DNA of 32,000 bases from Halostella pelagica (GTDB lineage Archaea > Halobacteriota > Halobacteria > Halobacteriales > Natronoarchaeaceae). The stretch spans positions 1 through 32,000 of the forward strand of contig CP040681.1 of assembly GCA_005954745.1 (NCBI GenBank), written 5' to 3'. The notes beneath the pieces were generated by a model, which searched no databases, was not told the DNA's origin, and saw only the letters and a list, made by a program, of their open reading frames with translations. The position numbers and the translations under genes are program-made. The first letter of the stretch is position 1. The number at the start of each line of letters is the position of its first letter. Positions 1 to 32,000 of the stretch are shown piece by piece.

Positions 1-271
1 CCCCGCGGTCCGACGGTACGCAGATGTTCTCTCTTGATCTGGTTTCTATGCGTTAGACGCTCGCGGCTCCTAAAGACGATTATGGACCGTAAGATATTCT
101 CGCGTATCAGCTCAGCTTCAACGATCTCACCCCGTCTGTTTCTGCAACTGTCACCGAAACGCCGGGAGAAATCCGAGGTTTGCTAAACTCGACTGAGGAC
201 CGCAGTATCGGAGAATTTACTAAGTGGAATATAACAAAGCGACTCTCACGGAGTGATGTTCGTGACTGCCT

Positions 272-460
272 ATGGCTTCGCAACCAGACGGATCGGGACG
301 GAATCGCGGATCGATCACGAACAGACAGTGCCGTAACTGCGGGGCATACGTCTCGAACCAGTTCGCTCGCGTGTTCGGCAACAATCAGAACAGAGTGTAC
401 GCGTGCCTCGATTGCTCGACGACTCGTGACCTCCGTGAAGGGGTTGCTACGGAGGGTTGA
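272..460 (+). CDS. small CPxCG-type zinc-finger protein (62 aa)
   Basis: ATG ORF with two Cys pairs (CRNCG ... CLDC) flanking FARVFGNNQNRVY, the pattern of small haloarchaeal zinc-finger proteins. An ATAACAAAG box lies 41 nt upstream. Confidence 0.6.
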   Translation: MASQPDGSGRNRGSITNRQCRNCGAYVSNQFARVFGNNQNRVYACLDCSTTRDLREGVATEG

Positions 461-745
461 TCCGTCGCATTCGTCGCAGCGTCGGTCCGTTCGCTCACAC
501 GACAGCTCTGCCAGCCGATGGCTCGCCACGGACGATGTGAGCACTCTGGGAACCAGTTACGAGGAGAACGCTGAGACCCAGCTACCGAGGAGAAAACCAA
601 CGCCGTCGGAAAATCCAAGCCGTAGGATCTTAATAACAATGCCCCAAGGACGGGTACCCCGGAGTAACCGCACTACTATGTCGAGTGTCGAGTATCGCCG
701 CGCGATGGACGAACTGTTCGGTCGGTGTAGACCGTACCAATCACT

Positions 746-1783
746 ATGAATTACGAGACATCGAAGCGCTCGTTCTGGGAGCAGTTTCTCACTGTGGCTC
801 GACAGGTTCCGGTCGACCTCTCAGTCGTCAATTTGTACGTGGTCGCGACCGCCCTGGTGATTACGGTGTTACCGGCAGACGCGACGACGGTGAGGCCGAT
901 CGTTGTCCTGCCTCTGATCGTATTCGTTCCGGGGTACGTCCTCGTTGCGTTCTTGTTCCCGAGACGACACAGTTTGCCCGAACGGTTCCGAACGTTTTCC
1001 GAGGAACGAGTGACAGACGAGACGGCCGGATACATCGATCTGGTGGAACGCGGTGCCCTCGGATTCGGGGTTAGCGTCGCGCTGGTCCCCATACTCGCTC
1101 TGGGAATCTCGGTGGCCGGGTTCGATCTGTCGACGCGGAACATCCTCGGAACGCTGGTCGCGTTCGCCGTTATCGGCTCCGTTCTGGCGGCGTTCCGCCG
1201 CTTTCGCGTCGCGCCGAAACAGCGGTTCACGCTCCCGGTTCGGCGCTGGTTCGTCGGTCTCCACGGAGCGCTGACCGGCGCTGGCTCGGTGACTGGAACC
1301 GTCCTGAACGTCGCACTGGTACTCAGCGTCATCATCGCGCTCGGCACGCTCGGTGGGGCAGTCACATCCCCCGCCGACGGCCAGGCGACCTCCGAGATAA
1401 CGCTACTGACTGAGAACGGCTCCGGCGATCTGGTTTCGGAGGGGTATCCGAGTCAGTTCACCTCCGGCGAGGAGCAGGATATGACGGTTCGAGTGGAAAA
1501 CAACGAACGCGAGGAAACGACGTACACGGTCGTGGTCGTCGTCCAGCGTGTCGATGTCACCGACGGCTCGGCGTCCGTCCTCGAACAGGAGGAGGTGACG
1601 CGACTGCAAAACACGGTCGGACAGAACGAGGTCTGGACGGAACGACACGCCGTCGCGCCGGAGATGATCGGGGAGGATCTGCGACTTCAGTATCTCCTCT
1701 ACAAGGACGGCGTGCCCGATGACCCCAGTCCTGAGAATGCGTACCGATCCGCGTACGTCTGGATCTCCGTCACGGAGAACTGA
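746..1783 (+). CDS. DUF1616-type membrane protein
   Basis: N-terminal TM helices with PLIVFVPGYVLVAFLFPRR, further TMs, then an acidic extracytoplasmic C-domain. This architecture is typical of DUF1616 proteins in archaeal glycosylation loci. Its stop overlaps the next start (TGATG at 1781-1785). Confidence 0.75.
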   Translation: MNYETSKRSFWEQFLTVARQVPVDLSVVNLYVVATALVITVLPADATTVRPIVVLPLIVFVPGYVLVAFLFPRRHSLPERFRTFSEERVTDETAGYIDLVERGALGFGVSVALVPILALGISVAGFDLSTRNILGTLVAFAVIGSVLAAFRRFRVAPKQRFTLPVRRWFVGLHGALTGAGSVTGTVLNVALVLSVIIALGTLGGAVTSPADGQATSEITLLTENGSGDLVSEGYPSQFTSGEEQDMTVRVENNEREETTYTVVVVVQRVDVTDGSASVLEQEEVTRLQNTVGQNEVWTERHAVAPEMIGEDLRLQYLLYKDGVPDDPSPENAYRSAYVWISVTEN

Positions 1784-2364
1784 TGTGGCCCTGGGAACAC
1801 CTCGCGGTGGGATACATCGCGTATTCGCTGTACACCCGTCGACGGTACGGGAGACCACCTGATGGACCGACATCGGTGCTGCTCGCAGTCGGTACGCAAC
1901 TCCCCGACCTCATAGACAAACCGCTCGCGTGGACGTTCGGCGTCTTACCGAACGGATCGTCTCTCGCACATTCGCTTACCTTCGTTGCGCTATTCGTCCC
2001 GACAGTGCTTCTGGTCGCTCGGCTCGCTGACGTTCCACGTTGGGGTGGCGCACTCGCGTTCGGACATGTCAGCCACCTGCCCGGCGATATGCTGTATCCT
2101 CTGGCGACCGACGGTGGAGTCGCTACCTCGTTTCTCCTTTGGCCGTTCGTCCCCGGCCGAGAAACTGCTCCTCGGGGGTTCCTCTTCGAGTTCGAGACGT
2201 ACTTCCTACAGTTCGTCCAGTTCCTCGGCACGCCGAGAGGACAGCTGTACCTCGTTCTGGAACTCGCGCTCGTAGCCGCCGGTCTGCTCGTCTGGAACAG
2301 AGACGGCAGGCCGGTGCTTACGGACGTTCTCGCCCCCGGATCTCATTCTCGTTCTGGAGACTGA
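1783..2364 (+). CDS. membrane-bound metal-dependent hydrolase (YdjM/DUF457-like)
   Basis: Hydrophobic 193-aa protein with conserved His/Asp positions (LAHSLTF, GHVSHLPGD). Coupled to the upstream gene by a 1-nt overlap. Confidence 0.6.
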   Translation: MWPWEHLAVGYIAYSLYTRRRYGRPPDGPTSVLLAVGTQLPDLIDKPLAWTFGVLPNGSSLAHSLTFVALFVPTVLLVARLADVPRWGGALAFGHVSHLPGDMLYPLATDGGVATSFLLWPFVPGRETAPRGFLFEFETYFLQFVQFLGTPRGQLYLVLELALVAAGLLVWNRDGRPVLTDVLAPGSHSRSGD

Positions 2365-2444
2365 CGTATTCGACTTCTTCGAGCGAGATCGCTGTGACCG
2401 AGATCAGAAGAGAACAGCCGTACCGATCGATCCTCCGATAGCCG

Positions 2445-3449
2445 CTACCGGATCTTCTGGTAGAGGTGGGCCATCTTGTTCATCACGGGCGTCCCGTTTT
2501 CGATGCTGTGGTACGCTTCGAGTTCCGGGCCGAACTTCGCTTTGTACCGGTTGATCCGCGGCGAGTCAGCGCCGACCAGGTCGTAGTACGCCCGGCCGCG
2601 CTCTATCGCGTCGCGCATGACGCGCCAGTCGAGCAGGTCGTTGGTCGCGATGTCGACGTCCGCATCGGTACGGACGCCACCCTGCCACCGGTACACTCGT
2701 TCGCCGTCGTCAAGGACGAGCATGCCGCCGACGAACGTCCCGTCCACGTACAGCGTGTACGGGCGTAACTGCCCATCCGGGAGGCGGTCGAACAGGTCGA
2801 TCACGAACGGCGTCGGCAGATGAAACGAGATGTCCTGTGCCTCGTACCGGTTCCGGACCTGTTCGAGGATCCGCTCTATCGCGGTGTGGCTCCCTTCTTC
2901 GATGACGTAGTCGGCGTCTTCCCCGTCCCGGATGTTGCTCCGCGCGTCGCTGCTGAACCGGCTTTTGACCGCCTCAGTCCCGTCTTCGAGGTCGACGAGG
3001 TACGTGTAATCGGGAGTCACATCGTGGTCGTTCCAGATGAACGGACGGAGGTCGTCGTACCGACTGTCTGTCCGGACGTGGGTGTATTTCGGACCGATAT
3101 CGTTCTCGATACGCTCCATGCACCCGTCGAGGAACCGCTTCAGACGGCGCTCGCGTTTGCGTTGTTTCAGTTTCTCCATGTTCAACACGGCCGGCCCGAG
3201 ATAGGGGACTCGTATCTCCGGCGGCGGCGAGAACGCCGTTGACACGGGTCCTTTCTTGATCTCGAACACCGGAAAGAGCCCCACAGCCTCCTGTCCTTTG
3301 AACCCAGCAAACCGATACAGGTTCGCGCTCGTGTACTCCGCCTGAACGTCGAGTGCGTCGAACTGGTGAAAGAGGTTCGTTCCGTCGGAACGGTCGACGT
3401 AACGGTCCCACTCCTCTGCGTCGTCGATAGTGCGAATTTCAATGCTCAT
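2445..3449 (-). CDS. FemAB-family / GNAT (PF13480-like) acyl- or aminoacyl-transferase, paralogue 1 (334 aa)
   Basis: C-terminal YYDLVGADSPRINRYKAKFGPE resembles the Y-D/N-F-G-G ... FK..FG signature of FemX/FemAB-like proteins, and YRWQGG is present. About one third identical by eye to the ORF at 13470-14474, with the same length. Confidence 0.7.
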   Translation of the reverse strand: MSIEIRTIDDAEEWDRYVDRSDGTNLFHQFDALDVQAEYTSANLYRFAGFKGQEAVGLFPVFEIKKGPVSTAFSPPPEIRVPYLGPAVLNMEKLKQRKRERRLKRFLDGCMERIENDIGPKYTHVRTDSRYDDLRPFIWNDHDVTPDYTYLVDLEDGTEAVKSRFSSDARSNIRDGEDADYVIEEGSHTAIERILEQVRNRYEAQDISFHLPTPFVIDLFDRLPDGQLRPYTLYVDGTFVGGMLVLDDGERVYRWQGGVRTDADVDIATNDLLDWRVMRDAIERGRAYYDLVGADSPRINRYKAKFGPELEAYHSIENGTPVMNKMAHLYQKIR

Positions 3450-3509
3450 GCGTACGTGCGAGTTTTGATAGTCATGCGGAAGTGCGGATGCGGACTTCGG
3501 TGTTCGGCC

Positions 3510-3590
3510 GCGAGTGTCGCGTGTCGTTGGTCGCGCGCGAGTCTAGCGTGCCGATTCTCATATGCGAGTCTAACGTACCAATGCTCGTGT
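3510..3590. repeat. 3 x 27 bp imperfect tandem repeat (GCGAGTSTMRCGTRYC...)
   Basis: Units at 3510-3536, 3537-3563 and 3564-3590. Units 2 and 3 match at 21/27 positions; units 1 and 2 at 17/27. Located 61-141 nt upstream of ATG 3449 (- strand) and just downstream of the stop at 3603. Confidence 0.8.
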
Positions 3591-3602
3591 CATCCCGGTC
3601 GG

Positions 3603-5225
3603 TCATTCGATGTACCCGAGGTTCGCGAGACGGTCCTCGACGCCGCCCTCGTCGGTCGTCGACCGCTGACGGTCGTATTCGGGATAGCTCCGTTCGCCGG
3701 ACGATTCGACGGCCGGGAGGACCGTTCCGTCCATTCGTTCGTCGGCCGCCACGCCCATCGTCGCGAGTACCGTCGGCGCTACGTCGAACAGGTGGGCGTC
3801 CGTCAGGTCGACTGTCTCGTCGATGTCCTCTCCGGCGACGGCGACGATACCGTCTCGCTTGTGGTTCCAGGGTTCGGTCGGTTCGCCGAATCTGGACCCG
3901 GAGAGGCGCGCCGAGAGGAAGTGGTCGAAATCGGACGGTACTGCTATCACGTCGGCCGCTTCGTCGGCATGTGGCCCGTGGAAGTACTCCTCGCGTCGTG
4001 CGACGTCCTCGAACACCGGTTCGCCGTCCGGCGTCCGGACGCCGGAGAGTCGGCGAACGAGGTCGTCGCGGACGGCCTCGTACTCCGACGGCGGGACGAT
4101 CCCCGCTGGTTCGCGTCCTTCGAGGTTGATCCGGACGCCGCACTCGATGCGGGAACGCATGTACGCCCGAGAGTCGGGGAAGTCGACCTGTTCCGTTCCG
4201 GCGCTGACGAGCGACGCGGGGACTCGTTTCGCGACGAAGTCGTCGAGGCCGACGAGTCCGAGCGCTTTCCCGATCCGCTGGCTCGTCACCCCGAACCGAG
4301 CCAGTCCGGTCATCACGTCTGCGAGCGCTCTCTCGTCCGGTTCCGTCTCCGTCTTCCCCGCTTTCAACTGTCCGTCGCGAACGGTCGCCCAGCTGGGCAT
4401 GCCTTCTCCGCCTTTGACCGCAGTCACGTCGCCGGACTCCCGTAGAAACTCGTTGACGCGGAACTCGTGACCGTGGTACCGACCCATTCCGTGGTCGCTT
4501 GCGACCACGACGGTGTCTGGGTCACAGTCGTCTAAGATCGCGCCTACCTGTTCGTCGACGGCCTCGTACACGGCGCGGACGGTTCTCTGGTCTCCCGGCT
4601 GGTCGTGGAAGACGGTGTCCGTGACCTGGAACTCCACGAAGCCGAACTCCGGGTCGAAGCGGTCGACTAGATATCGGAACGCTTCGCCGCGGGAGCGGGC
4701 GACGGACGCGTACTCCTCCCGCTGGGCCGTCTCCCCGTCTACGTCGTTCGGGTAGACGCGGTACGAGCCGATCTCCTCGCGGACGTCCGCTAACAGACCG
4801 GCCGGGTGACAGTTCGGGTCCTCGGGGGCCATGTATCCGGGAACGAGCGCCCCGTCGAACTCGCTCGGAGGATGCGTCACCGGAACGTTCACGACGACGC
4901 TGGATTGTCCGACCGAGTCGAGTAGCCGCCACAGCGGTCGTTCGTCGACGTGCGTCGCGTTGACGACCTCCCAGTCGTACCCGTCGAAGGTAAGAAAGTC
5001 GAACACCCCGTGTTTGCCGGGGTTCATTCCGGTGTACAGCGACGGCCAGGCACTGGCCGTCCACGGCGGGACCTGCGATTCGAGCGGCCCGCTCGCTCCG
5101 TCGTCCAGTAGCCCGGCGAGATTCGGCACGGCACCGTCCGCGACGAGGGGATCGAGGACGCCGTGACACGCCGCGTCGATGCCGATGAGAATCGTCTTCG
5201 GTCCAGTCGTTTCCCGACTCTCCAT
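3603..5225 (-). CDS. alkaline phosphatase superfamily protein (type I phosphodiesterase / nucleotide pyrophosphatase-like, COG3379 type)
   Basis: 540 aa. N-terminal ILIGIDAACHGVLDP, then PPWTASAWPSLYTGMNPGKHGVFDF and SDHGMG metal-site motifs. C-terminal tail RLANLGYIE. Confidence 0.85.
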   Translation of the reverse strand: MESRETTGPKTILIGIDAACHGVLDPLVADGAVPNLAGLLDDGASGPLESQVPPWTASAWPSLYTGMNPGKHGVFDFLTFDGYDWEVVNATHVDERPLWRLLDSVGQSSVVVNVPVTHPPSEFDGALVPGYMAPEDPNCHPAGLLADVREEIGSYRVYPNDVDGETAQREEYASVARSRGEAFRYLVDRFDPEFGFVEFQVTDTVFHDQPGDQRTVRAVYEAVDEQVGAILDDCDPDTVVVASDHGMGRYHGHEFRVNEFLRESGDVTAVKGGEGMPSWATVRDGQLKAGKTETEPDERALADVMTGLARFGVTSQRIGKALGLVGLDDFVAKRVPASLVSAGTEQVDFPDSRAYMRSRIECGVRINLEGREPAGIVPPSEYEAVRDDLVRRLSGVRTPDGEPVFEDVARREEYFHGPHADEAADVIAVPSDFDHFLSARLSGSRFGEPTEPWNHKRDGIVAVAGEDIDETVDLTDAHLFDVAPTVLATMGVAADERMDGTVLPAVESSGERSYPEYDRQRSTTDEGGVEDRLANLGYIE

Positions 5226-5249
5226 ATCGGTTCAGTGATGCGAATTTCC

Positions 5250-5258
5250 CTTTGTTAT
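5250..5258 (-). promoter_or_regulatory. TATA-like box ATAACAAAG
   Basis: Read on the - strand it starts 33 nt upstream of ATG 5225. Member of the recurrent WTWACAAWG set. Confidence 0.4.
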
Positions 5259-5507
5259 GCAGGGTATAGGGCTGGAAACCCGAGACACGGCGTCGAGTAC
5301 GGTGATACTACTGTCCGACTCCGAGAAATTCACGATCAGATCTGAGAACCTGTCCTGTCGATCTGGTCGCAGGGGACCGCTGTTCGTCTCGACGGTTCGT
5401 TCGTCAGACGAAACAGTCGTAGAGATAGGTCGATTGAAAACGGTGCACGTCGTCGATTATCGGTCGCCGACCCGTACGTCGGTCCGGCTTTCGGTAATCG
5501 CCTCGAT

Positions 5508-6059
5508 TCATCGATTCATGTTCACCAGGTCTGCGTCTATCTCTGGTTCGTGGTACCTGTTGTAAAGGTAGTTAGCGACGGCCGAGAGACCGAACGCGAC
5601 GATGATGGCGATGCCGGCGACGTACTCCGGAACCGCGGCGAAAACGGAGACGTCGAACGCGACGAGCGTGTACAGTACCGCGCCTGCGACCGCGACCGCG
5701 AGGTAGTACATCTGCCAGGGGAGCGTCTCCTCGTCGCTGCTGAGATAGCTTCCGAGCTCGTCCGCTCGGTCGGCCAACGTCACTATCCCACTGTCTTGAT
5801 CGTACTCGATGATGCCTGCTTCGTCTAGTTTCGGGATGTGCGTCTGATACAACGAGACGTACACCCGTTTTCGCTGTTGACTTGTGAGTTCCTCGACGTC
5901 CATGTCGTTCTCCCAGGCAGCGACTTCGTCCGCCAGTTCCCGCAGTTCGACTGGCGTCCCTTCCTGGCGCAAGTAGTACAGTACGAACCTGCGTCTAGGG
6001 CTGCTGAGGAGATCGAACACGACGTCCTGCGATAACGCGCTAGTGTCGGATTGAGACAT
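5508..6059 (-). CDS. membrane-tethered winged-HTH (ArsR-like, DUF7344-type) transcription regulator
   Basis: N-terminal VFDLLSSPRRRFVLYYLRQ ... RVYVSLYQTHIPKLDEAGIIEYD is the haloarchaeal wHTH pattern. Two predicted TM helices lie in the C-terminal half. Confidence 0.8.
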   Translation of the reverse strand: MSQSDTSALSQDVVFDLLSSPRRRFVLYYLRQEGTPVELRELADEVAAWENDMDVEELTSQQRKRVYVSLYQTHIPKLDEAGIIEYDQDSGIVTLADRADELGSYLSSDEETLPWQMYYLAVAVAGAVLYTLVAFDVSVFAAVPEYVAGIAIIVAFGLSAVANYLYNRYHEPEIDADLVNMNR

Positions 6060-6140
6060 TAATTGAACGCGGTTTGTCAGCTCTGGTATTGCTACCTGCC
6101 CGTACGTAGACTCCTAGAGCGAGGTATACCGGTATCACCA

Positions 6141-6149
6141 CTTTGTTAC
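6141..6149 (-). promoter_or_regulatory. GTAACAAAG box
   Basis: Same core as the other boxes but 90 nt upstream of ATG 6059, so the spacing is an outlier. Confidence 0.2.
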
Positions 6150-6290
6150 ATACCGGTTACAGTCAGGGTAACGATGTAATACTAGATATGCACACTCTGA
6201 CGGTGCCTACGGACCGAAAACGCCGGCGCTGGCGTGCTGTCTATCGGCCTGTTGGGTGAAGGTGTCTTATACTCTGGCTCAAGGGGCTGA

Positions 6291-6299
6291 ATAACAAAG
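6291..6299 (+). promoter_or_regulatory. TATA-like box ATAACAAAG
   Basis: Lies 41 nt upstream of ATG 6332 (44-codon uORF) and 160 nt upstream of the operon ATG 6451. Confidence 0.35.
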
Positions 6300-6438
6300 G
6301 CATCTGCATAATAAGCAGAGAGTAGCCTTTCATGCCGCTTGCACTGGGATACGGCTGGGGGACCACAACCCGGCATATACGAACAAAACGCACTGAACCG
6401 TCCATCGAGAGACCTCCATCCGAGGAGACCGCGACTCC

Positions 6439-6446
6439 GGAGGTGA
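6439..6446 (+). promoter_or_regulatory. Shine-Dalgarno GGAGGTGA
   Basis: 8-nt complement of the archaeal 16S 3' end, 4 nt before ATG 6451. Confidence 0.5.
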
Positions 6447-6450
6447 GTAC

Positions 6451-7035
6451 ATGGCAGAGCTCGTGACCGGCGACGGCACTGACGTCGACGAAGGTGCCAC
6501 AGTCGGCTACGAGTACGCCACTGACTGCGGACCGACGGTCCTGGGTGACGACTCCACAGTCCGACACGGATCGATACTGTACGGGGACGTTCGTGCGGGA
6601 GACGAGTTCGTCACGGGACACGGGGTCCTCGTCAGAGAAGAGTCGACGTTCGGCGACGACGTCGTCGTCGGGACCGACACGGTGATCGACGGTCGCGTCG
6701 ATGTCGGGTCTCACGTCAGTATTCAGACCGGCGTCTACGTCCCTCCGGAGAGCACTATCGGCGACAACGTGTTCCTCGGACCTCGGGCCGTGTTAACGAA
6801 CGACGCATACCCCGTCCGCCAGGAGGAGACACTCGACGGTCCGACTATCGAAGACGGCGTCTCCATCGGCGCGAACGCGACGATACTGCCGGGCGTCACC
6901 GTCGGCGCGGGGTCGTTTGTCGCCGCGGGTGCCGTCGTCGACCGCGACGTTCCTCCGGATACCCTGGCGATGGGCGTCCCAGCGGAGTTCGGGCCGCTAC
7001 CGGGCGTTCTCGAAGGTGGGAATCAGATAGCATGA
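6451..7035 (+). CDS. hexapeptide-repeat (left-handed beta-helix) N-acetyltransferase, WbpD-like
   Basis: Repeated [LIV]-G-x4 hexapeptides throughout (VGTDTVIDGRVDVGSHVSIQTGVYV...). ATGA overlap with the next gene. Confidence 0.85.
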   Translation: MAELVTGDGTDVDEGATVGYEYATDCGPTVLGDDSTVRHGSILYGDVRAGDEFVTGHGVLVREESTFGDDVVVGTDTVIDGRVDVGSHVSIQTGVYVPPESTIGDNVFLGPRAVLTNDAYPVRQEETLDGPTIEDGVSIGANATILPGVTVGAGSFVAAGAVVDRDVPPDTLAMGVPAEFGPLPGVLEGGNQIA

Positions 7036-8111
7036 GTGTCCCGATAGCTTCCCCGGACCTGGACGACGCGGAACGGAAACGCGTCGTCGAGGTCCTGGAG
7101 GACGGTCACCTCGCTGACGGTCCGCTCGTCCGGCAGTTCGAATCCGAGTTCGCCGAGTTCTGCGGCGCGGACCGCGGAGTCGCGACGTCGAACGGAACGA
7201 CGGCGCTACACGCCGCGTTTCGTGGGCTCGGCATCGGAGAGGGCGACCGCGTCATCACGACGCCGTTTTCGTTCGTCGCCAGCGCGAACGCGATCAGGTT
7301 CGCGGGCGCGGAACCGGTGTTCGCCGACATCGACCCGGAGACGTACAACCTCGACCCCCACGCGGTCGAAGAGATAGCAAGCGCGGGCGACGTCGACGCT
7401 ATCCTCGCCGTACATCTCTACGGCCTGCCCGCCGAGATGGACCACCTCCGAGATATCGCCGACGACCACGACCTCGCTCTGATCGAGGACGCCGCGCAGG
7501 CACACGACGGCGAGTACGACGGCGAACCGGTCGGTTCCCTCGGCGACGCCGCCTGCTTCTCGTTCTATCCGACGAAGAACATGACGACGGGCGAGGGCGG
7601 CATGATCACCACCGACCGCGATGAGGTCGCCGACCGCGCCGCGCGGTTCATCAATCACGGGCGCACGGACACGTACGAACACGCCGAGGTCGGACACAAC
7701 TTCCGGATGACGAGTATCGCGGCGGCCATCGGTCGCGCCCAACTGGAGAAACTCCCCGGCAACGTCGCGGACCGTCGCTCGAACGCGGCGCGGATCACCG
7801 AAGCAGTTCGCGATGCCCCGTCGCTGACCCCGCCGGCCGAACCGGACGGTCGGCGACACGCGTACCACCAGTACACGGTTCGATGCGAAGACCGCGAGGC
7901 GTTCCGGACACATCTAGAGAGCCGTGACGTGGCCACGAGCGTCTACTACCCTCGGCCGATTCACGACCAACCGGCGTACGCTGACGTGTCCGCCGACGCT
8001 CCGGAGGCCGAGCGAGCGAGCAATGAGGTGGTTTCGCTCCCGGTGCATCAGGGGCTCTCCCAGGACGACATCAGACAGATCACTGACTGCGTCAACACTT
8101 ATCATGACTAA
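7032..8111 (+). CDS. DegT/DnrJ/EryC1/StrS-family PLP aminotransferase, WbpE-like
   Basis: TSNGTTALH, DAAQAHD and SFYPTKNMTTGEGG (the PLP-lysine motif region), 359 aa. Confidence 0.9.
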   Translation: MSVPIASPDLDDAERKRVVEVLEDGHLADGPLVRQFESEFAEFCGADRGVATSNGTTALHAAFRGLGIGEGDRVITTPFSFVASANAIRFAGAEPVFADIDPETYNLDPHAVEEIASAGDVDAILAVHLYGLPAEMDHLRDIADDHDLALIEDAAQAHDGEYDGEPVGSLGDAACFSFYPTKNMTTGEGGMITTDRDEVADRAARFINHGRTDTYEHAEVGHNFRMTSIAAAIGRAQLEKLPGNVADRRSNAARITEAVRDAPSLTPPAEPDGRRHAYHQYTVRCEDREAFRTHLESRDVATSVYYPRPIHDQPAYADVSADAPEAERASNEVVSLPVHQGLSQDDIRQITDCVNTYHD

Positions 8112-9078
8112 GACCAGAGTTGGAGTCATCGGTGTCGGCAGTATGGGCCGACACCATGCGCGGGTGTATCGAGAGTTACCGAACGCCGAACTGTTCGCCG
8201 TCGCCGATGCTGATTCGGACCGCGCACAGGAGGTTGCCGACGATTACGACGCGCGGGTCCTCTCGACCGAGGGGCTGCTTAACGCGGTCGACGCGGTGTC
8301 GATAACGGTCCCGACGGAGTATCACTACGCGGTCGCGCGAGACGCGATAGACCACGGAACGCACGTTCTCGTCGAGAAACCGCTCGTCGACGACCCGGAT
8401 GCAGGGCGCGAACTCGTCGAGTGCGCGGACGAGGCCGGACTCACCTTGCAGGTCGGTCACATCGAGCGGTTCAACCCCGCGGTCCAGACGCTCCAGGATA
8501 TCGTCCCCGACCTGGACGTGATCGCGGTCGACGCCCGGCGACTGGGCCCCCCGGTCGACCGCGAGATCAGCGATAGCGTCGTCCTCGATCTCATGATCCA
8601 CGACATCGACATCGTGCTCTCGCTCGTCGACAACGACCTCGAAACCGTCGAATCGTTCCGAACCGGAGACGATCCGTACGTGGCGGCGTCGCTACAGTTC
8701 GAAAACGACACCGTCGGGACGCTGACGGCGAGCCGCGTCACTCAGGAGCGAGTGCGTCAGCTGTCTATCACGGCCCGCGAGTGCCAGGTCAACGTCGACT
8801 ACATGGAACAGACGGTTCAGATACACCGTCACTCCCTCCCTGAGTACGTCGAGACGAACGGCGACGTCCGCTATCGGAACGAGAACGTCATCGAGCGGCC
8901 GACCGTCGACAACGGGGAACCACTGAAGAAGGAACTCGCGTCGTTCGTCGAGGCCGCGACGACGGGCGAAGAGCCCGAGGTAACGGGGGACGACGGGATC
9001 CGTGCCCTGGAGGTCGCCAGAACTATCGACCGGACGGCGTCCGACCGAACTGTCCGGCCGAGGGAGGTGCGTCACTGA
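8104..9078 (+). CDS. Gfo/Idh/MocA-family NAD(P) oxidoreductase, WbpB-like
   Basis: Start chosen at MTKTRVGVIGVGSMGRHH (Rossmann GxGxxG) with an 8-nt overlap onto the aminotransferase. EKP motif (LVEKPL). The longer ORF from 7924 runs inside the upstream gene. Confidence 0.85.
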   Translation: MTKTRVGVIGVGSMGRHHARVYRELPNAELFAVADADSDRAQEVADDYDARVLSTEGLLNAVDAVSITVPTEYHYAVARDAIDHGTHVLVEKPLVDDPDAGRELVECADEAGLTLQVGHIERFNPAVQTLQDIVPDLDVIAVDARRLGPPVDREISDSVVLDLMIHDIDIVLSLVDNDLETVESFRTGDDPYVAASLQFENDTVGTLTASRVTQERVRQLSITARECQVNVDYMEQTVQIHRHSLPEYVETNGDVRYRNENVIERPTVDNGEPLKKELASFVEAATTGEEPEVTGDDGIRALEVARTIDRTASDRTVRPREVRH

Positions 9079-10442
9079 TGGAGCTAAGCAGGAACGAAAC
9101 AACCAAACTGTACGGGACGGAGAGCGCGATAGAGGACCGGCGCGAGGCGTTCGTCGACGGCGACGTACCGGTCGCGGTGTACGGACTGGGAAAGATGGGT
9201 CTCCCGCTCGCGGTCGTCTATGCGGGCGTCACCGGCAACGTCGTCGGGGCTGACGTCGACCGTGATGTCGTCGACAGGATCAACGACGGCGGCTGTCCCG
9301 TCGAGGGCGAACCGCGTCTCCCGGAACTCACCTCCGCCGCGGTCAACGCGGGGGCGTTCCAGGCGTCCGACGACCCCTCCGCGGTAGCGAACGACGCGAG
9401 CGTTCACGTCGTCATCGTCCCGACGACGCTCCGCGACGACTACCATCCGGACCTTTCGAACCTCCGGACGGCAGTTCGCGACATCGCATCGGGTCTCGAC
9501 CCGGGCGACATGGTCGTCGTCGAGTCGACCGTCCCGCCGCGAACCTGCGAAGACGTCATCGAGCCGGTCCTGATAGAGGAGAGCGGTCTCGCGGCCGACC
9601 AGTTCGGCCTCGCGTTCTGCCCGGAGCGAACGTCCAGCGGACGGGCGCTCAAAGACATCCGCGGAGCGTATCCCAAGATCGTCGGCGGCGTCGACGCGGA
9701 AAGCACGGTCGTCGCGGAGACTATCTACGACGAACTCACCGTCAACGACATCGTTCCGGTCAGCGACGCCACGACGGCGGAGTGCGTGAAAGTGTTCGAG
9801 GGCGTGTACCGGGACGTCAACATCGCTCTCGCGAACGAACTCGCAACGTTCACTGACGAGCTAGGCGTCGATGTCAACGAGGCTATCGAAACGGCGAACA
9901 CCCAGCCGTTCTGTGACATCCACGACCCCGGGGTCGGCGTGGGCGGCCACTGCATCCCCTACTACCCCTACTTCCTGATCAAGGAACTCGCGAGCGACGC
10001 GCCGATGCTGCGGACGGCGCGCGACGTGAACGACGAGATGCCGCTTTTCGCGGTCAGAAAACTCGTCGAAGGGTTACAGCGCGCCGGCAAACATATCGAG
10101 GACTCGGCGATACTCGTCCTCGGCGTGACGTACCGGGCGGGCGTCGCCGAGACCCGCAAGACGCCGGCACGGCCGATAGCCGAGAAGCTGAACCAGTTCG
10201 GCGCGACTGTCGTCGCGGCCGACCCGATGATCGACGACTTCTCCGAGTTCGACGTGTACGGTGCGGCGACCGACTCCGTCACCGACCTGGACATCGACGG
10301 GGCGATACTGGTGACGGACCACGAGGAGTTCGAGACGCTCGACTGGAACGCCTTCGACGAGAACATGGTCGTCGTAGACGGCCGTGACGCGCTCGAACTC
10401 GGTGACACCGACCACCACGTCTACACGATCGGGAGCGGGTAA
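9078..10442 (+). CDS. UDP-N-acetyl-hexosamine 6-dehydrogenase (nucleotide-sugar dehydrogenase, WbpA/WecC-like)
   Basis: VAVYGLGKMGLPLA Rossmann motif, catalytic-Cys region GVGGHCIPYYP, 454 aa. TGATG overlap with the upstream gene. Confidence 0.9.
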   Translation: MELSRNETTKLYGTESAIEDRREAFVDGDVPVAVYGLGKMGLPLAVVYAGVTGNVVGADVDRDVVDRINDGGCPVEGEPRLPELTSAAVNAGAFQASDDPSAVANDASVHVVIVPTTLRDDYHPDLSNLRTAVRDIASGLDPGDMVVVESTVPPRTCEDVIEPVLIEESGLAADQFGLAFCPERTSSGRALKDIRGAYPKIVGGVDAESTVVAETIYDELTVNDIVPVSDATTAECVKVFEGVYRDVNIALANELATFTDELGVDVNEAIETANTQPFCDIHDPGVGVGGHCIPYYPYFLIKELASDAPMLRTARDVNDEMPLFAVRKLVEGLQRAGKHIEDSAILVLGVTYRAGVAETRKTPARPIAEKLNQFGATVVAADPMIDDFSEFDVYGAATDSVTDLDIDGAILVTDHEEFETLDWNAFDENMVVVDGRDALELGDTDHHVYTIGSG

Positions 10443-10444
10443 CA

Positions 10445-11476
10445 ATGTACCGGGGCAAGACAGTCGGCGTTGTCGTGCCGGCCTACAACGAGGAGGGGTT
10501 CGTGGGTGACGTGATAGACTCCTTGCCGGAGTTCGTCGACAAGGTGTACGTCGTCGACGACTGCTCGACTGACGGGACCTGGAAGGAGGTCCAGCGACAC
10601 GCAGCGAAGGCGAACGCGCGGCGAAGCGACCCGCCGATCCCCGACGGCGGCGTCGGGTCAAACGACGATGTCGAAGCGGACGGCGGCGTCTCTCTCGACT
10701 CCCGCGTCACGACGATCCGCCACGACGAAAACAGCGGCGTCGGTGCTGCGATCAAGACCGGGTACGCCCGCGCCCGGGAGGCCGGCCTGGACGTAACCGC
10801 GGTGATAAACGGGGACGGGCAGATGGACCCGGATATTCTGGACCGGATCATCGACCCCGTCGTCAACGGAGAGGCCGACTACTCGAAAGGGAACCGTCTG
10901 CTCTCCGCTTCCCACCGCGATGGGATGTCCAGTTGGCGGCTGTTCGGCAACTCGATACTGACTTTCCTCACGAAGATAGCGAGCGGGTACTGGCGGATGG
11001 TCGACCCCCAGAACGGCTACACGGCCATCTCCCTTCGGGCGCTCGAACGGTTAGACGTCGATAATCTGTACGACGAGTACGGGTTCCTGAACGACGTTCT
11101 GGTCAAACTGAACACCCACGGGTTCCGGGTCGCCGACGTTCCGATGGAGGCACACTACGGGAACGAACAGAGCAACATCAAATACGCCGACTTCATTCCG
11201 CGGCTGTCTCTGTTGCTCTTCCGGAACTTCCTGTGGCGTCTCAAGATGAAATATCTCGTGTACGACTTCCATCCCCTCGTTCTCCTGTACACGTTCGGAG
11301 CGCTGAGTTCGCTCTCCGGCGTGGCCCTCGCAGGGGTCACGTTAACGGGGATGGACTCCGTAGTCACGGGCAGTGCGCTGTCGATACTGCTCGTCCTGTT
11401 CGGGGGGACACTATGTACGCTGGCAATGATATTCGATAAGCAGCACAACGAAAATCTGGAACGAAGAACCTGGTGA
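10445..11476 (+). CDS. family 2 glycosyltransferase with two C-terminal TM helices
   Basis: VVVPAYNEEGFV ... VVDDCSTDGT ... NGDGQMDP (DxD-type), and C-terminal hydrophobic segments as in dolichyl-phosphate sugar synthases. Confidence 0.85.
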   Translation: MYRGKTVGVVVPAYNEEGFVGDVIDSLPEFVDKVYVVDDCSTDGTWKEVQRHAAKANARRSDPPIPDGGVGSNDDVEADGGVSLDSRVTTIRHDENSGVGAAIKTGYARAREAGLDVTAVINGDGQMDPDILDRIIDPVVNGEADYSKGNRLLSASHRDGMSSWRLFGNSILTFLTKIASGYWRMVDPQNGYTAISLRALERLDVDNLYDEYGFLNDVLVKLNTHGFRVADVPMEAHYGNEQSNIKYADFIPRLSLLLFRNFLWRLKMKYLVYDFHPLVLLYTFGALSSLSGVALAGVTLTGMDSVVTGSALSILLVLFGGTLCTLAMIFDKQHNENLERRTW

Positions 11477-11484
11477 GAGCATCA

Positions 11485-12546
11485 ATGAAAGTACTGACCG
11501 TCGTCGGTGCACGACCGCAGTTCATCAAGGCGTTTCCGGTTTCGCAGGCGCTTCGAGAGTCACACGAAGAGGTGTTCGTCCACACCGGACAGCACTACGA
11601 CGAAGGCCTCTCGGACATCTTCTTCGAGGAACTTGCGATCCCCGAACCGGACTACCATCTCGGTGTCGGGTCGGCGTCGCACGCGACCCAGACCGCCGAG
11701 ATGATGACTGGAATCGAATCGCTGATCGACGAGGAGTCCCCGGATGTCGTCCTCGTTTACGGGGACACGAACTCGACACTGGCCGCGGCGATCGTCGCTG
11801 CCAAGGAGGATGTCGCGATAGCGCACGTCGAGGCCGGCCTCCGGAGCGAGAACTGGTCGATGCCGGAGGAGGTAAACCGCGTTCTCACCGACCACGCGTC
11901 GGACCTCCTGTTCGCCCCCAGCGAAAGCGCCGCGGAGAACCTCCGTGAAGAGGGTCTCACTGCCGGAGTGCACGTGACCGGCGACGTGATGCACGACGCG
12001 GTTCTCCACGCTCGAACGCGGGCGCAAGACTACTCGTCTATTACCGACGACCTCGGCGTCGACGACGGCGAATACGTCCTCGCCACGGTCCACCGCGCCG
12101 GCAACACTGACGACCCGGAGCGCCTCGAAGCTATCATGTCGGGTCTGTCGGCGTCACCGGCCCCCGTCGTCTTTCCGGCGCACCCGCGGACCGTCGGCGC
12201 ACTCGAGCAGCACGGACTCTGGGAAACGTACGCCGACGAGATGCGACTGATCGAACCGGTCGGATATCTCGATTTCGTTCGACTGCTCGACGGGGCCGAA
12301 CGCGTCGCCACGGACTCCGGTGGCGTTCAGAAGGAGGCGTTCTATCTGGACACCCCCTGCGTGACGCTTCGTAACGAGACGGAGTGGACCGAAACCGTCG
12401 AGTGCGGATGGAACGTTCTCGTCGGCGCGCGGGAGTCGGATATCCGCACAGCGTTGACCCAGCAGTTCGCCCCGGAAGAGAATCCTCCCCTGTACGGGGA
12501 CGGTACTGCCGCCACGAGAATACTGGATGCCCTCAACTATGCGTGA
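11485..12546 (+). CDS. wecB: UDP-N-acetylglucosamine 2-epimerase (non-hydrolysing), WecB/WbpI-like
   Basis: MKVLTVVGARPQFIK ... VHTGQHYD ... VYGDTNSTLA ... TDSGGVQKEA. An alternative GTG start at 11473 would give a GTGA overlap. Confidence 0.9.
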   Translation: MKVLTVVGARPQFIKAFPVSQALRESHEEVFVHTGQHYDEGLSDIFFEELAIPEPDYHLGVGSASHATQTAEMMTGIESLIDEESPDVVLVYGDTNSTLAAAIVAAKEDVAIAHVEAGLRSENWSMPEEVNRVLTDHASDLLFAPSESAAENLREEGLTAGVHVTGDVMHDAVLHARTRAQDYSSITDDLGVDDGEYVLATVHRAGNTDDPERLEAIMSGLSASPAPVVFPAHPRTVGALEQHGLWETYADEMRLIEPVGYLDFVRLLDGAERVATDSGGVQKEAFYLDTPCVTLRNETEWTETVECGWNVLVGARESDIRTALTQQFAPEENPPLYGDGTAATRILDALNYA

Positions 12547-13444
12547 TGACCACGCGTTCGCGCTGTGTCTGACACACGACGTCGATAGGCCGTTCAAAAC
12601 CTATCAGTCGATCTATTACGCGTTGCAGGAGCGGCCGTTGTACCATCTCAAAACGGCGATCCGGCGGACCAACCCGTACTGGCAGTTCGACGAAATACGG
12701 TCGCTGGAAGCCGAACTCGGCGTTCGCTCGGCGTTTTACTTCCTGAACGAACCGCACCTGTTCAGGGGGACCAGCCCCCGCGAGTGGTTTCGACCGGCAC
12801 GGTGGGTTCAACACATCGGGAGTTACGACGTGGAATCGCCGGAGATCGCCGACGTTATCCGGTGCCTGGACGCAAACGGCTGGGAGATCGGCCTCCACGG
12901 GTCCTTCGACTCATACCGCGACAAGGAACGGCTTCGATACGAGAAGGACGTTCTGGAGAACGTTCTGGGTCACCCCATCGTCGGCGGTCGGCAACATTAC
13001 CTGCATCTGGACGTTCCGGAAACCTGGCGGTACCACGACGACCTCGGTCTCCAGTACGACGCCAGCCTCGGGTCGTCACACGAGTACGGTTTCCAGCACG
13101 GGTACGAACCGCTCCGTCCGTTCGGCGATTCGTTCGTCGTCTTCCCGCTGACCGCGATGGAAACCGCCCTTCCGGACCCCGACGAGGAGTTCGATAAAGC
13201 GTTCGAAGCCTGCGAGGACCTGCTCCTGGAGGCCGCGGCGAACGACGCGGTCATGACGGTGTTGTGGCATCCGAGATACTTCAACGAGGACGAATACCCC
13301 GGCTACCGTCGGCTGTACTATCGTCTCGTGGAGCGGGCGCTCGACCTGAACGGCTGGGTCGGTCCGCCCGGCGACCTCTACCAGCAACTGATGTCGACGG
13401 AGGAGCGTGCGGAACGGGGTATGGAGAGGATAACAAAGTTCTAA
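12527..13444 (+). CDS. polysaccharide deacetylase-like (CE4 / beta-alpha barrel deacetylase superfamily) protein
   Basis: LTHDVD near the N-terminus and GWEIGLHGS resemble deacetylase metal-site motifs. No signal peptide. An alternative ATG at 12539 gives an 8-nt overlap. Confidence 0.6.
   Translation: MPSTMRDDHAFALCLTHDVDRPFKTYQSIYYALQERPLYHLKTAIRRTNPYWQFDEIRSLEAELGVRSAFYFLNEPHLFRGTSPREWFRPARWVQHIGSYDVESPEIADVIRCLDANGWEIGLHGSFDSYRDKERLRYEKDVLENVLGHPIVGGRQHYLHLDVPETWRYHDDLGLQYDASLGSSHEYGFQHGYEPLRPFGDSFVVFPLTAMETALPDPDEEFDKAFEACEDLLLEAAANDAVMTVLWHPRYFNEDEYPGYRRLYYRLVERALDLNGWVGPPGDLYQQLMSTEERAERGMERITKF
13430..13438 (+). promoter_or_regulatory. TATA-like box ATAACAAAG (internal promoter candidate)
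   Basis: Lies inside the last codons of the deacetylase gene, 40 nt upstream of ATG 13470. Confidence 0.35.
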
Positions 13445-13469
13445 TCCACCTCACCGAGGAACGAACCAG

Positions 13470-14474
13470 ATGAACATCGAACGCCTGACGTTGGACCAGT
13501 GGGCAGACGCCCTACCGTCCGGCGGATTCGACGTGTTTCACACTCCTGAAGCGTTGCGAGTACTCGACGACCACGCCCCCGGGACTATGACGCTACTCGG
13601 CGGGTTCAAGGGACAGCAGTCCGTCGCACTGTTTCCCGCGTTCGTCCGAAAACGGTCTGTCGGCCGGGCGGTCACTTCACCGCCACCGTCGATGAGCGTC
13701 CCACACATGGGACCGATCATCAACCCCAATTCGCCGAAACAGCGCAAGCGGGAGAAACTGAACCGGAAGTTCGCTCGGGGCGTACTCGACGAACTGGACG
13801 CGTCGTCCGCACAGACGCTCTTCCGCGTCGTCACGACTCCCGGATACGGCGACCCGCGGCCCTTCGACTGGGCCGACCTCTCCGTCGAACCCGGTTTCAC
13901 GTACCGGTTGCATCTCGACGGGCGGTCGCTCGACGACGTCATGAGTTCGTTTAGTAGCAGCCTCCGCCGAGATATCCGCAAGGCGAAGGAGTCGGACGCG
14001 GAGATCTCGGTCGAGGGTGTCACGGCGGCCCGTACGGTATTCGACCGCATGGTCAACCGGTACGACGAAAACGACGACACGCTCCCTATCACGTGGCCCT
14101 TCATGCGCGACCTGGTCGACGCACTCGACGACCGGTGTCGCGTGTACGTCGTTCGGACGCCGGACGGCGAGTTCCTGAGCGGTATCGTGACGCTCTTTTC
14201 GAACGACACCGCCTACTTCTGGCAGGGCGGCGCTCGGGCCGACTACGACGGCGTCAGCGTCAACAGCCTGCTCCACTGGGCGATCATCGAGGACGTTGTC
14301 GAGGATCCGGTGCTCGATTCGGTCTACCAGTACGACCTCGTCGGCGCGAACACCGAGCGGCTCTGCAAGTACAAAGCGAAGTTCGGCGCACAGTTGCACC
14401 CCTACTACGTCGTGGAATCCGCCGGTCCGAGCATGGAGATCGCAAAGCGGGCCTATCAGCTCGTCAAGCAGTAA
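13470..14474 (+). CDS. FemAB-family / GNAT (PF13480-like) acyl- or aminoacyl-transferase, paralogue 2 (334 aa)
   Basis: Shares with 2445-3449 the blocks GFKGQ..V.LFP, SPPP...VP..GP, KQRKRE, RPF.W.D, FSS..R..IR, Y.WQGG.R.D and YDLVGA...R...YKAKFG. Last gene of the operon. Confidence 0.7.
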   Translation: MNIERLTLDQWADALPSGGFDVFHTPEALRVLDDHAPGTMTLLGGFKGQQSVALFPAFVRKRSVGRAVTSPPPSMSVPHMGPIINPNSPKQRKREKLNRKFARGVLDELDASSAQTLFRVVTTPGYGDPRPFDWADLSVEPGFTYRLHLDGRSLDDVMSSFSSSLRRDIRKAKESDAEISVEGVTAARTVFDRMVNRYDENDDTLPITWPFMRDLVDALDDRCRVYVVRTPDGEFLSGIVTLFSNDTAYFWQGGARADYDGVSVNSLLHWAIIEDVVEDPVLDSVYQYDLVGANTERLCKYKAKFGAQLHPYYVVESAGPSMEIAKRAYQLVKQ

Positions 14475-14679
14475 CGTCCTCCCCACCGCACTCGTTCCAT
14501 CGCTACCGCGCTCGATCCGTGCGGAAACGGGGTGCTGACGAACTATCGTAGCCACTGAGACGGTTCACACGCTGACCGCATCGCTGTCGTGCGATCAGGT
14601 GTGCATTGAGTTTCAGTGTGTACTATAACTGCAACAGGAACTCCAGTAGCGTATCGCCGGCTCTCGACCACTCTCCTTT

Positions 14680-17163
14680 TCAGGTGAGCCGGCGGACTGC
14701 GACGAATCCCGAGAGACAGACCGCAATCAACGCGACGCCGACACCGAACCCGGACATTCCGTTGCTCTCGCTCGTCCCGTTCGTCGGTTCCTCCCCGCTC
14801 TCGGCTTCCTCGACCCGGACCGTTGCTGTCGCCGCTCTCTCCGCAGTTTCTCCAGCAGTGATCTCGTAGGTCCCCGTCCGGTTAAATCGGACTGTGGCGG
14901 TCACGTCGGCCGATCCGTTAGCCGGGACCGTGACAGACTCAGTGGCGACGGGACCGTCGTCGGTGCGGAACGTAACCGTCCGCGTCAGCGCCGAGTCCCG
15001 GTCGTTACTCACCGTCGCCGTCACTTCGACGGGCGTTCCCGCGGTTACCTTCTGGTCGGTCACCGTGGTCTCTCGGACGACGCCTCCCGTTTCGGCGGGG
15101 ACGACCGCTACCGGCGACGATTCGTCGTTCACGGAGAGAGTCGCCTCCCCGGTTTCGTCGGGGCTGACCGGCACGGTCACGGTTTCCGTTCCGTTCGCGG
15201 GCACTGACACCGTCCGCGACGTGACGTTCTCGCCGTCGAGGGCGACTGAGACGGTTTCCGTCGCGTCGGCGGTGCCCTCGTTCCGCAGCGTTGCGGTCAC
15301 GTTGTTCGTCTCGTCGGCGCGGAGTTCGCCGCCGGTTTCGATGGCCGTTACGCTGACGTTCGGCCGCCGCACCGCGAGTGCGACCGACGAGAACTCGCCT
15401 GTAGTCGCTTCGAACCGGTACGGCTCCGCCGGTTCATCGGCCGCCGTCCCGTTCAGCCGGTGCCACTCGTTGCCCGTCCGCTGGTACAGCGCGGCGTCGG
15501 CGGGACGCTCCAGCGATTCCCCGTCCACTTGAACGGAGTACGTAACCGATTCCATCTCGACCGCCGGCCCGTCACTGACCGAGACCGTTACGGGCACGGA
15601 ATCGGCTCGTAAACCGTCGGCCGCTTCGGTAGTCACGCTCGCGTTGAGGCTCTCGGCGCTCTCGGCGGGGACGAACTCGACGCTAACCGACCTGTTTTCC
15701 CTCCTCTCCCCTACCGGTTCGAACTGGACCGCCTCTCCCGCGCGAACGTTCTGGGCGGTCACCCGTGTGCTGTCTCCATCTCTGACCGTCTCTACGGTGG
15801 TCTCCGGCGGACCGGAGGTATCAGATACCGGGGCACTGCCGGCGGCTCCGCCGCCGCTCGGACTCTCGCCGTCATCGTCCTGATTCCCGTTACCGGCATC
15901 GCCGTTTCCGCCGTCCGGTCCCGATCCGTCGCTGTCATCGTCGCTACCGCTCTCGCCACCGCCATTGTTCCCGTCCCCGCCGTCATCGTCCGCTTCGATC
16001 GAAATCTCGAACGATTCCTCTGCGGTGTTCCCGCTCGGGTCGCTAACGGTGACCGTGACGCTGTAACTACCCGCCTCGTCGAACGTGCGGGTGATCTCCT
16101 CGCCGGTCACCGACTCGGTGCCGTCGAAGGTCCACCCGACCGAGGCGACCCGGTGATCGTCGCTCGACTCGCTCGCACTCAGCGTCAGCGTCTCGCCGGC
16201 AGTCCCGCTATCCGGAACGTCAGCCGCGACGGTCGGCGCTGTCTCGTCGGTCACGTCGACCGCGGTCTCGGCGGTATCCCGGTTGCCGTTCCCGTCGACG
16301 ACGGTGACCGTTACGGTCCGTTCACCCGGTGTGTCGTACCCGTATCCGGTCGACGGTTCCGCAGTGGTCCGATCAACCGCTCCGTCGCCGGTCAGATCCC
16401 ATCGGTACTCCGCGATGTTCTCACCCGCCGAACCGCTGGCGTCGAACGTGGCTTCGTCTCCTAGCTCCACGGAACCGGGAGATGCCGCGAGCGAGGCCGA
16501 GGGCGACGCACGGTCGCATCCGCCCGTTCGAACCGTCGCCGAACTGTCCATCGAGAGGTCGACGTGGTCACCGTCGGCGTCGCGGGCCGTCCAGCCTCGG
16601 ACTCCGTCGCTGAACTCCGCTTCGACGGTGATACCGTCCGGTCCAACCCCGCGGAACGCGCCACCGTCCGTGCGGTTTTCCTTCCAGTACCACTCTACGG
16701 TGCTTGCGTCGCCGTCGCGAACGAAACTATCGTTCCGTCTGGGGTAGTCGTCGTCCTCGACGGCCCACTCGCCGTTCTCGGGGAGGTCGGTCAGGGTCGC
16801 GTTTATCTGTCCGCCGCCCTCTCCGTCTCCGAGCCTGCCGTGGATGAAGACGAGGCTCGCTCTCTCGCTCCCGTTGTAGACGAAGAGCTGACTTTCGCCC
16901 GTCCGCTGTAGCTCTCTCGTTCCATAGGAACTGTACACGCCGACGTCGTCCGTTTCGTGCGACCGGTAATCGTAGTAGGAACTGACCGATTCGGTGGCGT
17001 CTCCGTACATGGTTAGTTCCCGGCAGTCCCCGTCCTGTACGACGGACGCGGTTCCCTCGTTCGCCGCAGCGACGGGAACGCCGGATATCAGTGCCACGAA
17101 GCTCGCTGTCGTGAGAACCATCGCGAGCGAGATACTCGCGAAACGCGTTGTTTGAGAATGCAT
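14680..17163 (-). CDS. secreted surface protein: signal peptide, 2 PKD domains, D/G/N-rich linker, PGF-pre-PGF-like region, 2 CARDB-like domains, PGF-CTERM-like anchor
   Basis: Start chosen at MHSQTTRFASISLAMVLTTASFVALISGVPVAAA (signal peptide). PKD signatures are FDASGS...YRWDLTGDG and WTFDG. The C-terminus is SGFGVGVALIAVCLSGFVAVRR. Many N-x-S/T sequons. The 72-codon extension to 17379 overlaps the upstream gene. Confidence 0.85.
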   Translation of the reverse strand: MHSQTTRFASISLAMVLTTASFVALISGVPVAAANEGTASVVQDGDCRELTMYGDATESVSSYYDYRSHETDDVGVYSSYGTRELQRTGESQLFVYNGSERASLVFIHGRLGDGEGGGQINATLTDLPENGEWAVEDDDYPRRNDSFVRDGDASTVEWYWKENRTDGGAFRGVGPDGITVEAEFSDGVRGWTARDADGDHVDLSMDSSATVRTGGCDRASPSASLAASPGSVELGDEATFDASGSAGENIAEYRWDLTGDGAVDRTTAEPSTGYGYDTPGERTVTVTVVDGNGNRDTAETAVDVTDETAPTVAADVPDSGTAGETLTLSASESSDDHRVASVGWTFDGTESVTGEEITRTFDEAGSYSVTVTVSDPSGNTAEESFEISIEADDDGGDGNNGGGESGSDDDSDGSGPDGGNGDAGNGNQDDDGESPSGGGAAGSAPVSDTSGPPETTVETVRDGDSTRVTAQNVRAGEAVQFEPVGERRENRSVSVEFVPAESAESLNASVTTEAADGLRADSVPVTVSVSDGPAVEMESVTYSVQVDGESLERPADAALYQRTGNEWHRLNGTAADEPAEPYRFEATTGEFSSVALAVRRPNVSVTAIETGGELRADETNNVTATLRNEGTADATETVSVALDGENVTSRTVSVPANGTETVTVPVSPDETGEATLSVNDESSPVAVVPAETGGVVRETTVTDQKVTAGTPVEVTATVSNDRDSALTRTVTFRTDDGPVATESVTVPANGSADVTATVRFNRTGTYEITAGETAERAATATVRVEEAESGEEPTNGTSESNGMSGFGVGVALIAVCLSGFVAVRRLT

Positions 17164-17207
17164 CTTGACGAAACCTACTGGAGGCGGTGTTCTTTCAGAA
17201 TGCTGTC

Positions 17208-18329
17208 CTACGGTTTCGTTATATCGGCGCTCGGCTCCGTGAGCCGTCCCCTCTCGGTTTCGTGCCGATGGGCCATCTCGGTCCTGGACTCTATTGAGTC
17301 GGGGTCGGTCGCGATGTCTACGATAACGTCGGTGAGGTTCACCGTCTCGCTCATCAACGTCTCGCGCCGACGCTCCCACCGTTCCGTCGCCGTCTCGTCG
17401 GCGAGTAACTCCGTCGCCGTCTCGGACACCTGGTCGAACGCCCGGAGGTTCCGAACCAGGCCGCGGTTTTCGAGTTCGATGAAGTTACCCATGTCGTCCT
17501 CGCCGACGAAGGAGTTCGACCTGATAGCGGGCGTTCCGAGCAGCGCCGCCTCCGTTACCATCGTCTGCGTGTCCGCGACGAGCAAGTCCGCCTCGGCCAG
17601 TGCGTCGTGGAGCAGCGCCGGGTGGACGTCGAACTCCCGGGCCGGCAGCGAGTCCGTGTCCATCTCCTCCCCTTCGTCGGAGAGCAACACCGTCGCCTCG
17701 TCGGCCAGATCCTCCACCAGTTGTCGCCGTTGCCCGGGGGTAAACCCGCCCTCTCCGACGTCGTGGTGAGAGCCGAAGGCGTTGAACCGCACCAGTACGA
17801 AGCGCTCGTCGGGGTCGAGACCGAGACGGTCGCGGACGTCCCCGGCGGGTTCGTACACGTCCGGGTGGAGATACGCACATTCCTTGAACCCGGGGAACTC
17901 GTAGTGGTCTTCGCCGAGATCCTTCTGGAAGGCGGCGGGGGTCAACATCGCGTCCGCGAACGGCTTCGATATCTTGTGGTCGAGCGACGTGGGTTCCGAG
18001 TCGAGGATGAGTACGACCGGCGAACGCGTTACCGCTCCGGCGTGAGCGGAGTACGCGCCCATTCCGAACACGAGATCAGGGTCGAACCGGACGCCGTAAC
18101 TGAATATGTTCCGGTAGTGGTTCGGCAGGTTACGCAGTAACGAGTATTTGCTCGTATCACACTGACCGTACGTCGTGTACGGCAGGTCGTACCAGTCGAG
18201 CAGTTCCGTCGTACAGCCGTAGTCCCGGGCGAGGATCCGGGCGTCGTGACCGCGGTTCCGTAGCTCTCTCACCGCGTGCTTGTAGAGGTGCACGTGGGCG
18301 GGCGTATTGGTAAAAAACAACTGTCTCAT
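17208..18329 (-). CDS. DUF354-type protein (GT-B / 2-epimerase-like fold, predicted)
   Basis: 373 aa. N-terminal MRQLFFTNTPAHVHLYKHAVREL and C-terminal ADLLVADTQTMVTEAALLGTPAIR are typical of archaeal DUF354. Confidence 0.75.
   Translation of the reverse strand: MRQLFFTNTPAHVHLYKHAVRELRNRGHDARILARDYGCTTELLDWYDLPYTTYGQCDTSKYSLLRNLPNHYRNIFSYGVRFDPDLVFGMGAYSAHAGAVTRSPVVLILDSEPTSLDHKISKPFADAMLTPAAFQKDLGEDHYEFPGFKECAYLHPDVYEPAGDVRDRLGLDPDERFVLVRFNAFGSHHDVGEGGFTPGQRRQLVEDLADEATVLLSDEGEEMDTDSLPAREFDVHPALLHDALAEADLLVADTQTMVTEAALLGTPAIRSNSFVGEDDMGNFIELENRGLVRNLRAFDQVSETATELLADETATERWERRRETLMSETVNLTDVIVDIATDPDSIESRTEMAHRHETERGRLTEPSADITKP
17214..17222 (-). promoter_or_regulatory. ATAACGAAA box
   Basis: Lies inside the last codons of the DUF354 gene, 59 nt upstream of ATG 17163. 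Its spacing is longer than the others. Confidence 0.2.
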
Positions 18330-18354
18330 CGGATCAGAGTCTGACAGCGGCGAA

Positions 18355-18363
18355 CTTTGTTAG
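18355..18363 (-). promoter_or_regulatory. TATA-like box CTAACAAAG
   Basis: Starts 34 nt upstream of ATG 18329 on the - strand. Confidence 0.4.
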
Positions 18364-18529
18364 GTGGGGCTTGTTCTACCGCCCGGGTGGAGTTTGTGTC
18401 GTGTAACCCCGTTCGGCGCGATCCAAGCGACCCCGCCGTCTACGATTTCTCGGATAGTCGCGCTCTCGCGTTCGACTCTTGCTCAGCTTTTCGTTCGTGA
18501 AACGGTCCCTGATATCCCATAGGCGGGCT

Positions 18530-18538
18530 ATTACAATG
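18530..18538 (+). promoter_or_regulatory. TATA-like box ATTACAATG within ATAGGCGGGCTATTACAATG
   Basis: 18 of 20 nt identical to 22078-22097. Lies 40 nt upstream of ATG 18570 (19-codon uORF). Confidence 0.35.
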
Positions 18539-18682
18539 TTGTCTGCACCGGTAGCAGGCTTCACGACTCATGTTTGCCGGATCTCGAATGAACAGACACC
18601 ACGGGAGACGCTCAGCGAACCTCGTATGACGTTGAATTCACCTGGCAGCACACAGAAGCACCGATCCCCGGGGCCACCATCC

Positions 18683-19909
18683 ATGGAAGGGAACCAGCCG
18701 ACCATCATGCGCATCCTACGAGAGACGGTCGCGTACGCGCGACACCGGGACTACACCGGCTGGGACTACGGCGACGGGATGTCGAGTAAAATTCGGCAGG
18801 CGCTCCCGATCGACAACAAGTGGGTCAACATCGCCTTTCAGGAGACGATAAAGCGGTCCCCGGTCAACGTCAGGCCGCTGTTTCTCGTCGAGCAGCGCCG
18901 TAACTACAAGGGGACGGCGCTGTTTGCGATGACGAACCTGAACTTCCACCGGTTGAAAACGGACATCGATTACGGGACCGACATCGTCGGCGGGACGGAC
19001 TATCTCGACGAGGCACACCAACTGCTCCAGTGGCTGATCGATAACCAGTCGACGGGGTACAGCGGTTTCTGCGGCGGGCACAAACACCAGATCCAGCATC
19101 TCGACGGACGGGGCGTTCCCAACGATCCGGACGTCGTCTCGACGTCGTACGCGGTCAAAGCCCTGCTCTCCGGCACCGATCTGGACTCCCGATACCCCGA
19201 AATAGCCCGCACTGCGGCCGACTTCGTCGTCGAAGACCTCAACTATCGCGAGGTGGACAACGGCGACGGCGCTATCATCAACTATCACAAGAACCACTCC
19301 GAGGAGTACTACACGATAAACGCCGGTGCGCTGGGCGCGCGTCTGCTCATCGAACTGTACGATTACTTCGGCGACGAGAAACTCCGCGAACGCTCGACGA
19401 AGATCCTAGACCATATCGCGAGAAAGCAGACCGACGTCGGCGGCTGGACGTACCGTGATCCCCCGTCCGCGTCACATCTATCGATGGACAGCCACCACAA
19501 CGGGTTCATCATCGAAGCGCTCCAGCAGTACCGGTCGCTCACCGGATCGTCGCGGTACGACGACACTATCGACCGGGCGCTGACGTTCTACCGGGGCCTG
19601 TTCGACCCCGACGGAGCGCCCCACTTCGACGAGTCGAACGCCTACCCGCGGGACATCCACGCGGTGGCGCAGGGGATCCTCGTGTTCACCTACGCCGGCG
19701 ACCTCGAGTTCGCGGAGCGGATCCTCCAATGGACGCTCGACAACCTCTACGCGGGTGACGGACAGTTCTACTACCGGAAACAGCGGTTCTACACCAAGCG
19801 TATCACGCTCATGCGCTGGTGTCAGGCCTGGATGGCCTACGCGATGTCGGAGTATCTGACCGCTCAGCGACTTTCGGGGTCTCCTGACCAGACCGTCGAG
19901 ATCGGATAA
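18683..19909 (+). CDS. uncharacterised protein, possibly alpha/alpha-toroid (six-hairpin / prenyltransferase-like) fold
   Basis: Long acidic ORF with GGW-type motifs (DVGGWTYRDP, DSHHNGFIIEAL). The start is uncertain: in-frame ATGs at 18626, 18683 and 18707. Sequence upstream of 18626 is not acidic or coding-like. Confidence 0.65.
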   Translation: MEGNQPTIMRILRETVAYARHRDYTGWDYGDGMSSKIRQALPIDNKWVNIAFQETIKRSPVNVRPLFLVEQRRNYKGTALFAMTNLNFHRLKTDIDYGTDIVGGTDYLDEAHQLLQWLIDNQSTGYSGFCGGHKHQIQHLDGRGVPNDPDVVSTSYAVKALLSGTDLDSRYPEIARTAADFVVEDLNYREVDNGDGAIINYHKNHSEEYYTINAGALGARLLIELYDYFGDEKLRERSTKILDHIARKQTDVGGWTYRDPPSASHLSMDSHHNGFIIEALQQYRSLTGSSRYDDTIDRALTFYRGLFDPDGAPHFDESNAYPRDIHAVAQGILVFTYAGDLEFAERILQWTLDNLYAGDGQFYYRKQRFYTKRITLMRWCQAWMAYAMSEYLTAQRLSGSPDQTVEIG

Positions 19910-19926
19910 CGGGCCCGGTTAGGCGG

Positions 19927-19937
19927 TTATTTAATAA
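19927..19937 (+). promoter_or_regulatory. TATA box TTATTTAATAA preceded by TAGGCGG
   Basis: Centre about 33 nt upstream of ATG 19965, consistent with a leaderless or short-leader transcript. Confidence 0.45.
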
Positions 19938-19964
19938 GGAGATCGAGCCCTTTCTTCCGCGTAC

Positions 19965-21026
19965 ATGGACGTACTCATCGTCGGAGTTGCCGGTAAACGG
20001 ACCGGCGGGATCGCACAGTACATCGCCGATCAACGTCGGCACGTAGACGATGCCGACCTCCGAGTGTACGATACGCACACGGCGTCCGACGGGGGAACCC
20101 TCTCGTTTCTTCGAGCGGTTCTCGCGTCGCTCTGGACCTTCCTCGCGTTCCCGTTCCGTCGCCGGCCGGATGTCGTCCACGTACACACCTCACATCAGTT
20201 CTCGTTCTACCGCTCGTCGCTGTACGTCCTCGTCGCTTCGTACCTCTGGCGTCGGCCCGTGGTGTTACACGTGCACGGTTCCTCGTTCGACGAGTTCGCG
20301 CTAACCGATTCGTACGCCGTCGCCGCGCTTCAGCGGATCGTCTTCGACGCCAGCGACCGGATCGTCGTCCTCTCGGAGTACTGGAAGGACGTGCTCTCTC
20401 TCAAAGTCGAGGAAGAGAAACTGTTCGTCCTGCCGAACGCCGTCGACGCGTCGGAGTACTCCCCCTCGTTCGACCACGAGAAACCGCATCTCGTCTTCGT
20501 CTCGAACCACATCGAACGCAAGGGGATCGTCGGGTTCGTCGACGCTATCGACCGCCTCAAGCGAAACGAGACGCCGCCGTTTCGCGTCTCCATCGCGGGC
20601 GACGGTCCGCTCTCGGACCACGCGTCGTCGCTGTGTGAAACCTACGACGACGCCGAGTATCTCGGCTACGTCTCCGAGGAGCGAAAGCAGGCGCTGTTAG
20701 AAGACGCGTCGGTCTACGTTCTGCCGACGTACGCGGAGGGGCTTCCGATCGCCTTGCTCGAAGGAATGGCCGGCGGGAACGCTGTCGTGACGACCGACGT
20801 CGGAAGTATTCCGGAGGTTGTCGGCGACCGAAACGGCCGAATCATCACCCCTGGCGACGTCGACGGACTGAAGCAGGCGCTCAAGGCTATGGTCGAGGAC
20901 CACGAGACTGCGACGGGCATGGGCGAGGCGAACCGGGACCTCGTCGTCGACGAGTACACCTGGTCGACGGCCAGCGACCGGCTTGTCGATCTGTACGCGG
21001 AGATAGGGGAGGAGACGAACGCGTAG
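19965..21026 (+). CDS. family 4 (GT-B, group 1) glycosyltransferase
   Basis: EGLPIALLEGMAGGNAVVTTDVGSIPEVV (E-x7-E region), 353 aa. Confidence 0.85.
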   Translation: MDVLIVGVAGKRTGGIAQYIADQRRHVDDADLRVYDTHTASDGGTLSFLRAVLASLWTFLAFPFRRRPDVVHVHTSHQFSFYRSSLYVLVASYLWRRPVVLHVHGSSFDEFALTDSYAVAALQRIVFDASDRIVVLSEYWKDVLSLKVEEEKLFVLPNAVDASEYSPSFDHEKPHLVFVSNHIERKGIVGFVDAIDRLKRNETPPFRVSIAGDGPLSDHASSLCETYDDAEYLGYVSEERKQALLEDASVYVLPTYAEGLPIALLEGMAGGNAVVTTDVGSIPEVVGDRNGRIITPGDVDGLKQALKAMVEDHETATGMGEANRDLVVDEYTWSTASDRLVDLYAEIGEETNA

Positions 21027-21030
21027 CCGG

Positions 21031-21960
21031 CTACTCCGCGTATCCGAGTTGCTGGAGTCGCTCCGTCACCGTGTCGTCCGTAGCTAACTCCGTTTCAGAC
21101 GGTCGCTCGGTTCTGATAGTCTTTCGTTCTCCAGTTTCGTACTCCAGCCAGGGGACTGTCACGAGCGAGTCCGTGTACACGCCCGGCGGATGACCCCACT
21201 CCTCGATCGGGACTGGCTCCGCCCGCTCGCCGATCATGTTTCCGTGGTCGGCTGTGACGACTGTTTTCCCGACGAGGTCGTCCAGCAGGTCGTGGACGGC
21301 GTCGAGAACGAGGTCGAAGTTGTCCCGGTAGGCGTGCCAGATCGTCTCCTTCGACACGTCTCGTTCCCCCTGCATGAGCTTTCCCCAGATGTCCGTCCCG
21401 TCTCCGTCCTCCAACCGATTGTCGACGGTGAGTTCGGGAGCGTTGATAAACGGGTAATGCGGCTGCATGAAGTGGACGATGAGGCGTTTGTCCGGATACT
21501 CGTCGTTCGCCTCGCGGGCGTACCGCACCATCGTCTCGGGCAGGACCGTGCCGTGTTCGTCGTTCCAGTCGTCCGTGTCCCAGACGTTGACGACGTCGTG
21601 AAACGAGGCGTCGAGGCGGTCCCGCCAGCGGTGCAGTTGCGGACTGGCGGTGACGTACACGGTGTCGTGGAGCGTTCTCCCTTCGAAGTTCGCTTCGAGG
21701 AACTCGACGGTGTGGGAACCGCGGGACTGGCGGGATTCGAGCGTTCCTGGCAGGTCGTGACGAACGTCGAACAGGTCGTACCGGCAGCCGTCTAACACCA
21801 GTAAGTTGTCCCAGTCCTCCATCACCACGTCGACGCCGTCGGTGTTGTACGGCCGGTTGTACAGCCGCTGGTAGTAGAGCCGATTCAGTTCGCGTCCGAA
21901 AAACGACGGGTTCGACGCGACGCGTCGGAGTCCCCGTCGAATCTGTCCGGCGGAGTACAT
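21031..21960 (-). CDS. short alkaline-phosphatase-superfamily protein (sulfatase/phosphodiesterase-like)
   Basis: LLVLDGCRYD and VVTADHGNMIGE metal-site-like motifs. C-terminal tail ERLQQLGYAE parallels RLANLGYIE of 3603-5225. Confidence 0.7.
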   Translation of the reverse strand: MYSAGQIRRGLRRVASNPSFFGRELNRLYYQRLYNRPYNTDGVDVVMEDWDNLLVLDGCRYDLFDVRHDLPGTLESRQSRGSHTVEFLEANFEGRTLHDTVYVTASPQLHRWRDRLDASFHDVVNVWDTDDWNDEHGTVLPETMVRYAREANDEYPDKRLIVHFMQPHYPFINAPELTVDNRLEDGDGTDIWGKLMQGERDVSKETIWHAYRDNFDLVLDAVHDLLDDLVGKTVVTADHGNMIGERAEPVPIEEWGHPPGVYTDSLVTVPWLEYETGERKTIRTERPSETELATDDTVTERLQQLGYAE

Positions 21961-21985
21961 CGGTTGATTGTACCTCTGTCATGGT

Positions 21986-21994
21986 CATAGTAAA
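21986..21994 (-). promoter_or_regulatory. TATA-like box TTTACTATG
   Basis: Starts 34 nt upstream of ATG 21960 on the - strand. Confidence 0.35.
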
Positions 21995-22088
21995 GTGGAC
22001 GTTACCGCCTGTGCGGACCACTGAGCAACGCTTCCACCGAAACTCCCCTCTCGTGGTTTCTACCGCCTGTCGCCGGTATAGGAGGTCT

Positions 22089-22097
22089 ATTACAATG
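22089..22097 (+). promoter_or_regulatory. TATA-like box ATTACAATG within ATAGGAGGTCTATTACAATG
   Basis: Lies 34 nt upstream of ATG 22123. Confidence 0.4.
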
Positions 22098-22122
22098 CGA
22101 ATGTGAGCGGGATACTGTCGGT

Positions 22123-23979
22123 ATGCCGAACGGCTCTCGGAGTCATCTGTATCGTACTATGGACAGCGGACTGCTCGCTCTCGGGTTCCTCTCTCTCGCA
22201 GCGGGGATCTTCTTCGCGGCGAACGACCCGCCGAACGGCTACGAACTCTCCGTTTACACCGAAACGTCGATCCGCTTCTGGGTCGGCGTCAGCGTCGCTT
22301 TCATGGTCGCGCTCTTCGTCACGTTTACCGCCGGTCAGCTATGGCAGCGGTCGACCGCCCTGTTGCTCGCGGGGGCGTCGACGGTCGCTATCGCCGGCCT
22401 CCCGCTCGTCCGGGGGTACCGTTTCTACGGCTCGAACGACTCGCTGACGCATCTGGGGTGGGCCCGGGACGTTCTCTCCGGAACGACGGAGCCGGAAACG
22501 CTGTTTTATCCGGCGCTTCACCTGCTGACAATCGTCTCCCACCGACTTACCGGGCTCTCCCCGGAGCGGTCGATGATGCTCGCGGTCCTCCTGCTTACCA
22601 CTATCTTTCTCGTCTTCGTCCCGCTATCGGTCCGTGCGCTCACCGACAGTTACGACGCCGTCGCGATCGCAGTCTTTTCTGCCGCGTTCATGTTGCCGAT
22701 CACTAACCTCAGCACCCACATCCACGCGCATTCGTTCACGCAGGCGACGATGTTTACCGGTTTGCTGCTGTTCGTCTTTTTCGTCTACGTGGCTCGTTCG
22801 CCGTCCTCCGCCCTGTCGATCACGCCGATCGACCTCCTGCTGGCGGTGGTCTCGTTCGCCCTCGTCATGTATCACCCGCAGCAAGCCGCGAACGTCCTTT
22901 TGCTGTTTCTCACTGTCTCGGTCGTGCAGTTCGTCGTTTCGCGCACGCCGTTCGGGATCGCTGAACCGATCCGCTCGCAGCGACGGTTCTACGTTCCGAC
23001 GCTCGTGTTCGGGGCCATCTTCTTTCTCTGGACGTCGCGGTACGAACTGTTTTTCAGCGCCACTGAGTACGTCACTACCACCTTTCTCCAGTTCCTGCTG
23101 GGGTCGCCCGGCCCGATCGGCGAGTCCGTCCAATCACAGGGGGCCTCGCTCTCGGCGCTCGGCGCAGGGCTTCACGAGATCGTCTTCAAACTGCTGTTCC
23201 CGAGCCTCGTTCTCTCTCTCATCGCCGCCACCCTGATGCTCGCGGCGCTCACCGGTAGGCTAGACGGGCGACTCGGCAACAGGAACGCGATTGTGTTGTA
23301 CCTCACGCTCGGTTTCGTTCCTATCACCGGCATCTTCGTCGTCTACTTCGTCGGGAGCATCTCCGAGCAGTACTTCCGCCACTGGGGTTTCATGATGTTG
23401 CTCGTATCGGTTCTCGCTCCGATCGCGCTCTATCGCTTGCTCGACGGTCTCTCGGGACGGTTCTCCACGCCGACGCTCCGCGCGGCGACCGTTGGACTCC
23501 TGATCGTGTTACTACCGCTCGCTCTCCTGACGGTGTTTCCGTCCCCGTACGTCTACATGCCCAGTCAGCACGTAACTGACACGCAGATGGAAGGATACGA
23601 CACCGCGTTCACCTATCACAATCAGAGTCTGGACCTCGTCGGGGTTCGGGGGGGACCCTACCGGTACAGCGACGGTATTCAGGGCGTCGCGGCGGCCGAA
23701 GAGGAGTATCTCCGCGGCGTGACGAGCGAGAACATGAGTCGGTTGCCGGAGACGGAGGGAGCGCCCCGCTATCTCGCCTTTTCGCAGTTCGACGTCGAAC
23801 GCGAAGTGGGGGCCTATCAGGGTCTCCGGTACTCGCAGTCCGACTTCAGCGCCGTCCGGTCTCAGCCCGGCGTTCACCGGGTCAGTTCGAACGGGGACGT
23901 GGAACTGTACTACGTCTCTTCTAGCGACGCCGACAGCCAGGAGTCCGCCGACGGGGACGGCTCCGAGTCCGCCGCCTGA
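22123..23979 (+). CDS. polytopic membrane protein (~13-14 TM) with extracytoplasmic C-terminal domain and acidic tail; glycan polymerase / GT-C-like candidate
   Basis: Hydrophobic segments run through about residue 485, followed by a soluble ~130-aa domain ending SSDADSQESADGDGSESAA. No WWDYG motif, so this is not AglB. Confidence 0.75.
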   Translation: MPNGSRSHLYRTMDSGLLALGFLSLAAGIFFAANDPPNGYELSVYTETSIRFWVGVSVAFMVALFVTFTAGQLWQRSTALLLAGASTVAIAGLPLVRGYRFYGSNDSLTHLGWARDVLSGTTEPETLFYPALHLLTIVSHRLTGLSPERSMMLAVLLLTTIFLVFVPLSVRALTDSYDAVAIAVFSAAFMLPITNLSTHIHAHSFTQATMFTGLLLFVFFVYVARSPSSALSITPIDLLLAVVSFALVMYHPQQAANVLLLFLTVSVVQFVVSRTPFGIAEPIRSQRRFYVPTLVFGAIFFLWTSRYELFFSATEYVTTTFLQFLLGSPGPIGESVQSQGASLSALGAGLHEIVFKLLFPSLVLSLIAATLMLAALTGRLDGRLGNRNAIVLYLTLGFVPITGIFVVYFVGSISEQYFRHWGFMMLLVSVLAPIALYRLLDGLSGRFSTPTLRAATVGLLIVLLPLALLTVFPSPYVYMPSQHVTDTQMEGYDTAFTYHNQSLDLVGVRGGPYRYSDGIQGVAAAEEEYLRGVTSENMSRLPETEGAPRYLAFSQFDVEREVGAYQGLRYSQSDFSAVRSQPGVHRVSSNGDVELYYVSSSDADSQESADGDGSESAA

Positions 23980-23991
23980 TCGGCGATTCAG

Positions 23992-24005
23992 GCCGTATAT
24001 ACGGC
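23992..24005. other. perfect 14-nt palindrome GCCGTATATACGGC
   Basis: Lies 13 nt after stop 23979 and 26 nt before the ATAACAAAC box. Confidence 0.6.
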
Positions 24006-24030
24006 GGCCGGGGGCTCATTCAAACTGTCC

Positions 24031-24039
24031 ATAACAAAC
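24031..24039 (+). promoter_or_regulatory. TATA-like box ATAACAAAC
   Basis: Lies 45 nt upstream of ATG 24076. Confidence 0.35.
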
Positions 24040-24075
24040 ACTCCTTGTCTCTTACTATCGCTCAGAAGTCAGATC

Positions 24076-25068
24076 ATGAAAGCTATCGTCCCAACGGCGG
24101 GTCGAGGGACGCGGTTGTTCCCACACACCCACACGAAGCCGAAGTCGATGGTTCGTATCGCCGGGAAACCGATCCTCGGCCACATCCTCTCCGGATTCGA
24201 GTCGACTGCCGTTTCGGAAGTCGTCATCGTCGTCGGCGGACCGATGAGCGACCAGGTCGTGGAGTACGCTCGCGACGCCTACGGCGACGCGTTCGACCTC
24301 ACCTTCGTCGAACAGGCCGACCCGGAAGGGCTCGGACACAGCGTCTACCAGACTCGACCCGTGGTTGCGGACGACCCCGCGATCATCGTCCTCGGAGACA
24401 TGCTGTTCGAGAACGGGTACGACGAGTTTCTGGCCGCTCACGACGGGTCGAGCGCCGGCAGCGTCGGCGTCAAGCCCGTCGACGAACCGGAACATTACGG
24501 CGTCGTCGACACCTACGAGGGAGCCGTCGTCGATCTCATCGAGAAGCCGTCCGAACCGCCGTCGGACCTGGCTATCACCGGTGTGTACGTCATCGAGGAC
24601 ACTGCGACCCTGTTCGACGAACTCGAATACCTGATCGAGAACGACGTCCGCGGCGCGGGCGACGAGTATCAACTCACCGACGCGTTGCAAGGGATGACCG
24701 ACCGCGGTTGCACGCTGACCACGTTCGAGGTCGACGACTGGTACGACTGCGGCCGCCCGGAAACGCTCCTCGAAGCGAACCGCGTCACGCTCGACGAGAC
24801 GGAGACGAACGGCGGCGACCGCCCGACTATCGTCCCGCCGGTCGACTGCGGCGACGACGTCACTGTCGAGGGGAGCGTCGTCGGTCCGCACGTCAGCCTC
24901 GCGGACGGCGTCACCGTCGAAAACAGCGTCGTCCGCGATAGCATCCTCGGGCGCGAGGCGACGCTCACCGACTGTAACGTAGCGCGCAGTATCGTCGGCG
25001 ACAACGCGACTATCGTCGGCGAGTCGAAGGAACTCGACGTCGGCGACAACAGCACGGTCGAACTATGA
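24076..25068 (+). CDS. sugar-1-phosphate nucleotidyltransferase with C-terminal left-handed beta-helix
   Basis: MKAIVPTAGRGTRLFP..KPK (G-x-G-T-R-L) and C-terminal hexapeptide repeats. ATGA overlap with the next gene. Confidence 0.9.
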   Translation: MKAIVPTAGRGTRLFPHTHTKPKSMVRIAGKPILGHILSGFESTAVSEVVIVVGGPMSDQVVEYARDAYGDAFDLTFVEQADPEGLGHSVYQTRPVVADDPAIIVLGDMLFENGYDEFLAAHDGSSAGSVGVKPVDEPEHYGVVDTYEGAVVDLIEKPSEPPSDLAITGVYVIEDTATLFDELEYLIENDVRGAGDEYQLTDALQGMTDRGCTLTTFEVDDWYDCGRPETLLEANRVTLDETETNGGDRPTIVPPVDCGDDVTVEGSVVGPHVSLADGVTVENSVVRDSILGREATLTDCNVARSIVGDNATIVGESKELDVGDNSTVEL

Positions 25069-26042
25069 GCGGGCGAGATCACGCAGTCGTCACCGGCGGT
25101 GCCGGCTTCGTCGGCAGTCACCTCGTCGACGACCTCGTCGCGGACGACTACCGCGTCACTGCCGTCGATAGCTTCGCCAGCGGCACGCCGGAGAACGTCT
25201 CCCACCACGCGGACGACGACCGCTTCTCTCTCCTCCAGCGGGACGTCCGCGACCCACTGCCCGACTTCGATTCCGTCGATGTCATCTATCATTTCGCGTC
25301 CCGCGCGAGCCCGACTCACTTCGACTCCCACCCCATCGAAATAGCGATGACGAACAGTCTCGGGACGCGACACGTTCTGGAGGCCGCGGTCGAACACGAC
25401 GCCCGCGTCGTCGTCGCCTCGACCAGTGAGGTGTACGGCGACCCCGAAGTCCACCCGCAGCCGGAATCCTACCGCGGCAACGTGAGCCCCCGCGGTCCTC
25501 GCGCCCCCTACGACGAAAGCAAACGGTTCGCAGAGGCTCTCTCGATGGCGTACGTTCGCAAGCACGACGTGGACGCTCGGACCGTTCGCATTTTCAACAC
25601 CTACGGGCCGCGGATGCAACTCGACGACGGTCGAGTGATCCCGAACTTCCTCTCGCAGGCGCTCGCCGGTGACGACCTCACGGTGTACGGCGACGGCGAA
25701 CAGACCCGGAGCTTCTGTTACGTCACCGACCTCGTCGACGGGATCCGCCGTCTCGCTGATCGGCCGGGACTACAGGGTGCAGTGATGAACGTCGGCAACA
25801 CGAACGAGATCACGATACGGGAGCTCGCGACCGTCGTCCGAGACGTGGTCGATACACCGTCCGAAGTGACCTACGAACCGCGACCGACGGACGATCCGGA
25901 TCTCAGGTGCCCCGACGTGTCCACCGCTCGCGAGAGACTCGACTGGGAACCCAAGGTGCCTCTGCGTGCGGGACTCGCCCAGACCGCGGACCACTTCCGC
26001 ACGCGACGACACGAGATAGTCGGGTCCACGCCGGAGGACTGA
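25065..26042 (+). CDS. UDP-glucuronate decarboxylase-like SDR (UDP-xylose synthase family)
   Basis: VTGGAGFVGSHL, STSEVYGDPEVHPQPESYRGNVSPRGPRAPYDESKR, RIFNTYGPRM..DDGRVIPNF and GDGEQTRSFCYV closely follow the UXS pattern. Confidence 0.85.
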   Translation: MSGRDHAVVTGGAGFVGSHLVDDLVADDYRVTAVDSFASGTPENVSHHADDDRFSLLQRDVRDPLPDFDSVDVIYHFASRASPTHFDSHPIEIAMTNSLGTRHVLEAAVEHDARVVVASTSEVYGDPEVHPQPESYRGNVSPRGPRAPYDESKRFAEALSMAYVRKHDVDARTVRIFNTYGPRMQLDDGRVIPNFLSQALAGDDLTVYGDGEQTRSFCYVTDLVDGIRRLADRPGLQGAVMNVGNTNEITIRELATVVRDVVDTPSEVTYEPRPTDDPDLRCPDVSTARERLDWEPKVPLRAGLAQTADHFRTRRHEIVGSTPED

Positions 26043-26064
26043 CCGCTTGGCGTGTAGTCGCAGG

Positions 26065-26073
26065 ATAACTAAT
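26065..26073 (+). promoter_or_regulatory. TATA-like box ATAACTAAT
   Basis: Lies 33 nt upstream of ATG 26098. Confidence 0.4.
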
Positions 26074-26097
26074 ACCGTCGGACGATCTGATTAAATC

Positions 26098-27327
26098 ATG
26101 TTCCGGACAGTACGGGCCTCTCTGGGCGGTGGATCCGCCGGGCAGATGGAGGACCGGCTCCGACATCTGGCGCGTGACCGAGTCTTTCAACCGCTTCTTC
26201 CACACGCCTCGGAGACGATACTCGACGCGCTCTCCGACCGCCTCCTCGAATACGACGAACTCCGTACCGTCGCGGTCGAAGCGGGAACGTACTACCCGTT
26301 CGGCGAGTCCGAGGAACTGGAACTGACCCGCCCCGACACCGACGAACCGCCCCAGGGAAAGATCGCTGACCGCATCGGCACCTTCACTCTCCGGCAACCG
26401 TACGTCTGTGAGCTACCGAACTGCCGTCTGCTGGGCGCGTACCCCGTTCCCATCACTGAGCAAGGCGAGATCCCGGTCGAAGCGGTCGTCCGACCCGCGG
26501 TTCTCGTCCGGAACCTCCTCTGTTCCGGGGCCGACCTCGTGACGAATCCGGGGTCGGCCGTCGAGGGCGTGCGGACCGACGAGTCGCTCGGGACTGCCTG
26601 TCTGCTGTACAACTACTGGAGCAGCGGGTATTTCCACTGGACCTTCGAATCGCTCATCCGCCTCCAGGGCGTCGAACAGTATCAGGAGGCGACCGGCCGC
26701 GACGTGACGCTGGTCCTTGGTTCCGACCCGCCGGAGTGGCAGCGACAGACGCTCGAACTCCTCGGCTACGACGAGGACGACTGGATCACGTGGTCGACTC
26801 CGGACGTCCGGGTCGACAGGCTCGTCGTTCCGACGGTTCGCCGCGAGACGGTCCTCTCGCCGGCGGCCGTCGAGTGGCTTCACGACCGCGTCCGCGAGCG
26901 CGTGCTGTCCGACGCTGTTTCTCCCTCACCGGACGACTACCCGGACCGGATATACGTCTCTCGTGACGACGCCGACCGCCGCCGCGTCGACAACGAGGAC
27001 GAGGTGATGTCGCTTCTCGAAGACCACGGGTTCTCTCGGTTCGTCCTCTCGGACCTCTCCGTCCCCGAGCAGGCGGCGCTGTTTAGCGGTGCCGACGTGA
27101 TCGTCGCTCCACACGGCGCGAACCTTACGAACATGACCTACGCGGACGACGCCACCGTCGTCGAACTGTTCCGCGACGGCGACGTTCGCGGGCAGTACTT
27201 CCAGATCGCCGAGATACTTGACTTCGAATACCGCTTCCACGTCGCTGAGCCGGTCGGACCGGACATGCTCGTCGACCTCGACGACTTGCGTCGCTCGCTC
27301 GACGCGATAGCGGTGTCGTCCCGGTAA
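26098..27327 (+). CDS. GT61 / DUF563-family glycosyltransferase
   Basis: YFHWTFESLIRL ... IYVSR.D...R.V.NEDEV ... VIVAPHGANLTNM match the DUF563 signature blocks. Confidence 0.8.
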   Translation: MFRTVRASLGGGSAGQMEDRLRHLARDRVFQPLLPHASETILDALSDRLLEYDELRTVAVEAGTYYPFGESEELELTRPDTDEPPQGKIADRIGTFTLRQPYVCELPNCRLLGAYPVPITEQGEIPVEAVVRPAVLVRNLLCSGADLVTNPGSAVEGVRTDESLGTACLLYNYWSSGYFHWTFESLIRLQGVEQYQEATGRDVTLVLGSDPPEWQRQTLELLGYDEDDWITWSTPDVRVDRLVVPTVRRETVLSPAAVEWLHDRVRERVLSDAVSPSPDDYPDRIYVSRDDADRRRVDNEDEVMSLLEDHGFSRFVLSDLSVPEQAALFSGADVIVAPHGANLTNMTYADDATVVELFRDGDVRGQYFQIAEILDFEYRFHVAEPVGPDMLVDLDDLRRSLDAIAVSSR

Positions 27328-27391
27328 AGAGCGGGTTCTCGTACAAAGTGTCCTTCTTCGGGGCGAACCCTCGTCCCGCCTCTACCGAAGT

Positions 27392-28921
27392 TCACCGCTC
27401 GGATGGGACGAACCGCCAGATGAAAGGCAACGTGATCCCGAGCGCGTCCTCGATGAGTTCGAGCGGCAGTTTGTCCTCCGGCTGGAGACAGCCCGTGACC
27501 GAGACGAGACCGACCGAGACGATGCCGATCACGGCAGGCACCAGCGGAAGCGTGACGTACGTGAGCGAAACGACTGTCGACGCGGCTATCGCCGCGGGGA
27601 GGACGGTCAGCGGGAGGACGAGAAACGTCCGCTGGACCCACTTCGAGAACGGCGATATCCCGAACAGCCCCCGCAACACCACGTACTGAACGACGTTGAG
27701 CAGGGTGTACGACGCGGCCGAGGCGATCGCGGCACCCAGGAACCCGTACATCGGGATCAACAGGAGGTTGAGGACGATGTTGAGCGTGAACGCGAAGACG
27801 TTCGCGAGCAGGATGTAGTTCGTGTATCCGAGGGCGGAGAGCGTATCCAGACTGCGGCCGTACGCCGCCTGGACGAAAAACCCGGACGACAGGATTATAA
27901 GCGCCAGCGACGCCTGCGCGTACTCCTCGCCGAACACGAGCGTCAGCATATCGCTGGGAAACGCCACGAACGTCACGAACAGCGGAAACGTGACGATGAA
28001 TATCCACTTGGTCGTGACCTTGTAGATCTCGTTTATCTCCTGGGTCTTGTCGTCGACGTCGAGCCTGGACGCAAGCGGCAGGTAGAGGAACCCGAACGAC
28101 GCGAGGATAACCGGAAGGCCGTTCGCGAGCGGGTACGCCGCGCTGTACAGCGCCACCTGATGGGACGATCGGAAAAATCCCAGCATGACCGTGTCCGCCT
28201 TCGTCAGCAACAGCGTCAGGAGCGTAGAGAGAACCAGCGGTGCCGAGAAGGTCAGCATCTCTCGCGTGTGCGTTCTGAACGGACCGAACAGCGGGAACAG
28301 CCGGTTCAACAGGTAGTGGGCGGCGATGAGCGCGCCGATGGCCGCGGCGAGATACGCGTAGCCCGCGGCGACGATGCCGTACCCGGCGTACAGCAACCCG
28401 ACGACGAGGAGGATCCGCATGCCGCGATAGATAATATCGTACGAGTAGGTCCGATAGATCGTGTTCTCGAGTCCCCGGATCGCTCCGACCGTCACCTTCA
28501 GTCCGACGACGAACGGGATCGCGGCCACGAAGACGAGCAGGAGTCCGCGCGACCTCGCCTGGTCGAACAGGAGCTGGTGCGTCTCGTCGAGGAAGACGAC
28601 GAGCGCGGCCGTGAGCAAGAGAGCGAGCGTGATCGCGATGACGAGGCCGGTGATCCACACGCCGCGAACGTCGCGGTCGTCCTCGAAGCGGGAGACGTAT
28701 CGCGCGATCCCCTGGTCGAGTCCGACCAATCCGACCGTCACGCTGATGCTCATGACCGCGATCCCGAGGCTGACCTCGCCGTACGCGTCTGTCGTCAGCA
28801 CTCTGGCAATGAATATGCGTTCGACGAGCTTCGACACCGACCCCAGAACGCTCCCGAAAAACACCAGCGTCGCGCTCGACAACAGTGACGAAAGGTCACT
28901 CTCCTCGACGGACATCGTCAT
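27392..28921 (-). CDS. Wzx-like oligosaccharide flippase (MOP superfamily, polysaccharide biosynthesis protein)
   Basis: About 14 TM helices with the N-terminal pattern LVERIFIARVLTTDAYGEVSLG. Start chosen at ATG 28921, which is 41 nt from a TATA-like box. Alternatives are ATG 28915 and GTG 28966. Confidence 0.85.
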   Translation of the reverse strand: MTMSVEESDLSSLLSSATLVFFGSVLGSVSKLVERIFIARVLTTDAYGEVSLGIAVMSISVTVGLVGLDQGIARYVSRFEDDRDVRGVWITGLVIAITLALLLTAALVVFLDETHQLLFDQARSRGLLLVFVAAIPFVVGLKVTVGAIRGLENTIYRTYSYDIIYRGMRILLVVGLLYAGYGIVAAGYAYLAAAIGALIAAHYLLNRLFPLFGPFRTHTREMLTFSAPLVLSTLLTLLLTKADTVMLGFFRSSHQVALYSAAYPLANGLPVILASFGFLYLPLASRLDVDDKTQEINEIYKVTTKWIFIVTFPLFVTFVAFPSDMLTLVFGEEYAQASLALIILSSGFFVQAAYGRSLDTLSALGYTNYILLANVFAFTLNIVLNLLLIPMYGFLGAAIASAASYTLLNVVQYVVLRGLFGISPFSKWVQRTFLVLPLTVLPAAIAASTVVSLTYVTLPLVPAVIGIVSVGLVSVTGCLQPEDKLPLELIEDALGITLPFIWRFVPSER

Positions 28922-28953
28922 CAGTCGGTGTAGCCGAACTGTTTCCCACGACG

Positions 28954-28962
28954 AGACTATAC
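28954..28962 (-). promoter_or_regulatory. TATA-like GTATAGTCT
   Basis: Starts 41 nt upstream of ATG 28921 on the - strand. Confidence 0.3.
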
Positions 28963-29167
28963 GCACGCCCGGACGAACGACACTGACCGTCGGAGGGCTC
29001 CATTTATCGACTACAGCGCCTCGCCGGGTTTCGTTATACTGTACCTACCGCAGCCGTCGACGCGACGGGATAACGGGCACCCGACTCGGAGGCGACTGCA
29101 CCGCCAATGGACGACAGACGGCCTGCTCCGGAGCGCGTGGCGGGACGCATCAGTAGGGGGTCGAGAG

Positions 29168-29265
29168 CCGGTGACAGAGGATGGAGGTGGGGTTGCGTCA
29201 GCAGGGGAGGAGAGAACCGGTGGTAGAGGGTGGAGGGTGGGTTGCGTCAGCGAGGGAGTTGACTG
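29168..29265. repeat. 2 x 49 bp imperfect G-rich tandem repeat
   Basis: Units at 29168-29216 and 29217-29265 match at 37/49 positions, with a 13-nt identical core GGGTTGCGTCAGC. Intergenic. Confidence 0.8.
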
Positions 29266-29282
29266 CGTAGCTGAGTTAGACC

Positions 29283-29301
29283 GTGTAGACCGTTTCTACA
29301 C
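29283..29301 (-). terminator. 7-bp perfect hairpin GTGTAGA-CCGTT-TCTACAC across the stop codon
   Basis: Inverted repeat spanning the stop (29296-29298) of the 77-aa gene. No T-run follows, so the terminator role is uncertain. Confidence 0.3.
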
Positions 29302-29529
29302 GCTTTCGACGAGGTCGCAGACCGCATCCGGCTCCGCGACGATGAACGCTTCGTCTTTGATCATCTCCTCGTCGTTCGGGAGGAACATGAGCTGTTCCCC
29401 TTCGGCGTTCCGTGCTTCGACCATCTCCCAGTTGTCGAGTTCGTACCCGAGGTCGTCCTCGAGGTCCGGGTCTTCCGCCTTCTGTGCCCACTCCGACCGC
29501 GTGGGGTGCGTTTTTTCGGTGTAGCTCAT
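29296..29529 (-). CDS. small acidic hypothetical protein (77 aa)
   Basis: Strongly acidic haloarchaeal-type composition. The ATG lies 10 nt after the stop of the upstream beta-helix gene, so the two are likely co-transcribed. Confidence 0.6.
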   Translation of the reverse strand: MSYTEKTHPTRSEWAQKAEDPDLEDDLGYELDNWEMVEARNAEGEQLMFLPNDEEMIKDEAFIVAEPDAVCDLVESV

Positions 29530-29539
29530 TGTGGTCCCG

Positions 29540-32000
29540 TTACTGTTCCCCCTCGAAGTCGACCGAGGCGTTCCCGTCGATGTAGAAGGTCTTCACTGAC
29601 CCGTCGAAGGCGTAGCTGTCTTTCTTGCCGGGTTCAACGATACCGGACGCGGTTCCGCTCTCGACGGTGTCCCCGTCGTCGAGCGTCGCGCCGTTGGCCG
29701 TCGATTTTTCGATCGTACCGGTCATGGAGAACTGGTAGGTGGCCTCGGCGTCGCCGGCGTCGACGGTGATCGTGTTCGGGAGCGACGACCCGGTCGCTCC
29801 GAGTTCGGCGGGATCGACTTCCTCGCCGTCCACGATGACCGTCGCGTCGCTGTCGATGTCGAACGACGTGATGTCGCCCGAGAACGCGAAGCTGTCGATG
29901 CCGCCCCAGACGTACCCGCTCGCGGAGCTACCGTCGATCTGGTCGCCGCCGGAGGAGTTGATCCCCCACTGGTCGTCGGACGGTGCGAGGTCACCGCTGA
30001 CGGAGAACTCGTAGTTGGCCTTGCCGGAGTCGCCGTAGATGATGAGAGAACGCTCCGGGTTCGACGCGCCGTCGTCCGATCCGCTCGAACCGAGGTCGTC
30101 GGGGGTGACTTCCTTGCCGTCGAGGACGAGCGTCGCGTCGTTGTCGATCGTGAACGACGTGACTCCGCCTTCGAACTGGTAGCTGTCGATGCCGCCCCAG
30201 ACGTATCCGCTTGCGGTAGTGCCGTCTACCGCGTCGCTGTCGTCGATCGTCGCGTTGTTCGCCGTCGTTTGTTCGAGGTTGCTCTCGACGGAGAACTCGT
30301 AGTTAGCCTCGCCGGCGTCGCCGACGATCGTCAGCGTGTGCTGGTCGGCGTTCGTCGAGTCGCCGTCGTCAGAGGAGGAGTCGTCCTCCGTGCCGAGGCT
30401 GTCCGCGCTGACGTTCTCTCCGTTGAGCGTGATCGTCGCGTCGTTGTCGATGGTGAACGACGATACGTCGCCTTCGAACCCGTAGCTGTCCTTGCCGCCC
30501 CAGACGGACCCGCTCGCGGTGCTCCCGTCGATGAGGTCGTCATCGTCGGTCGTCGCTCCGTTCGCAGTGAGCTTCTGGAGGTCGTCGCTACTGACGGCGA
30601 ACTCGTAGTTGGCCTCGCCCGAGTCACCGTAGATCGTCAGGACGTTTCCTGGAAAGGGTTCGCTATCGTCTCCGGAGGGTGTGTCCTCGTATTCGCCGCT
30701 GGTCGTGTTCTCGATGTTCGGGGCCGGACAGGAGTCCCCGTTGGTGATGTTGCTGGTGTCGGCGCTCGAACTCTGGAGGTCGACCGCTTGACCGCTGACG
30801 TTGATGTTCGTATCGGCGATCTCGCAGTTGTCCGCGTCGAGGATCTGCACGCCAGTCCGGTTCGAACCCTTCTGCTGGATGCAGGAGTTTCGAACTTCGG
30901 ACCCGTCGCCGCCCATTAGCTGCACTGCGGCACCGCCGTTCGCGTTCCCGGTGACCTGCACGTTCTCCATCCGCGTCCAGTGCGGTTCGGGGGGCGTATC
31001 CTGGTCTTTCCGCCACGGGATGTTGCCGGGACGGTCCCGCCGGATCGCGGGGGTGCCGTCTACGTCACACCGCACGCGCGTGTTCTTGATGAGGAGGCTC
31101 CGTCCCTGCGGGCCGTGTTCGATGACGGACTGGAGGAGCGGCGACGACTTCGCCCACAAGTCGCAGTCCCGGACTTCCGCACCGGCGGGGATCCGCCAGT
31201 CGCTCGTCTGCGACATCTTTGCCTGCTCGACGATAATGCCGCGCGGGTTGAAACTGCCCGTCGAGATGGGGCGCGGGCCGGTGTAGTTGTCCACGTCGGT
31301 GACTATCTCGCAGTTCTCGACGTAGCTACCGTCGCCGCTGATCCGAACGCCGCAGACGTTGTTGTTCTCGAAGTAACTGTCCTCGACCTGGACCTTCATC
31401 TTCGTCCTGCTCGCGTAGATGCCGTTGTTACCGAACTCTCTGAAGTCGAGGTTCTGACATTTAAGTGTACCCTGACCGACAGCACCCCAGATCCCGACGC
31501 GGCCGTTGCCGCCCTTGTATTTCCCGATCCGGGAGCCCTTTTTCGCAGTGATGTTCCGAATGACTCCGACGCCGTCCGCGTTTCGGACGCCGGCGAGGAA
31601 CGCGTACGCCGTTCGAGATCCGCTGTGCATTCCGCGTCCGATTATCTCCATGTCTTCGATGTGGAACCGGTTGTCCACGACGAAGCGAATACTACACGTC
31701 GTGTTGTCCGCGCGCAGGTCGATGTCGATGCCCTCGACGAGCAGGTTGTCGCTGCTACCTCGGAGCCCGGTGTCGAGTAAGGGGTTGTTAAACCCGTTCG
31801 GCGGACGGAACTTCACGTCGCCTTCGCCGACGAAGCCGACTCGGTCCGGCATGTCGTACGAACCGCCGAACTGGTAGGTTCCCTCTGGGAAGCGAACGAG
31901 CGTTCCGGACTGGACCTTGTTTGCGAGCGTTCCCTCGACGTTCCCGTTTCCGTTGGGGTCGAGACCCAGGTCGTCGACGGCGTCGACGACGCGGTCGAAC
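29540..32000 (-). CDS. right-handed parallel beta-helix (pectate-lyase fold) protein with four C-terminal tandem modules; N-terminus lies beyond the window
   Basis: The frame stays open from 31852 to 32000 and reads ...TLVRFPEGTYQFGGSYDMPDRVGF. PbH1-like repeats are present (NNGIYASR, NNNVCGVRISGDGSYVENCEI). It ends with four repeated modules. Confidence 0.85.
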   Translation of the reverse strand, partial: FDRVVDAVDDLGLDPNGNGNVEGTLANKVQSGTLVRFPEGTYQFGGSYDMPDRVGFVGEGDVKFRPPNGFNNPLLDTGLRGSSDNLLVEGIDIDLRADNTTCSIRFVVDNRFHIEDMEIIGRGMHSGSRTAYAFLAGVRNADGVGVIRNITAKKGSRIGKYKGGNGRVGIWGAVGQGTLKCQNLDFREFGNNGIYASRTKMKVQVEDSYFENNNVCGVRISGDGSYVENCEIVTDVDNYTGPRPISTGSFNPRGIIVEQAKMSQTSDWRIPAGAEVRDCDLWAKSSPLLQSVIEHGPQGRSLLIKNTRVRCDVDGTPAIRRDRPGNIPWRKDQDTPPEPHWTRMENVQVTGNANGGAAVQLMGGDGSEVRNSCIQQKGSNRTGVQILDADNCEIADTNINVSGQAVDLQSSSADTSNITNGDSCPAPNIENTTSGEYEDTPSGDDSEPFPGNVLTIYGDSGEANYEFAVSSDDLQKLTANGATTDDDDLIDGSTASGSVWGGKDSYGFEGDVSSFTIDNDATITLNGENVSADSLGTEDDSSSDDGDSTNADQHTLTIVGDAGEANYEFSVESNLEQTTANNATIDDSDAVDGTTASGYVWGGIDSYQFEGGVTSFTIDNDATLVLDGKEVTPDDLGSSGSDDGASNPERSLIIYGDSGKANYEFSVSGDLAPSDDQWGINSSGGDQIDGSSASGYVWGGIDSFAFSGDITSFDIDSDATVIVDGEEVDPAELGATGSSLPNTITVDAGDAEATYQFSMTGTIEKSTANGATLDDGDTVESGTASGIVEPGKKDSYAFDGSVKTFYIDGNASVDFEGEQ
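29543..30640 (-). repeat. four tandem coding repeats (~78-101 aa each)
   Basis: Units at 30338-30640, 30047-30337, 29777-30046 and 29543-29776. Consensus: L-x-I-x-G-D-x-G-x-A-x-Y-x-F ... ASG-Y-VWGG-x-DS-Y-x-F-x-G ... F-x-I-D. A 24-nt identical stretch GCTGTCGATGCCGCCCCAGACGTA occurs at 29891-29914 and 30182-30205. Confidence 0.85.

Follow-up and report, generated by a model that had tools for sequence, protein, structure and literature searches.

The last two genes of a Wbp-type operon in the haloarchaeon Halostella pelagica probably encode an archaeal version of the two final steps of the bacterial Wbp/Vim pathway, i.e. the deacetylation of a diacetamido sugar followed by the aminoacylation of the freed amine. 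This reading, derived from sequence comparison and structural models, builds on what we observe directly in a window of 32,000 nucleotides (contig CP040681.1, positions 1 to 32,000) and in related genomes: the folds of the two proteins, their homology to VimE and VimA, the conservation of catalytic residues and conserved synteny. The initial annotation had proposed such a deacetylate-then-aminoacylate module, and the homology to VimE and VimA now lends it computational support. The chemistry itself is not new, because it is that of the Wbp/Vim pathway of the Bacteroidota, known from gum-disease bacteria: VimE takes one N-acetyl group off a di-N-acetylated uronic acid sugar and VimA adds an amino acid (Veith 2020, PMC7468200). 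Since this bacterial chemistry has been described, and N-glycyl-glucosamine has been known from Halococcus walls since 1979, the novelty is smaller than the initial annotation implied. Vim-type sugar aminoacylation is, however, not known to have been linked to archaeal genes before, and those considered here carry generic annotation only.

The operon comprises eight genes with overlapping or near-abutting junctions. Its predicted product is a 2,3-diacetamido uronic acid, and the deacetylase and Fem-like genes lie at its 3' end:

6451-7035, plus strand: WbpD-like hexapeptide-repeat N-acetyltransferase (3-N-acetylation), operon gene 1; Pfam Hexapep, E 2e-21
7032-8111, plus strand: WbpE-like DegT/DnrJ aminotransferase (3-amination); PF01041, E 9e-120
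8122-9078, plus strand: WbpB-like UDP-GlcNAc(A) 3-dehydrogenase; NF040723 (NCBIfam archaeal UDP-GlcNAc 3-dehydrogenase), E 1e-71; Pfam GFO_IDH_MocA
9078-10442, plus strand: WbpA/WecC-like nucleotide-sugar 6-dehydrogenase (makes the uronic acid); TIGR03026, E 6e-104
10445-11476, plus strand: AglJ/PpgS-like GT2 (type: polyprenyl-phosphate sugar synthase), two TM helices at the C-terminus; PF00535
11473-12546, plus strand: WbpI/WecB-type non-hydrolysing UDP-sugar 2-epimerase; TIGR00236, 305 bits (cutoff 210); PF02350, E 3.5e-103
12527-13444, plus strand: putative VimE-like cytoplasmic CE4-fold de-N-acetylase, 305 aa, catalytic domain only; NF053580, E 8.7e-16
13470-14474, plus strand: putative VimA-like Fem-fold (tandem GNAT) N-aminoacyl transferase, 'Fem1', 334 aa; PF13480, E 1.5e-22

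The WbpB-like gene likely starts at the ATG at 8122, as opposed to the mechanical ORF start at 7924. The WbpA/WecC-like protein also matches the archaeal UDP-ManNAc dehydrogenase model (E 7e-91, under the model cutoff). For both activities, the deacetylated position, the donor and the amino acid, we predict the following course. The six upstream genes would yield UDP-2,3-diacetamido-2,3-dideoxy-uronic acid (UDP-GlcNAc3NAcA), which the WbpI-type epimerase, whose gene directly precedes that of the deacetylase, probably converts to the manno form. The VimE-like enzyme would then hydrolyse one N-acetyl group, by bacterial logic the original 2-N-acetyl, because the WbpD step would otherwise be pointless. 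Fem1 would attach an amino acid, most probably donated by aminoacyl-tRNA, to the freed amine, with a conserved C-terminal Tyr-Lys pair in catalysis. The stage of the acceptor (UDP-linked or lipid-linked) and the final polymer are likewise predicted: the aminoacylated sugar may enter a surface glycan, be it EPS, a wall polymer or a protein glycan, into which the GT2 and conserved membrane partners may build it. The literature holds no report of an aminoacylated 2,3-diamino uronic acid from a haloarchaeon, and the EPS of Haloferax denitrificans bears N-acetyl groups only, even though this species has the cluster.

For its archaellin N-glycan, Methanococcus maripaludis has a Wbp-type pathway to UDP-GlcNAc3NAcA/ManNAc3NAcA, presumably with the five upstream enzyme types encoded here; proteins of the window match the archaeal models for UDP-GlcNAc 3-dehydrogenase and UDP-ManNAc dehydrogenase. 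In methanococci, however, the amino acid, Thr, forms an amide with the C-6 carboxyl, an acetamidino group sits on N-3, and we know of no deacetylase/Fem pair there.

The deacetylase gene, with its ATG at 12527, overlaps the last 20 nt of the epimerase ORF, which ends with a TGA at 12544-12546; exactly 25 nt separate the TAA of the deacetylase (13442-13444) from the ATG of Fem1 (13470). Neither protein has a hydrophobic segment, and both are therefore taken to be cytoplasmic. As described in the initial annotation, the deacetylase is cytoplasmic, overlaps the epimerase stop and carries the motifs LTHDVD and GWEIGLHGS, which lie at residues 15-20 and 118-126 of the 305-residue protein. Its sole NCBIfam match is VimE (NF053580), a model matched by all 42 of its 42 relatives, nine of which also show a weak secondary match to TIGR03006. 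Its score of 57 bits compares with an NCBI equivalog cutoff of 440 bits, whereas our reference, VimE of Parabacteroides distasonis (locus bcp-recA-GNAT-deacetylase-GT), reaches 732 bits. In hhalign, the deacetylase family profile aligns with this reference over 246 columns (probability 99.2%, E 1e-19). The motifs (L)THDVD, GLH(G/S)S, R-x-H and LWH are conserved in the alignment, and H17, D18, D20, H124, R155, H157, D178 and H248 are invariant with true VimE, while the approximately 160-residue N-terminal domain of VimE is missing from the archaeal protein. The AF2 model (pLDDT 83) retrieves CE4 (E 2e-10), PuuE and ArnD folds in Foldseek. By contrast, the Pfam search gave no CE4 (PF01522) match, and the canonical CE4 metal motif H-x-x-x-H could not be mapped. 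Consequently, the earlier label 'CE4-like' holds through the predicted fold and VimE homology, on which it now rests.

For Fem1, the position of the 334-residue protein 25 nt downstream and of its motifs YFWQGG (residues 249-254), YDLVGA (288-293) and YKAKFG (301-306) is confirmed, as is its assignment as FemX/FemAB/PF13480-like: it scores 80.7 bits against PF13480 (cutoff 22), although only 16.7 bits against Pfam FemAB, under the threshold of 24. Its best NCBIfam match, shared by 43 of 43 relatives and by VimA, is TIGR03019, with 29 bits against an equivalog cutoff of 260. The Fem1 family profile aligns in hhalign with both lobes of the P. distasonis VimA encoded next to the reference vimE (probability 96.9%, E 2e-10). 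The assignments of Fem1 to PF13480 and of the deacetylase to VimE lie well beyond chance. Homology links the deacetylase family to VimE and the Fem1 family to VimA; with identities of 19-24% and scores far under the NCBI equivalog cutoffs, they are distant homologues and, by the standard of these cutoffs, not orthologues.

In Porphyromonas and Tannerella, VimE and VimA convert the Wbp product to a 2-N-seryl or 2-N-glycyl 3-N-acetyl uronic acid (PMC7468200), and an exchange of vimA between species changes the product from Ser to Gly. As in Porphyromonas gingivalis and Tannerella forsythia, the archaeal pair is fed by a Wbp set, and its genes are adjacent and co-oriented. The product of T. forsythia, 2-N-glycyl-3-N-acetylmannuronic acid, is manno-configured, which fits the WbpI epimerase directly upstream here. 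The differences lie in the host, an archaeon without LPS, T9SS and PorU, in the order of the genes (deacetylase-transferase here, vimA-vimE in Bacteroidales) and in the gene complement, which here includes a GT2 and a second Fem paralogue; neither a WbpS amidotransferase nor a clear VimF orthologue was identified.

The Fem1 model (AF2, pLDDT 91) is a tandem GNAT with a TM of 0.71 to FemX of W. viridescens. In Foldseek, it matches the Fem fold (E 9e-14), and the top 22 PDB matches, among them Sba18/Sbb17, FemA, FemX and MprF, are all aminoacyl-tRNA-dependent transferases; the first acyl-CoA tandem GNAT follows at rank 23 (TM 0.52). The model and these matches are at odds with a plain one-lobe acetyl-CoA GNAT. 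Likewise, a PDB sequence search with a broad Fem1 family profile gave FemX (2e-13), Sba18/Sbb17 (2e-9) and FemA (2e-5) as sole significant matches. Y301-K302 form a catalytic-type pair, of which K302 is invariant and corresponds in alignments to the F-K lysine of Sba18 and FemA; in the one VimA aligned, that of P. distasonis, this position is Phe. Residues 86-106 form a conserved basic helix, shared with the paralogue Fem2 (see below), with a net charge of +7 over 20 residues, and these two are the least acidic soluble proteins of the window.

The best structural matches, Sba18/Sbb17/Orf11 (PDB 9wqy, 9wqx; E 9e-14, TM 0.67/0.78), are Gly-tRNA-dependent Fem-like enzymes that glycylate the amino-sugar amine of streptothrisamine in the BD-12/streptothricin pathway, and their C-terminal F/Y-K-x-x-F-G motif aligns with that of Fem1. 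They are, however, Streptomyces secondary-metabolite enzymes with 13% identity to Fem1; they act on a nucleoside-like antibiotic intermediate instead of a nucleotide sugar and have no deacetylase partner. FemX, FemA and FemB, which build peptidoglycan interpeptide bridges, act on a lysine side chain, as opposed to the presumed sugar amine here; the host has no peptidoglycan, and Fem1 lacks the coiled-coil arm of FemA. The same two models, TIGR03019 and TIGR03006, describe the FemAB and polysaccharide deacetylase of XrtA/PEP-CTERM-associated bacterial EPS loci, themselves uncharacterised. The Desulfovibrio member has 24% identity over 94% of the length, but scores here are far under the cutoffs, and the window contains no exosortase.

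That Fem1, in the same order of events, instead draws on acyl-CoA or another activated acid and adds an acyl group other than an amino acid (such as glyceroyl, hydroxyacyl or a short acyl of another kind) strikes us as unlikely. The annotation of the gene reads GNAT N-acetyltransferase, the name of PF13480 denotes an acetyltransferase domain and VimA was formerly called an acetyl-CoA transferase, yet the significant sequence and structure relatives of known function all use aminoacyl-tRNA, and acyl-CoA tandem GNATs fit clearly worse (TM <=0.52). The 2,3-diaminoglucuronamide of the Methanoculleus marisnigri N-glycan is N-acylated with acetate and glycerate, phenylacetate-CoA-ligase-family genes adjoin related genes in Desulfovibrio and Methanosarcina, and the window harbors no dedicated tRNA gene. 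Conversely, conservation extends to the Fem catalytic Lys and the basic helix, and the bacterial vimA swap alters the incorporated amino acid. For VimA's own donor, we found no biochemical demonstration in the literature.

Synteny argues for a joint function. Among the Fem1 loci of 80 haloarchaeal genomes, 66 have the deacetylase gene at a distance of no more than 10 kb, usually directly upstream of Fem1 and after the Wbp genes (immediately upstream in at least 36), and 43 of the loci also hold three or more Wbp genes. WbpD-like and WbpE-like genes are found in 49 and 41 of the 80 loci, respectively. Clusters of Wbp genes with vimE and vimA have also been reported in Pseudomonas, Aeromonas and Vibrio. 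It seems highly improbable that the two enzymes serve separate substrates, the deacetylase trimming a polysaccharide (cf. PgaB/IcaB) and Fem1 aminoacylating a lipid (cf. MprF) or a peptide. MprF-type aminoacyl-lipid synthases do occur among the structural matches, 14 of the 80 loci, Halococcus morrhuae among them, have no deacetylase within 10 kb, and a Methanosarcina plasmid carries the deacetylase without a Fem gene. Nevertheless, the genes are co-oriented with a spacing of the translational-coupling type, their linkage persists across several different rearrangements, and Bacteroidales and other bacteria have this gene pair too, there with genetic evidence that connects both members to a single sugar. 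Moreover, polymer deacetylases act outside the cell, whereas this one is cytoplasmic.

Further genes of the window recur around the pair:

2445-3449, minus strand: Fem-fold paralogue 'Fem2'; PF13480, E 1e-23; BLASTP with Fem1, E 6e-64, 35% identity
3603-5225, minus strand: alkaline-phosphatase-superfamily phosphodiesterase; PF01663, E 9e-34
5508-6059, minus strand: DUF7344 winged-helix regulator, divergent from the operon start; PF24035, E 8e-35
17208-18329, minus strand: DUF354 GT-B-like protein; PF04007, E 5e-8
18479-19909, plus strand: orf476, conserved soluble protein without assigned function; weak (alpha/alpha)6-barrel-type matches
22123-23979, plus strand: orf618, conserved 12-TM protein (12 hydrophobic segments) with a C-terminal soluble domain

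The GT2 matches the AglJ (E 2e-19) and PpgS (E 6e-16) models, both under cutoff, and its TM segments span residues 277-318. Its presence raises the question of whether it first makes a dolichyl-phosphate-sugar that is then de-N-acetylated, as in ArnC/ArnD, the polyprenyl-phosphate-Ara4FN synthase and CE4-fold deformylase; the free amine might then be the end product, or aminoacylation might occur on the lipid. ArnC/ArnD likewise combine a GT2 synthase with a cytoplasmic N-deacylase, and ArnD is the fifth-ranked structural match of the deacetylase (E 4e-9), although the two show no sequence-level similarity, sugar and acyl group differ, and the ArnD product is not re-acylated. The GT2 gene sits in the WbpA-WbpI interval in 26 of the 80 loci, and orf618 could be an outward-facing transferase. 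Still, we consider this course improbable: the GT2 is missing from most pair-bearing loci, including all Haloferax, the deacetylase has no membrane segment, and the NCBI name for VimE is UDP-sugar deacetylase. A lipid-linked substrate would in any case alter the stage only and leave the chemistry unchanged.

With regard to the remaining genes, orf618 (30 of the 80 loci) gave no match in family searches and is a candidate GT-C-type transferase or polymerase. The DUF354 gene is a conserved partner (45 loci) and possibly encodes the glycosyltransferase for the modified sugar. For orf476 (33 loci; in Haloferax located between the deacetylase and Fem genes), the matches are to the LanM cyclase region (E 5e-5) and to GH76 (E 0.002, under cutoff). 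The DUF7344 gene lies upstream of WbpD in 28 loci. Finally, Fem2, which shares not only the basic helix but also the Y-K-A-K-F-G motif of Fem1, is recurrent near Fem1 and adjoins it directly in Haloferax, and its pairing with the phosphodiesterase recurs in many loci.

The deacetylase and the Fem-like protein, Fem1, close a block of eight genes that run on the same strand from 6451 to 14474, with junctions that overlap or nearly abut, in a window with a G+C content of about 63%. Halostella sp. PRR32 also matches the window, and its protein is the nearest to the 334-aa product of Fem1 (99% identical). The genes of the block are, in order:

Gene 1, WbpD-like hexapeptide acetyltransferase
Gene 2, WbpE-like aminotransferase
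Gene 3, WbpB-like 3-dehydrogenase
Gene 4, WbpA/WecC-like 6-dehydrogenase
Gene 5, polyprenyl-phosphate sugar synthase-type GT2 bearing two TM helices at its C-terminus
Gene 6, WbpI/WecB 2-epimerase
Gene 7, deacetylase
Gene 8, Fem1, a Fem-like protein
Outside the block and divergent from the operon start, DUF7344 regulator

The first five enzyme types, together with the epimerase, are the full set for the synthesis of UDP-2,3-diacetamido-2,3-dideoxy-glucuronic or -mannuronic acid. At the end of the block, the gene layout agrees with the initial annotation. The deacetylase frame (12527-13444, +; 305 aa) has LTHDVD at residues 15-20 and GWEIGLHGS at 118-126, and its ATG falls within the epimerase gene, which ends with a TGA at 12544-12546; a gap of 25 nt separates its TAA (13442-13444) from the ATG of Fem1 (13470-14474, +; 334 aa), which has YFWQGG at residues 249-254, YDLVGA at 288-293 and YKAKFG at 301-306. 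The mechanical reading frame of the 3-dehydrogenase (7924-9078, +) opens with a GTG at 7924 that falls within the aminotransferase gene; the ATG at 8122, where both the Rossmann motif and the alignments with the family set in, is likely its true start. The window holds no dedicated tRNA genes, and a scan of bacterial type, uninformative for archaea, found no terminator or promoter 3' of the operon.

In bacteria, sugars of this type are further modified by the Vim enzymes. P. gingivalis converts the Wbp product to 2-N-seryl-3-N-acetylglucuronamide and T. forsythia to 2-N-glycyl-3-N-acetylmannuronic acid, and it has been proposed that VimE takes off the 2-N-acetyl group and VimA puts on the amino acid (Veith et al. 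2020, PMC7468200). Replacement of the P. gingivalis vimA by that of T. forsythia changes serine to glycine (PMC7468200); the evidence for the transfer of serine or glycine by VimA in bacteria is genetic, and aminoacyl-tRNA is its putative donor. The haloarchaeal module is an archaeal member of this Wbp/Vim pathway and not a new kind of system. The initial annotation had suggested that the pair may deacetylate the diacetamido sugar and aminoacylate the freed amine, a reading that profile, fold, catalytic-motif and synteny evidence supports. From homology and context, the deacetylase and Fem1 would most likely act as VimE and VimA do; their substrate would be a 2,3-diacetamido uronic acid, either UDP-linked or lipid-linked, and the translational coupling of WbpI to the deacetylase makes the manno form probable. 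Judged by their sequences, we file the two proteins as homologs of VimE and VimA that probably work like them, and we do not call them proven orthologs, because the strict equivalog thresholds failed. The archaeal system differs from its bacterial counterpart in several respects: the deacetylase is truncated, the gene order is reversed, the transferase retains the Fem lysine, there is a second Fem paralog, and a GT2 is embedded in the operon.

As a bacterial reference we used a Parabacteroides distasonis locus from the plasmid search with the order bcp-recA-GNAT-deacetylase-(PIG-L)-glycosyltransferase, the arrangement also of the bcp-recA-vimA-vimE-vimF locus of Porphyromonas. In the literature on Porphyromonas, vimA, vimE and vimF are mutually adjacent. 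The P. distasonis deacetylase is a bona fide VimE, since it scores 731.7 bits on NF053580, the NCBIfam model for the UDP-2,3-diacetamido-2,3-dideoxy-alpha-D-glucuronate deacetylase VimE, against a cutoff of 440 bits. No NCBIfam model for VimA was matched by any of the proteins, the true P. distasonis VimA included.

The same VimE model is the sole NCBIfam match of the archaeal deacetylase (57.5 bits, E 8.7e-16), far under the equivalog cutoff and spanning only profile positions 161-427 of 431; no Pfam family, and hence not PF01522, is matched at E <= 0.01. All 42 haloarchaeal relatives tested match NF053580 and essentially nothing else, the best of them with an E-value of 1.6e-21. In a profile comparison with hhalign, the haloarchaeal family aligns to residues 163-431 of P. 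distasonis VimE over 246 columns (99.2% probability, E 1e-19), and the N-terminal domain of VimE, about 160 residues, is missing from the archaeal deacetylases. In an alignment of haloarchaeal sequences, a Methanosarcina plasmid relative and Bacteroidales VimE, nine polar residues are invariant, namely H17, D18, D20, H124, E144, R155, H157, D178 and H248; E120 of the GWEIGLHGS motif is not conserved in true VimE.

The CE4-like character that was first read from these motifs is confirmed at the level of the predicted fold. The AlphaFold model of the deacetylase (pLDDT 83) matches the CE4/NodB fold in Foldseek with a TM-score of about 0.6, and its best matches, with E-values from 2e-10 to 2e-6, are the putative polysaccharide deacetylases 3rxz (E 2e-10), 3s6o and 1z7a, as well as PuuE (3cl6), ArnD (8t0j) and HP0310. 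Single-sequence and close-family searches of the PDB yielded no sequence alignment with solved CE4 structures, and the canonical H-x-x-x-H motif of CE4 enzymes is absent from the protein; an Asp-His-His metal triad of the CE4 kind is plausible. A secreted polysaccharide deacetylase is ruled out by the lack of a signal or TM segment: as initially proposed, the enzyme is cytoplasmic, and hydrophobic segments are absent from it and likewise from Fem1.

Fem1 matches PF13480 (Acetyltransf_6) over residues 160-295 with 80.7 bits against a cutoff of 22 bits (E 1.5e-22), while its score on the Pfam FemAB family PF02388 (16.7 bits) stays under the gathering score of 24 bits; a precomputed PF02388 match is present in some orthologs. 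Its sole NCBIfam match is TIGR03019 (XrtA/PEP-CTERM FemAB), with 29.2 bits against a cutoff of 260 bits, and this model is matched by all 43 of its relatives and likewise by VimA (Veith et al., PMC7468200). The window ORFs that were scanned include neither an exosortase nor an archaeosortase gene. In hhalign, the Fem1 family profile aligns to P. distasonis VimA, which adjoins recA and VimE, with 96.9% probability and an E-value of 2e-10; the alignment pairs residues 54-322 with 46-302 over 246 columns and covers both lobes.

The double-GNAT Fem fold that the initial annotation had proposed for this protein is borne out by its AF2 model (pLDDT 91, pTM 0.89), which superimposes on FemX (1ne9) with a TM-score of 0.71 over about 354 columns and on FemA with 0.69. 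In Foldseek, the best 22 PDB matches are all tandem GNATs that depend on aminoacyl-tRNA (Sba18/Sbb17, FemA, FemX and MprF/aaPGS), among them Sba18/Sbb17 in complex with streptothrisamine (E 9e-14), and an acyl-CoA tandem GNAT first appears at rank 23, with a TM-score of 0.52. Orf11, an enzyme of the Sba18 type, uses Gly-tRNA to attach glycine to an amino-sugar amine (PMC12945691). Single-sequence and close-family searches of the PDB returned only a marginal match to FemX. With a broader profile of 55 sequences, taken from the 4,776 family members that a representative-library search returned (ten sampled ones are metagenomic proteins), the significant PDB matches are exclusively of the Fem type: FemX (1.8e-13 and 3e-11), Sba18/Sbb17 (2e-9) and FemA (2e-5). 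Fold and sequence neighbors thus rule out a plain, single-lobe acetyl-CoA GNAT, the reading that the initial annotation had set against its Fem-like claim and that neither line of evidence bears out.

In Fem enzymes, catalysis involves an aromatic-lysine pair, F304-K305 in FemX of Wv and F328-K329 in DhpH (PMC12945691). The corresponding pair in Fem1 is Y301-K302. A C-terminal sub-profile places K302 of the Y-K-A-K-F-G motif on the F-K lysine found in Sba18 (RFKLGFG) and in FemA (KFKKGYN); 43 close relatives all have K302, and across the 55-sequence set it is conserved to at least 90%. A lysine is kept at this position in Fem enzymes, the haloarchaeal proteins and the Desulfovibrio PEP-CTERM FemAB, whereas P. 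distasonis VimA (L083:7556-8509) has a phenylalanine (FFREFG) in a single-sequence alignment; either this alignment is off by one residue, with an arginine next to it, or the catalytic arrangement differs. Because it has kept the canonical Fem lysine, the archaeal enzyme may suit the question of the donor better than VimA. Furthermore, Fem1 and its paralog Fem2 are the least acidic soluble proteins of a window whose proteins are otherwise very acidic, with net charges of -7 and -15 (the other soluble proteins range from -20 to -95), and they share a conserved basic helix at positions 86-106 with a net charge of +7 over 20 residues, which would fit the binding of a polyanion such as tRNA. We infer that aminoacyl-tRNA would serve as the donor for Fem1, because the fold, the sequence neighbors, the catalytic lysine and the basic helix all point to it.

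To see how far the pairing extends, we compared all window proteins by tblastn with 80 haloarchaeal loci from a genome scan that carry a Fem1 ortholog (52-61% identity). The deacetylase lies within 10 kb of Fem1 in 66 of these loci; in at least 36 it directly precedes Fem1 on the same strand, and 43 of the deacetylase-Fem1 loci also hold at least three Wbp genes. The commonest order, WbpD-WbpE-WbpB-WbpA-(GT2)-WbpI-deacetylase-Fem1, is found in Halorussus, Haladaptatus, Halomicrococcus, Halococcus salifodinae and others. In Haloferax, orf476 and Fem2 stand between deacetylase and Fem1, and in Natrialba and Natrinema, DUF354 and orf476 do; because the inserted genes differ in this way, the linkage of the pair outlasts rearrangement, with the 80 loci all belonging to one class and not constituting independent samples. 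The vimA-vimE locus in Bacteroidales lends independent support to the pairing. In the remaining 14 loci, Fem1 occurs without a deacetylase nearby, including those of Halococcus morrhuae and its relatives.

Several genes around the operon recur in these loci as well:

2445-3449 (-), Fem2, 35% identical to Fem1 (E 6e-64), sharing its basic helix and its Y-K-A-K-F-G motif
3603-5225 (-), phosphodiesterase (PDE) of the alkaline-phosphatase superfamily, adjoining Fem2
14680-17379 (-), PKD/CARDB surface protein of 899 aa, convergent with Fem1 (not among the recurring genes)
17208-18329 (-), GT-B-like DUF354 protein (PF04007), kept in 45 of the 80 loci, often divergent from orf476
18479-19909 (+), orf476, soluble, kept in 33 of the 80 loci
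22123-23979 (+), orf618, with 12 predicted TM segments ahead of a soluble C-terminal domain, kept in 30 of the 80 loci

The Fem2<PDE< pair is repeated across many haloarchaeal loci, and in Haloferax Fem2 lies directly upstream of Fem1. By analogy with FemX and FemA, it is possible that Fem1 and Fem2 add amino acids in turn. The DUF354 protein is a candidate glycosyltransferase for the modified sugar, a role that VimF has in bacteria. For orf476, whose annotated TTG start is probably too far N-terminal, weak matches to (alpha/alpha)6-barrel families (LanM cyclase region, E 5e-5; GH76, E 0.002) leave room for speculation about a sugar-modifying role, for example as an epimerase. No family match was obtained for orf618; together with the GT2 of the operon, it could provide a route for outward transfer like that of ArnC and ArnT. 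The tail of the 899-aa protein, with SGF, a hydrophobic stretch and RR, scores 19.2 bits on PGF-CTERM (cutoff 24.5), and from its sequence the protein is probably an archaeosortase substrate. A functional link of this surface protein to the pair was considered and set aside; none of the 80 related loci has the protein, so that its adjacency may be incidental.

Amino sugars that carry amino acids or related acyl groups have been described in archaeal envelopes. The wall of Halococcus morrhuae contains glycine and N-glycyl-glucosaminyl bridges, and an N-glycan of Methanoculleus marisnigri has a 2,3-diaminoglucuronamide whose amines bear acetyl and glyceroyl groups (from acetate and glycerate), which makes it chemically a near counterpart of the seryl sugar; in methanococcal N-glycans, threonine sits on the C-6 carboxyl, a chemistry different from N-aminoacylation. 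The EPS of Haloferax denitrificans, a species that has the cluster (L009), holds GlcA2,3NAc, with no amino-acid substituent reported. In the literature searched, no gene is assigned to any archaeal N-aminoacyl or N-glyceroyl sugar, and the Vim papers do not mention archaea. Databases label the pair as 'polysaccharide deacetylase family protein' and 'GNAT family N-acetyltransferase', occasionally 'FemX'.

The genes described here, found in dozens of haloarchaeal genera and often borne on megaplasmids, would be the first candidates for such archaeal sugars: for the N-glycyl-glucosamine of Halococcus, described in 1979, and possibly for the N-glyceroyl diaminoglucuronamide of Methanoculleus. In H. 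morrhuae, H. thailandensis and relatives (L041, L061, L072, L076), Fem1 stands beside genes for DUF354, orf476 and WecB/WecC-like proteins, and its surroundings lack a deacetylase for 10 kb. The Fem1 ortholog of H. morrhuae is an obvious candidate for making the glycyl-glucosamine bridges. More broadly, the aminoacylation of Wbp/Vim sugars, hitherto a matter of Bacteroidota and a few Proteobacteria, would be widened to a whole archaeal class, in the form of a predicted haloarchaeal glycan modification that nobody has looked for. With aminoacyl-tRNA as the donor, Fem1 would moreover be the first Fem-type enzyme in Archaea to use it outside translation.

A more far-reaching scenario, to which we give only a slim chance, is that the system represents the first aminoacyl-tRNA-dependent glycan aminoacylation in Archaea, with the paralogs acting in sequence and the surface sugar offering its alpha-amino group as a nucleophile for covalent attachment. 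The sugar might then anchor PGF-CTERM/archaeosortase substrates to the glycan, as PorU joins T9SS cargo to a seryl or glycyl linking sugar, or it might form peptide-type cross-bridges between glycan strands, comparable to the N-glycyl-glucosaminyl bridges in the wall of Halococcus, which have long gone unexplained. For the main reading, deacetylation followed by aminoacylation, the value lies in a specific prediction, with possible ties to old questions about archaeal envelopes, that is directly testable, given that Haloferax volcanii, a genetically tractable species, has the cluster.

On the H. volcanii plasmid pHV4, the cluster (L085, 215398-240234) directly adjoins type I-B cas genes. The literature lists HVO_A0216-A0221 merely as a 'putative EPS operon'; a search for HVO_A0217 and A0220-A0224 found nothing, neighboring tags giving this entry and a transcriptome table. 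The pHV4 deacetylase is HVO_RS02835, probably the same as HVO_A0221, and the GNATs are HVO_RS02845 and HVO_RS02850. HVO_A0218, an oxidoreductase, is listed in the predicted provirus region 'ProVir4' and is up-regulated in a cas1/fen1 mutant. Altogether, 53 plasmid records carry a Fem-like gene, and the cluster is frequent on haloarchaeal megaplasmids. A Methanosarcina vacuolata plasmid (L084, 42813-58133) encodes a VimE-like deacetylase that is closer to VimE (155 bits on the VimE model); a deacetylase-Fem pair is ruled out there, as the deacetylase stands alone in a glycan cluster that lacks a Fem-like gene. A gene of the phenylacetate-CoA-ligase family occurs both in this cluster and in the PEP-CTERM FemAB locus of the Desulfovibrio vulgaris plasmid pDV (L081, 68179-93078), a hint that acids activated as adenylates or with CoA may be used by some relatives of the system.

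Follow-up and report, generated by a model that had tools for sequence, protein, structure and literature searches.

A beta-helix protein with a predicted Tat signal and four copies of an unnamed repeat, encoded in a haloarchaeal surface-glycan island

We propose that a beta-helix protein encoded at the end of a 32,000-nucleotide stretch of Halostella pelagica DNA (the window) belongs to a haloarchaeal beta-helix pair encoded in Wzx-type glycan/EPS islands, of which it would be the exported and non-lipidated partner, and modifies acidic glycan. We give this reading a probability of roughly 0.55. How archaea make their exopolysaccharides and envelope glycans, and how they remodel them, is poorly understood (PMC9943897).

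The gene lies on the minus strand, and its frame is open from the stop codon at 29540-29542 up to the window edge at position 32,000. The first-pass annotation of this DNA had described a beta-helix region followed by four modules and running past the edge, an architecture that is borne out by the open reading frame, an AF2 model and Foldseek. A hypothetical protein of 878 aa from Halostella sp. PRR32 (P0001) is 99% identical to the window protein over 100% of its length. Measured against this 878-aa gene, the window holds the 3' 93%, and 59 codons at the start, among them those of the Tat signal, fall outside it. The protein is composed of a right-handed beta-helix of about 450 aa and four repeats of about 85 aa on linkers whose richness in Asp, Ser and Gly, already pointed out in the first reading, is evident from the sequence. 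The end of repeat 4 is the end of the protein, and no membrane anchor follows. The features are:

29540..32000, minus strand: gene for the beta-helix and four repeats, partial (819 of 878 codons), from the open reading frame and its translation
30710..32000, minus strand: right-handed parallel beta-helix, putative catalytic domain, aa 1 to about 430 of the window translation, from AF2, Foldseek and Pfam
31241..31519, minus strand: central coils of the beta-helix, candidate substrate groove or active site, from column conservation of at least 80% across 93 homologues
30650..30709, minus strand: acidic linker of Ser, Asp, Glu and Pro between beta-helix and repeat 1, from the sequence and an AF2 pLDDT below 50 for aa 434-449
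30392..30649, minus strand: repeat 1, internal subtype, aa 451-536
30089..30343, minus strand: repeat 2, internal subtype, aa 553-637, the unit that was modelled
29798..30055, minus strand: repeat 3, internal subtype, aa 649-734
29543..29779, minus strand: repeat 4, C-terminal position, aa 741-819

The AF2 model of the beta-helix (pLDDT 92.9) consists of short, stacked strands. Its top Foldseek matches in the PDB are right-handed beta-helix proteins only, all of them carbohydrate-active or carbohydrate-binding: the A-modules of AlgE6 and AlgE4, GH28 enzymes, PL6 alginate lyases, GH87 enzymes, the VPS lyase RbmB and tailspikes. Pfam scores for the protein are at threshold or slightly under it. 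The window domain reaches 25.7 bits with Beta_helix (PF13229; cut-off 25.9), the paralogue encoded upstream scores 34.8 bits with the same family, and many homologues carry a precomputed PF13229 or PF12708 annotation. Based on profile and modelled structure, we assign the domain to the pectin-lyase-fold/Beta_helix superfamily.

The central coils are the site of most polar residues that are conserved throughout the family, namely Y161, R167, N192, Y195, S197, R198, N212, N213, R219, S225, D235 and R253. Conservation among the 93 homologues amounts to 82-99% for D94, Y161, R167, Y195, R198, R219, D235 and R253, and there is no conserved His, Glu or Lys, with no His reaching 80%. Judged by the strand spacing of the AF2 model, the 24 residues from Y195 to R219 correspond to about one coil, and the two would stack on neighbouring coils. 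We identified no catalytic motif known from the characterised GH, PL or epimerase families. Lys and Arg together account for 10% of the beta-helix residues versus 2.4% in the repeats.

The four repeats share 33-65% pairwise identity and 18 invariant columns. Of the sequence blocks by which the first-pass annotation had defined them, A-x-Y-x-F, ASG and D-S-x-x-F-x-G are found among these columns, and its module lengths of about 101, 97, 90 and 78 aa agree with a start-to-start spacing of 276-306 nt in the DNA. As DNA, the copies are imperfect (67-79% identity to reference copies), and their divergence at this level is too great for Tandem Repeats Finder to detect the 276-306-nt array. Repeat 2 is modelled by AF2 with a pLDDT of 97.3 as a seven-stranded, beta-rich domain with several long strands. 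The conserved positions of the repeat are mainly Gly and hydrophobic residues, which suggests a structural role. Only one or two of them are acidic; a dedicated cation-binding role, as had been considered for the repeats, is therefore not indicated.

We compared the repeat with known domains at several levels. When 79 repeat units were searched against Pfam, no family matched at E <= 0.01 except for one chance-level RodZ_C match. The sole Pfam family touching the repeats, DUF7713 (PF24828), was rejected, with 19.3 bits for the whole protein against a cut-off of 24.1, E-values of 0.045-0.084 on single repeats and none of the 79 units at E <= 0.01. NCBIfam returned nothing, and a profile search of PDB sequences gave no significant match (best CBM40, E 0.13). 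Foldseek searches of PDB and BFVD were also without significant match (best PDB E 0.065 at a TM of about 0.3), the best TM being 0.54 to a DUF4425 protein. The CBM2 domains 3NDY_E and 6QFS top the Foldseek matches with E 0.065-0.16 and a TM of about 0.3, values that do not place the repeat among the CBMs. We found no description of this beta-helix family or of the repeat in the literature. According to its model, the repeat is a confident all-beta domain outside any curated family or solved structure, and the earlier impression that it is no named domain holds.

The repeat is widespread. Its profile recovers 212 copies from 57 of the 108 homologues and at least 1,935 protein clusters (representatives) in a library of 1.84 billion, numbers that put it far above chance. 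All named carriers are Halobacteria. Homologues that carry the repeat have one to six copies, and terminal repeats form a subtype of their own, as 46 of 53 have a second terminal repeat as nearest neighbour. Repeat 4 of the window protein is an exception, as its nearest neighbours are internal repeats. We scanned the top 138 repeat carriers with a beta-helix HMM built from the first 425 alignment columns and found that 76 are without this beta-helix. They carry the repeat next to an S8 protease, GH26, a deacetylase, PKD arrays, PPC or other domains, and the repeat is also attached to other beta-helices. Because the same module sits on proteases and unrelated enzymes, its distribution indicates that it is a general extracellular accessory module rather than a substrate-specific partner of the beta-helix enzyme.

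The first-pass annotation had also taken the protein to be extracellular, and the full-length P0001 supports this. Its N-terminus (MAKDHDD...DRRSYLKLTGAAAV...) is a twin-arginine signal with the motif DRRSYLKL; in this region beyond the window, DRRSYLKLTGAAAVTAGAATAAAG shows a twin-arginine motif and then a hydrophobic stretch, and P0001 has no lipobox. By a motif scan alone, on which all our Tat calls are based, the Tat motif is present in 50 of 52 repeat-bearing homologues with complete N-termini. A lipobox was found in none of these 52 proteins versus 30 of 49 repeat-less paralogues. Export of the window protein via Tat is thus supported by the signal of its close relative. In several genomes a repeat-less paralogue adjoins the repeat-bearing gene. 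The paralogue located directly upstream in the present genome starts with VNRRRYLQALGGVGLVAAAGC and is a predicted Tat lipoprotein.

The genes around the beta-helix gene are those of a surface-glycan island. Three features of the window matter here:

29296..29529, minus strand: acidic 77-aa ORF, conserved, directly downstream, at the same position in loci L002, L003 and L004
27392..28966, minus strand: Wzx-type polysaccharide flippase (Polysacc_synt/MatE), the next gene downstream (locus L001, 13256-14785)
6451..12546, plus strand: Wbp-like gene set for a diacetamido-uronic acid nucleotide sugar, from Pfam matches

Counterparts of the 77-aa ORF in L002, L003 (Halorubrum) and L004 (Halostella litorea) are 41-84% identical. 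The ORF has no Pfam match and may be co-transcribed with the beta-helix gene, an association that is positional only. The flippase has 10 hydrophobic segments and is accompanied in this genome by GT61 and GT4 glycosyltransferases, an NDP-sugar epimerase, a nucleotidyltransferase and GlmS. The beta-helix gene likewise lies amid surface-glycan genes in five further loci, which come from four other genera, and a Wzx-type flippase is nearby in four of the five (L003, L004, L006 and L007). Similar neighbour genes are found in Halorubrum, Halostella litorea, Halomarina, Halogeometricum and Halococcus, where the loci additionally contain sulfatases, a pyruvyl transferase and a PF05426 alginate-lyase gene. 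The latter is located two genes upstream of the beta-helix pair in Halorubrum. One protein (P0102) is a fusion, with the order beta-helix, repeat, full PF05426 alginate-lyase domain (E 1.6e-31) and terminal repeat. Encoding within a surface-polysaccharide cluster, which characterizes the functional class of WceF and RbmB, therefore applies to the window protein as well.

The genes at 6451-12546 encode a hexapeptide acetyltransferase, a DegT aminotransferase, a GFO/IDH/MocA oxidoreductase, a UDP-sugar 6-dehydrogenase, a GT2 glycosyltransferase and a UDP-GlcNAc 2-epimerase. From this domain set, they likely form a diacetamido-uronic acid pathway that serves as a source of acidic sugar. The uronic-acid pathway that the first reading had put next to the beta-helix gene is thus present and part of the same glycan island, but it is about 17 kb away and not immediately adjacent. 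The polymer made by the island could be an N-glycan instead of EPS.

We suggest that the Tat pathway would export the window protein in its folded state and that the beta-helix would bind the anionic polymer of the island along a groove of conserved Tyr, Arg, Asp and Asn on three consecutive coils. This polymer would be rich in uronic acids, and sulfated or pyruvylated in relatives. The enzyme would act at the polymer level, most likely by cleavage (as a lyase or hydrolase) and less likely by C5-epimerisation, and cleavage could result in chain-length control, release or turnover. The four beta-sandwich modules and their flexible acidic linkers might serve as a stalk or retention device on the envelope or the polymer, away from the membrane, while the lipoprotein paralogue would work at the membrane surface.

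The first-pass annotation had favoured an AlgE-like architecture of A- and R-modules, and a polymer-level uronate C5-epimerase of the AlgE/AlgG type is one of the alternatives. Such an enzyme would convert mannuronate-type to guluronate-type residues after export and use the repeats for processivity or binding. AlgE A-modules are indeed the best fold neighbours in the PDB, led by 5LW3 (AlgE6; E 3e-6, TMq 0.55, TMt 0.64) and followed by 2PYH (AlgE4; 0.54/0.63), but phage tailspikes, and phi29 gp12 at 0.53, match this TM of about 0.55. The layout is also analogous. The UDP-sugar 6-dehydrogenase and 2-epimerase of the island would supply a ManNAcA-type sugar, the PF05426 neighbour in Halorubrum and the P0102 fusion recall AlgG and AlgL of alginate operons, and the conserved Tyr and Arg might suit carboxylate neutralisation and proton abstraction. 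What speaks against an epimerase of this type comes from the catalytic region and the repeats. The AlgE catalytic motif YG(F/I)DPH(D/E), with Tyr149, Asp152 and His154 in AlgE4 (comparison sequence verified against 2PYG_A), was sought in the family; DPH(D/E) occurs in 0 of 108 homologues, and a conserved His is lacking. Alignment of the family profile with AlgE4 by hhalign yielded a probability of 18% over 83 columns and covers only the N-terminal cap (AlgE4 residues 19-116), stopping short of the catalytic coils, and a search of PDB sequences with the family profile did not retrieve AlgE. P0001 contains no GG.G.D nonapeptide and no HemolysinCabind match at E <= 1. Given the missing nonapeptides and a seven-stranded domain of about 85 aa that is not a beta-roll, RTX R-modules are ruled out. 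AlgE is exported by the type I route, in contrast to the Tat signal seen here. The missing motif, the cap-limited alignment and the non-RTX repeats rule out membership of the AlgE family, so that only the fold neighbourhood and the layout analogy of the earlier proposal stand, and we regard a C5-epimerase as rather improbable.

A non-catalytic surface protein, either an adhesin or an envelope or matrix component with the beta-helix as rigid binding scaffold and the repeats as stalk, would account for the lack of a recognisable catalytic motif. The fold matches also include PfbA, a non-enzymatic beta-helix adhesin (TMq 0.42-0.44). PKD arrays, which are typical of surface proteins, occur together with the repeat, whose copy number from 1 to 6 resembles the variation of adhesins. 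We nevertheless consider this unlikely: a tight set of conserved Tyr, Arg and Asp in the central coils has been retained in both types of paralogue and in many genera, the gene is consistently linked to glycan synthesis genes, P0102 is fused to an alginate-lyase domain, and polysaccharide-cluster proteins of this fold are mostly enzymes (PMC7949094 and the fold matches). Descent from a viral tailspike or depolymerase, with the gene located on a provirus or defence island, is brought to mind by the tailspike-type proteins of HK620, Sf6, CBA120 and phi29 among the fold matches but is very improbable. We found no PHROG family match, no tblastn match in 50,697 phage records and no viral genes among the neighbours; the Tat signal peptide and a chromosomal context conserved across genera argue in the same direction.

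Modification of acidic glycan by an exported beta-helix pair is the reading we prefer. At least five haloarchaeal genera have this pair linked to acidic-glycan clusters, and its members are candidate enzymes for polymer-level modification or depolymerisation of glycans, which would be the first of their type in archaea. The repeat is an abundant unnamed domain on many secreted haloarchaeal enzymes and may explain surface retention without a lipid or PGF-CTERM anchor. A more far-reaching combination, which we hold to be doubtful, is that the repeat constitutes a new haloarchaeal envelope- or glycan-binding family and the pair an archaeal system for modification of uronic-acid glycans, maybe with a Tyr/Arg C5-epimerase or lyase that dispenses with DPH(D/E). 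If true, the repeat would be a functional counterpart of SLH domains or CBMs that retains secreted enzymes lacking any other anchor at the cell surface. Glycan-modifying enzymes that are active in salt are of possible practical interest.

Comparison with known systems puts these proposals into context. AlgE4 and AlgE6 of Azotobacter vinelandii (2PYG/2PYH and 5LW3) have a beta-helix of similar size with a similar N-terminal cap motif. Like the window protein, they are extracellular proteins linked to a uronic-acid polymer in which a catalytic-type helix is followed by tandem acidic modules; unlike them, the window protein has a predicted Tat route and an archaeal host. PL6 alginate lyases, GH28 exopolygalacturonase and GH87 share the fold class and act on acidic polymers. 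Their Foldseek matches are significant, their HMM matches weak (E about 1e-3 over 80-140 residues), and we could not map any of their catalytic signatures. PKD, PPC, FN3-like and CBM2 modules resemble the approximately 85-aa repeat in being beta-rich, tandem, linker-joined and present on many secreted enzymes, yet they show no significant sequence or fold match to it. To our knowledge, neither WceF nor RbmB has a lipoprotein partner or a repeat array. RbmB of Vibrio cholerae (PDB 9OZL/9OZD) is a fold match at E 5e-5, yet at a low TM of 0.27-0.33, and a sequence relationship of the window protein with WceF or RbmB was not detected. WceF of Pantoea stewartii, a beta-helix glycosidase, has its gene within the cluster for the EPS stewartan (PMC7949094). 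As is proposed for the window protein, WceF and RbmB are beta-helix proteins encoded inside the biosynthesis cluster of their own substrate polymer, and the proposed role in common is to remodel the matrix glycan of the producing cell. As a general theme, the combination of a secreted carbohydrate enzyme of beta-helix fold, accessory modules and a polysaccharide cluster next to it is familiar from bacteria.

The gene under study forms a single open frame of 819 codons on the minus strand, running from 29540 to the window edge. From end to end, its translation is 99% identical to P0001, a protein of 878 aa annotated as hypothetical in Halostella sp. PRR32 (GCA_034808085.1), indicating that the window lacks the first 59 codons only. 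As read from P0001, these codons encode MAKDHDDVREEKADVAEENDSLIDRRSYLKLTGAAAVTAGAATAAAGTGAAAETLHG, in which a twin-arginine motif is followed by a hydrophobic stretch without a cysteine, and which therefore represents a Tat signal without a lipobox. The N-terminus of P0001 thus supports the secretion proposed by the first-pass annotation. Translation, repeat analysis and AlphaFold2 also upheld the layout it described, a beta-helix followed by four collinear modules (aa numbers refer to the window translation):

About 430 aa, minus strand: beta-helix part, stacked short strands (AlphaFold2 pLDDT 92.9)
Between beta-helix part and repeats, minus strand: disordered, acidic linker
aa 451-536, minus strand: repeat 1
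aa 553-637, minus strand: repeat 2
aa 649-734, minus strand: repeat 3
aa 741-819, minus strand: repeat 4

The repeats are 33-65% identical to each other, share 18 invariant positions and are separated by D/S/G-rich linkers. At the DNA level, copies spaced 276-306 nt apart are 67-79% identical to the reference copies.

With 25.7 bits, the N-terminal domain falls just short of the Pfam Beta_helix cut-off (25.9), a threshold that homologues and the neighbouring paralogue pass. Foldseek against the PDB ranked the A-modules of AlgE6 and AlgE4 highest (E 3e-6; TM 0.55/0.64), followed by GH28 exopolygalacturonase, PL6 alginate lyases, GH87, the adhesin PfbA, the RbmB lyase, phi29 gp12 and phage tailspikes (TM up to 0.53). 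The AlgE4 A-module sequence, confirmed against PDB 2PYG, could be aligned with the family profile at the N-terminal cap only (aa 18-102 to AlgE4 19-116, 18% probability). All 108 homologues lack the AlgE catalytic signature DPH(D/E), and the family alignment shows no conserved histidine. Residues conserved at 82-99% in 93 sequences are D94, Y161, R167, N192, Y195, S197, R198, N212, N213, R219, S225, D235 and R253. All except D94 fall within aa 161-253, about three consecutive coils, with Y195 and R219 one coil apart. Lysine and arginine make up 10% of the beta-helix and 2.4% of the repeats. Binding of an anionic polymer would fit such a conserved patch of basic and aromatic residues, the rest of the protein being acidic.

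One 85-aa repeat unit was modelled as a seven-stranded, beta-rich fold (pLDDT 97.3). A profile (A2) built from 79 diverse units found nothing significant among PDB sequences (best E 0.13), and the model none among PDB folds (best E 0.065, TM ~0.3 to CBM2; best TM 0.54) or in BFVD. None of the 79 units matched Pfam save for one chance-level hit, the whole protein had no NCBIfam match, and a DUF7713 signal in the repeats was weak and under threshold. The repeat thus matches no curated family in the libraries searched, in line with the first-pass annotation, which did not recognise it as a named domain. It contains no RTX nonapeptides, and only one or two of its conserved positions are acidic, the others being glycine or hydrophobic. 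Together with the beta-rich 85-aa fold, this means that the repeats are not AlgE R-modules. Nor do the conserved positions point to a dedicated cation site, so the suggested cation binding finds no backing. Of the AlgE-like A+R architecture, the top fold match and the layout stand; anything closer was rejected, given the missing DPH(D/E), the cap-only alignment and the different repeats.

The repeat matched 1,935 representative proteins at E <= 1e-3 and 1,264 at E <= 1e-10; all named carriers are Halobacteria. In 76 of the best 138 carriers this beta-helix family is absent; partners of the repeat there include subtilases (one also with GH26), a polysaccharide deacetylase and other beta-helices. 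PKD domains in long arrays, PPC domains and a hydrolase of the AstE/AspA type also occur, and some carriers consist of repeats only. Proteins of the beta-helix family carry one to six copies, most often four. Across 57 homologues the C-terminal repeat forms a distinct conserved subtype: in 46/53 cases the closest unit from another protein is likewise terminal, the window's own terminal repeat being one of the exceptions, and in 157/159 cases an internal unit is closest to another internal one. Within a protein, internal units share on average 52% identity with each other and 36% with the terminal unit, which suggests that internal units grow and shrink in number by tandem duplication and that the terminal unit has a separate role.

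Homologues that carry repeats are long, and those that lack them form a second, short class (~470-640 aa); in several genomes a short and a long gene adjoin.

N-terminal signals in the two classes
Long, with repeats: 52 complete N-termini, 50 with Tat motif, 0 with Tat motif plus lipobox
Short, no repeats: 49 complete N-termini, 42 with Tat motif, 30 with Tat motif plus lipobox

The Halostella genome encodes a short beta-helix paralogue of 538 aa upstream of the gene, just past the window edge (L001:7924-9540, in the gene's own locus). Its N-terminus, VNRRRYLQALGGVGLVAAAGC, carries a Tat motif and a lipobox, and it is therefore a predicted Tat lipoprotein. Lipid anchor and repeat array are mutually exclusive. 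Of the arguments for a role of the repeats in controlling enzyme location this is the strongest, although it is indirect. They could retain the enzyme on the envelope or polymer, or serve as an extended stalk.

A conserved 77-aa ORF and a Wzx-type flippase are among the downstream neighbours, together with the glycosyltransferases GT61 and GT4, an NDP-sugar epimerase or dehydratase, a nucleotidyltransferase and a 12-TM protein without Pfam match. With the putative uronic-acid gene set listed here, flippase and glycosyltransferases support the proposed link to a polysaccharide island. Other features of the window are:

746-2364, plus strand: DUF1616 membrane protein with YdjM-family protein
3603-5225, minus strand: type I phosphodiesterase/nucleotide pyrophosphatase
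2445-3449, minus strand, and 13470-14474, plus strand: two paralogous 334-aa Acetyltransf_6 proteins (PF13480, GNAT) of the glycan island
6451-12546, plus strand: contiguous putative uronic-acid gene set (hexapeptide acetyltransferase, DegT aminotransferase, GFO/IDH/MocA oxidoreductase, UDP-sugar 6-dehydrogenase, GT2, UDP-GlcNAc 2-epimerase)
14680-17379, minus strand: ORF of up to 899 aa, two PKD and one CARDB domain, hydrophobic segments near both ends
22123-23979, plus strand: 618-aa protein in mid island, ~12 hydrophobic segments, no Pfam match
29296-29529, minus strand: the 77-aa ORF, acidic, directly 3' of the long beta-helix gene, no signal peptide, no Pfam match

Judged by domains, the 6451-12546 set resembles the WbpA/B/D/E/I route to UDP-2,3-diacetamido-2,3-dideoxy-uronic acids. 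The Acetyltransf_6 proteins, members of a FemAB-like family, might decorate the glycan with amino-acid or acyl groups. The PKD/CARDB ORF is probably an island-encoded surface protein, and its true start may be further downstream, since the GTG listed overlaps the adjacent gene; the Halorubrum cluster also has CARDB proteins (L003:18293-20065). The 618-aa protein is a candidate Wzy-like polymerase or GT-C-type transferase, and similar unannotated genes (~600-630 aa) occur at the compared loci L002, L004 and L006. The 77-aa ORF recurs at L002:11430-11663, L003:13067-13285, L004:12703-12975 and L004:2825-3058. Its position is kept in Halostella and Halorubrum (41-84% identity; motif DDLGYELDxWE...LPxDEExIKEEAFIV), and the Halostella litorea cluster has a second copy elsewhere. 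Recurrence beside beta-helix genes in other genera, of DUF1616 and YdjM at L004 and L005 and of the phosphodiesterase at L003 and L006, suggests a conserved functional module.

Comparable clusters surround homologues in Halorubrum, Halostella litorea, Halomarina, Halogeometricum and Halococcus. They share the flippase (the short Halomarina contig has none), GT2 or GT4, phosphodiesterase and DUF1616 with YdjM; at single loci these are joined by sulfatases, a pyruvyl transferase or an alginate-lyase gene (PF05426). The latter is a separate gene in Halorubrum sp. 2020YC2 (L003:4984-6234), two genes upstream of the short/long pair. In the metagenomic homologue P0102 (1066 aa), the beta-helix and one repeat are fused to a complete PF05426 alginate-lyase domain (aa 654-920, E 1.6e-31), and a terminal repeat follows.

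We favour, at roughly 55%, an extracellular carbohydrate-active enzyme that would be exported via Tat and whose substrate would be the anionic glycan of its own island. A portable beta-sandwich array would tether or space it, and a membrane-anchored paralogue would work alongside. Its chemistry would by default be that of a lyase or hydrolase, as usual for a beta-helix fold in such a context. Epimerisation is less likely: the fold match to AlgE speaks for it, as do an alginate-lyase gene nearby and the fusion to such a domain, but without DPH(D/E) it would need another mechanism. A non-catalytic adhesin or structural role is also less likely. Viral origin is unlikely, as there was no PHROG match, phage searches gave no hits and the cellular context is conserved.

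Archaeal EPS biosynthesis is poorly understood (PMC9943897), and for this reason especially the repeat family and the lipoprotein/repeat dichotomy merit follow-up. That a polysaccharide cluster encodes a beta-helix enzyme for carbohydrates, equipped with accessory modules, is a familiar theme; new here is that it is carried by an uncharacterised haloarchaeal family and an abundant domain outside the curated families searched. The likeness to AlgE is one of fold and layout only. The parallel to the role proposed here lies with cluster-encoded beta-helix glycanases such as RbmB and WceF (PMC7949094).
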